Source of the DNA: Polymyxa betae A26-41
Taxonomy: Eukaryota; Protista; Endomyxa: Phytomyxea
Assembly (NCBI GenBank): GCA_003693705.1
Contig: RBZT01000499.1
Span: 186,001-250,000 of the forward strand
Direction: 5' to 3'
DNA: 64,000 nt
Shown piece by piece: positions 1 to 64,000 of the stretch. The notes beneath the pieces were generated by a model. That model saw nothing but the letters and a program-made list of their open reading frames with translations, was not told where the DNA came from and searched no databases. The translations under genes and the position numbers were made by a program. Positions within the stretch are counted from its first letter, which is position 1; the number at the start of each line of letters is the position of its first letter.

Positions 1-1953
1 CGATCTGAGCAAAGGTAATGTCCGCAAAAGCGAAAAAGAACTCTTGAAAAAGTTTACAGGATCTTCAATCTGAACAGTTCAGCGTTTTGATCAGTGTGAC
101 ACCTCAACCACTAACCTTGATACTGCTCCCAAGCTGGACCAAAGTCATATTCTTTAGCTTCTCATATGAATCAGAGAGCTTTAGGTCGTCATCGGTAAGC
201 TGAAGACACGTTTCATCGTTAGAACTCAATGTTTATCATTTTGTGCATGCTTGACATACCTTTGAATTGAATTGCCCCATTAAAGAGTCGAAAATGTTGC
301 CAGAGAACACTGCAAAACTGATCCATAAAGTCACTAAATGCTGATGCCTCTCATTTAACTGGATCTCGTTGGCGAGAAAGTCATCAAAAATGCATCCAGC
401 AAAATCGTCTTCAGACAAGTACATTAGTCAATGACCTTCATCTCAAATGCTCTCTTACCTATAAACATCCTTATTTGGCGGCAAAAAGACACAGGATCCT
501 CTGCTGTCAAGTCAGGCTGACTCCCAGTAAAAGCGGATATCGATTGGGCATAAGGGTGCGTCGAATTTGAAGCTAGAGAATTGTTGAAGAAGTTTTGCAT
601 ATGCAATTCTCTTTCAACTCCATCGCTCTTGGCAACTTTATCCAGGAAGAAAACATCTCTAAACGCAATGGTCAATTCCTGTTACTTAAGGTTCATTAAT
701 TCGGTTGTACCTCTGAAGCACTTCATTGGAAATCCGACGCAAGACAAACACAGCTTCAGAATTACCGGCAACAATGACTTCCGACGTGGCTAAAAGAATA
801 GATATATTTACAAGATCAATGCGTCCAATGGGGTGCGAGATGTCGTCAATGGTAAAGACACCGATATGATCGCGAAATGATACAAACAGTAAACTGTCTT
901 GAACACAAAGCGCTATCGGTGTTCTACACGACCCGTATTGAAGGATTCTCATCAGTACATAACAAAAAATATATATACCTATATTCACCCCAGTTTACTC
1001 TTGAATGGATGTTAATTCCTGAACATTGGAATAAAAATTGAGCAACGAAATAGGAATGCACCCATACCGTCAGGTCGAAAAGAAAAAGATAATGCGTTAG
1101 TACTACTGGATAATATGGTATGTGCCGAGTTGACGCTCACATTGAATGCAGGACCGGATTCAAACAGCCTAAATAAACTGTCAACAGAAAGCTTCGATAA
1201 ACTGTTATCTGAAAGACTACAAGCCCACCAGAGAGAGTTAACATGACCCGAATCCACATCGACCAGAGTGAACTCCCTGTCGAATCCGACGCAAAGTTTT
1301 CCACAGATCCAAGAGAGTGACACTGGAGCACCAGGAACAAAGAGCGCTTTTTTCTCAACAGAAAGTCAGCATTGACTTTTGAACTTCCTGCTGACACTAA
1401 CTGAGGACCGAAAGGTTTTGGAAGCGTTATCAAATTCGCAAAACGTCAGCTGCTTTCTGGTGGCCGTGATGATTTCGACTGACCCAAAAACCGGCCGGGT
1501 AATAAATCTGACGGCGTTGCTGACAAGGACCCCGTTCTCCTGGACAGGAACGACACCGATATGGCCGAACGATGCCAGCGAGAATACATGAATGACTCCC
1601 TCTAGAGAATTGTGAGCCAAGTTAGGGAGCGGCCATGATGACTATACCACTCAGTGCCAAAATGACATGGACTGACTCGAGTACAGTCAATTGTGTTACA
1701 GGGCCCTGCCTCCTTCCAATTGCGCTGAGACATCCTCCAGATTTCAACAAACCATATTCAATCTGTATGAACGAGTTCTTTAGCCACGGGTGAGAAGCCT
1801 GGGGAATGCAGACCTTGTGGCACATAATCTGACCTGATCGAGTCCCGAGCAGGACAAGACCGCTGGTCGCCGCCGTTGATGTCACTTGGGTCTGCTTCGG
1901 TAGGACCTGACGGCTGGTCGCCATCCAGGCTCTGTGATCCTGATCTGGCGTCA
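1..1953 (-). CDS. CNH-domain protein, Vps39/TGFBRAP1-like (3' end outside window, multi-exon)
   Basis: Chain of minus-strand ORFs joined by ~50 nt introns. N-terminal beta-propeller-like segments (LVLLGTRSGQI, SLSWICGKLCVGFDREFTLVDVDSG, FRDHIGVF) resemble CNH domains. Assignment is from motif memory only. Confidence 0.45.
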
Positions 1954-2399
1954 TGGCCAGAAATGGTCTCGCGGCCAAACTAATGGTGCAGGGTTCAGGT
2001 TCTGGGTTCGATCTCGCTCCGCGATCGCTTGGCCATTGGAGTTCCAGGTACCCGTTAGAAAATGTTTTTCGTCACTCTTTGACGGGGTGTATCGCCTGGA
2101 GAAAGAGAAATTTCAGAGAAAGCCCGCTCTGCGTCGTCCATCTTCACAATTTTTGAACTTTGCAGGTTCCGATTGCATTCATCAAGTATAATTCAAATTG
2201 CAAATGCAAGTATGAAGATTGTAAAGCCATCACTGCATTCCAAGCGTCATCGGCAGAGCCTTTCTTTCAGCATCGACCCCGGATCGACATCATTGCAGTT
2301 TCTCTGAATACATACTGTCGCCGCTCTCATTTCAACTCTATTCTGAAACCACACATACTGCTGGCAATATTTCCTACAAATTTATCTTATATCTAATTA

Positions 2400-4674
2400 T
2401 TATTGTGGCAATATGCATTCTTCGTGTAAATCCGGATGCAGTAAACTGTAACGAGCTCGCTCCAAATAATCTCTGATACCTTCACCGTTTTCGTACCCTT
2501 TTTGAATGGACTGATATTTAGCCCGAATCGCAGTCATTAGTCCCTGATGCTTGAGTTTCTCCTTCCGAACCTGCTCGATCTCCTCTCTGATCTCATCGGG
2601 TGTCTGATCGAAAGCAATCTGTAGAGACTTCAGTTGTTCTCGAGCGCCTGCCATCTGCTCCTCCATTCGCAATCGCTGCGTTCGCTCGGCGTCGTATTGG
2701 TCTGTTTTAGTTTGAAGTTGCTTCTCGAAGTTGGATTGGTTAGCGGAGATCTCGGCCCGCTTTTGATTGATCTTCGCCTGAATCTCAGCCAGCTGCTGCC
2801 GCTCGCCAGCCAAACGCTTATGCAATTCATCGCGAGCCGCTTGCTGCGCTAAACGCCAGTGCATTTTCTCATCATTGATAGCGGACAGTTGTTCCATGGC
2901 CTGGTTGACTTCTGCCTTCTCATCGGTCAGACGGGCGAACATATCCTCCAGCCTGAGGATTTCGTCTTTCAGCTCATCGATGTGTTCTTTGAGTTTCTTC
3001 GGGACCTACGCGATAACGATAACACTTCAGCATCAAAATATCCATTCAGATTTTGAATTGAAACACAAAAACCAAACAAAGATCAAACAAAATAGTTCAT
3101 CTCGTGAAATAATGTGACCTGATTACGTATATGGTTGAGATTCCTCCTGCAGATTTGGCGAATGCGAGCTAGTTTTGCATGCTCTAAGCGGTTGCCACGG
3201 AAATCAGCGGTCGTGATCGAAGTGTTGCCCTGCAGTTCATCAACGATAATCTGGCCAGCAGAATTCGACACAAAGTTGTCTCGAAGGCGTAGGACACGCA
3301 GCTCTATATCCTTATTGCTACTGATAGCGGTGGCGATCGCCACAGCGCCGTCGTCGGAGATTTTACAGGAACTTAGGTCGAGAGCAATCAGCGACGTGGT
3401 ATTCACCTGAACAGACATTCGAGTTCAGGTTTACATTAATGTCGTCAAGACCATCGAACCAGGGCTTCAGCGAGGTGGATGGCGGCCACATCGCGAATGT
3501 CATTCGCCGAGAGGTCTAAAACGGTCAGGACGCGGTTGTGAGCAAGAGCCTGGGCCAGAGCCAGACCGCCGCTCTCATCGAAGCGATTCGCGCCGAGATG
3601 CATCTGAATCAGATGCGGGTTCTGTGCCAGGACAGCGGCCAGGGCTCTTGCGCCTTCATTATCGATGCCGTTCCCAACCAGGTTAAGAACTACAAGAGAG
3701 GTGTTATGCATCAGGGCATCTGCCAGATCCGGTATGGCTGGGCCTAAGGCATTCCCTGCCAGATCCAGTGATACAAGCGTCGTATTCGATGACAGCATTG
3801 ATGCGATCGATCTCGCCTAAAACCCAAGTCAGATTCGCGGATCGGTATGGCCAGCGATGTCGGCGTACAGCTTCGGCTCCGATTCCATTGCCGACCAGGT
3901 GCAGATGGCGCAGAGCGCGGTTTCGCGCCAGGGCGTCGAACAGGAGCTGGGCACCGCGCAACCCGATGCGATTACGATTCAGATCGAGATGGGTGAGGAC
4001 CAGGTTAACACGGAGGACCTGGGCCAGGGCGCCGGTATCCCGGTCGCCGATCTGGTTGTCGGCCAGGCGCAACGAGATCAGGCTGAAGCTGCGCGCCAGC
4101 TGGTCGCAGAACCAGCGCAGGCCATCACCGTTGATGGCGTTCCGATCTCGTGGGCCACCTCCGGTGCCCCCATCATTGGACAGGTCTAGGACAGCCAGCT
4201 GACGCAGCTGGGCAAGAGAACGGCCCAGTTCGCGGGCGCCATCTGCTGAGATTCGGTTTGAGGCCAGATACAGCTCTTGGAGGCCGGGATTGGTCTCAGC
4301 GATCTGCAGCAGGGCGACGATGGCGCAATCGTCAATAGCTGCGATAATGATGAATGGTTGTTATAGCGCCATTGCTAAACATACCATTCTCGCTCAAATC
4401 GAGGACGCGCAGGCGCCCATCTGGGACCGCTTTCGCTAACGCTAGGCTGGCATGAAGCCCGATTCGACATTGCCGAAGCAGAACAGCATCGGAATCGTCT
4501 AGTGGACGAAATCAACACAATACTCCAGTTGATAATGCAATGTTTGTTACTAGAGGGACGGTCGGCTATCAGGCGGTCCTTCAAGGCGTTCAAAAGCGTG
4601 GGCGATGGCCGCTCGTCGTTATCTTTACAGATTCCCGGATATATCTGTTCAGTGATTTGCATCAAGTTTTCCAT
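2400..4674 (-). CDS. RNI-like leucine-rich repeat protein with C-terminal coiled coil (LRRC45/NLRC3-like repeats)
   Basis: Repeated LxxLxLxxNxIxxxGAxxLA units in ORFs 3083-4072, and a heptad-rich coiled coil in 2400-2942. Confidence 0.75.
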
Positions 4675-5728
4675 TTGTCTATCTGAACGTGATGGTTTCA
4701 GCACGGGCTCGACCCTAGTTCATCCTTGGTAATCGCCAATAAACCCTCGGCGTACGCTGGAACGATCGCAAGCGTGGAAAAGTTTCGAATTTCTTCAAAC
4801 ACATTTGCGATTTTCTGGTGTCCAGGGGTCGGCGCTAGTTCAGCGAATGACACCATTGCCTCTTACCATAATGAACTGCCATAGGACGAATTCTCAAGTG
4901 GGTTCAAAAGGCGAAGGTGTAGATTGCCGAATCTGTGGTAGAAAAAGAGAAATGACGCCATTTATCGGCATAGAAAACTCCACGATTCAGAGTGGAAACA
5001 CATATATAACAAAGTCAATAGGGTTAAGCGGAGACAATATAAGAAGGAATGGCAATAGAAGAACGAACCAAACCCTGATTATAAAAAATGAAAACCCAGT
5101 TTAGACCAGACATGACAACATATAAAATTTAAATCAAATTTAAGACATAAATATGAATAAGTCATCTCAAAAGAAGTAGAAGAATATTTAAAGTCTATTC
5201 AATGATCACAATGATCTTTCAGAAAACATCGTCTCGCATCATGCGAATGGACATATTAAGCTCCAAATTAAGTTCTATTCACCCAGACGATGCCATGTGC
5301 TTAGTCTTCCATAAACACATTCGGATCTGGTATTCGCATCGGGTTTCCCACCAAAAGATTGTTCTAAAAAAGCTAATCGACAGAATTCGGCTTCTTGGAG
5401 AACGTTCTATGCGACTTGTCGAAGGATATCTTTCGCTTCGTCTCGCCACCATCGCTCTGAGGCCAAGATCGATCGCGGAAAATAGAGGCTCCTTCGCTTA
5501 GTGTGAATTATGAGTTTTCAGCGAAGGCTTGTTTGCGCTGCAGTAGTTTGTCCATCTGATCATGCAGTTAGGGCTATCGCTTTTTTGGGCTCGAACGCCC
5601 TGATTGAGGCGACAAACAAAGAGATATTGGCTGCCTGTTCCGTCACGCAGTCCGACAGTTTCTGTTCCTTTTTGTCTATAAAGGCTCGCTTTCAGGCAGC
5701 GACATCGTCATCGCTCCCGAGAGTCGGT

Positions 5729-8700
5729 ATGTCTGCGACCGACGTCTCCAACGATTTCGCCGAGCCCGCTGTTGTCGACGGTGGGATTCAGGATCCTGTG
5801 ACTCCGCGTCCGGCTCCGCCCAAACGTCGGCGCGGTGTCGATGGCCTGCCGGAACGCATCGAAGTCCGTCTGGATCAGCCTTTGCCGCCGCCGCCTTCGT
5901 ACGGCACGATCGTCACCCGGTGGACGATATCTCTGACCCGCCTGCAGATACAAAGACAAGCGCTATCATGGAAAGCGAGGACGGGCTGACGAAGGCTATG
6001 AGCGAGCGCCAGTATCGGCAGCAGCTGCTACCGAAGATAATCGTATGCAGCTGACACAGTATATAGCCAGGTATGAACCATCATTAGCTGCTTGTCCTTG
6101 GACATAGAGGCGCTCCTAGAGCTCCAGATACTGCTTTATGTTTTCAATCATCACTTCATCGTCCGTTTATTGGCTTGTGCGGGGTTGTTCTTCTGCTTTC
6201 GATGCTCTTCCAACCTCTGTCTTTCTCCACATGAATGAATCATTTTTTTTGGGGGGGGGGGCGCTGTTCTGTTACACCATTTGAATTATTGCGCTCTTCT
6301 CTCAATTTGCTATTCGATATCTGATCCCAATGACGGCTGTATCTGTTTTAAGCGGTGGCTTAGGCTGGCCGACCAAGAGGACGCCCAGCTTCGAGACGAT
6401 GACCTGTTCGACATGTCATTCGTTCTGGTTCGCGACTTGCGCGATAATCGCGATCAGGTGATCGGAATCCTGGTGGAATGGTTCGAGCGCTTTGCGGTTC
6501 TTAGCCTTTCACTGAGACAGTTTTCCAGCGGCATCGCCATGCCTTTGAAACAGATGTTCTATGCAGCACTAATCGCTCTTCTGGCAAATAACGATGCCAC
6601 AATCGCTGCTGATGTTGCCGACTGCATTTCGTTCCGTCTCAAACAAGCGATTGATGCCTCTGATGAACGGACCGTTCGCATGTACTTCTTGTTTATCTCC
6701 AGCCTCGTTGATGTCAGTTTGAACCCGACTCCTTCGGTTTTTTGAAATGCTTTATACTGAAACTATTTGCAGATGAATGTATTTGTTGCCGCCGACCTTG
6801 TTGCCAACCTGATCGAGCTAGTAAAGCTCGGGATAACTGCCGGGCCCGGATCTTCCCAGGGAGACTGGGCCGTCTATACCGCTATCTCGACATTAGCCCG
6901 GTGTAGTCACCGTAATTTTCACTTTAAATTTTTTCCTGTGTTTCACTATTATTTGAAGTTTATGATCCTTCCATTTGATGTCTGTCCATGCGGGAACGCT
7001 GGTTCTTATCAACAGGAGTTTTGAATGAATACAAAATTTTCTTTCATTATGTAAATTCCAAGAATGCTTTCAGTCAATTTTTCTTAATTTCTTGGACCCA
7101 AAAGATGGTGCTTCCGCTGTTCGCTTAGTTTCGCTTCTTGTTGCTGCGAGATTTATCGTGATTTGACTGGTTTTGTTCAGGCGTATTCGCGGAAGAGTCG
7201 GTTTGGCATTCATTACGCGACTATTTTCTGTCTCGTTCAGAGGTACCGGGTCTGCTGCCTTCTGTGTCCCGACTTTCGTGTCTACGACCCGATTTTGCTG
7301 CCGATTTCCGTATGGACCGTGATCCACTCCAGATGATGTACACCGAACTGCTCAATGCGAAAGCTGCCGATAAACCCCGGGCGCGATTCAACATGATTCG
7401 TATGCCCAGCTCCAGAATTACTGATCCGTTTAAGAGGTGCCTTCCTTTTTTTATTTGCGAATTTGCTTCGCTATTTTTCTGTAAACCTGCCATGAAGAAA
7501 AAAGAAAGTTGTGATCCTGCCGGTGTGCGAACTGACATTTCTAGGTGCGAGCCGTGCCCTTTTGCTTTCCGATTGGCCACGATCGGTACGTGCGGTTCTG
7601 GATGGCTATCGCCATGTCGCCTTATGATATACACCGATTCCGCCCATGATCAGCCTAAAGAAGGTTTGACTGGCCTCGATGCTTTTATCTTGGAACAGCA
7701 GGTCGGATACGGTCGTTTGCGTAAGATTTTCATTGCGAATTTGATTTGTCGCTGTTATAGATGATCGACCAGCTTTACATTTGGCATGAAGGCGGTCGTG
7801 AGTCCCTGATGATGTTGACAGAAAGGGCTCAGCAGTTCCATGCACAGGTAACGTGCTATGCATTCCTCTTTGCAACGCTCATTTGGAAGCCCTTGTAATT
7901 TTTCGCATTCGGACGTTTCTATCATAACTCATTCTCCATATCATAGCAAATGCTGGTTGAGACCATTCTCTCGCAAATTCTGGACGCAAATCCTTGCTCG
8001 TTGCCTGCCATTTACTGGCGCAGCTTAACGATCTGGGCGCTGAGAACCTGCCCTCCAATGGCCGCCTTCCTTGGACGATCCGTGCACAAGATTTTCCAAA
8101 ATATCCATAAACTCACGCTGGACGGCCTGGAACGCCTCGGTTCGTTTGGCGTCGTTGGTTTAATTGTTGTGACTGATCATTTATTCAGCAACCTGGTTCG
8201 GATACCACCTTTCTAATACAGGGTTTGAATGGCCTTGGGCGGCCTGGGAACTGGTTGCGTCCCATGATATCAGCAACCCCCAGCGATATTTTGTGGAAAT
8301 GGCTTTGCACCAAGGTCTGTATCCGGCATCGCCATATAAATCCTAATTTTCAAATATTTAAACGTGGGCAAAGTTCTGCTGTTCTTGAATAATTCTGTAA
8401 CTTATCGAGCTCTTCCCAATTTTTTGAGTTGATCTCTGTTGGAATGTTTCGGAGACTTTGATGCCAGTGCATTTCAATTTTGCTTTTAAACAACTCTTCT
8501 GTTAGCCTTTTTGTTTCGAAACCAACCGTCGCTTTGCAATGTAGGCGTGCGCCTAACCTACTATGACTGTGTTGACCATGCGCTATCATCGACTCCGGGG
8601 TTATGCGCTCTGCTGCCGAGCCCCTTACAAGTGCCTTCTTTTGAAATCAATGAAGAGCAGCGTGATGCTGTTTGCAGCGTATGGCTTATGCTTTTTCTGT

Positions 8701-9596
8701 TCCCCGACTAACAATTCTATAGCTAATTCAACAAAAAAAGCCATTTTCAGAAATACTTGAACTCGCCGGAAACGATCTGGAGATGGCAGTGAAATGTGTC
8801 CTCTGGCAGGGCCAGAAAAGTTACAGGTTGGCCTGAGGTGTGCTTCTCATCGGTTGTACTTATTGCCTTCTGCAGCCATCTTTTCAGTAGGCTAAGAATT
8901 TACGAGTCTGATATCGGAGGCGCTCTGCAATCTCTTGAAGCCCCATCGCAATTCGTCGGCTGGATCGCCGATTTTTGGGCGTCATCTCCGCAGCATATTT
9001 ACGTTGTCGTTGATCGATTTCTTCGCCATTTCATTTTGAATCCGGAACATGTTGTATCATGGTAATGTTTTAGTTTCGAAGCGTTCTGAAAATTCTAATT
9101 CTTTGCCGACGAAGGGTGTTCTCTGTTTATGGTTCTACCAGCATGCCCGATTACGGCTTATTCAACCTTCTGCATAATGCCATCGATTTCGGACAGGTTC
9201 CTAGGTTGAATCTTGTTGTATCGTTCTAATGAAGCTTGTCTAGAATCATTTCGATGATACGATGCTATCGGATTTGCTGATCCTGACAATCCAAAACTTC
9301 TCCCAACTGGTTATGTCGTTTCCCGATAAAGCCGACATCATCCTCGACCGATTTCAGATATTCATACGCCGCTTCCCAAAAAGCCTTTCTCGGTTTCGTA
9401 CGGTGATCGCCAGCGAGGCATTTGTCGAGGAATGCAATAAGCTACGGTCTTTGTTTAATGATGAGGTACTCCTCAGGTTTATCATTTTTGTGGAAGAATT
9501 TCATTTTCCCCTTAGAGTACCATCATGAAAAATTGTTTTCCTGAACCTATCGAGACAAAAGTCGAAATGGAAGATGAAGTCTATAATTCTGAATAA
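5729..9596 (+). CDS. NCBP1: Nuclear cap-binding protein subunit 1 (CBP80), MIF4G-like domains, multi-exon
   Basis: Motifs MPLKQMFYAALIALL, MLVETILSQIL, WFGYHLSNTGFEWPWAAW (cf. HHLSNFxFxWxWxxW of CBP80), FWASSPQH. Confidence 0.75.
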
Positions 9597-9622
9597 TATC
9601 ACTTTAGGAATAAATGCTGCCT

Positions 9623-10811
9623 TTATGTAATATCATATTTATTGTCAACTGGTGTCTGTTCATAAAGCTCATGTTGGCTCAGTGCTGCCAGATCTGACAA
9701 TTGTATTCGACCATCGTTAAGCCCCATATCGAGAGTCCTGTTCGTATCTCTATCGTACTTTTCAGAATGGCAAAGTTCAATTCCACTTTTGCCACTCCCG
9801 TTCCTACTACAGGATGGGTCTCGCAGATCGAGTTTTGTGACCAGTTTTCTCGAGCCCTCACTTTCTTTATGAACTGCTCGCAAACGGGAGCTTCTTTCTT
9901 TCTGATGGTGTCTTCCGGGATTTGAGGCTCTCGTCTGGGGATCTAATCCATGACGCCAGCTTGTTTCTTGTTGCGAGATAGAAGCGCCAGGTTGGTAATT
10001 CAGTGAACTGAAACGTGATTGGGAAATGCTGAATTCTTTTCCAAAGTCTGTTCTTGATGCCAAAACAACTGATTCGTCTTCACATAAACTTTCATATGTC
10101 GTCTGTCTGACAGCGCCTTTCTCCTCCTCCAGTTCTGATTGCGAATTCCCACTCTTCTTTGTATCATTCCTACGTTGGGTTGCTGATTCTTCGGTATATG
10201 AATCTGCAGTTTGAAAATCAGCAAAGGACAGTTTATCTGTGATCTCCAACCTGGCTCATGGTCGACCTCTGATAATCTCTCGCGTACTGTGCGACAGCCT
10301 TCATTTTCATCATTCGTTCGATTCTCCAATTTGCCTTCTTGGTTGGATTCTATAAATGGCCTGTGAGGTCGGCGGCCTCGAGATCGAGGAGGCGCTTCCG
10401 TCGGTGGTTTCGGTGGTTGCAAGGCTGCAATCTTCTCTTGAATCTTCGTGATTGCTTTGGGGACATCATAATCTGCAAGCCTTCTCATAAATTCATATCT
10501 TGCTGGATCCTGCATTGCCAACTATTAAACTCTTTGAATAGGTTGAATTTGTTGCAACCTTTTGAGGTACAGATAGAGCAACATGGAGTCGCTCTAATTC
10601 GGTTTCGAATTGCGACAGTTTCGAAATCCAGAGTCCAAGCTTATCTGCCGACATGTGCAGACGAACTGCCTGCCTTTTTGATCATGGCATCGGACAAGTC
10701 ACAGAATCAAGCCCGAACCTACGTGTTAGATGCCCATACGTATTGCAAACCTGCAATAAATGGCTCAAGCTTCGTGTTCGTTACAGGCAAGCATAAATGC
10801 TGATCCAACAT
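9623..10811 (-). CDS. Hypothetical protein (short helical N-terminus, long disordered C-terminus)
   Basis: ORFs 10000-10521 and 9623-10249 plus upstream GT-AG-bounded exons; no recognisable family. Confidence 0.4.
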
Positions 10812-11096
10812 AAAAAGTATTGCAGCGGCAGCAAATGCACGATGCTTTCCAGTTATGGCTAATGGTGAAAAAACTCACTTACGTTTTATAAAATCGCTTT
10901 CGTAAAAATATATTCAAAAGAATAATCAAGAGAGCCGATCTTGTAAAAACCTGGCGAGTTTTTGCAAACAAATTTTATACAGGCGACGAAGCAGACCAAA
11001 TTGCTTGAAGAAGTTGTAAATTGAACCGTCTAACAACGGGCATTCGAGAATGATTGTGGACTGATCGGAAGTCGTCTGGTCCATCTAGCTCGGGCA

Positions 11097-13438
11097 ATGA
11101 TCGCCCTAATTGGCAGTGACAGCAATGACGAAGACGGCCATGTCACTATACAAATGGGTGACATAAACGTGGACAAGGAGGAGGCCTCCACCCCATCACC
11201 CCATCAGCAGGCACCATCAATACAATTCGATAGGGTTCAGGTTCAGTCAACTGCTCTTCGCAGACCTTTATCATCATCGTCTTCGACATCATCTCCGGCC
11301 ACTGTACGTGACGAGGAGTCGTCTTCGTCGTCGCAGTCGTCTATGGATCACGGATTCGAAGAAGACCAGGTTGGGAGAGTGGCTTCCTGGGTCTATTACT
11401 GCCATTTGATTCTGGGAGCAGGTTGAGCGTCTTGTCCATCAACCTGACGGCCAAGACGATGACCAGCCGTTAGTTCAAAAATCGGCATCGCCGCCAGTTC
11501 CCATCCTGCATGATCTCAGCAGCATCCTATTGCTTATATTACTCTGTCAAAACCATTTTCCTTCTCTTGATTTTCTGTGCTCATAATTCTCTAGATACAA
11601 TTCAGGGTGTGCCATTAGGATTAACATTCGGTAATATTGTTTTTGCCTATGTTTCGGTGTGGAATTGACACATAATATGCAGGAAGTGTTCCCTTTATGC
11701 TGCAATCTTCATCCTCATACACCGAAATTGGCATATTCAGCTTTGCTTCTTATCCCTACAGTTTGAAACTATTATGGTCCCCAATAGTGGATTCTGTTTA
11801 TTCGCGCAAAGTACTATCCATTTTATATCGTTTTTTCATTGCTGACTGCTGATTAGATGGGAATGAGAAAGTCGTGGATCATTCCCATCCAATTTCTGGT
11901 CGGATTCATCCTCGTAGGCTTTTGTGACACGTGAGAAATTGCCATGAGAGCTATTCACCCCAATCATTTTGCTGCATCAGGATTGAAAATTATGTGACAG
12001 GAGCCACAGCTAGCTCCCATGAACAGAATATTCGGGTTTTGACGCTTTTGTTCTTTATTGTCGTGCTGCTGGTTGCAACTCAAGATATTGCAGTTGATGG
12101 TATCTTGCGTTTGAAACCGGTTAGGGTAGAAAATTTTTAGAGAGCCTTTTTAGGGTGGGCGCTGACAATGCTGAGCAAATCAAACCGGGGTCTGGCATCG
12201 ACCTGCCAATCAATTGGACAAAACATCGGTTTCTTTATGAGTTACACGATATTCCTGGCTTTGAGTTCGGCTTCTTTCTGCAACAAGTGGCTCCGTTCCC
12301 AACCTTGTGAGGCCTTATAGTGCGAGTAAATAGCGACTATTGATTGTTTTTAGCCTCGGTGGGCATCACTTCTCTATCTTCATATGTTCGCTTCTGGGGC
12401 TGGGTCATGATAATATCGACACTCTTGATCTGGGCGCTGAAAACTGAAAAAAGAGCGAAAACTAAGAAGACCCTCAAGTCTGTGTATGAGGCGATTTGGA
12501 AAATCATTCAACTACCAGCGATGCGATCGCTTTTGATCGTTCTGTTGACAAGCAAGCTTGCTTTTAGGTACAGCTAAAATATTTTACATAGCTACCATTA
12601 ATTACTGATCGCAGTGGTGCTGATAATGTCACTATACTTAAACTGGTTGAAAAGGTTAGTTTTTATCTTTTGCCTTCCTTCACCAATATGCTTTAACTGA
12701 TACCAGGGGTTTCCTCGCGAGACGATGGCTTTAATGGTGTTCATTTCATTCCCTTTTGATGTGATTCTACCGGTAATCATAAGCCGATGGGTGCGAAAGG
12801 AAGGCAATGCTCCTCTGCATGCTTATTTAATAGCATATCCAGTTCGCATTCTCATGACTCTTCTTGGCGCTGCTCTAGTTTATATATTTCCTGTTTGTAA
12901 CTCCTTCATTGGTTCGGCATTATTTTAAAGATATGTATGCTAGGCTAAAGCAGAAGACCACACGTTTACGCTTTATGCAATGGCATTCATCGTTCAGGTT
13001 CGTTGCTGTCGAAATATGTTGCAACAGTTAAATTAATTACAGGTGTTGTACTCATTTACGTCCAATACTATGTTCGTTGCGTTGTGCACCTTTTTTGCAG
13101 AGATTGCCGATGTGAAAATTGGGTGGGGTCTTAGAAAGGAAATTTGCCATCCATGCTGAAAGTTTTTCAGTGGGACCTACATGACTCTCCTCAATACTGT
13201 TACAAACCTTGGTGGAACCTGGCCAAAATTCTTTGTGCTTTTCTTAGTAGACTGGTTCACCGTCAAGTCCTGCATACCTGATTCTACATGTACTGTTGTC
13301 CGAGACGGATACTATACGATTTGTCTTCTTTGTGCAATGTTCGGGATAAGTTGGTGGGTTGTTATGAGATCCAAGATCAACGCAATTCAGAATATGGATA
13401 AGAACGAATGGAGAATACAGACCGAGAAACACGAGTAA
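11097..13438 (+). CDS. SLC33A1: Acetyl-CoA transporter 1 (AT-1/SLC33A1, MFS), multi-exon
   Basis: QGVPLGL, YPYSLKLLWSPIVDS, RKSWIIPIQ, ATQDIAVDGWALTML, GTYMTLLNTVTNLGGTWPK. Confidence 0.9.
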
Positions 13439-13522
13439 GAAATCACTGTCCAAATAAATCATGTCAATTCTAGAGCCACTTGATATCTGAACTGTTAATT
13501 TATGATTGTTCCCGATCCCGAG

Positions 13523-16500
13523 CTAAAGGTGTCCCATGAAATCTTCTTCGACTACTAGCAAAATCAACAGTTTATTAAAAGCATCAAGCTTCGATATTAT
13601 TCTGATCAGATTTAGGCCCCTATTAATTTGTGTCAGTTTCAACTGAAATCATAGGTAAGCAAAACTAATTCGAAACCTGAATGCGAGGTATCGGACCCGA
13701 TTGCCTTTGAACTAATCCTGGCATCGGAGGGATCCTGAGAACTTCTTAGTATAGAATGAAAAAGCAATGATTCGTGTAAACTAACGGATGGCTATACTGA
13801 AGCTCATCTGCATCGTCTAAGCCTTGGTCGAACTCGTCATAAGTCATGTGATGTGCTGGCACTGTTCCAGCTCCAAATTCCTCAAACTCCTAGCTGATCT
13901 TTAGAGATCAAATACAGTTCATTAAGTGAGACCGACCTCGTCACGAATCGTTTTTTTGGAGAGCGACGAATATCCCAAGGCTCCCAGCTTGTATCTGAAT
14001 TTATCCAGACACCAACCAGAACTGCAACTTCAAAACATTATTACAGATGAACGACATATCGGCAATTGAAGCTTACAGATTGCTTTTGGATAGATGTACA
14101 ACCGCAGCCAGAGCAATTGCAACAATGAATAAACTAATGAGAAACGCATGCCCAGTTTTTTTCGGAAACGTTGAGCATGGAATCATTTCCAAATCCCATT
14201 TCTCTCCACCAAAGCATGTATTACCAGGAATACGTCTAAATGAGGTCATTATCGAAGCATCACAGGGTCAACAACCAATACCTATATCCCTTCGTGACTC
14301 GATGGACACCATTTTGGTTGCATTGGTCTTCTATTTTTTGTACGAGATCATCGACAGGTTCACATACATCAGCATTTCGAGCGAATCCAACATCGCATTC
14401 GAAATCGCGATCTGTACATGGACAATCGCCAAGAAATTGACCTACTTGATATGTTTGGGGATTATAGCATTGTACTTCTCTCTTTCGTCTCGTATAGCTA
14501 ACTTTATGGCCCATGATACAGCTAGATTTCCCTCGATCATCTACCGGTGTCCATTCTTCAAAATCAGCTTCTTCACAGACACGCTCATGGAGTCCAGATA
14601 AATCTAAGTGTACGACTATGCCATTTCCGGATGCATCCATGCCATGCAAAAGAAAGGTTTGTGATCCTCCGCTCGGGTCGACAACGATCTTAGAAATTTG
14701 GATTGCGGTTTTTGAAATCTTGACGCGATACCATGATAGCGCTTGATTCCAAGAATAGAGTATATGATCAGTTGGAGCTGTATCTGGAGCCATAACTATT
14801 AAAGCTCCATGATTACCAAACTGGAAAATGTGTGAGCCTTTGGCAACTTGCTGCCATGACAGACCAGCATCACGAGACAAATATGATGCAGTTCCGATAT
14901 CACCCAATGCATCGCCGATGGTTCCAGTAGCCATAAGCAAGCCATAGGCAGATCTTCCACTGTACATAGCACCATATTTGTCGCTGACTCCATGCAGATG
15001 CAAATAGCAATCTTCACTCTGCGAACATGATATCTCATTCCCAAGAGCATCTAGTTTTGGTGGCGATAGATACGACCATATCGCACCCTTATCAAACGAT
15101 ATCGCTGTCCGAACAGAGGCAGTAGATCGGTCGAGTTTTCGACCCATTCCTTGCCAGTGATTAACGATGGCACCAGTCGAATCTTCATGATGAAGATAAT
15201 TTGCAATATAAACGCCTTCCAGTCCAGCAACTCGCTGAAAATCGGCGACTCCTTCCGGAGAGCGACGATTGTTAGGAAGACTTAGTGAGAATTGCATTCC
15301 ACTGGAATCCGACATGTAAACAGAACCCGATGGATCGTTGACGTCCTCATGGTTGATGTGAATAAACACGGATTGCTCAGAAGCATCAACGATCGTGAAC
15401 GACCGCTGTCCGAGAGTGGGAAGGTTCGCTCGAGTAAATTTAGGAAGCTGGTTGAATTCTGGAGCACTGGCATAGAGGTTGATGAGGTGCTGGGCATTTT
15501 TGTCCAAGGCCGCCACTGAAGCATAAATTAAGCGTGAATTCGGCTGAATGAAACTGTTGGCGTTGGCCAGAACCAGTGTAGCTGGCGTAGAAAAATAGTC
15601 TTTCGATGCGAAAAGGTCGATTCCAGAATCGGAAGAAAATGATTGGTCACCGGTCTAAGTAAACACTCAAATTTTGTCGTAACATCAAATATGGAAGGAT
15701 AAATTACCTTAGCCCGATGGATACAAGCAAGTATCGTGTCTTTAGCAGAAATGTCTTGCAGATTTACACGCTGCCAATCAGCGCTGCTGACATAATCTGC
15801 GATTTTGGACCATGATGCACCAAGATCATGACTATAAATAAGCTAAAACCCCAACAGCAGTCAGAACATTACATGACCAGCGGTCGTCGTCTATAACCTG
15901 CTGATAGCACGGCCCTGGTTTCTTCTTCTCTGTCGACGCACATGCCGGCGTCAGTACCAGAGCCAGAAGCCACGACTTCTCATACGGATGGAAATGGAAT
16001 GACGACACCGCCATCTCATCATAGGAGACGAACGTCTCACCACCATTATTGGAAATGAAGCCAGACGGCCCTTTCCCCATCAGCACTACCTGCAAGTAAC
16101 ATAATCCTCAGTCGCCATTTGCCAACAGGGTATCAGAACCATCACTCTACAGCCAAAATCCTATCACAAGAATCGTGTCCCTACCTGTCCATTATCGATT
16201 GGGTTGATCTCGACTCGATCGATTGCAATCGAGCCCGATTTCCTCAGCGATCTCAGGTTGGTTGAGAGGTCAACCCACTTCAGACCGTTATCAGTGCTGC
16301 GATAGACCCGACCCCGGGTCGTCCTCATGAAGACGATACCATCGTTGCCCCATTCGATCTGAGCGATCTCCGATGTGGTTTCCAGCGATGTGACACCAAG
16401 ATTGACTCCTTCTGGGATGTCCAACACCTCCGCCATTGTGCTGTCAGCGCTCCAGGTTTTCGGCTTCTTTCCTTTAGCTATTTGTCAAGGTCAGCAGAGT

Positions 16501-16945
16501 TGCACTTGCAGAAAGTTATCCTCCTGTACCTGGTTGAGCATCTTTCTTGGAATCATCCGGAACTTGATCCGGCTGAGGTTGCTTCTTGGAGATGTCTTGA
16601 ACTTGCTTGTTTGAATCTTGCTGAGGTTGCTGAGGTTGGTTTTTTTTGCCATCTTGATTGGCTTTGTCTTCCTCATTGGAATCGAGGCTTCCTTCAGTAA
16701 CTTCTTTTTCCACCTACCATGTTTCAACGCAGAATTCAAAAGACAACAGAATAACAGAATACCTGATCGACGACGTTATCAACTTCGATGTCGAGCGCCT
16801 TTGCTAACGCTTCCTGGGCTGTTTTCTTCGCAATCCGCTCTCGGACAAGTTTCTCAAGAGCCTTTCGATCAAGATTCGCTTTATTCACTTTCAATCCGCT
16901 TATAAGACCGATTAACAAAAACAGCAGTACGACGATCGCCTTCAT
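13523..16945 (-). CDS. VPS10: VPS10/sortilin-family vacuolar sorting receptor, multi-exon
   Basis: Signal peptide MKAIVVLLFLLIGL, Asp-box repeats (YRSTDNG, SFDKGAIW, LSRDAGLSW), 10CC module (CIMGHKVSYTRRK...CPCTDRDFECDVGF), TM helix and acidic cytosolic tail. Confidence 0.9.
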
Positions 16946-17152
16946 CGCGACACGAAACCCAATTGGATTGTACGTTGCAGCAACAATCAACAGTGTGCAG
17001 TTGAGCAGCTTGCAGTTCTGCTCAGAATCGTCACACACTAACGATTTACGAAAAGTTGGCGCATGTCTAACGAGGAGTTGTCTTTCTACCGGTACTGTAG
17101 AAAGTATCACGGTTGCTGTATAGGGAGAGCAGTCTGATAGAATGAATGTAGG

Positions 17153-18115
17153 TTAAAGTTCTGGGACCTCATTTGGATGTATTTCCGGGTATAATGGAGC
17201 CACAACGAACAGGCTTCTCGTGCCAAGATCAGGAACAACAGGAACAGAGGGCATCAATTTAGCGCCTTTCGCCATCTCACAGATCTTCATGCAATCATAT
17301 CCAAGGCAGTCGCCATCGTGTTCCGGCTTCGACGAAAGCAGATTTCCCGCCAAACCGGCGACATTACTCCAGCAGCAATCCAACGGGGTTGTGAACCCTT
17401 TTAGGATGCTTTTCAGCGCCGGGCTCTCTTGCTGATTTCCATCCCGATCGCGAAATACTCCCAGCGCGTGCAGAGTGAAATCTGTGACATCCAGCCGAAG
17501 CTGACGTTTGTTCATATGAGCAAACTGTACGCCGCAAACTAGTCTTGAAACGGATGCAACCTGCGAATAAATTCGAAGAATATCTTCAGCACAAAAGAAA
17601 CTGTTTCTGATCGCGATGACATGAGTGGCATCATAGGAACGATCCCAAAGCGGCTGCAAATGCGACTTTTCTCCCTCGAGGAAATACACAAACGGGATTC
17701 GCTTGGATTTCAGCAATGATTGGAACATCTCGACCCATGGCGGGGCCAAATCCAGCATCTTGTTAATTGATAACGAGACATGAAGTTCTGCTTTGCCCAA
17801 ACGATCAATTAAAATCATGATTTGGTCGAAAGCATTCCCCATTTGTTCCATTGTTTCGATTTGGACGATAACGAATAGTCTGGAGCCCTCTTTCGGTGAT
17901 GACACTGGGTGTTCAGTTAGACGCATGTGGGAACATACATCACCGAATCTGAAATCCATCCTTGGTTCGTAGATAAAAAAAAATAGCAGAATTCCTAATA
18001 GAACAGCCACAAGAGTGATAAGAATGATTGTCATAACTAGCCCCAACATGCCACAGTGGATACGCCCAATGCTACATATCCTTTTCTTGTTTTTGGCAGC
18101 GTCGTAATGGACCAT
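17153..18115 (-). CDS. CAP59/GT69-like (alpha-1,3-mannosyltransferase-like) type II membrane protein, copy A
   Basis: N-terminal TM anchor; FFCAEDILRI and CCWSNVA resemble GT69 FCxEDILEL and SCWNG; intronless. Confidence 0.6.
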   Translation of the reverse strand: MVHYDAAKNKKRICSIGRIHCGMLGLVMTIILITLVAVLLGILLFFFIYEPRMDFRFGDVCSHMRLTEHPVSSPKEGSRLFVIVQIETMEQMGNAFDQIMILIDRLGKAELHVSLSINKMLDLAPPWVEMFQSLLKSKRIPFVYFLEGEKSHLQPLWDRSYDATHVIAIRNSFFCAEDILRIYSQVASVSRLVCGVQFAHMNKRQLRLDVTDFTLHALGVFRDRDGNQQESPALKSILKGFTTPLDCCWSNVAGLAGNLLSSKPEHDGDCLGYDCMKICEMAKGAKLMPSVPVVPDLGTRSLFVVAPLYPEIHPNEVPEL

Positions 18116-18442
18116 TAACAAGCAGGTGATTAAAGAAAGAGATTCACAAAGCTAACGAAGCAGCATGTAGGTATAAACACAGAAGAACGACCTTAGGGTA
18201 CAATCGAATTTTTGATATCGATCTACGCAAAGCGTGGACAGATAGAGCGGCTTCAAATACTGTATTTCTAATGATTGATATGTGATCATTGGGGTCTAAG
18301 GTTGTATGGAACCGATTTGAGCTTTATCAGGCATTGATATCCATAACGTAAAGGTTTCCATGGTATTGAGCACTGCTGAGAAGCTAAGGTGTATGATACT
18401 AATATTGTCAATAAATAGGAACTTAATCATGCCATTGAAGCT

Positions 18443-18725
18443 TCATAAAGGCAGAGTAAACGCCAACGCAACCTGAGACGATGCATTTGTAGCTGTGGTC
18501 AATTCAATGAAGTTGCCGTAATGGCTGGATCGATACCCGTAAACGACGTGGAGTCTGCGATCATCATCGCTGTCGATCCATACTGATAGACTCAAAAGGA
18601 CGGGAAGGGGACGTCCACCACATCGAGCTAGTTGATAACAAAAGTGTATCACATAATGGACCGAAAATATAGATTCAGGAAGGCATTGGTTGAGGTCAGC
18701 CAGGAATCCGGATGGAATAACCTGA
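18443..18725 (-). pseudogene. Orphan, frameshifted last exon of a dual-Zn2Cys6/PAS gene (duplication by-product)
   Basis: Homologous to 20463-20752 (FHPDSW, CYQLARCGGRPLPVLLS) with frameshifts and no upstream exons. Confidence 0.8.
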
Positions 18726-18767
18726 TGTTGCAATCAGAGTGATCAAGAAAAAAAAATGTGAGTATTG

Positions 18768-19150
18768 ACCTACATGTTCAGCACAGAGTTCAACGTGACA
18801 ACATATTAAAAGAATACCTGATCGACGCCGTTATTTTTTTGCCTTCGATGTCGGACGTTTTGCGAAAGCTTCTAGCGCTGGTTTCTACACAATCCGCTCT
18901 CCGACAAAGTTTCAAGAGTTTCGCTTTCTTCACGTTCAATCGCTTTTAGGACAGTCTGACAAAAAGAAAAACGATCGCCTTCACCGTGACACGAAACCCA
19001 ACTGGATTGTACGTTGCAGCAGCAACCAGCAGTTGTGTTCAGCTGAGCAGCTGCAGTTCGGCTCAGAATGGTCACGACTAACGATTTACGCCTGCGAATG
19101 TTTACAAAGAGTTATCGTTCTACCGGTAGTGAGTACCACGGTAGTTGAAC
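18768..19150 (-). pseudogene. Decayed copy of VPS10 promoter/exon 1
   Basis: Aligns to 16712-17125; start ATG changed to GTG (cac at 18982-18984); several indels. Confidence 0.8.
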
Positions 19151-19181
19151 AGGGAGAGCAGTCTGATTCAATGTTTGTAGG

Positions 19182-20150
19182 TTAAAGTTCTGGAACTTCC
19201 TTAGGATGTATTTCTGGGTATAATGGAGCCACAGCGAACAGGCTTCTCGTGCCAAGGTCAGGAACAACAGGTACAGAGGGCATCAATTTAGCACCTTTCG
19301 CCATCTCGCAGATCATCATGCAATCATATCCAAGGCAGTCACCATCGTGTTCCGGTTTTGATGAAAGCAGATTTCCCGCCAAACCGGCGACATTACTCCA
19401 GCAGCAATCCAACGGGGTTGTGAACCCTTTTAGGATGCTTTTCAGCGCCGGGCTCTCTTGCTGATTTCCATCCTGATCGCGAGATACTCCCAGCGCGTGC
19501 AGAGTGAAATCTGTGACATCCAGCCGAAGCTGACGTTTGTTCATATGAGCAAACTGTACGCCGCAAACTAGTCTTGAAACGGATGAAATCTGCGAATAAA
19601 TTCGAAGAATATCTTCAGCACAAAAGAAACTGTTTCTGATCGCGATGACATGAGTGGCATCATAGGAACGATCCCAAAGCGGCTGCAAATGCGACTTTTC
19701 TCCCTCGAGGAAATACACAAACGGAATTCGCTTGGATTTCAACAATGATTGAAAAATCTCGACCCATGGCGGGGCCAAATCCAGCATCTTGTTAATTGAT
19801 AACGAGACATGAAGTTCTGCTTTGCCCAAACGATCAATTAAAATCATGATTTGGTCGAAAGCATTCCCCATTTGTTCCATTGTTTCGATATGGACAATGA
19901 TCAATAGCCTGGAGCCCTCTTTCGGTGATGACACTGGGTGTTCAATTAGACGCATGTGGGAACAGACATCACCGAATCTGAAATCCACCCTTGGTTTGTG
20001 GATAAGATGTAGTAGCTCAATTCCAAACAGAAAAGCCACAGAAGAGATAAGAATGGTCGTGATACATAGCCCCAACATGCCAAAGTGGATACGCCTCATG
20101 CCACATCGCCATCTCCTTTTTTTGTCTTTAAAAGCGTCGTATTGACCCAT
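19182..20150 (-). CDS. CAP59/GT69-like type II membrane protein, copy B
   Basis: Near-identical luminal domain to copy A; diverged N-terminus/TM. Confidence 0.6.
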   Translation of the reverse strand: MGQYDAFKDKKRRWRCGMRRIHFGMLGLCITTILISSVAFLFGIELLHLIHKPRVDFRFGDVCSHMRLIEHPVSSPKEGSRLLIIVHIETMEQMGNAFDQIMILIDRLGKAELHVSLSINKMLDLAPPWVEIFQSLLKSKRIPFVYFLEGEKSHLQPLWDRSYDATHVIAIRNSFFCAEDILRIYSQISSVSRLVCGVQFAHMNKRQLRLDVTDFTLHALGVSRDQDGNQQESPALKSILKGFTTPLDCCWSNVAGLAGNLLSSKPEHDGDCLGYDCMMICEMAKGAKLMPSVPVVPDLGTRSLFAVAPLYPEIHPKEVPEL

Positions 20151-20462
20151 CAACAAGCAGGTGATCGAATGAAAGGAAGCTCACAATGCTAATGAAGCAG
20201 CATGTAGGTATACGACAGAAGAAAACTTGAGCACTACAGAACACTTTGATAGCTACTGTAAGTACTTACGCAAAGCGCGCACAGATAGAGCGGCTTTCAA
20301 ACTCGACTGAAGTGTGATCGTGACATGGGGTAAATGTTATGTGGAATCTAACTAAGATTTATCAGACATTGTTATCCATGAACCACAGTTATCCATTGGA
20401 ATGAGCTTTGTTTAAAAGGTAAGAAGTATGATAGTAAGACAATGAATAAAATATTAGTGAGG

Positions 20463-21799
20463 TCATAGAGGCAGAGTGAATGCCAACGGAACCTGAGACG
20501 ACGCGTTTGCAGGCTGTGGTAAATCCAATGAGGTTGCCATATCGGTTGGTTCGACAACTGTAAACGAATACTTCGCATGGAAACTGCGATCATGAACTCT
20601 GTCAATCCATATTGAAAGACTCAAAAGGACAGGGAGAGGACGTCCATCACATCGAGCTAGTTGACAATAAAATCTCTGACAAAGCGGACCGAAAAGATAG
20701 AAATTCAGGAAGGCTTTGGATACGGTCAGCCAGGAATCCGGATGGAATAACCTGATGTTGCAATCAGAGAAATAAGTGCAAAATGTAAGCAGTTACTTGT
20801 ATACAAAAGGTAGCAAGTTTGGATTCCTATCAGGAGGATGGATTCCTTTCGATACCGCATCCTTCAGTATATCTGCCGAATAACCAAGAGCACTAAAAGC
20901 AGCAAGATTCATGGTTAACGATGTCCTTCCATTGTTCCGGGAATATACGATTTCTGGACTAGTATGAGAATCAGCTGGTGCCAAAACCTATTACAATGTT
21001 ATATTTTACATTAAACGCCACAACGATTACCTACCTTATCAGGCTCATCAGAGTGAATCATATTGATTCCAGATGCAGAGCGGTGACGGAAACCGTCTGA
21101 TATGATTTGGAAGTAGTCAAATCGACTTCGAAGCTTCTGTATCTCCTCAAAAGGCAATGCCCATTGCATGTCTTCACATATGCTATCACTAGAGCTGCGT
21201 TAGTATAACAGACAGAGCAGAATCTCAAAACGTAACAAACAGTTTTCCGGGCGAGAAAGACAATTCGAGCGCTACCAGCTTGTTGAGAGTATCCGGCCAG
21301 GTAGTCCAAAACTCTCGAACCGATGTAGGGAAAGGTAAAGTGGCAGCCAAAGGCACCTGAAACGTTACTCAGCTGAGGAAATGAAGAGTTATTTGGTCAA
21401 GCCTGGCAATTGGCACAATTGCTCAGCTGACCGTCAAGGTTCCAGTTTACTCACCATCTCACGAGCCCATACTCGAGGGACGTGCTTAGAAATCGGTATG
21501 GTTGATGTCAAACAGGAATGACTTAGACCCAAACGAACACAGCGAGGACATGGCCGTAGTGTGCTGCAGGCTACTTTAGAGTGAGAGCATGCACTGCATG
21601 CTGCCGTCCGCAGCCGTCTTGGACGGTGAAAACCGTTACTGATCTGGCGATCATGGCAAGATTCGTCGATCTCCAGTTTCACGCAGCGGCTGCATGGTCG
21701 GCGTCCATCGCATTTCTGTTTCCGTTCAGCACAGGCAGAACAAGCAACTCGGACTCTGGCTTGCTCGTTCCGACTAGCCTGGACTAGATTTCCAACCAT
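20463..21799 (-). CDS. Dual Zn(II)2Cys6 + PAS-like transcription factor, paralog ZC1
   Basis: Two C-x2-C-x6-C-x5-C-x2-C-x8-C clusters; spliced exons give TMNLAAFSALGYS...FHPDSW...QLARCDGRPLPV; extra intron 21357-21454. Confidence 0.85.
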
Positions 21800-22134
21800 G
21801 GAATCCCTATTCAGTGGCTTGGATCCTAATACGACACATGATTATTGCCGGTATGCAATGAGAAGGATTAGTCAACAACGAGAACGATAGCAGAGTTTGA
21901 CATCCCAGTCACGCAGTTTCCAGAAAGTGCCAGCTTGACTGAAAGTTCGGTCCCATTCATTATTAAATACAGCATACATATGGAAAAAAAGGCTGAAGTC
22001 TTTCTAGTCCAATCGAAGGCAGCTCCTTTCTGATGCAGACTTCGGGCATTCTGTTGTTTAGCGATTCCTATAGAGGGGAGAGATATTGCGGATGCTAATT
22101 AGAACAATTTTTGATAGACCCGACTGTAGCGGAA

Positions 22135-23383
22135 TCAATTACTGTCTGGACCATGCAGTACTGGTGTATCTGAGATCTGGGAAGGCTCACATGCCAAATC
22201 CTCAGTATTCTCAACTGCTAATACTGCCAATGTTGTGCCTACAGCAGGCGGGTCGGCGATTGTAAACGAATACGTCGCACAGAAATTGCGACGTTTATCG
22301 CTCCAGGCTGAGAAAGTCAGAAGGACAGGAATTGGGAGGCCATCGCATCGAGCAAGTTGGCAGTAAAACTTTTGGCATACAGGGCGGAATAGATAGTAAT
22401 TTAAGAACGCTTTCGAGAGAACCACCCATGAATCCGGATGAAACATCCTGGTGTCATTGCTTAGGATTACCAAAGCATAAGCCGGCTGCCTTACTTGTAT
22501 ATAAATGGTAAAAAGTCTGGATTTCTATCGAAACCATGAACCCCATTTGTCACTGCATCCTTTATTATATCTGCTGAATAGCCCAGCAAACTGACAGCCG
22601 CATTGTTCATTGTCAATGACGTCGTTGGCTGTCCATTTCGAGAATATCGGAATTGTGGTGTTGCAATAGAACTTGTGGCAAAATCCTACTATAAAGTTTA
22701 ATAGAATGACACCGCACTATAATAAAAACGATGACCTGGTTAGAGTGCACCATGTTAATTCCAGAAATCGAACGGCGACTGACTGATTCAAGTATTCGGG
22801 AATAGTCAAGTCGATTTCTAAGATTTTGAACCTCATCAGGATGCAGCGCCCATCCAATGCTCACGCAGAGTTGATCCCTAGAAACCAATTACCAAAGAGC
22901 TAAACAGTAAACAAAAACTAACAATCTCTCAGGCGATAAAGCTAATTCTAACGCTACCAGCTTATTGAGAGTGTCTGGAAAGGTCATCCAAAAATCTCGA
23001 ATCGAACGAGGGAAAGGTAGATTCATGGCCAAAGGAACCACTTCCCGAGCCCACATTCGAGGAATGTATTGTCTCATTGGCAGAGCTGGTGCTACACACG
23101 AATGGCCCAGACCTAAACGAACACATCGCGGGCATGGCCGGACCGCACTGCAAGCGACTTTGGAATAAGAACATGCAGCGCATGCTGGCGCTTTCAGTCG
23201 TCTCGAACGGTGGCACCCGCCGCTAATTTGACGATCTTGACATGAATCGTCCCGTTTGAGGCCAATACAGCGACTGCAGGGTCTTTGGCCATCACATCTC
23301 TGTTTTCGGGCAGCACAAGTGGAACAAGCGACCCGGACCTTGCACCGCTCGCTTCGGTTGGCTTGGACCAGATCCGAACCCAT
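22135..23383 (-). CDS. Dual Zn(II)2Cys6 + PAS-like TF, paralog ZC2
   Basis: CSTCAARKQRCDGQRPCSRC and CAACSYSKVACSAVRPCPRC; last exon FHPDSW...CQLARCDGLPIPV. Confidence 0.85.
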
Positions 23384-23749
23384 TTAGAATGAAGGAATTC
23401 GGACTCAGAAAATTCCGAATCACCCTCTGATGGCAAAGTGGAGGAATACTTTGTAACATCAACGTGCCAAGTAAACGCAGCCTGTCCCCTGCGTAAAGGA
23501 GAGAATAACCGGCGATTATCTAAGCGAAAGGTGCCAATCAGAAGTCCAAAACTTTCTGCATCCGTTTGGTTCAGGCGGTTGATTGTTTCCGTTATATCTG
23601 CAGCTAATATCTGTGTCTGCCATACTGCCCGAAATGAAAAGCTTCGCACTAATATAACAGGATACACACGAATCCAATTATGTATGCTTTTTAGAAAACA
23701 ATATTCATATATAGGTTATGAAATTTAAAAGAAAAGGAATTAAACACAA

Positions 23750-23997
23750 TTAGAATGTCTTTGAATTGACCACAGCGTGTGGTTCTACGATTGTGAATGA
23801 AAACGTCGTCGCATGGATGGTGCGGTATTGATCTTTATCCAACCAGGCTGAGTACCTCACATGGACAGGAATAGGACGACCATTACATCATGCCAGTTGA
23901 CAGTACAATTTCTGATGAACTGCACTGTAAGTTGGATGATAAATTAGAAATTTAAGATTGCCTTCGAAAGCTCCAGCCATGAATCCGGATGAAATAC
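23750..23997 (-). pseudogene. Orphan last exon of a dual-Zn2Cys6/PAS gene with stops and frameshift
   Basis: Translates FHPDSWLELSKAILNF*, then in another frame HQKLYCQLA*CNGRPIPV. Confidence 0.8.
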
Positions 23998-24606
23998 CAA
24001 ACCTCCAGTTACGCACTTAAATAATACTCGTATGTTTTTATAGCAGCTTTCCAACAATCTTTCTATTTTATCTGGGATTGATCCAAAAACGCAGGTGTTT
24101 ATCCGTCATCTTTCAAACCTGAAAAAATATACAAAAAATCTCATTTCCAAAGATTTAAATACCCACCCCCTTAACAAAATCCTGAAGCAAAAACCAAAAA
24201 TCCAATACCCCAACAAAGGTATAATTCGAATAAACAACCCCCAATAACTTCAAAACATCCAACATGTATAAATATCTTGTGATATAACTGACTAAATATT
24301 CATTGATTGACTATCCATTTTTTTCCAAATTGATTAATACTTTCTCCGTTTCCTTTTTCTCATGTCATTAGTAGCAACCGCTTCCTGACTTCATCAAAAA
24401 TACAATTTTTGGCTGTCCCGAAAACGATCCACAACTTTCATTGTCGGGAGCAGATTCTGAAGTTTAAAACCGGGCTATTAGACTATCGTTCTATGGGCGA
24501 GCAGGGCAGGCATCACTAAATACAGCGTATGACATAATTGCCATCTGAATTGAAGGTTTGGTCCAGCAGACTGTTTAGTTAGGGCCTCAACAAATCCAAA
24601 ACCTAA

Positions 24607-25801
24607 TTAACAACCTTTGCCATCAATAGGAAATTTTGAACTCGACGAGTCGCAGACGGCTGAGCGTTCTGCTATTGTGAACGCAAAGGAGGCTCGGTAA
24701 ACGCCCTCTTTGCTGATCGTTCCTGTGAGACTCATGTGGACAGGAAGAGGACGGCCATCACACCGTACCAGCACAGAATCAAACCTCTGACATATCACTG
24801 ATGGGAAGAGATAGAAGTTTAAGGCCACATGGGAGAAAACTACCCAGTTATCTGGATGAAAAAAACTGTAACCTTAAGTTAGGACGAGTTAGAGTATAAT
24901 GAAATTGTTACTTGTAGACGAGTGGGAGAAAGTTTGGATTGTTATCAGCAGCATGGACTCCCTTACTCACTGCGTCTTTCAAAGCATCTTCTGAATAGCC
25001 AAGTAAAGCACGAGCCGCATCGTTCATGCTCATCCATGTGCATGCACCATCTCGGAGATACGAGAATTCGGGACAATCGGGAACTCGGGGAATTGCTTTA
25101 GGGTCCTAAAATTGATTGGTTTTTACAGTACCATTACATGAGATACCTACCTGAATGCATTCAATCGTATCACCTAAACAAAGCGGGGATTGATTGTTAG
25201 CTTGTGAATGTGATACTATCTCCAGAGAATTCAATGTTCTACGAAGGTTCATTATGTCTTCAGGAAGAACCGCCCACGACAGTTTCTCGCAGAGTCTATC
25301 ACTGAAACAAGATTATTGAAAGCACTGAGAAGAAGATGCAACAGACATTCCCTCAGGCGACAAGGCCAATTCGAGTGTTACGAGAGGATTGAAGAATTTT
25401 GGCCAATTGATGAAAAATTCTCGAACGGATCGCGGAAAGGGAAGAGTAAGCGACAATGGCGCCATCTCACGAGCCCAGATTCTGGATATATGTGTAGGTG
25501 TCAGCAAATTTGATGCTACGCAAGCGAGGCTTAATCCCAAACGAACACATCGAGGGCATGGCCGCCCTTGACTACAAGCGACTTTGGCATGCGAACATGC
25601 ATTACAGGCGGTCGTCCTGAGACGACGGCGAGCACGGCGACCGCCGACGCCAAACTGGCGATCTTGACAGGAATCGGCTATTTGGAGCTTGATACATCGA
25701 CTGCATGGCCGTTGATCATCACATCTGAGTTTGCTTTCAGCACAAGCTGAACAAGCAACACGGACCCTGCTTCTTTGTGAAACACTTTGAAATGAAATCA
25801 T
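24607..25801 (-). CDS. Dual Zn(II)2Cys6 + PAS-like TF, paralog ZC3
   Basis: ORF 25313-25801 with two clusters; downstream exons MNDAARALLGYS, FFHPDNW, RCDGRPLPV. Confidence 0.85.
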
Positions 25802-26179
25802 TTGGATTGGGCACTAGTCGGGGGAACCCGATCCGCGATAAGATTTGCGACTGTGGACATCTACCCGTGATGAGTTAAGTAACCCGGAGACCCTATCGGC
25901 CTATCCCAAGTTGCATCTTTAATGAAGGAAGTGAACCATTCCTAAACTGAAGTGTTCAAATCGATCGTTCCAAAGCAAACATGCTTCATGAACGATCAAC
26001 ATGCGTAATGAAACTCGGGAAGTCTTTCTAGTAGATGGGAATACAACCAGAGCAAAGCAAAAAATCTGTGCTGATTAATAAAGTGCTATTGTATATTCCC
26101 CCAACCCCAAAGGTCTGAGAAATAATTGCAAATAGCTGCAATCAGTAGACCGAAGACGTGGGATATTAGTCCCTTGATA

Positions 26180-27477
26180 TCAGAACAACGAAAAAAATAT
26201 GTATTGAAAAAAATTGTTAAGAATATCATTCACGGCAGACCCCATCCTGAGCAGCCGATGAGACATCTGTAAAACCAGAGGGAAAATTAGAATCTGTACT
26301 GAGGTAGCTAGTGCAGTGGCAATAGAGGGCGTGTCTGTTGGAGTAAAGGAATATGTCGAATAGAAATTGAGATCGTTATCGACATGCGTTGAGGCAGTCA
26401 TATAGACAGAGAGAGGACGACCATCACTACGTGCGAGTTGGCAGTAAAATTTTTGACCTATAGGAGCATGGAGATAGAAATTTAAGATCCTCTTGGAATT
26501 GACTAGCCACGAATCCGGATGGAATAACCTGACGTCATGAGTCAGGATTCTTCGTATGGGTAGGATTGTGTATCATACTTGTATATCAAAGGCAATAAAT
26601 GCGGGTTTTTGTCAACGGGATGGATCCCCTTTGACACCGCATCCTGTAAAACGTTTGCTGAGTAACCGAGCAACAGGGAAGCAGCAAGGTTCATGGTCAA
26701 TGAAGTATTTTCTCCATTTTGATAATAAACCACTTGTGGCGTATCCGAAGAAATCGGCGTCAGGTCCTATCACAACGACCTTTCTTAGATTAAAACACTA
26801 CGTTATTATTGAAAATTTACCTGAGGAGAACGTACCATTTCAATATCAGACGTAGCAAGGAGAGGGCAGCGCTCCGATTGAATTTGATAAAAATCAAATC
26901 GCTCAAGAAGCTGTGCAATTTCAGATTGAGGGAGAACCCACATTAATCCCTGACATATGCCATTCCTATCAAAACATTACGGAATGAACTTGAAAATCCA
27001 AAGCAAAACGGACAATTTTTTGGGTGCCAAGGTCAATTCGAGTTTCATAAGTTTGCTGATAGTATTGGGCCAGTTGATCCAAAATTCTCGAATCGACTGT
27101 GGAAAAGGTAAATCAGTAGTTAGCGGGATCATCGAGACTGCTATTAGGTGTGGGATACGTGTGGGCTTAGATACAAAGGCGTTCACACATGTTAGACCCA
27201 GCCCCAAACGAACGCACCGAGGACATGGTCGCACTGTGCTGCAAGCGACTTTAGAATGAAAGCATGCACTACAAGCTGGCGTCCGCAGACGCTTTGTGCG
27301 ACGACAGCTGGTGCTAATCTGGCGACTTTGGCACGATTCGCCTCGTTTTAGGTTAACACATCGGCTACATGGCCGTTGCCCATCGCATTTCTGCTTTCTT
27401 TCAGCGCAGGCAGAACAGGCGACCCGGACCTTTGCACGCTTGGTTCGACTAGCCTGGACAAGCACCGGCGCAAGCAT
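26180..27477 (-). CDS. Dual Zn(II)2Cys6 + PAS-like TF, paralog ZC4
   Basis: MLAPVLVQASRTKRAKVRVAC..., two clusters, TMNLAASLLLGYS, FHPDSW, QLARSDGRPL; 3' end approximate. Confidence 0.85.
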
Positions 27478-27587
27478 ACGGAAGAGACGACCCGATTTAA
27501 CCAACGAAAGGTAACAAATAACAAGCTCAAGCTGAGCATTGAAAAATTGCGTGACATAATATTGTTTAATCAGGACCTGGACGTCCA

Positions 27588-28186
27588 TTGACCTAGAGTA
27601 CAACTGACCAATGCCGGCAATGCGCACAACAATTTGATCAACTCCGCACGCAGTTTATTTTGACCTACAGGTACTTTGACCTATAATACGGACATTTAAC
27701 TGCGACCTGAAAATTGACCTACAGGCTACTGCTACAGCCACCATTTGGACCTACAAATTGACCTACCGGTATTTACACCGTGGAGGATTTTATTTAAAAG
27801 TCGAATTAATAAATTTTGGAGGAGTGTCTGACTCTTCCGAATGCCGCTTGAAAACAACGAATTTCCTGGCGCCATACGATATATTGTGTTGTTGTTTAAA
27901 CCACATCAATGTACATGCAAACCATGCTTCAAAAATGGTTGAAAACATTGCATAAAAACATGCAACTGCGCCTGATAATAATTGTTGAAAGTAAACGAAC
28001 CAGTGAAATCCAATCCAAGACTGAAATAATAATGTAAGCGGAGCGATCTGCAAAAATTTGTCAGGCACGCTTTCGCGAAAGCAATAGGTTTTAGGGTTTG
28101 TAGGTCAATTTGTATTTTGTAGGTCAAAGTGGTGACGGTAGGTCAATGTGTAGGTCTCTACGGTAGTGGTACAGTACAAAGGTCAA
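27588..28186. mobile_element. Putative non-autonomous foldback/MITE-like element with oppositely oriented TGACCTAC repeat arrays
   Basis: (T/G)GACCTA(C) at ~27589, 27661, 27677, 27715, 27747, 27759; reverse complement GTAGGTC at ~28100, 28119, 28138, 28150; imperfect inverted arms; no TSD identified. Confidence 0.55.
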
Positions 28187-28419
28187 GATTAGTCTTGTTA
28201 ATAAAAAATAGGCTCGGTCATCGGCAGGCCTCTTTTATATACGGGCCGATCCGTAAATTTTGACATTTATTTATCAGTTAATCCCTAAAAGTTGCTGTTT
28301 ATCAAACTGTAGTCATTTAAATACAAAATCGAAAATTAAGTCCAAACAAATTTGCGTCAAGTCACGGAATTTGTTCAGACCTAAATCCGGTCTGGAAAAA
28401 TTATTTACGTCAAGGTTTT

Positions 28420-29090
28420 GAATGCTGTGTGGTTGTGGAAGTCATCCAGTGAGATTCTTCTCTTTCTATCTCTACGGATGGCTTGATCAAACCTGGTTAG
28501 TCACTGCATCAAATATCGAGCGCCCGGATGATGATAAAATACTGAAGAAGTTCATTCTGCCGAGACTCCAATTATTTGAGATATCCCGATTGATTTTTAC
28601 GCCACATTTAGAACAGATCATGTACCAAGGATCTACCGATTGTCGTTTGAACTGAGCACATTGAAAGAACATCTCTGCTGTGATTTCGGTTGTTCCGGCT
28701 TTAGCTACCACTTGATGCAGTGATCAATGAGGATTGGACATCCAGTCCTCATGATATCGTTGCACGAGATTATATGGCAAACTGATAGGATAACAGTTGA
28801 TAACTTTTGTTGAACGCTGGTGGATCCGGGTCGATTTCAAGAGATCGACAGATATGTGCTTGTATTTATAAAATCGAGCATGAATTCAGCATCGTGCCTT
28901 GGACACAAACATGTTGATTAGAACGTTCGCGTTTGTGCATTAGAAGTCCTCTTTTAAACCGATACAATACGATTGAATCTTTCATATTGGTAGCGGATGA
29001 TCATCCTCCATCTGCACTGCTGATATAGGAATATTGAACTTGATATTGGGCACATTCAGTGCATTATATGCTCGTGTACAGATGCTAAAT
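28420..29090 (-). pseudogene. Degenerate reading frame, possibly a TnpB/Fanzor-like nuclease C-terminal relic
   Basis: About 200 codons in one frame with only about 4 stops, including ...QCAQFKRQSVDPWYMICSKCGVKINRDI (Zn-ribbon/RuvC-III-like CxxCG-x3-NRD). Confidence 0.25.
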
Positions 29091-29894
29091 CTGCAAAAAC
29101 ATCACAAAATTATGTACCAGTAAAATGGATGTACTCGGTTTCTGGAGTTCGCACAGCGACGAGATAATCAGAAAAAAATACGCAACAGGATGCAGCCGTT
29201 CGACCTAGTTTGTCGAAAGCAAAGGGAACTGGTCACAAAAGCACATCGTTGATCATCCTGGCAATCAAATTGTAGCTATGAAATAGCTTGAATTTATTGA
29301 TTAAAGGACGTCAAGGCAGGTGGAATGGTAGAATTGGCTTCAGGAGTTAAAGGAATGGGCGTCAATCTTTGTTTCTGGCCTGAAAGTTCTCAAGATCAAC
29401 GACATCAACTACTTAGTTGCTGCTTGATATTGTATTAATTTATCTGTCATTTCACCGGCGCTCTTTTATCGCATTCAGCTGCTGCTGTTGGGCAAAGAAA
29501 GATCCCAGACAGAGAGTTCGCTTGTCTTTTAGAATCGTGATCCAGTAAGGTCAAGGGAGTTCAACAGAGTTCTTAGTAGTACTATAGCATGGCAATCCAT
29601 CTGCTGTACTTTTATAAATTGCAAGAAAACCGGAGCGAGCAATTTCCTGATTGGTTCTATTTGCTATTAGCTCTCGGACGGCACTTCCCTCCAATCCAAC
29701 AATTTGCCAATGTTAACAAATGTATTCCCGATATTCTGGAACTAATTCAGAAATGGCCAAGAATTGGATTTGGCAGCGCCGCCTGTTGATCCTTTTCAAA
29801 CACACAATTTCATTCCATGCAGTTTGCCATAGGAACGAAACGTCTAATTTCACCAGAAGTGCCTTAGAAATTACAGTGTAACTTCAACATCTAT

Positions 29895-31086
29895 TCAAGG
29901 GCATACAATTCCTTGCGTAGGAGTGCTGATAATGGAAGAATTGGATGGAGCAGGACGTTCTACCATCTTAAATGTAAACGTCGCTCGATAAACGCCGTCT
30001 TTACTAATCGAAGCTGCGAGAGTCGCCTGGACAGGAAGTGCCCGACCATCACATCGTGCAAGTTGGCAGTAGAACGTCTGACAAGTTACGGATGGATGAA
30101 GATAGAAATTCAAGACCACGTTGGAATATGTGACCCAAGAATCCGGGTGGAAGAAACTGAAAAACGATTATCATTTAGAGCAGTGAAGTTTACGATTGAA
30201 ATTGTTACTTATAGATAAGTGGAAGGAAGTTTGGATTATTATCAGCGGGATGAATTCCATTTCTCACTGCATTGTTCACTGCATTTGCTGTATAGCCAAG
30301 CAACCGAAGACCGGCGCTATTCAAGGTAATCGAGGTGCCCGTGCGATCTCGAAAGTATGACATTTCTGGAGCGTCAGGGACGCTTGAAATCGTTGTACAA
30401 TCCTATAGACAGATCAATCAAAGTGAAGAATTTACGAAGACTGACTGGTTCACTTCATAGCATTCAATGGTATCGTCTAAACAATTTAAATGGTGATTGG
30501 ACCCTTCTGATATAAATTCCAACGAATCAAAACCTCTTCGTAGGATTTCCATATCATCAGGAAGCACCGCCCATGTCATTATGCTATAAAGTCTAACCCT
30601 GATATCAATTAGAGAGAGCATCAAAACCAAGAACGCAGCGAACAGTTTTTCAGGCGATAACGCCAAATCAAATATCACATTCGAACTGAGGAGTTTCGGC
30701 CAGCTAATCCAGAACTCTCGAACAGACCGCGAAAACGGCAGAGTAAGCGCTAAAGGTGCCATTTCACGAGCCCATACTTTAGGTGTTAGCAAACTTGATG
30801 CAACGCAAGCGAGACTCAGCCCCAGTCGAAAACAACGAGGACATGGCCGTTCTTGGCTGCAAGCGACCTTGGCAAACGAGCATGCACTGCAGGCGGCCGT
30901 TCGCAGACGATCTCGACGAGGACGACGCCTGGAGTTTTTCTGTCGGTCTTGGCAGGAGCCGTCTATCTGGAGCTTGAAGCAGCGGGCGCATGGACGCTCC
31001 CCATTACATCGTACTTTGCTGCCAGCACAAGCTGAGCATGCAATAAGGACCCTCTCTCTTGGAGGTGGACCTCAAACCAGGATCAT
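29895..31086 (-). pseudogene. Dual Zn(II)2Cys6 + PAS-like TF, paralog ZC5, in-frame TGA at codon 5
   Basis: ATG ATC CTG GTT TGA (31086-31072), then an open frame through both clusters and intact-looking downstream exons. Confidence 0.7.
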
Positions 31087-31419
31087 GTTGTTCAGCAATG
31101 AGCACGGAGACCTGATCTGTGTTAAACGGAACTGAGCGCACCCAACTCCTCCATGGTATCATACAGTTGCAGGCCGTACTCAGGCATTCACAACAATCCA
31201 TACAAGCTCCAATTGAATGAAAAAACCACCAATAAGCCAGAGCAGATACGGCTGAGAACTCAGAATTGCCAACATTACGCTCAATAAAATCTTGTCAATC
31301 CACAGTTTAATTTCGCACCTATAGTTATGTTTATGAATGCGTTGGTGTCGAGATAGAAACATTCTGGAAGCATAACATTGGATAGCAAAAGTATAACCGT
31401 TTTGGTATGCAGTATCCAG

Positions 31420-32236
31420 TCAGTGATCGAAAAAAAACACGGAATCTGGGACAGAGGGAGAGCCGGCGGCAGCAAATGAGAAACTGGTTTTGACACTCTG
31501 ACTGTAGGAAGAGACTGTTATATTGACAGGAAGGGGACGACCATCAGATCTCGCTATGGTCTGTACAAGAGAAACTTGAGGATTAGGTTGGAAAGGGTCA
31601 GCCATGAATTGGGATGGAAGATAATGATAATCGGAGATCATCAGAATCCTGCAAATGTAAGCAGCCTATTCCTTACTAGTATAGAAAGGCCCACACAGAT
31701 TACAGAGTGCTCAAGGTTAATGGCAAAAAACGACAATCCTTCAGGCCACAAAGCCAGATCAAGCGCGATCATCGGGTTCCAACGATCGTGGGCCAGCTAA
31801 CCCAGAATTTTCGCGAGCGCTGGAACGGTAATGCGATCTGCAAGGGCGACATTTCCCGAGCCCATAATCGAGGGATAGAGCCGGTTATAGTCCAAACTGG
31901 TGCCAAAAATGATCGACATAATCCCAGACGAAGAAGGCCGTCCACTGCTTCAAGCCGTTTTCGCATACGAACAGGCATCGCAGGCTGATAATCGCAACGG
32001 CGTCGAAGGCGACAATTGCTCGAACGGTCTTGGCAGGAATCGCTGATCCCAACGTTCGCACATCGTCTGCATGGACGCTGTCCATCACATCTCGACTTCC
32101 TGTATACGATAAGCACATGAGCTTCAGTGATGATCGATCAACGTCAACAAAAAATGACCTTGAAGCGCAGGCAGATGAGGCGATCCCACACCCTTGAAGA
32201 ATGAGATGATAATAGAATAGTCGGCTCGGCGATCAT
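31420..32236 (-). pseudogene. Decayed dual Zn2Cys6/PAS paralog ZC6
   Basis: First Cys lost (IASSAC), frameshifts in cluster 2, middle exons deleted, last exon retains IARSDGRPLPV. Confidence 0.8.
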
Positions 32237-32659
32237 ACCGCAGATCACTGCTGATCACGTCTTCTACAAACCCTACTTCTGCCCACTCAATTCCAACTTT
32301 GCTGGAAGCGAATTGATTGCGATTGCATACGTTGGTGTTGATAACGGCCCTTGGACGACATAACTGATATCAGGTATGTGGTATCGGAGGTGGTTGATAA
32401 ACGAAATGCCCATTGGTTTGATGGTTGACATTTGAATAGCGTTTGATAGGGCAGAGCTACTGCTGAGTCAGGACCAGAGCCTAATTATGGCATGATGAAC
32501 CCAAAGCAATCCTAACTTCTTGCATAGTTCAATTGAAGGAGACGGGTTAGCAATTCGCGAATGCGTTCAAATTAACGAATTGCAGTTAATTGGGATCAGG
32601 TTGTCGCTCTGCTAGAATAGCTGGAGGAGAGAAGGCTATGTATTAAAATATAAACACGA

Positions 32660-33864
32660 TTAAATAAGAGTTTTGTCATGGGCTAAGATGGCGAGAGAAG
32701 CAGGTACAGCAGTAGGCTGAGCAATGGTAAACGAGAATGTGGCTCGAGCTGCGCGTGGTGAGATTGAGACGACCATGTGGACAGGTAGAGGACGACCATC
32801 ACATCGTGAGAGCTGGCAGTCAAATTTCTGAACCGGTAGAGGCATTTGAAAGGGAATCGTTTGACATGAAGCCAGTAAGAAGGAGACATAAATATGTAAG
32901 ATGACATTAGACAGGATCAGCCATGAATCAGGATGAAAGAAACTGGATTCGTTAAGAGAGAGATCCGGCCATGAATCAAATATTCTTACTTATAGATGAC
33001 GGGCAGAAAGTTATAATTTTTATGTATAGGATGGACACCCGACATGGCCGCTTCCTCCAGATCTTTCTCTGAGTATCCGAGCAGGCTGAGAGCGGGCCTA
33101 TTCATGCTGACGGCGTTGCCTGAACCCGTTCGATAATAAGAGAATTCGGGAGTCCCAGGAGGCATCGGCCTCATTTCCTGATAGAAAACCCGTCAAATGG
33201 ATATCCGATGCAGACGCGAGAAGGCACCTGAACATATTCAATCATGATATCAACAGAATCGGAATCGCAAATCTCATAGTCCGATGCTATTTGGAACGTG
33301 TCGAACTGACTTCTAAGATTGCCAAGCTGATCAACAGGAACGGCCCATTGCAAGGCACCGCACAGCATATCCCTAAGCAGGACATTACAGAAAGCGAGGC
33401 AATCAACAGCGATCGAACAATGATTCCGGCGACAGCGCCAGATCCAGCGCCTCCGGCTGAGTGAGCGATTTTCGCATGTTGAGAAAGAAATCGCGAACGA
33501 ATTCAGGGAAAGGCAAGGTGAGGGATAAAGGCGCCATCTGACGAGCCCATACTCGGGGAACACGTCCAGATAGCTGCAAACTGGATGCAACACATTCGAG
33601 ACCAAATCCCAAGCGAGAGCAGCGAGGACATGGTCGTTCGGTGCTGCAAGCGACCTTGGCATACGAGCAGGCGCCGCACGCGGCCGTTCGCAAGCGCCGA
33701 GACCGACGACAGCCGGCGGATTTCAGGCGATCCTGGCAGGATTCGACGATCTGGAGATGAACGCAGCGGCTACACGGGCGCTGCCCATCGCATCTGAGCT
33801 TGGTTCTCGCACAGGCCGAACAGGCGATCCGGACCCTTCGACAGTTGCTGGGACGCGGGATCAT
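32660..33864 (-). CDS. Dual Zn(II)2Cys6 + PAS-like TF, paralog ZC7
   Basis: ORF 33403-33864 with two clusters; SMNRPALSLLGYS, FFHPDSW, QLSRCDGRPLPV. Confidence 0.85.
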
Positions 33865-34964
33865 CAGACTGTCTCGGAACGGGAAACCCCAACCTGTCCG
33901 AGTGTGCGGGATGGGCTAGTACAGTTATAGCGCGGCTCCTGGCTGCAAACTTCCCGGAGCCTTCATCAAACAGCAGTGAGTCTATTCGGAGTTCGTATTT
34001 CTTTGTTAGGAACAATCTCGTGCAGGCGCCGGTTCGTCGTCAATGAAGGCTGTAATTTTAACTTATCGCCTTTATAACGTGTCGCTGCATTGGAGATGCA
34101 ATTGGGTTTGTGCGGTTCGGCATCTTCCTGGGTGGCCATGGCAAAGGTATCAAGAGTAAGGGCAAGAATCTCTACAATGGATATCATCAGGTAGATTATT
34201 CAACTGGATTTGGGATCCCCGATGGGCAAAGATCTATTGAAGTAGCCGTAGCCGATATTCGGCCATTGCCAAGCTCGTTGTTCGCCATCTCTGGCTTCTT
34301 GCATATAATTATGGCAAACTGACAAAGATCGTAGTGCATTTGCTGAAGCTGCGGGTGTATAAGAGCAACCTTAACAATGCTAGTTGATTAAAACATGCGA
34401 AGAGCAGTCGTAGATTGACAGTTCCAAATCTAGGGAAAGATTCGAATCGATTACTATCATGACGCTCGAGGCAGACATAATCACATACTGATTAGAGGAG
34501 TCAACAGAGATGAAGCCAAATACAGCTATGATGCCAACATAACAGGCCTTTATCTCTCTATGTGTTGCTGCAGCCTTCTAAAAGAGGTTTTCGCAATGCG
34601 AACTTGTCAGGGCGCATGGCTGCCACCGCCCGCCCGCAAAACCTGATGCAACTGATCCTAATCTAACGGTGTCGTTAACTAAACACTCGTCAGCAGCCGC
34701 AATGGTTACAACGTGGACAGGCCAGCTATCGACATTCGCTTGTTCGGCGCAAGCACCGTGCTGAAAGTAAGATGACTCTTGTGTCGGCTGGATTATAAGA
34801 ACAAAGGGCTGGACATCTATGGATGGCGAATGAGGTCAGCTTTCCTTCAATTTACTGGACTTTAAATAGTAACAATATCATAGATCTCAGTAGATAGGCT
34901 CACAGAGTTATTTGCAATTGGTATGGTTTGTTTAGGAAATTTACAAAATCAAAAGGAAATCTTG

Positions 34965-36208
34965 TCATGATGGTTCATCAGGCGGAGGAAGGGCTAATAA
35001 TGTGTCGGGTGCAGCGGGTGGATCAGCGACCGTAAACGAAAGGCTCACCCGAAAATCTTTCTCATAACCTTTACCCCCAATCCAGACTGACATCGTCATA
35101 TGAACAGGAACAGGACGTCCATCACATCGTGCTAATTGGCAGTATAATTTCTGAAATAGCGGCTGGTACAGATAGAAATTTAATATAACGTTCGAGAGAC
35201 TCAGCCAGCTATCTGGATGGAAGAGCCTATGAGATTGATCAGTTCCGAACCATGACCAGAATTTCATAATCTGACTTGTAGATGAAAGGTACAAAGTCTG
35301 GATTGTTTTCAATGCAATGGACTGATTTTAGTACAGCTTTCTTTAAAGTGTCAGTTGAATAACCAAGCACACTACAAGCGGGCGCATTCATGGTGATGGA
35401 TGTCTTATGGAATGCATCCGGTGCATGATTTCGAAAGTAAACGATTTGTGGCGTTCCCGGTTGATGAAGCGTCGGTGAGAAATCCTATCGCAACAGTTAG
35501 TTTGAAGATTCAGTGATGATATTCACATGACAAATGAGACCTCAATAGGCAGTATCATGCTATTTACAGATTGTGATACAAGGTCTTCATGATCAGCTAA
35601 GACTTTATAGCAATCGAAGTGCTTGCGAAGTTTCTGCAAATCGGGACCAGGTAAAGCCCATAGCAGAGCATCACAGACGCCGTCCCTGAATAATTGTTAC
35701 AGAAAGTCATATTGATGTCCGATTAAGCAACGAACAATCGTTCAGGCGACAAAGCCAGTTCGAGGGCGACGAATGGATTCAGAGATTTCGGCCAGTTGAG
35801 CCAAAACTCTCGTAGCTTATGCGGGAACGGTAAAGCGACTGCCAAGGGCACCATTTCATTAGCCCAGACCCGACGGGTAAGCTTGGGTTTCTGTACAACA
35901 CTGGATGTCACACACGAATATACCATGTTTAGACGAACGCAGCGCGGGCAAGGTCGCAAAGCGCTGCATGCGACTTTTGAGTATGAGCAGGAAGTGCAAG
36001 CTGCCGTCTGTAGACGATGGCGGGGTCGGCGACAATCATGATTGTTAGCAGGGCGATCTTTGCAGGACCCGGCTAATCGGAATTTAACACATCGGCCGCA
36101 TGGGCGCTGTCCATCGCATCGCAGCTTCCGTTTAGCACAGGCTGAGCAAGCGATCCGAACCCTGCGTCGATCGCTCCGAGCCGGGCCAATGCTCGGAGCG
36201 AGAACCAT
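34965..36208 (-). CDS. Dual Zn(II)2Cys6 + PAS-like TF, paralog ZC8
   Basis: MVLAPSIGPARSDRRRVRIAC..., two clusters; TMNAPACSVLGYS, LFHPDSW, QLARCDGRPVPV. Confidence 0.85.
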
Positions 36209-36635
36209 ATTTGAATGGTAAGACTTGACTGGTGGTCGGTTTCTGCTATCTGGGAAATCAAACGCAACTGTTCCATTGCTGTAGAGTTCATAGAAACGCA
36301 GCCTCCCTGTCGCACATTTCATATTGATCATTTGGGTTTGAACGCTCACTGCCTGTCAATCAATCACCAATCATTGGGGGGCCTTGTCATCACTCCGACC
36401 CGACTGTTGTCCAAGATTGCCTTTTCAGATCCGTGTCGGTGCGTGCTGGCTCCTGTCAGTCGATTATACCGAAACCGGAGGCCGATCAGCGCTCTGTAGC
36501 TTCGTTAGGAATTCGCTCAGTCTTGCTTCTGCCATAACCGTTTTTTGCTTTAGCTATCTCTTTCCCATTTTTAGATATGCCCTTTTTTAGATATGCAATA
36601 AATCAGCACTTTGCAATCAACTGCGAGATTGGGGT

Positions 36636-37110
36636 CTACCTTATTCCATTGTGCGTGCAGGGTGACGTCTGCGTAGGTGCTTTGTTTATACGTAAATTGC
36701 ATTGTTTGTGTGCACAAGATCTCCCATCAATGAGGATTGTCGATACTGTCCATCGGGTGTTCGTATCTGGACTTGTTGTCTCCACTGTCGATGGGTTTTG
36801 GACGCATCCGGGCCTACATTGACATCTGTTTAGGTCGTTTTGGGCGGATTCGTAACCATTGGGGTTGGTGACATCATACAGCGGCGATATCAACGCAGCA
36901 GAAAGAGCTCTGCTAATTCAGTTACCACGTCTGGTTCTGAATGATTTTACTTTTGCAAGGCTTACATTTCCATCCTCATTGTTACCAGATGTCATTCTGC
37001 ACCAAGTTTGAAAGCCCCCAGAATGCCCTACATTTGCATTTTTGCTGAACGTACACAGTCAGTAAACTCGTATGAATCATTCGCTTCGTTTTGAGGTGGT
37101 TACCTATCAG
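36636..37110 (-). CDS. Small multi-exon Cys-containing hypothetical protein (start not resolved)
   Basis: ORF 36636-36893 (CQCRPGC...C...C...C) with upstream GT-AG-bounded mini-exons (GHSGGFQTWCRMTSG). Confidence 0.3.
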
Positions 37111-37561
37111 AGGCGGTTACGGTAAGCTCGTTTAGAAAGTATTGTCTTGTATCGCTCAAGAAGCAATTACGAATGCTGCCGCACAGACTTCGGTTTTAGC
37201 TTGCAGAGGAGCTAAATGTGATTTCATTGCCAATGATTCCTTCGGTTTTACTGCCGATTTTTTTCAGCTAATGCTTGGAGATGAATCTCTGGCTTATAGT
37301 TACGTCTTGCGGCTTAGAATTATATTTATAATATTAGATCCGGATCGGATCGCGATGGAACTTACCCAATAATGGTCAACGACATGATCACTTATATGCT
37401 GGTATTCGGCTCCAGTTATCGGCACCCAGGACTAAACGTTATCAATTGATTTTGCGTTCGTTCCTGCAAAATTTTATCCAATTAGCTGCCGATATCCTTT
37501 GCCACGATTAGCCGGTCAAATAAAGAATAATTGTTGTCATTTATCAACACCTCTCAACAAT

Positions 37562-40304
37562 CTAAGTACGATAGTTAGATTGATACAGTTCTATCTTTTA
37601 TTAAGGAATTGGTCATTTTTGTAACCGGTGTGAAGCTCTTTCCGAAAAGAAGCCATTGCATTCTTTGCTGCATTCTGTACAGCGCATTGTAAACAATCAC
37701 TAAATTCGCATGGGAAATAAGCTTCATCGTGAGGAGGTCTTATATCAGAAGGCGACAGTTGTGAGCTTAGTTTGAATATCTCTTTCTCAATGTCGTTTAA
37801 GAGACGGCTACGAACGTTATCACAAAATTTTGTGGCAGAGAGTGGCGAACGTTTCACAGGCGATAAATCAGATAGCGTTTTTTTTTCCAGCAATGGTTCT
37901 TTTAAACTTGACGACCTTTTTCTGGTCGAATCTGTTGTCAGTGGGTCTTCAGACGACTGCGAGGCCTCGATCTGGGAAAACGCCTTTGATTGACATTAAC
38001 AATGACGTCAAATAAACGGATGTTCAATTACATGCTCAGAATATTCTGCCGGCAGCTCTAGCAGTTCTAATAAATCCATGTCGGGTGTCGCTTTTAGCTT
38101 TGCAACCTTTTAAGCAGATTAGGCATTATGGTGTTGCACAAGAATACACTTAAACAGACCTGTTTACAAGAAGAGAAAGCATCCTCGATAATAACGATGA
38201 AAATGTTTAAGACAGCGTAAATAAATAGACATATAAATACATATAAATATACTCGGCTGATAATCGGGTAGAACTGGAACTCGCTTGTCATTGGAGATAT
38301 GAAGGATTAAGCAAGCTTTACCGGATAAAGTTCTTCGAATGTGGAATGAACAGCGTCTCCGTTAACTAGCGAGAACAATGTCACAGCAGTTGCATCAAAG
38401 GTTGCAAACTGATACAATATCTTAATGGTAAGTGTAGATACCAATCTACTTACATTAATCGAATGATCGCTAAATAGTTGAAGACCGAACAGGCAAAACC
38501 CTACAAAAATTATGGACGCACTTGAAGCGAATTTTAAAACCTAGAGGCGAATTATTATCAAAAAGAAGTCAGATTGAAAGATTGCAAACTCGTGGAATCC
38601 CGCGCTTTAATGTGAGAATCAGCACCTAGAACTCATTGTCAACACCAAAAAACGGACCAAACATCAGGCAGTACATAATATGATGAGCTGCGGAGCAGTT
38701 TAGCCATGATAAACAGGAGAAAATTGCACTTTATGAATACCTATGTTCAAAGTATTGGACAATGGTCGTCCAAGCAAGCATGGCACTGTGATGCAAATGG
38801 TCAAGAAATCTACAAAATCAAACAAAGCCACTAACCCTAAACCAGTCAACAGACGAGCAGCTGTTAAACTACCTGCAATTGTAACTCTGTCATGGATTTT
38901 AAAATTCTGTCCGTATGCATTGCATGTTCTTACTCGTTGTGTATACAGACTAGTGCTCCAATGAAATTGCAGACGTTAGAAATTGATGCATTGAAGAACC
39001 AGAAATTATAAAACTGAGATTGAACTACAATCAAAACCCCCCAACATTGAACGCCTGTTATCAAACCTTTCGTTTCTGAGAAAATGATAGTTGGCTCCAG
39101 CTAACAGCTCTGACATGAGTTGCGTTATATCCTGCACGAGCTATATCATATATTTTTCGAGCCCTCTGGAAATGACCAATAAGTCATAGCCGAATGCTAA
39201 AGAAATCCACTCAACTCTATACTCTCTAAATGATCTATACAGTGCTTTAAAGTGCAATATCTGGCTCAGACTGGCAACAGCCAGGATAGCTAAGCAAAGC
39301 AGCACATGACCTGCAATCGGCCGTTGAACCCAAAACTCTGTCCAGATGAAGGTTAATTCTTTTGACAATAATCGTGAAAATGCATACTTTCAATTTCTTT
39401 GTCACAGAACCGAGAAGCGATATCGATAGTCAACTCAGCTTTTCCGGGTTTGGAGAAATCGTACAAGCTCTATCAGCATTCAAAAAAAGAAATCTAGGCT
39501 GTAGCAATGATGTCGCTGACTTACATGCACTGACCATTGAAAGCACGTCCTTCCTGATTCTCGTAAATCGTAGCTCATAATATCAAAACTAAGCATGACT
39601 CGCTCGAATGATAATATTAAATTTCGAAGTGACGCTCGATCGACATTTAATGGTCCCAGGTCTGAGGCTGTAATAGAATATTGATGTTCCTCTAAGGTGC
39701 CGTCGTAGTCTGTCTTCGGATCGAAGATTTTTGACCCAGCAGCATAACTAGTGATGACCATTTTAATCGGAGCAATTTCGCCTGTATCCGTTCGTTCGTA
39801 TTCGAGCTGGTCCACAGAAGTGTTTTCTGTACGGTAATACTAAAAATATCCTTAGGTTTAGCAGTAATGCAGCTGACGTTGATATCTAACGGTTTCTGAA
39901 ATATGCTTAACGCTATCTATGAACGAATTTATGTCGTAGATCATATAAACAGGCTTGGTGCCCATATATTCCACCGAGGTGTTGCCCGAACTAGGCGAAA
40001 GCAACGCATTCCAATTCCTCAGCTGAGCTCGACTATGAGGTGCCAATATCTGTACAGCAGCGTATACCTAAGCAAATTTCAGCCTGGAGCGAACATGAAC
40101 CGATGGCCTCACTTGACCAGTAGCCAGGATAACCATAATTATGTTGATTATGAACTTCCAGGGAATTCGCCCATACTTTTTCCATTTCGAGAACGGAGAC
40201 AACCTAAGCGTGAAGTCAGTCATGCTAAGGCATAAACTCGGAAGATACCTGAGCGATTCCAGTGCCGGCATCGGCCTGCGAATAGGGCAGCATCTCCAGC
40301 TCAT
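37562..40304 (-). CDS. MCOLN: Mucolipin/TRPML-family cation channel, multi-exon
   Basis: LSPFSKWKKYGRIPWK N-terminus, pore TLFSLVNGDAVHSTF, S6 SRVYLYVFICLFIYAVLNIFIVIIEDAF. Confidence 0.85.
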
Positions 40305-40521
40305 CAGAATGAATTATATATTTTCACATTAACCAGAATGAAGCCCAGCAGCTAGACAGAGCCCGAGCAATGGACACCGGGTTGCGCCTTTTGAAGTGGC
40401 CTTCTGAGGGCTACGAGAAGGCCATGTTGATGTCGTAACAGTAGGAAACAGGACCTGTCTGCCATTTTGTACTGTGTTTGCCGGAGAGGGAATCCTTCTG
40501 CGCCAGCGGAGTATTGCTGTT

Positions 40522-42464
40522 ATGGCAGATCGGCTCGCTGGGGTTTACACGTTGCTGCAGCAAGCCGATGGCGTGCAGCGTCCAGATACCGATTTGTCAT
40601 GGATGTGGAGTGAGCCAGGCGCCGAACCTTTATTGGAATGGATTGTGAACAACGTCAATCCGAAATGTCTGTTGATGCGCGATGAGCTCAGCGAATACCA
40701 ACGCCTGGATTCATCAGGACGTATTGTGGATTCCACTATCAGCAAACAGCATGAGCGGTTGTTCAAAGGAGCCGATTGCGGGGCAATAAGGTTCAATTCA
40801 GAAAGGATTGCCAACGATGCAGCTATTCTCTCCCGTCAGCAGCGAATGTCTATGGGTCTGTTTTGGTGGTTTTTGGGAAGCATGTGCGATCTTATTTTCG
40901 TATTGCAGAAATTCTCTCTAGTGGGCGTTTGAAGCATGCTAAATTATCGTCCAAATTACATGTCGCTAAACAGCGCTGCGAACAAGCACAACGTCGCGTC
41001 GTAGATCAGCAGCTGCAACTGAATATAGCCTTTAACAATCTGTACGTCTTAAAGTATACTTTAGAATGTTTTCAGGCGCTTATTCAACAAATTAGGGTAT
41101 CTGCTATGAATTCTACCTCGGATGATATCCACAGCACCGAAGATTCGATTATTCAATATCAGCTAGATGGATATTTGGAAGCAGATAACTTATTCTTAAA
41201 CAACGTTAAAGATGCCTTCAATTCGTTGCGGTTAAGGCGACGTGAGATCGACGGAATGGTATTGCCACCGGAAAGCTCTCATCAAGAAAATGTTGAGGAG
41301 CTTGAAAGGATTAAGTCGATATATGCTATCAGCGAACTTCAACGAATTGATGCCGATATTCATTTATCCGAAATTGAGGCTGAAACAAATTCTGTGCTCA
41401 GCAAACCCTATGACGAAAAGGTTAGCCGGGAATTTGCATCCATGCTTGCGTCTAGTAATATCTTCTTCAGTCAGTCCAAAAGCTCTCTGACGATCTTCAG
41501 CAGCAGTTTGATGATTTGTATCGCGAAAAATTGCAATCTTTGTTACAGCGGCTCGCGAAATATCAAAAAACGACGGTACTTCGTGGAGATTATTTACTAA
41601 AAGTAGCAAGGCAAAAGGACTATCTCAAAGCCCAGAACCAGATTCTTTTTGAGTTGATTCATCAGCGGGCAAGACATTCTTTGCTTAATAGCGCCCTTAC
41701 ACAGGCTCTTTTAGACCAGGAAAAGTTCCTTGAGCTGGTCAACTTTATACAATTGCTCCTGGACAACATTGAAGCCGAGATCGAGAAGTCAAAGCTTGTT
41801 GTAATAATGGCAATATGTGACTTTGTGTTCAAGGAATGAAATTGCTCAGGTCACTGGTCAAGTATCGACTGAAGATCGAAAAGCTCTTCATGATTCAGAT
41901 CAAGCTGGATTAGCTGTAGAAACGGCATTATGTGTGGCTACAGACGAAAAACCTTCTTCGTTGCTGGTCACTTACGATCGCATTGCCAAAACAGCAAGAA
42001 TCTTGATCAGCAATGTTAATGCCTTGAAATCAGATCATGAGCGATTTGAATCTGAGCACAGCCGCATCCTTTCAGAGCTGTTTGTAGTCCTTCTAATTTT
42101 GTTCATTCAATTGATTGCTTATCAGTGTAAGTGACGCGAATCAACTATTTGGTCTTCTAACGATATCGTCCACTACCTGTCAGCCTTCGCTTTCTTACCA
42201 GCCGTTGGTGAAACTTGCCTCCAGTGTGCAGCAGCTTATGGAACATCTGAAAGATAAGATTGCTGTTTTGCAAGTTGAGGAATCTAGCAAGCGCAAGGTA
42301 TTCTTTTCATGAACTCGGTTTTCTGTTACTCATTATGTTTGCAGACATTATTAGACGATGACGATTTGCAATTTGAAAGAGATATATTTATCAATTTTTT
42401 CAAGAATCCGGCCATTCTTGACGAAGACGTTCGGAGGTTATGCTTGAAGATTAAATCATTATAG
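40522..42464 (+). CDS. HAUS3: Augmin/HAUS complex subunit 3
   Basis: LSWMW...LLEWIVNNVNPKCLL...ELSEY; VLRGDYLLKVARQKDY...LIHQRARH; C-terminal IFINFFKNP. Confidence 0.8.
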
Positions 42465-42477
42465 ACCCGTTTCACTA

Positions 42478-44044
42478 TCACTGTCCTTCTCGGATTATCT
42501 TCCAGACTGCATCATTTTTCTGACAGCATTCCCGGCACAATCGATGCTCGCCGTCGTCTTCAGGATTGAGGCATGGTAAATAGGAGCTGATAGGGCGAAA
42601 TTGATTGCAACACTTTACACAGAAAATTTCTCCACAAATTCGACAGTGATGGCGCCGATTCCATAATGAGAATGCAATCTTGCAGGCTTTGCATTCCTTT
42701 CGTTCTGCGTCTATTACCCATGCAGGAGCAACGCTGGACGTAAACCCTACCAAAACTCTGGCGTTTGCCCATTTGTGAACTATCAATCGCTCTTCTTCTG
42801 ATAATGACTTAGCAGGTAGTCTTCGTTGCAAGCAAATTGTAAGAAAAATATTCCTGGTCCAAGCTTTGAATACTGGAGTCAGGCTGTCGATGCTTGTGAA
42901 TTCGAAAGATCCTGATAGTGCAATCATACAGCCTGGTAATCCTTCGAAAGACATCGCCGAGCTCGCTGCTGGGCTTGACAAACATATAATCCGCTTCGCC
43001 TGGTATTTGCTCAGACTACAATCTCCAAACTGAATAGAGCGGAATTCTGTCGTATTGAAAGCAACACCTGCAACTCCTAGATCATCTCGAAACGTCGTTA
43101 CCGATACGACATATTCGAATCTCCTTAGCTGTACGGCTCCCACGATGGACCCAGGGAGGATATGGCCGCAAAGCCGCCCAGCCAACGTCGTCGAATTACG
43201 TTCGTAAAACAACTGGATAGCGACCAGTCGTGATGTCTCTGGATTGGAATAGGTTCGGATTTCTCTGATCTCGGTGTCGGAGAGGTCTAGATCGATGCTG
43301 TCGTTGAAACAAACGGAATCATGTTTGATAGCTGAAAGCTGAAAGTTGGCGATTTTCTTATCAGAATCCACCGATGATGATGGAACTGCACTCAGTGATG
43401 GTGATTTAGTTTTGTCCCTGCGAACTCTCATTTCGGCTAACAATTGTTGTCGTCGTTCACGTAAATCTCCGGCGGCAAGATGTAACTTCGGGATCGCTTT
43501 GATGGCGTTGAACCGATTCGGTCGCTTCAGGTCCTGGAGTGCTTCTTCTGAGATGGCTGGCTCCTGGGAAAAAGTTCTAGAATCGACCACCTAGTTTGAA
43601 AGTATTGGCATTTACCTTATCAGAACCGTCCTTGGGATTGTCATCGAGATGGACAACGCTACTGGCGCTGTCGCTGTCGGAATCGATAGCGTTTTCCTGT
43701 TTTTGCTCGTGACCGCTGACATTCGTATCGCCTCTATCCACATCCTTGTTGTCAGCCTTTGCAAAATGGTGATCCAGCGTTTCCAAAGAAATTGATGACA
43801 TTTGGGTATCATCCTTGTCGAGACCATTCATGCATTCAAAATCCAACTCGACCTTGTCCTGATCTTCGACGTATTCAAGATCATGACTCGTCTGTTTCTC
43901 TTCAACCGCCATGAATTCGGACCCATTATTGATGGTCGTGGTCGGGCCAAATTTTACGCCTTGAGATGACGGTCTGTGTTTCAGAGCATTGGATTTCAAT
44001 ATTGATTTAGGCGGCTTGCCGTCAGTGACATTCTCTGTCTGCAT
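42478..44044 (-). CDS. FYVE-finger protein with a central jacalin-like beta-prism segment
   Basis: WVID...CKACKIAFSLWNRRHHCRICGEIFCVKC...RLCREC is a canonical FYVE; a 52-nt intron joins ORFs 43577-44044 and 42478-43590; the jacalin-like call is inferred. Confidence 0.8.
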
Positions 44045-44246
44045 CGCACGATAATCCTAGATTATCTGAAGGCACACGCCCTCTGGGAGGCATTCCTCAT
44101 TGTTGACGGTTTCCGGCCCCAAATCACTCAAACTGTTCCGGTTGTATAAACGTATTGAGGTTTAAACAATTGTTCTGTATTGCAATAAATAGTTACTGTT
44201 ACAATATTAAAGCGAAAGCGAATTAGGTATGAGAGATAGAATGGAA

Positions 44247-44675
44247 TTAAGCCTCCTTCTTTTCCTTCTTCTGTGAGGGGGGCTGTTGAGAAGCAGATTC
44301 GGCTTTCTTCTTAGGCAGCAAAACAGAGTGGATGTTAGGCAGAACACCGCCCTGGGCGATGGTGACATCGTGCAGCAGCTTGTTCAACTCTTCATCATTT
44401 CGGATGGCCAGCTGAATGTGTCGAGGAATGATACGGGTCTTCTTGTTATCACGAGCGGCGTTGCCGGCCAATTCAAGAATTTCAGCGGCTAGATATTCGA
44501 GAACAGCAGCTAGATAGACCGGCGCACCACCACCAACACGAGCAGCGTAACGTCCTTCACGAAGGAAACGGTTGATACGACCGACGGGAAATTGCAGACC
44601 AGCACGAGACGAACGGGTTTGCGACTTGCCACCCTTGGCTTTACCGCGACCAGCGCCCTTTCCTTTTCCAGACAT
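44247..44675 (-). CDS. H2A: Histone H2A (canonical-type, intronless)
   Basis: [14 protein letters not shown]...[31 protein letters not shown]...[20 protein letters not shown]. Confidence 0.98.
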
Positions 44676-45253
44676 GTTGATGGATGCAAGTTAAAATTGG
44701 GAGATGCTTGAAGAAGACGTTCAATTGCACAATGATTCTAACCGGGTGGATGGTTTGGGGTTAAACACGTCTTCCTGGGATTCTTGTTACGGGAAGATGG
44801 AGACATGGAGCCATGGCGCCAAAGGCGAGAAAACCGGCCCCGGAGCGCAACGCGATCTGATTGGTGGAATCCCCCGCCGAACAAACAGTCACAGGTTCCG
44901 GGGTCGGGGCGGGCCCATCTTGGGGTGGACCCACCGCACGTCATCTTCGTCTATCATCCGATTCTTTTCCTTCGGTTTCGCCAATGGCAGGTTGAAGTGT
45001 TTATCTATCAGTGCTAGACTGCCACTTTTACTGTAATGTATCAGCGTGTTATGTTGGAGCAAGCTGCAATAGTATTTAACTGAAGTCTTTCCGATGACAA
45101 TGACTTCCAAAGATGCATTATCGGATTGGTGAATCAACAACAACCGTTACAATGCTTGTCAGCGGTTCGAAAGTGATGTTTATAATAAAGAGTAATTCTC
45201 AGTTATGGGAAGGATCTGCTTAGTACGCTCTACTGACCTTATTTCTTTTGAAG

Positions 45254-46441
45254 ATGATCGAGCTCAAAGAGTTTCGATTCACTTGCGTCAACTTAGATGA
45301 TACGTTCACGTTTTACACCAATTGCTTGCTCATGGTACTGCATAAAAAGTCGGAATCTATCGGGAAGCAATTCATCCTATTTCGTTATCAACGAAGCGAC
45401 GCTTTCCTAAGGTTTGAATATAGACAGTCAGTCCGAAGAGCGGCCAATGGAGATGCAGCCGAATCTGAATTCCCGACTGTCTATCGACGTCCTATAACGT
45501 CAACTGATCTACTTCTCTATGTCATGAGCATTGAAAAAATCCTCCAGCGTGTTCGCGCTCACAATTACGTCGTATTTGTTGAACCGGTCAAGATCAGCGA
45601 GGAGATTCGAGCGTGCGTTCTTGTCGACCCAAATGGAATTCGAATTCGCTTGATTGAAAGCGTACATTGCATGGTCGATGCTGCATTTGAAGCCAGAATC
45701 GGATATGTATCGGTTCCAGTACGAGAGTTCACTGGCCTGTCTCGTTCAATAGCTTTTTATCAACAAGTCAGTTTTATTTCTGAAGATGGTCTTTGGAACT
45801 AAAAACGCTCTTCAGGTGTTCGGGGCCGCAGCAGAGATGGGCGCTCCTCAGGGATTCCGGACTGGACGACAAATTGCTTCTGTGAACCATTCAAGAAATG
45901 GCAGTGCTAGCGGGAAAGCTCCAGGGTTCTCTAAGAAGGGAAAATTATCATTAGGACACGACTTCGGGTCGAATTTCACCATACGTGACACAGAGTCATT
46001 CCCAGAGGACATGTTAACGATGGTTTGGTTAGGAAATGGACCTCGGGCCACACATTCGACACTATGCCTTCGACATTCAATGGGTAATAGCGACATTGTG
46101 CTCATTTGAAGTGATAATAACTATGGTCGGATGCAGACAGGCAATTATCCACTTCTGTATCAAAGGCGTTTTCAAAGGATAATGAAACTCAGGAACGTTT
46201 TCTGGGTTTGGTTTTCGTCGTAACCGACCTGGAAAGATGTCAGCAGCACCTTAGCACGCAAGACGCTTTCCCAGTACAGCTATCCCCGGTAACGACGGTC
46301 ATCGGCATGTCCTCCTGGTTCAGCTTCTTCGACCCTGCATTCATAAACGTGGAGATTCGCGAGGAAGCGCCCAACAACGCTCGTCATCGGTCGCGTCTGA
46401 CCCGACAATCGACGCAGCTCTTCAATCCATCATTGGCATAA
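45254..46441 (+). CDS. Glyoxalase/VOC-fold protein, multi-exon
   Basis: Repeated beta-alpha-beta-beta-beta motifs: CVNLDDTFTFYTNCL, VLVDPNGIRIRLIE, LSRSIAFYQQVFG, FFDPAFINVEI. Confidence 0.6.
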
Positions 46442-46781
46442 TTGATACGTAGTTGTTATAAATGAATGTGAGAAGGGACAGAGTACTCTGATTTCCATCC
46501 TGTTACCTACTCGAAGTGACGCTGTTTCTCGTCACGTCGCTTTCTCTGTTTCCTGTGAAATGTTAGTGCGATCACATCTGCTTAACTGTACAAGGTTCTC
46601 CATATAATCGCATCAGTGTACCATAACACGACGCGAGAATGTAGTACCTGGGAGGTTGCAGATTGCGCGTCAACGCAGCGCAAGGATTCTCCCCACATCT
46701 GCTATTGTGGTGATCCTTTGCTGTTGGGGCTGTTGGGGCACCTAATTCTGTTACCAAGCAGTAGCTGATCTGCAGCCACCA

Positions 46782-48542
46782 ATGAACTATAGCAATGACT
46801 CTCGAGATAGCATTGTCAATGCTCTTTATGACATCGGGGCATTTCGGTTCGATGGTCCATTCATATTGAAAAGCGGCATCACGTCGCCATTCTATGTCGA
46901 TTTGCGGATTCTGGTCTCAAAGCCAGATTTACTAGCGCAAATCGCGTCGGCGATGGTGAAGTCTGTCGCTTCAACCGAATATGACGTCGTCTGTGGAGTT
47001 CCTTATACAGCTCTACCAATTGCTACCGCAATATCGCTACAATGTGGAGTTCCAATGGTTGTTCGACGAAAAGAAGGAGCTAAGAGCTATGGTACCAAGA
47101 AACTAATCGAAGGAATTATCGTCAAAGGCCACAAGTGCCTTATTGTTGAGGTTTGCTTTAAAAGCTGATTCTTGAATCACTGCCAAGTGTTTCTAGGATC
47201 TGGTGACCAGTGGACTTAGCGTTTTTGAGACAATTGAGCCGATTCAAGAGCATGGAATGTGTGTTCAAGATGTCGTTGTCATTCTAGACCGGGAGCAAGG
47301 CGGGCGGGCTAATATCGAGAAGCGAGGCATTCGCCTTCATTCTGTGATGACGATCTCACAAGTCTTGGACACTCTGCTCGCGAACGGAAAAATTTCTCCT
47401 GACCAATGCGAACAAAGTCGAGCATTCATCGCATCGAATCAAGTCCAAATTGCTGAGCCCGGGGCTTCCAAACCTTTTCTGCTAGCCGTACCTTATGAGT
47501 CCAAGGCAAAATCTGCAAAGAATCCTAAATTACGAACGCTTCTTGAGTTGATGCTGAACAAACAGTCGAATCTGTGTTTAAGCGCTGACGTCACAAGTTG
47601 CGAAGAATTGTTGAAACTTGCAGACAAACTGGGACCTTACATATGCATGCTCAAAACGCATATTGATATTTTGGACTTCACACCCGAGTTGCTTTCTGAT
47701 TTGAAACTTTTAGCTCAAAGGCACCAGTTCATGATTTGGGAAGATCGTAAATTTGCTGATATTGGTAGTACGGTTCTTCATCAGGTCAGGTCCCGATTGA
47801 TTTGTTATTTGACTTCTAAAGCTCCATAGTTTACCAGTGGTATCTTCAAAATTGCAGAATGGGCAGATTTTGTTAGCATCCATTCCATTAGTGGTTTGTT
47901 GAAAAAGATATCATACTTTCATGAAACTAAGGGATGATTAGGTCCAGGCATAATTGACGCCTTAAAGAAAGGCGCACAAGAATCACAGGGGCGATGTCAA
48001 GGTGTCTTCATGCTTGCAGAAATGAGCTCTGAGGGGAACCTCATGAATGAAGCCTATTCACAAGCAACCGTCTCCATGTCTGAAAAACACCACGATTTTA
48101 TATGCGGGTATATAGCCCAAAAATGTCAGCTTCCTACTGAGATGGTTATTCATTCCTGCTGAAAGATGAATAGGTGTGAGCAATGCTCCCGGAATTGTAC
48201 ATATTGTCCCAGGAGTTCAGCTTCAAGCGGGCGGCGATGCATTAGGCCAACGATATCGCACGCCGGATGATGTCGTTGGCAGCAAAGGAGCCGATATCAT
48301 CGTTGTCGGTAAGGCAATCTGAAGTTTTTCAAACCCGAGAATTGATTTTATGTACAGGCAGAGGTATAATTGCAGCTAAGGACAAAATTCAGACCTGTAT
48401 AGAATATCGGGATGCGGGATGGTTAGAGTTTTTTGCAATTAAGTTTTCTCTGTATTTCTAATATTTCACTTTACCTCTATATATTCTACCAGAACTAAAG
48501 CGTTTGCTCAGGACCGCCTACCAGAAACGGGTCCAGATGTAA
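46782..48542 (+). CDS. UMPS: Bifunctional UMP synthase (OPRT + OMP decarboxylase)
   Basis: [33 protein letters not shown]; [32 protein letters not shown]. Confidence 0.95.
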
Positions 48543-48576
48543 AAATGTTTATCAATGTGCAATTTTTGACTTTATC

Positions 48577-49360
48577 TCACATAAAGGAATCTTCGTAATC
48601 TTCAACACTCATGTTGATATCGCGGTTCATCTGCATATTCTGAGGGTCGAAAACACGATCGTAGCTGTTTCTTTCCTTTTCAGCTTCACGTTCCGCCTTG
48701 GCTTTTTTAGCTTCAAGCTCAGCTTTTCTGGCAACAACTCTTCTCTGATCATTTTCGACTTTATCTCTGTCTACTCTCAATTGCCTAAAATCAACGTTTT
48801 CCTCTTCGCGCATAGTCTTTTTTAATCTGCCAAGAATGATAAGATCCCTCTGGACCAAAATATATTTTCGCTGCAATTGTGTTAGACAATTCAAAAGTAA
48901 CGCGATTAGTCCCATACGAGCTTTTCTTTGTGGAATCCAACTTGCCCAACGTCCATAGACCCGTTCTTGCTCAAATTGGACCAGGGTGTATAAACCACCT
49001 TGATCTGCTTCAGTTTTTTGCCTAATCCTGTTGTCAGGGGAGGCTTGGATGATAACGAACAAAATCGACCTTTAATCGAATTTTCCTTCGTAAGCTGAGC
49101 GCAATCATCGAGAACTTGTTGGGGAATGTCATCGAAAGAATATCCCTGAGGTAGACGAACATAAACATGAGCCGACGACAAATTATCAGCATGAAACCAG
49201 ACATCCTCTGGCCATCCTAGAAACGATTCGATCATTGCATGGAACTCAACTTGTCGAGCATAATACCATGTTCGATCAGTAACTCGTTTTCGAATTTATC
49301 CTTACCCATATAAAAGGTGAATTCGACACCATCGCATAGAGATGTGAAGTAATATACCAT
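48577..49360 (-). CDS. CCDC25: CCDC25/Jlp2 NFACT-R domain protein
   Basis: MVYYFTS...[44 protein letters not shown]-terminal EDSFM. Confidence 0.9.
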
Positions 49361-49554
49361 TGGGCCAGTATGAGAAGGAGAAGGGAATCGGAACTTCCGA
49401 AATGCGTCATTTATCCGAAAGCAGGCATAAAAATCTTTCAGGCTGTACAATCCATGACTGCAGGTGCAAATGAAGCAACTGGTGTACTCGAGCAAAATGA
49501 CTTTACTTTATTCGTGTGACCTGCATGCCATGTCCATGACATTCTTAATTCATC

Positions 49555-50559
49555 ATGGCTTCCATAAGAAGCTCGTTATGGTCCATCATTGGGCTAACAT
49601 CGACATCGTCACCGGTTTCGGCTGACAAGTGCTTACCTATAGATCTTTTGGCGAATCTTGAGAGCGCCAAATCATTGTCAAGTGAGATTGGCGTCGCTGA
49701 ACGTAATCTTACAGACTTCAAAGACAAGATGAAAGAATTTAGTTCGGCGTCGACCTTGACAATCAATGACTTAGCTCAACTGTCTTCCTATTCTATCATT
49801 CCCAACCATAGATTCGGGGAAACTTTGATAGCAAAGGCGGCTGAACTCAATCAGCAAACATCAACAACCCTTCAAAACGAACTAACAAATCGAGTTTTAG
49901 AACCGCTAGCAAAATGGCGCATTACCATCGATGAGTTGATCGTTCGCCTCGAAGAACAACGCCGAATGCATCATCAGCAAGAATTGTTACGAGATCACAT
50001 TCGTGCAAGAGAAGAAGGGCGCGTACGACAAATGAAAACCGGAAGATGGAGCGCTAAGGATGGAGCTGATTTGAAAAGAGCCCACGACGCTTTAGTATCG
50101 TGGAAGCTAAAAACCGAGGCTGTCGATTCAGTGGTTGCAGAGAGCGTCCAACGTGACCTGATTGAAGCCAGGAAACAAAACGGTCTCGATTTACTGAAAG
50201 CATTTGATGCGATCGACAAACAATTCTGGAGTCTTGGTAATCAGGTGTGCAAGCTTAGAGGCGAACTGATTGAAGCGCTAACATCATGCTCTGGTGAGCC
50301 TCCGGCAACAACCAAAAAGAAGAAAAAGAAGTCCAAGAAACATATCGAGAGCATCAAAGGTGAAACCCCTGAAGATAAGAATGTGTCTGTGGCCAACGAC
50401 ATTCCCGATATCCTATCGTCTTTCGAGTGCCTACGTTATGATCCGGATCCGTTCTCGCCAATCGAGGATGATACCCTGACTGTTTTAAAGAATGCTGAAT
50501 CACCTGCAAGCCCTGGCGATCCATTCCAAAATCTGTCGGTTTTTTCAATGAGTAAATAA
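49555..50559 (+). CDS. Helical coiled-coil protein, BAR-domain-like (intronless)
   Basis: 334-aa ORF with three long helices (LTNRVLEPLAKW...) and a Lys-rich/disordered tail. Confidence 0.5.
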   Translation: MASIRSSLWSIIGLTSTSSPVSADKCLPIDLLANLESAKSLSSEIGVAERNLTDFKDKMKEFSSASTLTINDLAQLSSYSIIPNHRFGETLIAKAAELNQQTSTTLQNELTNRVLEPLAKWRITIDELIVRLEEQRRMHHQQELLRDHIRAREEGRVRQMKTGRWSAKDGADLKRAHDALVSWKLKTEAVDSVVAESVQRDLIEARKQNGLDLLKAFDAIDKQFWSLGNQVCKLRGELIEALTSCSGEPPATTKKKKKKSKKHIESIKGETPEDKNVSVANDIPDILSSFECLRYDPDPFSPIEDDTLTVLKNAESPASPGDPFQNLSVFSMSK

Positions 50560-50956
50560 ACAGAATGAGAACGGACTACTGCAATTGTAATTGTTACAAC
50601 TTAATACTGTAGATGGGGCCATGGGGTGGGTAGGAGGGCCCCATGACAGAGTCCAAGAACAATTATGATATGAGCTCTCTTGGATATTCATACTGAATTA
50701 GAGTTTGATCATGGACGAAGAGCGGCATGACGCTGAATAAGTGCTTCGTCGACACAGCATCTATTATCTACAAAAGCGTTCAAAGGTCACGTTGCATTAG
50801 AGCCGGTCATGAGTAGCAGCGTCCAGGAGGGAGGAATATCGGGTCTCCGCTTAACGATTTGTTATATTGATGATCGATACAGGTACTCCCTTGGTAATAT
50901 ATTGTATTCATCTAGTATAGAGCGGCCTGCATCGTTCCTGACTATCTTAATTTTGA

Positions 50957-53427
<2,471 letters not shown>

Positions 53428-54007
53428 TAACCTGTAGTCATATTTAGAAGGGGCCCTTCAACATCAACTGTATACTTACATTACGCCCGTCGTCACAAAT
53501 CTCAAAAACATGCGGAAGATCGCGTCGGGATGATCTCCACACAGACGCGGCAAACGCAGTGTGAATAATTGCCGGCCAACTGTCAGGAGGAACCCTATTG
53601 CTTTGCATGACTCTTCCAGGGCCAGAGATCCGTCGTCAGAGAGCGATATTCGTAGCCCGGATCGGGATGATGGGAAGCCATGTTCATGGAAGGGCTCCTG
53701 GTAATCAGCCGTCCGATCGGGACGTGACAAAGTGCGCTATTTTCGGCGCTGACTGCCAAAGGGACTACTGCAGTATCCCTTTTTCCGGAGCTTCCCACTG
53801 ACTCGTTCCTTGTTGGTATCCACTGTGCCACGTCAACCTCCCATTTGTCATTGTCAACACGCAGGTGGAAGGTTTGGAATCCAATCCAAACGCCATTCGT
53901 GTTTGTGTCCAGGCGCCCACAGCGTCCCATAGTAGATGGTCCCCTTGTTGATATCTTGCGTGTCAGTTGGTTGCCGTCTGACAGTGCTTGTGTCCACTCT
54001 ATTCACT

Positions 54008-55021
54008 ATGACAAATTCTTACCCAACTGTTCCTGGCATGGCCGATGGGGCACACCCCTTCGTCAACGACGACTGCTGCATGACCAATGACCATTACCAA
54101 CTGCCTACCAACGGGTTCTGCCTGCCTAACGCTTTAACGAGCTGGCCCCAGATTCGCGAACGTCTCGATAAAAAGCGCCTCGCTATCTTTCTCGACTGTA
54201 AGCTTGGATTATCTTTGTTGCTGCAAGCTTTCTGATCGATATTCACAGATGATGGGACGCTCTCGCCTCACGTTCCTGATCCAGAAAAGGCCATCATTAG
54301 TGACGAGATGAGAGCGGTGCTGAAGAAGCTCTCTGAGCTGTATACGGTTTCAATTATCACTGGCCGTCCAATGAAAACCATTCGTCGTTTCTTAGATGGC
54401 ATGGACAATATGTTCTATGCTGCAAGTCATGGCTTGGATATCACTTTCGACAGCGAAGACAGCGAACGTCATATCGTTGCAGATGATCACATTCCTTATC
54501 TAGAGGCTGCCTATGACGAACTGAGAGCTGTGATTGGCCGTATTCCAGGATGTATACTGGAGAATAATGACCTGTCAGTTTCGGTTCATTATCGCAATGT
54601 TGAAAGTGAAGCGGATAAAGAGAAGATGCATGAAGCTGTGACGAAGGTCTTGGCCGAATACAGATCTCATATTAACATAATCTATGGCGAAAAGGTTCGC
54701 TTTTTCATATAGGATATTAATGTTTGACATTGATTCGATTAGGTCTGGGAGCTTCGACCGAACAAGGACTGGGACAAAGGCAAAGCAGTCGAGTACATCT
54801 TGAGCTTAAAGTTCCAAGACACGCCAACCATTGCTGTCTACCTTGGCGATGATACCACCGACGAGGACGCCTTCAAGGTCGTTCGTCAGCTCGAAGGCAT
54901 CTCCGTTCTTGTCAATAAGCAGAAGAAAGCTACAGCGGCCGAGTTCGTCGTCGCCGACCCGACTGATGTCCAAAAGTTCCTGAACTTGTTGACCGAGACC
55001 GCGTCGTCCCTTCAATACTGA
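54008..55021 (+). CDS. TPP: Trehalose-6-phosphate phosphatase (stand-alone HAD)
   Basis: AIFLDYDGTLSP (spliced), SIITGR, YAASHGLDI, SVHYRNV, ELRPNKDWDKGKAV, YLGDDTTDEDAF. Confidence 0.92.
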
Positions 55022-55368
55022 TGGAGGGAGTATGGTTGTTGGTTCATTGTTTCCAAAGCTCCGAAACCAGCAAAAGACTCGGAAATTATTGTTATATATT
55101 AAGCACAATCTAATGTTGAATTGCAATCTATTGTTCGATCTGATTAAATTACAAAGTCGTTGCATAGAATTCTGGTACATCATGTTCATTTCTTCCATCA
55201 TCTTGCCAGATTTGCTGATCAATCTGATTGCGCAGTTTCAGGAATCGTTCGCCTGAGGGGAGAGCTGGTGGCCGTCGTTCTGCCCAGCAGATCTTCGCCG
55301 TCATTCGTGATCGGCTCCGTCCTCAAGGTACGGCCGCCAGCTGTCAAACCCATCACCCTTCCGGTTTC

Positions 55369-56745
55369 ATGTCCAGCTCTTCTGATCTGGAGTCCCAAGA
55401 GAATGACCATATCGATGGCATCCTTCAGTCCCTCCGGCGCCTTTTAATCCAGAAACGGCCCCGGGACCCATTACTTTACATTCATCAGGCTGTCGAAGAA
55501 CGAATGGAACAACGTGACAGCCGAGTCTTAAGCGGGTCTAATGTGAATCTAACGCCAATAGGCGGGTTAACTCGTGATTGGACGAGATGCGGTCGTGTCG
55601 CGATGCTCGGCATCGATGTCGGCGGCTCGCTGAGTAAAATCACGTTCTTCGAGCGCGACGACATGGCGTCGACCGTTGAGGCTCAGTTTGTGAAGAGCTC
55701 TGAGCGCTACGGGACGACTGGCGTCCGAGATATGGCGCTGTCCTTAAAATGGCAGGATGGGACGTTTCATTTCATGACGTTCGAGACGAGAAGAATGGAA
55801 GGCGCCATCGAAATGATGCGCCGCAACAAGCTGCTTCGAAACGATGAGATCCTGCTCGCGACTGGCGGCGGCGCCTACAAATTCAGCGAAACAATCCGGA
55901 CCAAGCTGGGCCTTCGTGTCGTTAAAGGAGACGAACTGCACTGCCTTCTATGGGGGCTGAATTTCATTCTGCAGCACACCTCAGATGAATGCTATTATCT
56001 GGCTAATCCGGGAGATCCTGCCTCGGACGACATTCCATTCTCAACGACCAACGGATCAGCATTCCCGTATCTGTTGGTGAACATCGGCAGCGGCGTCAGC
56101 ATCCTGAAAGTCGACAGCGATAACTCGTTCCAACGTGTGTCGGGAACGATGATGGGCGGCGGGACGTTCTGGGGGCTGTGTCGCCTTCTCACCGATTGTC
56201 AGACGTTTGAGGAAGCCGTCGAATTGGCGGTCCAAGGCAAACCCGATAAACTCAACATGCTTGTCGGCGACATATACGGCGGCGACTACGAAGCGTTCGG
56301 GTTGCGAGCCCAAACTGTCGCCAGCGCTTTTGGAAACGTCGGCGTCAACGATGAAGTCAGGAAGACAGCGTCGCAGGCTGATATCGCCCGCGGCTTACTG
56401 GATATGATCGCCCAGAATATCGCTCAGCTGGCGTATTTATGTGCCAGGAAGTATAATCTGACCAGGATTATCTTCGCCGGCAACTTTCTCAGGAAGAACC
56501 GCCTGTCAATGAGCTCGATCTCGTTCTCGATCGACTACTGGTCGAACGGTGTGCAGAAGGCGCTCTTTCTGAAACACGAAGGGTACTTCGGGTCGACCGG
56601 CGCCTTTTTCATGTCCGAGACGGAAGCTCTCAGCGATCAGGTGAATTGCGACCTGTTAGACAACGACTCATTTAGGAGTTGTGACATTCCTTCTGTCTTT
56701 CAAAGGGACGCAACCAGGCCTGAGGCCCATAGCAATACTAACTAA
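55369..56745 (+). CDS. PANK: Type II (fumble) pantothenate kinase with N-terminal Dpy-30/RIIa-like motif
   Basis: GIDVGGSLSK, ATGGGAYKF, DELHCL, PYLLVNIGSGVS, GGGTFWGL, LVGDIYG, FLKHEGYFG. Confidence 0.93.
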   Translation: MSSSSDLESQENDHIDGILQSLRRLLIQKRPRDPLLYIHQAVEERMEQRDSRVLSGSNVNLTPIGGLTRDWTRCGRVAMLGIDVGGSLSKITFFERDDMASTVEAQFVKSSERYGTTGVRDMALSLKWQDGTFHFMTFETRRMEGAIEMMRRNKLLRNDEILLATGGGAYKFSETIRTKLGLRVVKGDELHCLLWGLNFILQHTSDECYYLANPGDPASDDIPFSTTNGSAFPYLLVNIGSGVSILKVDSDNSFQRVSGTMMGGGTFWGLCRLLTDCQTFEEAVELAVQGKPDKLNMLVGDIYGGDYEAFGLRAQTVASAFGNVGVNDEVRKTASQADIARGLLDMIAQNIAQLAYLCARKYNLTRIIFAGNFLRKNRLSMSSISFSIDYWSNGVQKALFLKHEGYFGSTGAFFMSETEALSDQVNCDLLDNDSFRSCDIPSVFQRDATRPEAHSNTN

Positions 56746-56882
56746 TAATGAATCATCCAAGCGAATGTTTGACATTGTTTCTCGTGACAACCCACGACCT
56801 CCTCTGAACAATAGCTCTTAATTGCCCTTGTAATTGCACTGTGAAACTTTAGTCGATGTATAATTAACAACGCTGGATGATG

Positions 56883-58275
56883 TTAAGCGCGAGGAGGCGA
56901 CCTCCTTCGCTTCTTGCCAGCCTGTTCAGCCAACGGATCCGTTAGGATATACTCGTAGTTCTGGACATCGACCGCCATCGGGTCGAAATCCTGCGGTCGT
57001 TTGGTAAACGCCAAGGAATGCTTCAGCCATTCCTGGTTGTTTTCATCCTCCTCAGCGACGGCTTCGACCGGAATCGGTTTCGGTTTCTCCGCCTGCGATT
57101 GCAAAGTGCTTTTGAACGATTCCAGTTTCTGAAGGGTTTCTTCTTCGCGTTGCTTCCTGCTGGTCGTCCTCTTCTTTAGAAACGCTTGTCTTCGTTGCTC
57201 TAGCGGCGTCAGAACGCTGTTCTTATCGTCGTCTAGGCGTTTCTTCTCCACATGGAATGCTCTCGATTTCAACGATTTCAACTGTGCTCGTAGTCTCGAT
57301 AGCTCGGCCTCGTCATGGTTCTCCTCAGAGTCGAGCGTTGGTTGCGATGGCGGTGGCTTGGCGACAGACACGGGAGCATCAGCAGGAGGCGAACGACGAC
57401 GCTCTTCAAGCGCCTCTTTCAGTTTCGGTTTCGAGACTGAACGGTCGCCTTCCGACACCGCGACGTTCTTTGAAAGGTGAGGGTCGTCATCCGCTAAATC
57501 ATGCGAACTCGCCATCGCAATCTGCAACCCGTCTTGCTCGGCTTGGTCGTCATCGGCAAACGACAAAAGCGTGACATTCTTCTTTTTCTTTTTCTGAGCG
57601 ACCTGCACTGGGGCCGGTTTCTTCTTCTCACGCGGGACGATATCATCAAATGGCGAAAGCAGAATATCGACGGAGAGAATTTTGGGTGGGTTCTCAGGGC
57701 GGTCATCGGCGCTGACCTCAAGCTCTTGCATCGATAGCAGATTGAAGATCGTATCACCCGTCACCTTCCCGAAGATCGTATGCTTGCCGTTGAGCCATTC
57801 GCAGGCGTCGAACGTGCAGAAAAACTGGCTACCATTCTCGTCGCGAGTGTTAGCTGGCGTCGCCATAGCGATGATTCTACACGAAACTGTCAATTTCGAT
57901 TTCGAACAGGAATCACAAAAGCAAACGCGGTTAGAAGTCGAAACAAGAGCATTGTAAACGTCACGATACGAACAACGTTATTCACCCTCGATGACTAAAT
58001 CTTAATCTGGAATGCGCTTCGGTTTTAAAAGGCGTCCCATAGATAGATTCACCACCGGTTCCTGTTCCGGTTGGATCACCGCCCTGGGCCATGAACCCTT
58101 TGATGATCCTGTGGAAGATGGTCCCATCATAATAACCCTCCATACAGAGCTGGACGAAGTTCCGGACGGCCTTTGGCGCCTGCTGTGGCCATAGCTCGAT
58201 ATCGATGGCGCCAACTGACGTTTGCAGAACAACCTTTCCATGCGTCGGTGGCTCCAATGCATATATCGACGACAT
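56883..58275 (-). CDS. CWC27: Spliceosomal cyclophilin CWC27
   Basis: MSSIYALEPPTHGKV...RNFVQLCMEGYYDGTIFHR...QGGDPTGTG; NGSQFF; PFDDIVPR; charged C-tail. Confidence 0.92.
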
Positions 58276-58733
58276 CGAATCGCAAAAAGGCGAAAAATTG
58301 CGTCTTCTCTTCGAAAAGCTCCAATAAATTCCAGAATCCAGATCTCACTAGTTTCGAGCCATTTGAACTTCACTGGTTCACTATCAAGCGCAATAAAACT
58401 TTATCAGATGATAACAGACTGTTCTAGCCTGCATCGGCTGACTGGATTCGAACGAATCATGTCCAAGAGCATAATTCAGCCTAGTAAGGACAGGTTCTGC
58501 GCGTTGATATCCTTAGTTCAGCTGAGATTCAATCCTGGTGAAAGCAGAAGATATTCGCTAATCGAAATCGGTTTTCAAGAAATTTTAGCAAATTCAAGTA
58601 ATCACAAGATCTGCGCCACGTTGAATGAAGGAATTGCGCTGTAAACGACGATTCTGCGCAACCTAGATTGACGATTTTGCGAAGTCGATAATCTGAGAGG
58701 GGGTTGCTCCAGTAACTCTTCTCTGTTGTCTGA

Positions 58734-60372
<1,639 letters not shown>

Positions 60373-60402
60373 ACTGTCTGATCCACATAAAGAAGCGATT
60401 GT

Positions 60403-61590
60403 TCAAAAGTCGAGTGTTTTAGGAAGTGCACCACCAGAACATGGTGTTGATGATGGTGCTGGCTCTTCTTGAGCAGATTCGTCGACCGGCAAGGAAGGCC
60501 GTTCAATAACCACTTCTGATTTCTTGACTTTAAATAAGAACTCGTTCGATTCGGGTCGATTTGTCTTCAAATGGCTTACTGCCAGTTTGTCCATTCTAAT
60601 CATACCGTCGTACTCGCCATAGACCGAACTCCTTCCTGTAAAGCTGTGTAGATTCAAGACATAGTCGAATAGATGTTCAAATCGGCTGATATCATTAGCG
60701 CCCAAAATTTGAACGGGCATGGCGACCATGAAGACAGAAAATGTCGATCTGGCGAGACGCCTAAGCTGATGCAGAAAACGCACCAAAGGTCGCAGTGAAG
60801 CAGCAGGATCATAGCCGAGATAAGGGGAAATGATAGACTCTAAGGCAATACGACCGATGTTGAATGGCGAATCTCCATCACTAAAAAATTCCTCAGAAAG
60901 AGTTCGTCTTACGAAGTGTTCTCCAAACACACCATCGTTTCGACTTCAGTTGCTTTGCAATTGAAGAAAGGAGATCATCGTAGTATTCATCGGTGGCCGA
61001 AGGGAATCTAGAAAAACATCGAAGCGCGATATCAAACGGGGAATTTTGGTTTAACATCTCGCTTGCCATCGGTTTGCTCAAATTGAAATTTAACGGCGTC
61101 ACGGGTGAGGTATTCGATTGCTTTTGCAAGCTATTATATCTCCAAGAAATTTTGAATTGTTGTGATTTGGCAGATTTAGATTCAGTCCTAGAGCTTTTTC
61201 CAACGACAAGCGGTAAGGTATCATTGGCAATCAAATTTGTCGGTGAGCATGTTACCACACAATGCCCTGCATGATTGGTCACAAGATGCAACGACAATAG
61301 TGACACAGCAGACCTCTAGCGATGCCTTCTGCAACAAAAGCGCGGAGAAGAGTTAAATAGTTCGATGTTGGTTCATCGTGCTTGAGCAGAATGAGCGATT
61401 TGACCTATTACCAGAGTTGAAAACCGGGATTTCTGAGAAGAAGTAGGACTACAGGAATGCCACCACCAAATGCGTCATCTAGTCCAGAAATGCCTGAAGA
61501 TGTAAGATAAACGCCACCAAGCCACCTTCTAACCCCAGGAATATTCACCGTTGATGATTCAGCACCTGGCAGGTTTCGTCGGAAAGACAT
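60403..61590 (-). CDS. ELP4: Elongator complex subunit 4
   Basis: MSFRR..., TSSGISGLDDAFGGGIP, KISWRY, FLFKVKK...VIERPSLP, C-terminal CSGG...LDF. Confidence 0.85.
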
Positions 61591-61756
61591 TTTGACCGAA
61601 GAGCGAAACACGCATTTTCAGCTCGACTTTCTATAAAATCACGAAAAAAATTTATCAATTCTATTGGATCCAGGTTTCCCTTTCGCTATTCAAACAAAAG
61701 AATCGGCTATGGTCGCTTGTACTTCAAGAGCATTTATTGGACGCAGCTAAGTAACT

Positions 61757-63246
61757 TTAACTTAACCGATCTGAAGAATAAATTGCCAAAAGCTTGGATT
61801 GTATGAAGGTCGCCACGAAATCGAACTCGACTTCGTTTAATGATTCGAGGTCCGCTTTAACATTACTTTCAATCATATCGACTACCGCCTGACGATTATG
61901 CTCAATATTTATATACTGGCATTGTATAAAGGCTTACTTGAAAGTAATCAGGCCTTTGTGCAACAAACGGAATCTGGAGTATTCCTCGCGCCACTAAACA
62001 GAATTTTTACCTCTCATAAACCTAGAGTGTTCCCATTTTACCAGAAATATCTCTTGTCGTCAGCGGCTTCAAGCATGACTCGCTGAGTTGAAGACGAAGT
62101 ATATCGCTCCAAAACAGGCCTAGATTTGTCAATTCCACTCAAATATTGTTTTTTTAAGTACCAATATAATGGATATTGCTCGTATATAATGAAGTGTCCC
62201 AAGTTCCAGACTGAGCCCCAATTGTGTAATTTAAGAATATGGACGTGCCTGCGTAATTTAGGATTTAGGGTGAACGCATCAAAACTGCACTGAGTACTAC
62301 CAAAAGGATTATAATCAAACAATCCATACGCTGGCAGCTGCAGTTTCTCTTGAAGTTCTTTCACAAATCTTCTTGTCAGCAAACAAGGAACCCCCTTTCC
62401 GGTTACTAAAACAGCTTGTATCCGATGATGCAGTTGTTGAGCTGCAAGCCGAGAAAACACTGCTTCTGGTATAGGATGAGAACCAAATACTACAGATGAC
62501 AATCTGCTCGTACCTTTCTCGACTACAATTATCATCTGGGCCGAGGAATGCATCTCAACGCCTTCTTGAACCATTCCAGATGTTATTAGCTGAGGCTGGC
62601 TGCTGCAATCGACACAGATTCCATCCGCCTAAACGGAAGTTTTACAATGGTCAAACAGACGATTCTTAGCATCCACCTGAACCACAACCAGGTTCCCGAA
62701 AACTTGACCTTTCGGGGATCCTTCAATGAATAGCTGATGTCGCTGTATGCATAATATTTGGCAAATATCTGCAGACGTTCAAAAATGGTGTTTGGTCACG
62801 CAATTGCAATACAACCTTTTAATACTTCAGTCACCTGTTTGGGCGCGTCGAACTCTGGCAAGTTGTAATACAGCTCACGAACTGTAATGATCGACTCATA
62901 TTTTAAAGGGTTGTTATAAATATATGCCAAACAGCTCCAAACTGTCACAGTGATAACAAGACACATTCTTCTCAGTTAGATTCAACATACGCCTAGCATG
63001 GTATTGCAGCGTGTTCAGAGTTAATTGCACATATTTAACAGGGCCTGCAGCACCTACGCCCTTGCCTCGTTTCGAGCGGCGTCTCTGTGAGAAAATGTTA
63101 CTCATATTCTTAACATCTGGCCCCACTACCATTTGAATCGTGCATTGATTGCACGTCAGCTGCTCGACATACAGACGCCGGAGATGGCAGATTCGTAAAC
63201 GAACTTGATCGTGATCGGTATGAAGAAGGGATTCATAAATCGCCAT
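61757..63246 (-). CDS. SPO11: Meiotic topoisomerase-like SPO11 (SPO11-2-like), multi-exon; start approximate
   Basis: Catalytic TVRELYY, PKGQVFG, IVVEKEAVFSRL, VTGKGVPC..TRRF, LFDYNPFG, KADLESL. Confidence 0.88.
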
Positions 63247-63658
63247 GATCTTATGTGAATGACAGAATAAAGGAGAAGCCTTCCCACATGTGCAAACGTT
63301 ACATTCCATGTCATTCCTGCGCTGTCAAGACCAACAAAGTAGCAGAATCCACAATAAACCCTACAGCTTTTGAATCCATTGCACTTTAGTTGAGACTGTT
63401 CAACAGCCCTTCTCGCAGGTTTGGTTTGAAGTAGGTTCCTGATGGGGCAATGCAACGTCTGTCGTTGCGAGTTTCTCTTTTAAGCTGTTTGGCTTGAATG
63501 TAGTTGTCTAGGTAGTCTGTTGAACGGACTCAACGACGCTGTTACCACCAACACAAGGTTTTCCTTGACAATGTGTCAGAGCAATGGAGAAGGATTAAAG
63601 TGGTTCGATTTTTGAACGAATAATTTACAATGTATTAACAGCTGAATTAAGGATATCT

Positions 63659-64000
63659 CTAAAACCATCCCCTCTTTTGACTCTCAGCAAGCAACTTGGC
63701 GTTAGCAACGAAATCGGCGGCTGCTGAAGTTAGCCTTTCGCTTTTTTCAGCAGTTTCTTTCACTTTTTCAAGATTATCTCTTGCCTTGGAGGTCATTTCC
63801 GATATCGGATTCGTTTCGGTTTCAATCCTTGACTCCGGTAATGTCTCGTGAGCAATACGCCCCTCGCTGAACAGCTCAGCCACCGATGATCGCTTTATAA
63901 CTTTGGCGATGGATGACAAGAACCCAATGCTATTTCGGCGGTTTCCAGATTGATTTTCACGATCAATTGGGGCAACCATAGGAGCTTGGATTTTCCTCAA
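63659..64000 (-). CDS. C-terminus of tomosyn/STXBP5(Lgl)-like protein (R-SNARE-like coil); 5' part outside window
   Basis: SKARDNLEKVKETAEKSERLTSAAADFVANAKLL...RGWF resembles the tomosyn C-terminal SNARE-like motif. Confidence 0.5.
   Translation of the reverse strand: MRKIQAPMVAPIDRENQSGNRRNSIGFLSSIAKVIKRSSVAELFSEGRIAHETLPESRIETETNPISEMTSKARDNLEKVKETAEKSERLTSAAADFVANAKLLAESQKRGWF

Follow-up and report, generated by a model that had tools for sequence, protein, structure and literature searches.

A tandem array of genes with two zinc clusters and a PAS fold in Polymyxa betae

The Polymyxa betae window analysed here, a stretch of 64,000 nucleotides, harbors ten zinc-cluster–PAS units that lie head-to-tail over ~18 kb (18443-36208), every one of them on the (-) strand. 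We hold, with moderate confidence, that this ZC array represents a subfamily of plasmodiophorid transcription factors, specific to the lineage and amplified in tandem, that is old and whose members have divided their roles. The copies themselves are old and most of them are retained under purifying selection. Plasmodiophorids are unculturable parasites of crop roots and vectors of viruses, and to our knowledge almost nothing has been established about their gene regulation. Seven selectively maintained regulators of the sensor type are tangible candidates for control tied to life stage or to host signals.

Layout and turnover of the array

A repeat search and maps of open reading frames located the first exon eight times and the last exon ten times between 18.4 and 36.3 kb, always on the (-) strand, in agreement with the original prediction of a co-oriented array of about ten units. 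The array is beyond chance, since the exon-1 profile matched within it at E values of 1e-58 to 1e-82, and a whole-genome search found the subfamily confined to it, plus a few scattered distant relatives. Gene models were obtained by enumerating GT..AG pairs by coordinates and splicing them, which left no internal stop in seven models. Searches were run exon by exon, and the joined models were used only for the alignment, the codon analysis and the tree. Splicing and tblastn agreed with the predicted content of six intact genes, one gene with an early stop (ZC5), one decayed gene (ZC6) and two orphan last exons: seven genes of four or five exons are open once spliced (342-381 aa), beside the wreck of ZC6 and the two orphans. 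Core intron positions are common to the genes, as had been proposed, with three introns of 45-56 nt that coincide in alignment column and in phase (2, 0, 2) in 7/7.

All units described below are on the (-) strand. ZC1 (20463-21799; 364 aa) has five exons (21799-21455, 21356-21241, 21188-21035, 20987-20797 and 20751-20466, followed by TGA) and one additional intron of 98 nt in phase 0 (21357-21454). That this intron is an introner-type repeat was ruled out, as no second copy occurs anywhere in the genome. The other open genes have four exons each. They are ZC2 (22135-23383; 368 aa; exons 23383-22923, 22877-22736, 22685-22495, 22447-22138), where Zn_clus is found twice with 39 bits, ZC3 (24607-25801; 352 aa; exons 25801-25347, 25301-25151, 25105-24912, 24865-24610), ZC4 (26180-27477; 381 aa; exons 27477-27014, 26965-26821, 26766-26579, 26528-26183), which has diverged furthest among the open copies and ends in a longer tail, ZC7 (32660-33864; 353 aa; exons 33864-33419, 33372-33228, 33177-32990, 32942-32663) and ZC8 (34965-36208; 362 aa; exons 36208-35736, 35685-35541, 35484-35276, 35226-34968). 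ZC7 carries an in-frame insert of 14 codons (42 nt, 32846-32887) in the Fα-Gβ loop. It is not a canonical intron because it begins with GT and ends with CAA instead of AG, and all in-frame GT..AG alternatives at this place would remove conserved residues.

The remaining units are of several kinds. ZC5 (29895-31086) starts with ATG at 31086 and reads ATG-ATC-CTG-GTT-TGA, the TGA being codon 5 (31072-31074). Past this stop, 342 codons are open (31071-30644, 30598-30454, 30402-30209, 30156-29898), and the pairwise dN/dS of ZC3 and ZC5 is 0.20, a constraint that is not relaxed. The ZC6 pseudogene (31423-32137) retains frame-broken remnants of exon 1 (32101-31778) and exon 4 (31619-31423), exons 2-3 being deleted. 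The first orphan last exon (18446-18723) is a copy of ZC1 exon 4 that has undergone a frameshift, with tblastn matches in two frames and ZC1 as the best one, and the second (23762-23997) presents a frameshift and stops. No ZC remnant was detectable in the spacers 27480-29897 and 33865-34967, which also lack any Rfam family or short tandem repeat. Of the seven upstream regions, no five or more have a 7-mer in common, and neither a common promoter motif nor a CGG-pair pattern was found.

At the 3' end the array is lengthened by a 2-kb tandem duplication on the (-) strand (16712-20769; copies 16712-18739 and 18768-20769) of 83% identity over 2066 columns (blastn), which gave rise to one of the orphan exons. 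Either copy contains a ZC last exon and the open reading frame of a CAP59-like glycosyltransferase (Pfam CAP59_mtransfer slightly under threshold), and the repeat families D7, D10, D12 and D15-D18 are found in the duplication. Together with the head-to-tail layout, it points to unequal crossing-over as the most likely mode of growth. In the tree, clades are interleaved along the array. The birth-and-death evolution suggested for this locus is supported by old diverged paralogues without homogenisation, the ZC6 wreck, the two orphan exons, the fresh stop of ZC5 and the 83%-identical duplication; the array is old, with edges still turning over.

Two zinc clusters and a divergent PAS fold

In each ZC protein, a pair of Zn2Cys6 clusters is followed by a helical cap and then by a PAS fold. 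Zn_clus (PF00172) matches two stretches in every exon 1 with 35-50 bits (Pfam cut-off 21), and the pattern C-x2-C-x6-C-x5-C-x2-C-x8-C occurs twice per chain, with all 12 zinc-binding cysteines invariant in the seven copies and throughout the wider family. In both clusters the Lys three residues ahead of the third Cys varies little or not at all; almost all Zn2Cys6 proteins keep this half-site-reading Lys. The spacer between the clusters is 19-21 residues long and 51% identical among copies. A full-length predicted model shows both clusters with confidence, the spacers with low confidence and no long coiled coil. Gal4-type proteins (PF00172) share the conserved Lys and the cysteine pattern, present twice in ZC, but they have a coiled-coil dimerisation helix after the cluster, whereas the predicted ZC model has no long one, and the position of the partner's cluster in a Gal4-type dimer is taken in ZC by the second cluster of the same chain. 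The chain consists of two complete clusters on a flexible spacer, a second flexible segment and a compact helical cap packed with the divergent PAS. A single ZC chain would probably use its pair of clusters to read two CGG-type half-sites and need no coiled-coil dimer like that of fungal zinc-cluster proteins, and the role of the cap-PAS module would be to gate the protein or to partner it.

The C-terminal module is a PAS fold, as judged on the AlphaFold model of the close relative P0113 (pLDDT 80, pTM 0.72), with the element order beta-beta-alpha(4)-beta-beta-beta. Foldseek against the PDB gave 152 matches at E<=1e-3 (probability 1.00, best E 5.6e-6, target TM up to 0.68), and those listed are all PAS, LOV or heme-PAS. 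In an Atlas shape search, residues 96-226 aligned with PAS clusters (rmsd 2.9-3.5 Å across 104-123 residues). Among Pfam PAS, PAS_3, PAS_8, PAS_9 and PAS_13, none reached the gathering threshold (single exons E 0.1-0.3), and the full-length relatives L021, P0113 and P0003 gave no Pfam PAS match even at E<=10. An assignment to LOV or heme-PAS by sequence failed, the top PDB profile match having E 0.15 and no LOV appearing at E<=10 in the PDB-sequence profile search. The D-E loop/Eα segment reads N-P-[ND]-[FL]-L-P in six of the seven copies and N-Y-N-F-L-P in ZC7; the flavin-adduct Cys expected there of a LOV photosensor is absent from all copies. Aureochromes and White Collar are, like ZC, eukaryotic regulators of one-component layout that combine a DNA-binding domain with a module of PAS fold, and an aureochrome LOV is among the fold matches. 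The ZC proteins differ from them by the lack of the adduct Cys and of a LOV sequence match and by another type of DNA-binding domain.

The closest known family is that of the fungal AcuK/AcuM (Zn2Cys6 + PAS), on whose plan ZC is a new variation. Members of this family (Rds2, Ert1, Gsm1, Aod2/Aod5, Rse2/Rse3 and Pas2) are Zn2Cys6 regulators with a C-terminal PAS. AcuK/AcuM and ZC are both small regulators with an N-terminal Zn2Cys6 part and a C-terminal PAS, and the ZC paralogues are expected to read paired CGG-type half-sites. However, AcuK/AcuM are fungal, have one cluster per chain and are encoded by genes known as separate paralogues, whereas ZC stems from a rhizarian parasite, its copies and relatives have two clusters per chain and its genes form a tandem array. 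PAS_13 marks a fungal Zn_clus-PAS Atlas cluster but does not match the ZC PAS.

Conservation, selection and the division of roles

Whole proteins are 42-60% identical among copies (amino acid) and dS, at 1.3-2.5, is saturated. Pairwise ω ranges from 0.18 to 0.33 across all copies, ZC4 and ZC5 included, with 0.3 overall. That the array is mostly a graveyard of silent or vanishing copies is suggested by the ZC6 wreck, the two orphan exons and the ZC5 stop at codon 5, but we consider this highly improbable: seven spliced frames (342-381 codons) are open although dS is saturated, ω is about 0.2-0.3 for every pair, and 12/12 zinc-binding cysteines are retained in the seven copies.

Conservation is uneven along the protein. 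Mean pairwise identity is highest in the zinc clusters (Zn1 69%, Zn2 72%), lower in the PAS exons (47-52%) and lowest in exon 2 (30%), as had been noticed from the sequence. The special conservation then attributed to cluster 2 found no support, since maximum-likelihood ω came to 0.12 in Zn1 and 0.16 in Zn2; it is 0.26-0.30 for the PAS and 0.31-0.35 for the post-Zn region and exon 2. There is no excess of positively selected sites: 119/342 sites are negatively selected and β>α is found at p<0.1 in eight of 342, two of them in the PAS, which is below chance expectation. With saturated dS and no more than seven sequences available, these site tests are low in power. Most of the variation is found in the disordered linker, loops and tails, plus the Hβ strand.

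Within the PAS, variable sites were placed at the level of secondary-structure elements. The Eα, Fα and Gβ segments, from which the wall of a PAS pocket is usually built, match the zinc clusters in constraint (ω 0.07 for the D-E loop/Eα, 0.18 for Fα and 0.06 for Gβ). Aβ and Bβ are fairly free (0.41), and the protein's top ω, 0.7-0.8 and hence <1, is reached over 12 codons in the Hβ strand and the H-I loop. The Hβ hotspot (ω ~0.8) could mask real diversifying selection.

The original prediction read the array as a receptor-like repertoire, in which paralogues have their DNA sites in common and control one regulon while their PAS pockets are diversified for different small molecules. The zinc clusters are indeed the most conserved parts, and the values at the PAS core strand Hβ and the H-I loop give this idea a weak fit, Aβ and Bβ also being fairly free. 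We nevertheless judge it unlikely, as ω stays <1 throughout, the PAS does not exceed the post-Zn region/exon 2, its two sites with β>α are fewer than chance would give, and the pocket-walling segments are almost frozen (0.06-0.18). Moreover, the inter-cluster spacer differs in length and sequence among copies; in the Gal4 family, a spacer change in Zn2Cys6 proteins usually alters site spacing.

The Hβ hotspot sits on the PAS β-sheet, which is a common interface. The cap-PAS part might therefore be mainly a pairing surface forming homo- and heterodimers, as in AcuK/AcuM or Rds2/Ert1/Gsm1, within a combinatorial network where Hβ sets the partner. For AcuK-AcuM, heterodimers bind CCGN7CCG and joint function requires the PAS domain (PMC12719309). 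This possibility, to which we give limited credence, is weakened by the lack of a PAS_13 match in the ZC PAS and by the two clusters already on each ZC chain, which make pairing unnecessary for reading two half-sites.

We favor a subfamily with divided roles. The main differences between copies lie in their promoters and spacers, in the disordered linker and the tails, and in a single strand of the PAS, so that they most likely split timing, half-site spacing or partner instead of being interchangeable sensors of one regulon.

Relatives and a second array

The ZC copies form a clade (support 98/98) whose sister is one Spongospora protein. An unrelated protist contig (L022, sample DRR671455) harbors at 5062-13538 a tandem array of seven genes that share this architecture, also co-oriented and head-to-tail, with two zinc clusters and a PAS. 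Its copies are 28-66% identical, and the PAS is broken in one of them. Unlike the ZC genes, these lack introns, and they fall into a clade apart (100/100). The flanks differ as well, the counterpart of its sestrin neighbour being on another contig in P. betae, and synteny between the two arrays was rejected since the neighbours differ. Intronless genes, their own clade and different neighbours indicate that this expansion is independent, so tandem growth recurs among double-Zn2Cys6–PAS proteins and the ZC array, described at first as unusual for such a compact genome, is not unique among compact genomes.

A doubled 'fungal' zinc cluster joined to a PAS domain is a working architecture beyond fungi, with at least two independent tandem expansions. 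A broader and improbable proposal is that double-Zn2Cys6-PAS proteins are a rhizarian one-component-like class, repeatedly expanded in tandem, in which the Polymyxa Hβ face tunes each copy to host or soil signals or to partners; if true, an unculturable root parasite would possess a small sensory repertoire.

A protein-homologue search with P0003, P0113 and ZC2 exon 1 gave almost nothing new, suggesting that relatives are barely sampled in the collection searched. ZC8 clusters with L021 and P0002 of other samples (support 96/91) in an orthologue-like manner. The exon junctions are confirmed by an mRNA contig, spliced and full-length, from a ZC8-like relative, which also shows expression in that relative.

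Structure and decay of the array

P. betae, which transmits the rhizomania virus, lives as an obligate parasite in beet roots. Its G+C content is about 45% (assembly of 27,085,814 bases in 1001 contigs, the source of the window), and the named proteins closest to those of the window are from Spongospora subterranea and Plasmodiophora brassicae. The ZC genes (18443-36208, minus strand) constitute a real, old and selectively maintained tandem family, in which gain and loss of copies are ongoing. A repeat search of the window revealed direct-repeat families on one strand with spacings of 1.5-3.6 kb. The first exon is present in eight copies, each with two Zn2Cys6 clusters (Pfam PF00172, two stretches per first exon, 35-50 bits versus a cut-off of 21), and the last exon in ten. 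The ten units originally predicted, with their strand, coordinates and shared introns, were all borne out by the repeat families, the exon copies and the splice models. Their neighbours are ordinary genes (sortilin/Vps10, FYVE, pantothenate kinase, cyclophilin, TIP49), among which Sortilin/Vps10 and Sortilin_C (E 2.5e-67 and 1.8e-33) are encoded by a large minus-strand exon (14263-15516). In the 2.4 kb spacer between ZC4 and ZC5 (27480-29897), neither a ZC remnant nor a long ORF was detected; it has no Rfam match and resembles nothing else in the window.

Enumeration of GT..AG pairs by coordinates, followed by joining of the exons, yielded seven spliced models without internal stop: ZC1 (364 aa), ZC2 (368 aa), ZC3 (352 aa), ZC4 (381 aa), ZC5 (342 aa, counted after its early stop), ZC7 (353 aa) and ZC8 (362 aa). 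Homology searches were run on single exons, and the joined models entered local analyses only. Three common introns of 45-56 nt occupy the same alignment columns, with phases 2, 0 and 2, in 7/7 copies. The splice model is supported by L021, a 1180-nt contig from sample SRR29421802, since its open frame (bases 1-1074; 54% identical to ZC8) covers clusters, linker and PAS part uninterrupted and reads through all three exon junctions, as expected of a spliced transcript from a related organism. It also shows that a close relative is expressed. ZC1 harbors an extra intron (21357-21454, 98 nt, phase 0, GTGAGT...CAG), twice as long as the other introns of the family, whose removal restores the conserved ...WAREM|VPL...; it is absent from the paralogues and from the L021 mRNA, has no second copy in the genome and looks like a recent intron gain. 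In ZC7, a 14-codon in-frame insert (32846-32887), beginning with GT and ending with CAA, is located in the PAS Falpha-Gbeta loop.

Several units are decayed to varying degrees. ZC5 starts with ATG ATC CTG GTT TGA and has no downstream in-frame ATG ahead of cluster 1, only frame-broken parts of exons 1 and 4 remain of ZC6, and the two orphan last exons (18446-18723 and 23762-23997) are both frameshifted. The first orphan exon lies within a 2 kb tandem duplication (16712-18739 versus 18768-20769, 83% identity), each copy of which comprises a CAP59-like glycosyltransferase ORF (322 and 324 aa, both open) and a ZC last exon. On the duplicated ORF, the Pfam family CAP59_mtransfer scores 26.8 bits, just short of its cut-off of 28.8.

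Relatives and a second tandem expansion

An exhaustive profile search among 1.84 billion representatives retrieved only three proteins below 1e-30, namely P0001 and P0002, ORFs called on exon 1 in environmental or SRA assemblies, and P0003, a full-length Spongospora protein. P. brassicae, Spongospora and Logan contigs encode remoter members that share this layout. In the ML tree, the seven window copies form a clade with L021, P0001 and P0002 (support 98/98), to which P0003 is sister. ZC8 groups with L021 and P0002 (96/91), ZC1 with ZC2 and ZC4 (99/98), and ZC7 with ZC3 and ZC5 (100/98). Copies from different clades are interspersed along the chromosome; they have therefore not been homogenised, and the array did not grow solely by neighbour copying. 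Within the whole P. betae genome the ZC subfamily is restricted to this array, and the few distant genes with two clusters are found singly on other contigs. In P. brassicae, the relatives P0024 and P0006 each stand alone among unrelated neighbours. The profile-search matches also include many metagenomic proteins with 4-6 Zn2Cys6-like stretches per chain (e.g., P0004, P0009, P0056), and multi-cluster proteins may be widespread beyond the fungi.

A second array was identified on L022, a 70-kb Logan contig from DRR671455, where seven co-oriented genes without introns, sharing the double-Zn2Cys6-PAS architecture and 28-66% identical among themselves, extend over positions 5062-13538 in a very compact source genome. 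Gene 4 (8631-9788) is broken, its PAS being truncated. P0021, also of this family, is encoded on another DRR671455 contig (L040). The L022 genes form their own clade (100/100) and their neighbours have no counterparts in the window, that of the sestrin neighbour lying on another P. betae contig; tandem expansion with decay thus occurred at least twice in the family. This makes the P. betae array less singular than had been claimed and raises the interest of the double-Zn2Cys6-PAS family itself.

Protein architecture and putative DNA targets

Every copy combines two Zn2Cys6 clusters with a PAS fold. Searched singly, exons 3 and 4 gave only weak PAS hints (E 0.1-0.3); full-length relatives did not match any Pfam PAS family, including PAS_13, even at E<=10, and a PDB profile search reached only E 0.15. 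Judged by sequence, this PAS is very divergent. A fold model was made on P0113, the part of the L021 product that starts at the end of exon 1, using an alignment that included exons 3 and 4 of the window. It shows a helical cap followed by beta-beta-alpha(4)-beta-beta-beta (mean pLDDT 80, pTM 0.72). Foldseek returned 152 PDB matches at E<=1e-3, all PAS, LOV or heme-PAS among those listed, and an Atlas shape search aligned model residues 96-226 to PAS clusters at 2.9-3.5 Å. This model and both structural comparisons show that the PAS fold is real. The GYS, FHPDSW and R-C-DG motifs noted earlier as conserved are presumably generic PAS structural motifs.

The full-length L021 model (pLDDT 77) presents two small confident clusters, each followed by a low-confidence spacer, and a C-terminal cap-PAS unit, with no long coiled coil. 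In the P0113 model, the linker exon forms a confident cap helix in its first half, and the second half alone is disordered and free to vary.

Fungal AcuK/AcuM (Rds2, Ert1, Gsm1) are Zn2Cys6 proteins whose C-terminal PAS is required for their joint function and whose heterodimers bind CCGN7CCG (PMC12719309). This is the closest characterised family; ZC proteins resemble it in layout but differ in cluster number and PAS sequence model, which places them outside it. A PAS-mediated pairing network among the ZC proteins themselves ranks second among the explanations of the array and seems rather unlikely.

Each ZC chain would read two CGG-type half-sites, as we infer from the sequence. The Lys three residues ahead of the third Cys varies hardly or not at all in either cluster; we take its position to be that of Lys18 in the Gal4-DNA structure. 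From the last Cys of cluster 1 to the initial Cys of cluster 2, the spacer measures 19-21 residues and shows only 51% identity among copies. Since the linker determines site spacing in proteins of the Gal4 type, a single shared target should not be assumed. The original prediction, in which diversified PAS sensor pockets acting through a conserved DNA target converge on one regulon, ranks third and is somewhat less probable than the pairing network. No 7-mer is common to at least five of the seven upstream regions, which fits divergent regulation of the copies.

Selection and a probable division of roles

Selection was assessed on the seven sequences, whose pairwise dS is saturated (1.3-2.5), with PAS variation mapped by secondary-structure element. 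Copies share 42-60% amino-acid identity, and dN/dS is 0.18-0.33 in all pairs, those of ZC4 and ZC5 included. That the array, with its broken copies, is mostly dead comes last among the explanations and appears very improbable. The likeliest, with a slightly better than even chance, is that the maintained ZC paralogues would divide roles among themselves.

By region (ML, GY94+F3x4, fixed tree), omega is 0.12 for Zn1, 0.16 for Zn2, 0.35 for the post-Zn region, 0.31 for exon 2, 0.30 for PAS exon 3 and 0.26 for PAS exon 4, with 0.30 for the whole protein. This makes the clusters the best-conserved domains, as had been proposed (0.12 and 0.16 versus 0.26-0.35 elsewhere), but cluster 2, singled out as especially conserved, is no tighter than cluster 1. 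A site-wise FEL-like grid test (p<0.1) found beta<alpha at 119 of 342 sites and beta>alpha at 8, two of the latter in the PAS, below chance expectation.

Constraint within the PAS is very uneven by element: omega is 0.07 in the D-E loop and Ealpha, 0.06 in Gbeta and the G-H hairpin, 0.18 in both Falpha and Ibeta, 0.41 in Abeta/Bbeta and 0.81 in Hbeta (12 codons). Some parts of the PAS are as tightly constrained as the clusters. A sliding 12-codon scan places the three highest omegas of the protein (0.70-0.81) at Hbeta and the H-I loop; smaller peaks mark the N-terminus, the disordered linker and the stretch ahead of Abeta.

What the first reader, a model, noticed from the sequence alone, without database searches (positions are those of the whole stretch)
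20463..36208. Candidate new sensor-TF family: two Zn(II)2Cys6 clusters fused to a C-terminal PAS-like domain
Seen: each paralog has two complete C-x2-C-x6-C-x5-C-x2-C-x8-C clusters about 16-19 aa apart (RVACSAC..K..CDG.RPCSRC and TAACSACS..KVACS..RPCPRCVRLGL). After splicing, the C-terminus reads 'TMN.AA..LLGYS...L', 'FHPDSW' and 'CQLARCDGRPLPV.(L/M)T'. These match the PAS hallmarks N.aa..llGys.eel, hPeD and rrkDG..iwv. Known: Zn2Cys6 is predominantly fungal and usually one per chain, binding CGG half-sites as dimers. The x8 loop plus a C-terminal PAS is typical of the Ert1/Rds2/Gsm1/AcuK-AcuM metabolic regulators. Inference: these are single-chain 'tethered dimer' DNA binders with ligand-sensing PAS domains, in what looks like a non-fungal protist. 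They could form a one-component small-molecule or host-cue sensing system.
Basis: partly seen in the sequence, partly recalled or inferred. Interest (0 to 1): 0.9.

Follow-up and report, generated by a model that had tools for sequence, protein, structure and literature searches.

The report
Double zinc-cluster PAS regulators, tandem array
A plant-root parasite (very probably Polymyxa betae) carries a head-to-tail row of seven diverged genes for small regulators that join two fungal-type zinc-cluster DNA-binding modules to a PAS sensor-type domain, a real but untested variant of a design known from fungi.

Summary
Window 20463-36208 (minus strand) holds seven paralogs. Each has two Pfam-significant Zn2Cys6 clusters 19-21 residues apart. 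Each splices through 3 short GT-AG introns (4 in one copy) into an intact 343-382 aa frame. One copy has a TGA at codon 5. A degraded copy and a C-terminal fragment also lie there.

Pfam does not detect PAS in the window's exons, or in a full-length relative. An AlphaFold2 model of the closest uninterrupted relative, with the window's exons in its alignment, scored pLDDT 88. It gives a textbook PAS fold, and all 50 best PDB matches are PAS/LOV. A family profile matches a PAS_3-bearing protein at E 1.6e-15.

The genome matches the unannotated Polymyxa betae draft (Rhizaria). Relatives exist in Spongospora and Plasmodiophora as uncharacterised entries with automatic names.

The closest described design is fungal AcuK/AcuM/Ert1/Rds2 (one Zn2Cys6 plus PAS). 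Chains with two clusters are reported in a few fungal factors. I found no paper on the combination.

The "tethered dimer" and ligand-sensing ideas remain inference. No RNA reads could be obtained. The scan noted the same architecture on other pieces of this genome.

Verdict: a real family and a new variant of a known kind.

The parts
34965..36208 (-). Exons 36208-35736, 35685-35541, 35484-35276, 35226-34965. Zn cluster 1 at 36062-36148, Zn cluster 2 at 35912-35998. The PAS region is encoded by exons 3 and 4.
   Evidence: intact frame, introns of 50, 56 and 49 nt, all GT-AG. It is the closest copy to the uninterrupted relative L001 (55% identity; grouped with it in the tree).
32660..33864 (-). 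Paralog B (ZC7), 351 aa. Exons 33864-33419, 33372-33234, 33177-32990, 32942-32660. Zn clusters at 33736-33822 and 33592-33678.
   Evidence: intact frame, introns of 46, 56 and 47 nt.
31423..32232 (-). Degraded copy (ZC6), a pseudogene. The first Cys of cluster 1 reads Ser. There are frame breaks in cluster 2, in the helical region and in exon 4. Exons 2-3 are missing.
Evidence: three-frame reading.
29895..31086 (-). Paralog D (ZC5), 342 aa from the first codon after the stop. The ATG is at 31086 and a TGA at 31072-31074 (codon 5). The rest is intact. Zn clusters at 30952-31038 and 30805-30891.
   Evidence: translation reads MILV*GPPPRERVLIAC.
26180..27477 (-). Paralog E (ZC4), 381 aa. Exons 27477-27014, 26965-26821, 26766-26579, 26528-26180. 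Zn clusters at 27331-27417 and 27187-27273.
24607..25801 (-). Paralog F (ZC3), 352 aa. Exons 25801-25347, 25301-25151, 25105-24912, 24865-24607. Zn clusters at 25667-25753 and 25520-25606.
   Evidence: Exon 4 gives a sub-threshold PAS_9 match (E 0.13) and exon 3 a sub-threshold PAS match (E 0.3).
23753..24105 (-). Orphan, broken copy of exon 4 only ('FHPDSW ... CNGRPIPV ... FSFT'), split over two frames with a stop.
22135..23383 (-). Paralog G (ZC2), 368 aa. Exons 23383-22923, 22877-22736, 22685-22495, 22447-22135. Zn clusters at 23240-23326 and 23096-23182.
20463..21799 (-). Paralog H (ZC1), 364 aa, five exons: 21799-21455, 21356-21241, 21188-21035, 20987-20797, 20751-20463. The extra 98-nt intron lies at 21357-21454. 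Zn clusters at 21656-21742 and 21512-21598.
   Evidence: Removing the extra intron restores the family motif 'WAREM|VPL'.

Best explanation
The region is a co-oriented tandem array of a lineage-expanded family of small (about 350-380 aa) transcription regulators in a plasmodiophorid, very probably Polymyxa betae.

Each protein has four parts:
1. A two-part DNA-binding head: two Zn2Cys6 binuclear clusters joined by a basic, flexible stretch of 19-21 residues.
2. A disordered tether.
3. A small conserved helical domain.
4. A C-terminal PAS domain of the PAS_3 type.

Shown here: the domain make-up, the intact spliceable frames, the conservation pattern, and the presence of the family in other plasmodiophorids and in at least one unidentified eukaryote.

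Inferred:
- One chain places its two clusters on two CGG-like triplets. The tightly kept spacing suggests a fixed half-site geometry. The chain would thus do alone what fungal Zn2Cys6 factors do as dimers.
- The helical-PAS module controls activity, either by binding a small molecule or by pairing with itself or with paralogs.
- The paralogs have kept similar DNA heads while diverging in the PAS and helical parts.
For: Zinc clusters:
- Both pass Pfam in all seven copies.
- Cluster 1 aligns to the solved Hap1/Cyp1, Put3, Pho7 and Cep3 domains.
- All 12 Cys plus the 'RPC.RC' residues are invariant across nine full-length members.
- All 18 members have exactly two clusters, with a gap of 18-22 residues and a Lys at the fourth position of the first loop in both clusters.

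PAS domain:
- The AF2 model of P0026, with the window's exons in the alignment, has pLDDT 88 and pTM 0.81. It shows two strands, four helices, then three strands.
- Foldseek's top 50 hits are all PAS/LOV, best E 2e-5.
- The independent aligner gives Z 10.6-8.7 over about 95-120 residues, all PAS/LOV/AHR/HIF.
- The ESM Atlas agrees by shape and by features.
- The family profile matches the Pfam-positive PAS_3 region of P0089 with probability 98.5% and E 1.6e-15.

Full-length model: both clusters are confident (pLDDT about 81-93). The inter-cluster stretch scores about 60-68 and the tether under 50.

Functional genes:
- Seven intact frames.
- dN/dS of 0.15-0.31 between paralogs.
- Identity by domain: clusters 68-73%, PAS 52%, helical 47%, linkers 20-40%.

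Splice sites: the uninterrupted relatives L001 and S. subterranea P0003 read straight across the predicted junctions. Genomic relatives P0001 and P0002 run out of frame exactly at the intron-1 position.
Against: - No Pfam PAS model reaches threshold on the window's exons (best E 0.13-0.3). None reaches it on the full-length relative either.
- Profiles made from the window's exons alone do not match P0089 significantly (E 0.17 and 0.5).
- The fold was predicted for a relative that is only 43-55% identical overall to the window's paralogs, not for a window protein.
- No DNA-binding, ligand or oligomer data exist.
- dS is saturated, so the dN/dS values are rough.
- Expression in this organism was not tested.
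- Paralog D has an early stop.
Confidence: 0.7

Rival explanations
1. The PAS domain is mainly a pairing surface, not a ligand sensor. The proteins would work as homo- or heterodimers among paralogs, as proposed for fungal AcuK/AcuM. That would give complexes with four clusters and combinatorial specificity from the seven paralogs.
For: In the fungal Zn2Cys6-PAS factors the PAS domain is implicated in AcuK-AcuM interaction, and the factors act as heterodimers (PMC12719309). Seven co-located diverged paralogs would suit combinatorial pairing. The conserved helical domain before the PAS core resembles the flanking helices that often mediate PAS dimers (general knowledge of PAS domains).
Against: Nothing here tests pairing. 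The one homodimer prediction gave no verdict, so it counts neither way. This reading does not exclude ligand control, and the two are compatible.
Confidence: 0.3
2. These are simply divergent members of the already described AcuK/AcuM/Ert1/Rds2/Gsm1 family, inherited or acquired from fungi. They would regulate gluconeogenesis and respiratory metabolism, with a secondary internal duplication of the cluster.
For: The domain order is the same: N-terminal Zn2Cys6, C-terminal PAS. The generic PAS signature N-x7-G of that family is present ('MN.AA..LLG').
Against: - There are two clusters instead of one.
- The proteins are 350-380 aa.
- The 'G-x-I-x3-N' part of the motif quoted for the family is not seen.
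- The exhaustive search with exon 1 and the profile search brought no protein named as an AcuK/Ert1/Rds2 homologue among the near hits. The next hits were multi-cluster Agaricomycete proteins without PAS.
- No direct comparison with AcuK/AcuM sequences was possible, because none was at hand by reference.
Confidence: 0.12
3. The array is evolutionary debris: duplicated genes that are no longer expressed or functional.
For: One degraded copy, two orphan exon-4 fragments and an early TGA in paralog D show ongoing gene death in the array. No expression data exist for this organism.
Against: - Seven frames of about 350 aa stay open across 3-4 introns each, despite 40-58% protein divergence.
- dN/dS is 0.15-0.31.
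- Conservation is concentrated in the domains.
- All 12 Cys are kept.
Confidence: 0.05

Closest known systems
Fungal AcuK/AcuM, Ert1/Rds2/Gsm1, Aod2/Aod5, Pas2 (Zn2Cys6-PAS regulators of gluconeogenesis, respiration and hypoxia)
   Same: A Zn2Cys6 DNA-binding head at the N-terminus and a PAS domain at the C-terminus of one chain. They recognise two CCG/CGG triplets (CCGN7CCG for AcuK/AcuM). Their PAS domain is needed for function (PMC12719309).
   Different: The fungal proteins have one cluster per chain and bind as homo- or heterodimers, and they are known only from fungi. The window's proteins have two clusters at a fixed spacing of 18-22 residues, a distinct conserved helical domain, and come from Rhizaria. 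Common descent was not tested.
Fungal chains with more than one Zn2Cys6 domain: Bhr1 of Dichomitus squalens, an Alternaria brassicicola factor, and uncharacterised Agaricomycete and Mucoromycete proteins with 4-6 clusters
   Same: More than one PF00172 domain in one polypeptide (PMC13532241; PMC10305253).
   Different: Bhr1 joins its clusters to a septin-like NTPase. The Alternaria protein has a transmembrane segment. The Mycena and Flammula proteins are strings of clusters with no PAS-like C-terminus. None has the helical-PAS module.
Uncharacterised plasmodiophorid entries: Spongospora subterranea CRZ11057.1, and Plasmodiophora brassicae CEP01242.1 (PBRA_001848) and CEO94339.1 (PBRA_000124)
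   Same: True family members. They share the two clusters, the 'P.S...P.P' motif, the helical region and the PAS domain, and align along their whole length.
   Different: The named plasmodiophorid entries found here are one from S. subterranea and two from P. brassicae. Their genomic context was not examined, so I cannot say whether they also lie in arrays. Only automatic names exist ('Zn(2)-C6 fungal-type domain-containing protein', 'PAS domain-containing protein'). Neither P. brassicae genome paper mentions them.
One-component PAS transcription factors in general (bacterial PAS-HTH such as FG214; animal bHLH-PAS such as AHR/HIF/ARNT)
   Same: A PAS domain and a DNA-binding domain in one chain. 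The PAS model superposes on these PAS domains at Z 9-10.
   Different: The DNA-binding domain is of another kind (HTH or bHLH rather than Zn2Cys6). Sequence identity is only 6-20%. No cofactor-binding residues could be assigned.

Membership tests
Zn2Cys6 binuclear cluster (Pfam PF00172) | Six Cys with spacing C-x2-C-x6-C-x5..12-C-x2-C-x6..9-C | tested here: met
   Fourteen matches, two per paralog, all C-x2-C-x6-C-x5-C-x2-C-x8-C. All 12 Cys are invariant in nine full-length members.
Zn2Cys6 binuclear cluster (Pfam PF00172) | Score above Pfam's gathering cut-off (21 bits) | tested here: met
   35-50 bits with two matched stretches in each of the six first-exon frames scanned (paralogs A, B, E, F, G, H); paralog D's first exon was not scanned. 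The degraded copy scores 19.8 bits with one stretch.
Zn2Cys6 binuclear cluster (Pfam PF00172) | Basic residue in the first loop at the position that contacts the CGG triplet in Gal4 (Lys18; recalled from the Gal4-DNA structure, not re-derived here) | tested here: met
   Lys at the fourth residue of the x6 loop in at least 80% of both clusters over 18 members; K28 and K77 are nearly invariant. Actual DNA contact is not testable here.
PAS domain (Pfam clan CL0183) | Five-stranded antiparallel sheet with the order two strands, four helices, three strands | tested here: met
   The AF2 model of relative P0026, whose alignment includes the window's exons 2-4, has strands at 102-107 and 112-116, four helices, then strands at 178-186, 192-203 and 209-217, with pLDDT mostly above 90. 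All top PDB and Atlas matches are PAS/LOV. No window protein was folded, because the joined step was left out.
PAS domain (Pfam clan CL0183) | Significant match to a Pfam PAS model | tested here: not met
   The window's exons give PAS at E 0.15-0.3 and PAS_9 at E 0.13, below the cut-offs. The full-length L001 protein has no PAS hit at E up to 1. There is an indirect link only: the family profile matches the PAS_3-positive region of P0089 at E 1.6e-15. Profiles from the window's exons alone fail.
AcuK/AcuM/Ert1/Rds2 family | A single N-terminal Zn2Cys6 cluster per chain, acting as a homo- or heterodimer | tested here: not met
   There are two clusters per chain in all members. The oligomeric state is unknown.
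AcuK/AcuM/Ert1/Rds2 family | C-terminal PAS domain with the motif G-x-I-x3-N-x7-G (as given in PMC12719309) | tested here: inconclusive
   A PAS fold is present. N-x7-G is present ('MN.AA..LLG'). The G-x-I-x3 part is not seen in the exon 3 consensus.
AcuK/AcuM/Ert1/Rds2 family | Sequence grouping with fungal members in a tree; binding to CCGN7CCG; control of gluconeogenic genes | not tested
No binding or expression data exist.
Bhr1-type double-cluster activators | Septin-like P-loop NTPase joined to two Zn2Cys6 domains placed near the C-terminus | tested here: not met
   No septin or NTPase match in Pfam, and the clusters are N-terminal.

The most novel reading that the evidence does not exclude
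Plasmodiophorids, and at least one other unidentified eukaryote, evolved a single-chain 'two half-sites in one protein' version of the Zn2Cys6 factor, coupled to a PAS sensor. They then multiplied it in tandem arrays, so that each paralog reads a different small-molecule or host-derived cue while addressing related DNA sites. This would form a one-component sensing system that steers the life-cycle switches of obligate intracellular root parasites.
Probability: 0.2. Interest if true: 0.75.

Novelty: new variant of a known kind. Interest (0 to 1): 0.55.

Why it matters
Almost nothing is known about gene regulation in plasmodiophorids. They are obligate, unculturable root parasites that cause clubroot and powdery scab and carry rhizomania and cereal viruses. 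This genome shows few Zn2Cys6 matches: 17 in the six-frame scan, of which 10 lie in this array (a lower bound). The family could therefore be a main lineage-specific regulator set.

A natural single-chain double-cluster head with a fixed spacer would also be a useful test case for how Zn2Cys6 modules read the spacing and orientation of half-sites without a coiled-coil dimer. The small size of these proteins (about 350 aa) makes them tractable for structural and binding work.

The finding is less surprising than first scored, for three reasons. Zn2Cys6-PAS is a known fungal design. Double clusters have been reported. The family already sits unremarked in protein databases.

Tried and rejected
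- **Homodimer prediction.** The run with the helical-PAS part of the relative P0026 gave 'no answer'. It counts neither for nor against pairing.
- **Word-index search with P0026.** It found only itself.
- **Sequence search of PDB.** The PAS part alone gave nothing meaningful. The family profile gave only insignificant hits to the E. coli DOS heme-PAS (E 0.47-0.97).
- **Exon-only profiles against P0089.** Not significant.
- **First mixed alignment (A1).** It misplaced the exon 4 pieces on the zinc cluster, because 'RCDG.RP' occurs in both. I discarded it and rebuilt the alignment without the clusters.
- **FG214, the PDB hit with the highest identity.** It proved to be a bacterial heme PAS-HTH protein, not a zinc-cluster factor.
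- **Source organisms of L001, L002, L012 and P0025.** These could not be named; the clusters carry no names.
- **Heme-binding idea for the His of 'FHPDSW'.** Rejected as unsupported. The His is not invariant in the family (Asp in P0025 and P0156). The 'hP.D' motif is a common structural feature of PAS_3-type domains (general knowledge).
- **Literature searches.** Zn2Cys6 together with Plasmodiophora returned nothing. One broad query was uninformative.
- No joined window protein was given to any search or folding tool; those tools received exons by reference only. Joined models were built only inside scripts, for frame checks, identities, dN/dS and a tree.


Full report
**What is there**

A six-frame scan for the Zn2Cys6 spacing finds 14 complete clusters in the 64-kb window. 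All are on the minus strand between 21512 and 36148, in seven pairs, and none lies elsewhere. Pfam Zn_clus (PF00172, cut-off 21 bits) matches both members of each pair in the six first-exon frames I scanned (paralogs A, B, E, F, G and H) at 35-50 bits. Cluster 1 also aligns to solved Zn2Cys6 domains: Hap1/Cyp1, Put3, Pho7 and Cep3.

**Gene models**

Reading the minus strand in three frames shows the same four coding blocks downstream of each cluster pair. The joins are short GT-AG introns at conserved places.

| Intron | Phase | Position |
|---|---|---|
| 1 | 2 | After 'LSPE.' |
| 2 | 0 | In a variable linker |
| 3 | 2 | Inside 'IY(K/N)\|(L/F)FHPDSW' |

The introns are 45-56 nt long. The copy at 20463-21799 has one extra 98-nt intron at 21357-21454. 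Removing it restores the family motif 'WAREM|VPL'.

With these joins all seven copies give open frames of 343-382 aa. The copy at 29895-31086 has ATG-ATC-CTG-GTT-TGA, a stop at codon 5, and is otherwise intact.

The copy at 31423-32232 is a pseudogene:
- the first Cys of cluster 1 reads Ser;
- there are several frame breaks;
- exons 2-3 are missing.

Orphan broken copies of the last exon lie at 23753-24105 and, outside the finding, at 18446-18777.

Those tools received exons by reference. The joined models were made only inside scripts, for frame checks, identities, dN/dS and a tree.

**Are the genes alive?**

The paralogs are old. Protein identity is 42-60% and synonymous sites are saturated (dS 1.3-2.8). 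dN/dS is 0.15-0.31, a rough figure given the saturation.

Conservation follows the domains:

| Region | Mean identity among the seven paralogs |
|---|---|
| Zn clusters | 68-73% |
| PAS | 52% |
| Helical region | 47% |
| Linkers and tail | 20-41% |

This pattern is that of maintained genes, with some birth and death at the edges of the array.

**Organism**

The genome handle has 27,085,814 bases in 1,001 contigs at about 45% G+C. The Polymyxa betae draft is described as 1,001 contigs, 27,085,946 bp and 45.1% G+C, without annotation (PMC6328671).

The nearest named relatives are from Spongospora subterranea and Plasmodiophora brassicae. The host is therefore very probably P. betae (Rhizaria, Plasmodiophorida).

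**Relatives**

An exhaustive phmmer search of 1.84 billion representatives with exon 1 of paralog A found only 165 proteins at E up to 0.001. Among them:
- **S. subterranea CRZ11057.1** (P0003, 351 aa).
- **P. brassicae CEP01242.1** (336 aa) and **CEO94339.1** (444 aa). A shorter P. brassicae isoform is auto-named 'PAS domain-containing protein'.
- **L001**, a 1180-nt Logan contig with an uninterrupted 350-aa frame, 55% identical to paralog A.
- **L002**, a 70-kb contig from another, unidentified eukaryote. It carries seven intronless paralogs in tandem, and a second contig from the same sample carries two more.

All full-length members align end to end, with all 12 Cys invariant. All 18 members examined have exactly two clusters, separated by 18-22 residues.

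The relatives L001 and P0003 read straight across the predicted junctions. Two genomic relatives (P0001, P0002) leave the frame exactly at the intron-1 position. This supports the splice models indirectly.

In a maximum-likelihood tree the seven window copies, L001 and the Spongospora protein form one clade (support 91/94). L001 groups beside paralog A, though with weak support (83/75). The unidentified eukaryote's copies form their own clade, so that organism expanded the family independently.

Elsewhere in this genome at least two more double-cluster genes exist, on contigs C892 and C966. The C892 gene has a PAS-like part and resembles PBRA_000124.

**Is the C-terminus a PAS domain?**

By Pfam thresholds, no:
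- single exons reach only E 0.13-0.3 for PAS and PAS_9, although the matches are colinear with the models;
- the full-length L001 protein has no PAS hit at all.

By fold, yes:
- AlphaFold2 on P0026, the last 234 residues of the L001 protein, gave mean pLDDT 88 and pTM 0.81. Its alignment held relatives and the window's exons 2-4.
- The model has a helical region (residues 12-66), a low-confidence linker, then two strands, four helices and three strands.
- Foldseek against PDB returned only PAS/LOV domains among the best 50, from E 2e-5 at probability 1.00.
- An aligner that does not depend on Foldseek gave Z 10.6-8.7 over about 95-120 residues, again only PAS/LOV/AHR/HIF.
- The ESM Atlas agreed by shape and by language-model features.

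One sequence bridge also exists. P0089 is a 510-aa protein with two Zn clusters and a Pfam-significant PAS_3 domain. The family profile matches its PAS_3 region at probability 98.5% and E 1.6e-15. Profiles built from the window's exons alone do not reach significance against it.

I conclude that the PAS assignment is sound for the family. For the window's genes it rests on 43-55% overall identity to the modelled relative, plus the shared motifs.

**Whole-chain picture**

The full-length model of the L001 protein shows the following:

| Segment | Confidence (pLDDT) |
|---|---|
| Zn cluster 1 | about 91-93 |
| Zn cluster 2 | about 81-89 |
| Basic inter-cluster stretch | 60-68 |
| Tether | under 50 |
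| Helical-PAS module | high |

Both clusters keep a Lys at the fourth place of the first loop. In Gal4 this position contacts the CGG triplet; I recall this from the Gal4-DNA structure and did not re-derive it here. The tightly kept spacer is the best argument that the two clusters work as one two-part DNA-reading unit.

**Comparison with what is known**

- **Fungal Zn2Cys6-PAS factors.** AcuK/AcuM, Ert1/Rds2/Gsm1, Aod2/Aod5 and Pas2 are well described. They have one cluster per chain, act as homo- or heterodimers, bind CCGN7CCG, and need their PAS domain (PMC12719309).
- **What the window's proteins share and lack.** They share the domain order and the generic N-x7-G signature. They have two clusters. 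They lack the G-x-I part of the motif quoted for that family. They are about 350 aa and come from Rhizaria.
- **Common descent.** I could not test this, because no AcuK or AcuM sequence was available by reference.
- **Two clusters in one chain.** This has been reported in fungi: in Bhr1 with a septin-like NTPase (PMC13532241), and in an Alternaria factor (cited in PMC10305253). Uncharacterised Agaricomycete, Mucoromycete and cryptophyte proteins carry 4-6 clusters.
- **Literature.** No paper in the library joins Zn2Cys6 with Plasmodiophora. The two P. brassicae genome papers do not mention transcription factors or zinc clusters.
- **The x8 loop.**

**Verdict**

The family is real, maintained and lineage-expanded. 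However, it is a new variant of a known kind, not a categorically new system, and it is already present, unremarked, in protein databases.

The mechanism remains inference: a single chain reading two half-sites, under PAS control by a ligand or a partner. The homodimer prediction gave no verdict.

Earlier notes of this scan on the same genome describe the same architecture on other contigs and several details of this array. The details I re-tested (the array, the 98-nt intron, the TGA at codon 5, the ZC6 intron) hold.

Noticed in passing
window 31072-31074 (minus strand): Paralog D starts ATG ATC CTG GTT TGA. A single stop at codon 5 sits in an otherwise intact 342-aa frame, and there is no in-frame ATG before the first cluster. 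It could be a very recent inactivation, a sequencing error or an unusual start.
   Followed up: partly
window 21357-21454 (minus strand): A 98-nt GTGAGT...TTTCAG intron is present only in the copy at 20463-21799. It splits the conserved 'WAREM|VPL' motif and is about twice as long as the family's other introns.
   Followed up: yes
window 17153-20156 and 18446-18777: Two similar ORFs of 322 and 324 aa lie at 17153-18121 and 19182-20156. The one I scanned (19182-20156) gives a sub-threshold CAP59 mannosyltransferase match (E 4.8e-6, below the cut-off). They flank a broken duplicate of the last exon of the neighbouring regulator, consistent with a roughly 2-kb tandem duplication at the array's edge.
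   Followed up: partly
L002:1071-9538 and L012:2506-5077 (Logan sample DRR671455): An unidentified eukaryote with dense, intronless genes carries its own tandem arrays of this family: seven copies of 334-385 aa on one contig and two on another. They lie next to HMG-box, sestrin (PA26) and MORN genes. The expansion is independent of the window's in the tree.
   Followed up: partly
window exon 4 of all copies, e.g. 20466-20750; alignment A1: The string 'RCDG(Q)RP' occurs both in Zn cluster 1 ('RCDGQRPC') and in a PAS strand ('ARCDGRPLPV'). It is strong enough to make MAFFT place the exon 4 pieces on the cluster. This is probably coincidence, but it is conserved in all seven copies.
   Followed up: no
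P0164, P0166, P0169, P0174 (Flammula, Mycena, Favolaschia, Sistotremastrum); P0159 (Hanusia phi); P0032 (Dichotomocladium): These proteins of 300-430 aa consist of four to six Zn2Cys6 clusters in a row and no other recognised domain. All are annotated as hypothetical.
   Followed up: no
P0089 (510 aa, source unknown): This protein has two Zn2Cys6 clusters about 75 residues apart and a Pfam-significant PAS_3 domain. It is a looser version of the same architecture and serves as the sequence bridge to PAS. No encoding contig is on record.
   Followed up: partly
window 14260-15516, 42478-43590, 55228-56745, 56883-57893, 59148-59903: Ordinary eukaryotic neighbours surround the array: sortilin/Vps10, a FYVE-finger protein, pantothenate kinase (Fumble), a cyclophilin-domain protein and a TIP49/RuvB-like ATPase. 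All are seen as exon-sized ORFs.
   Followed up: no
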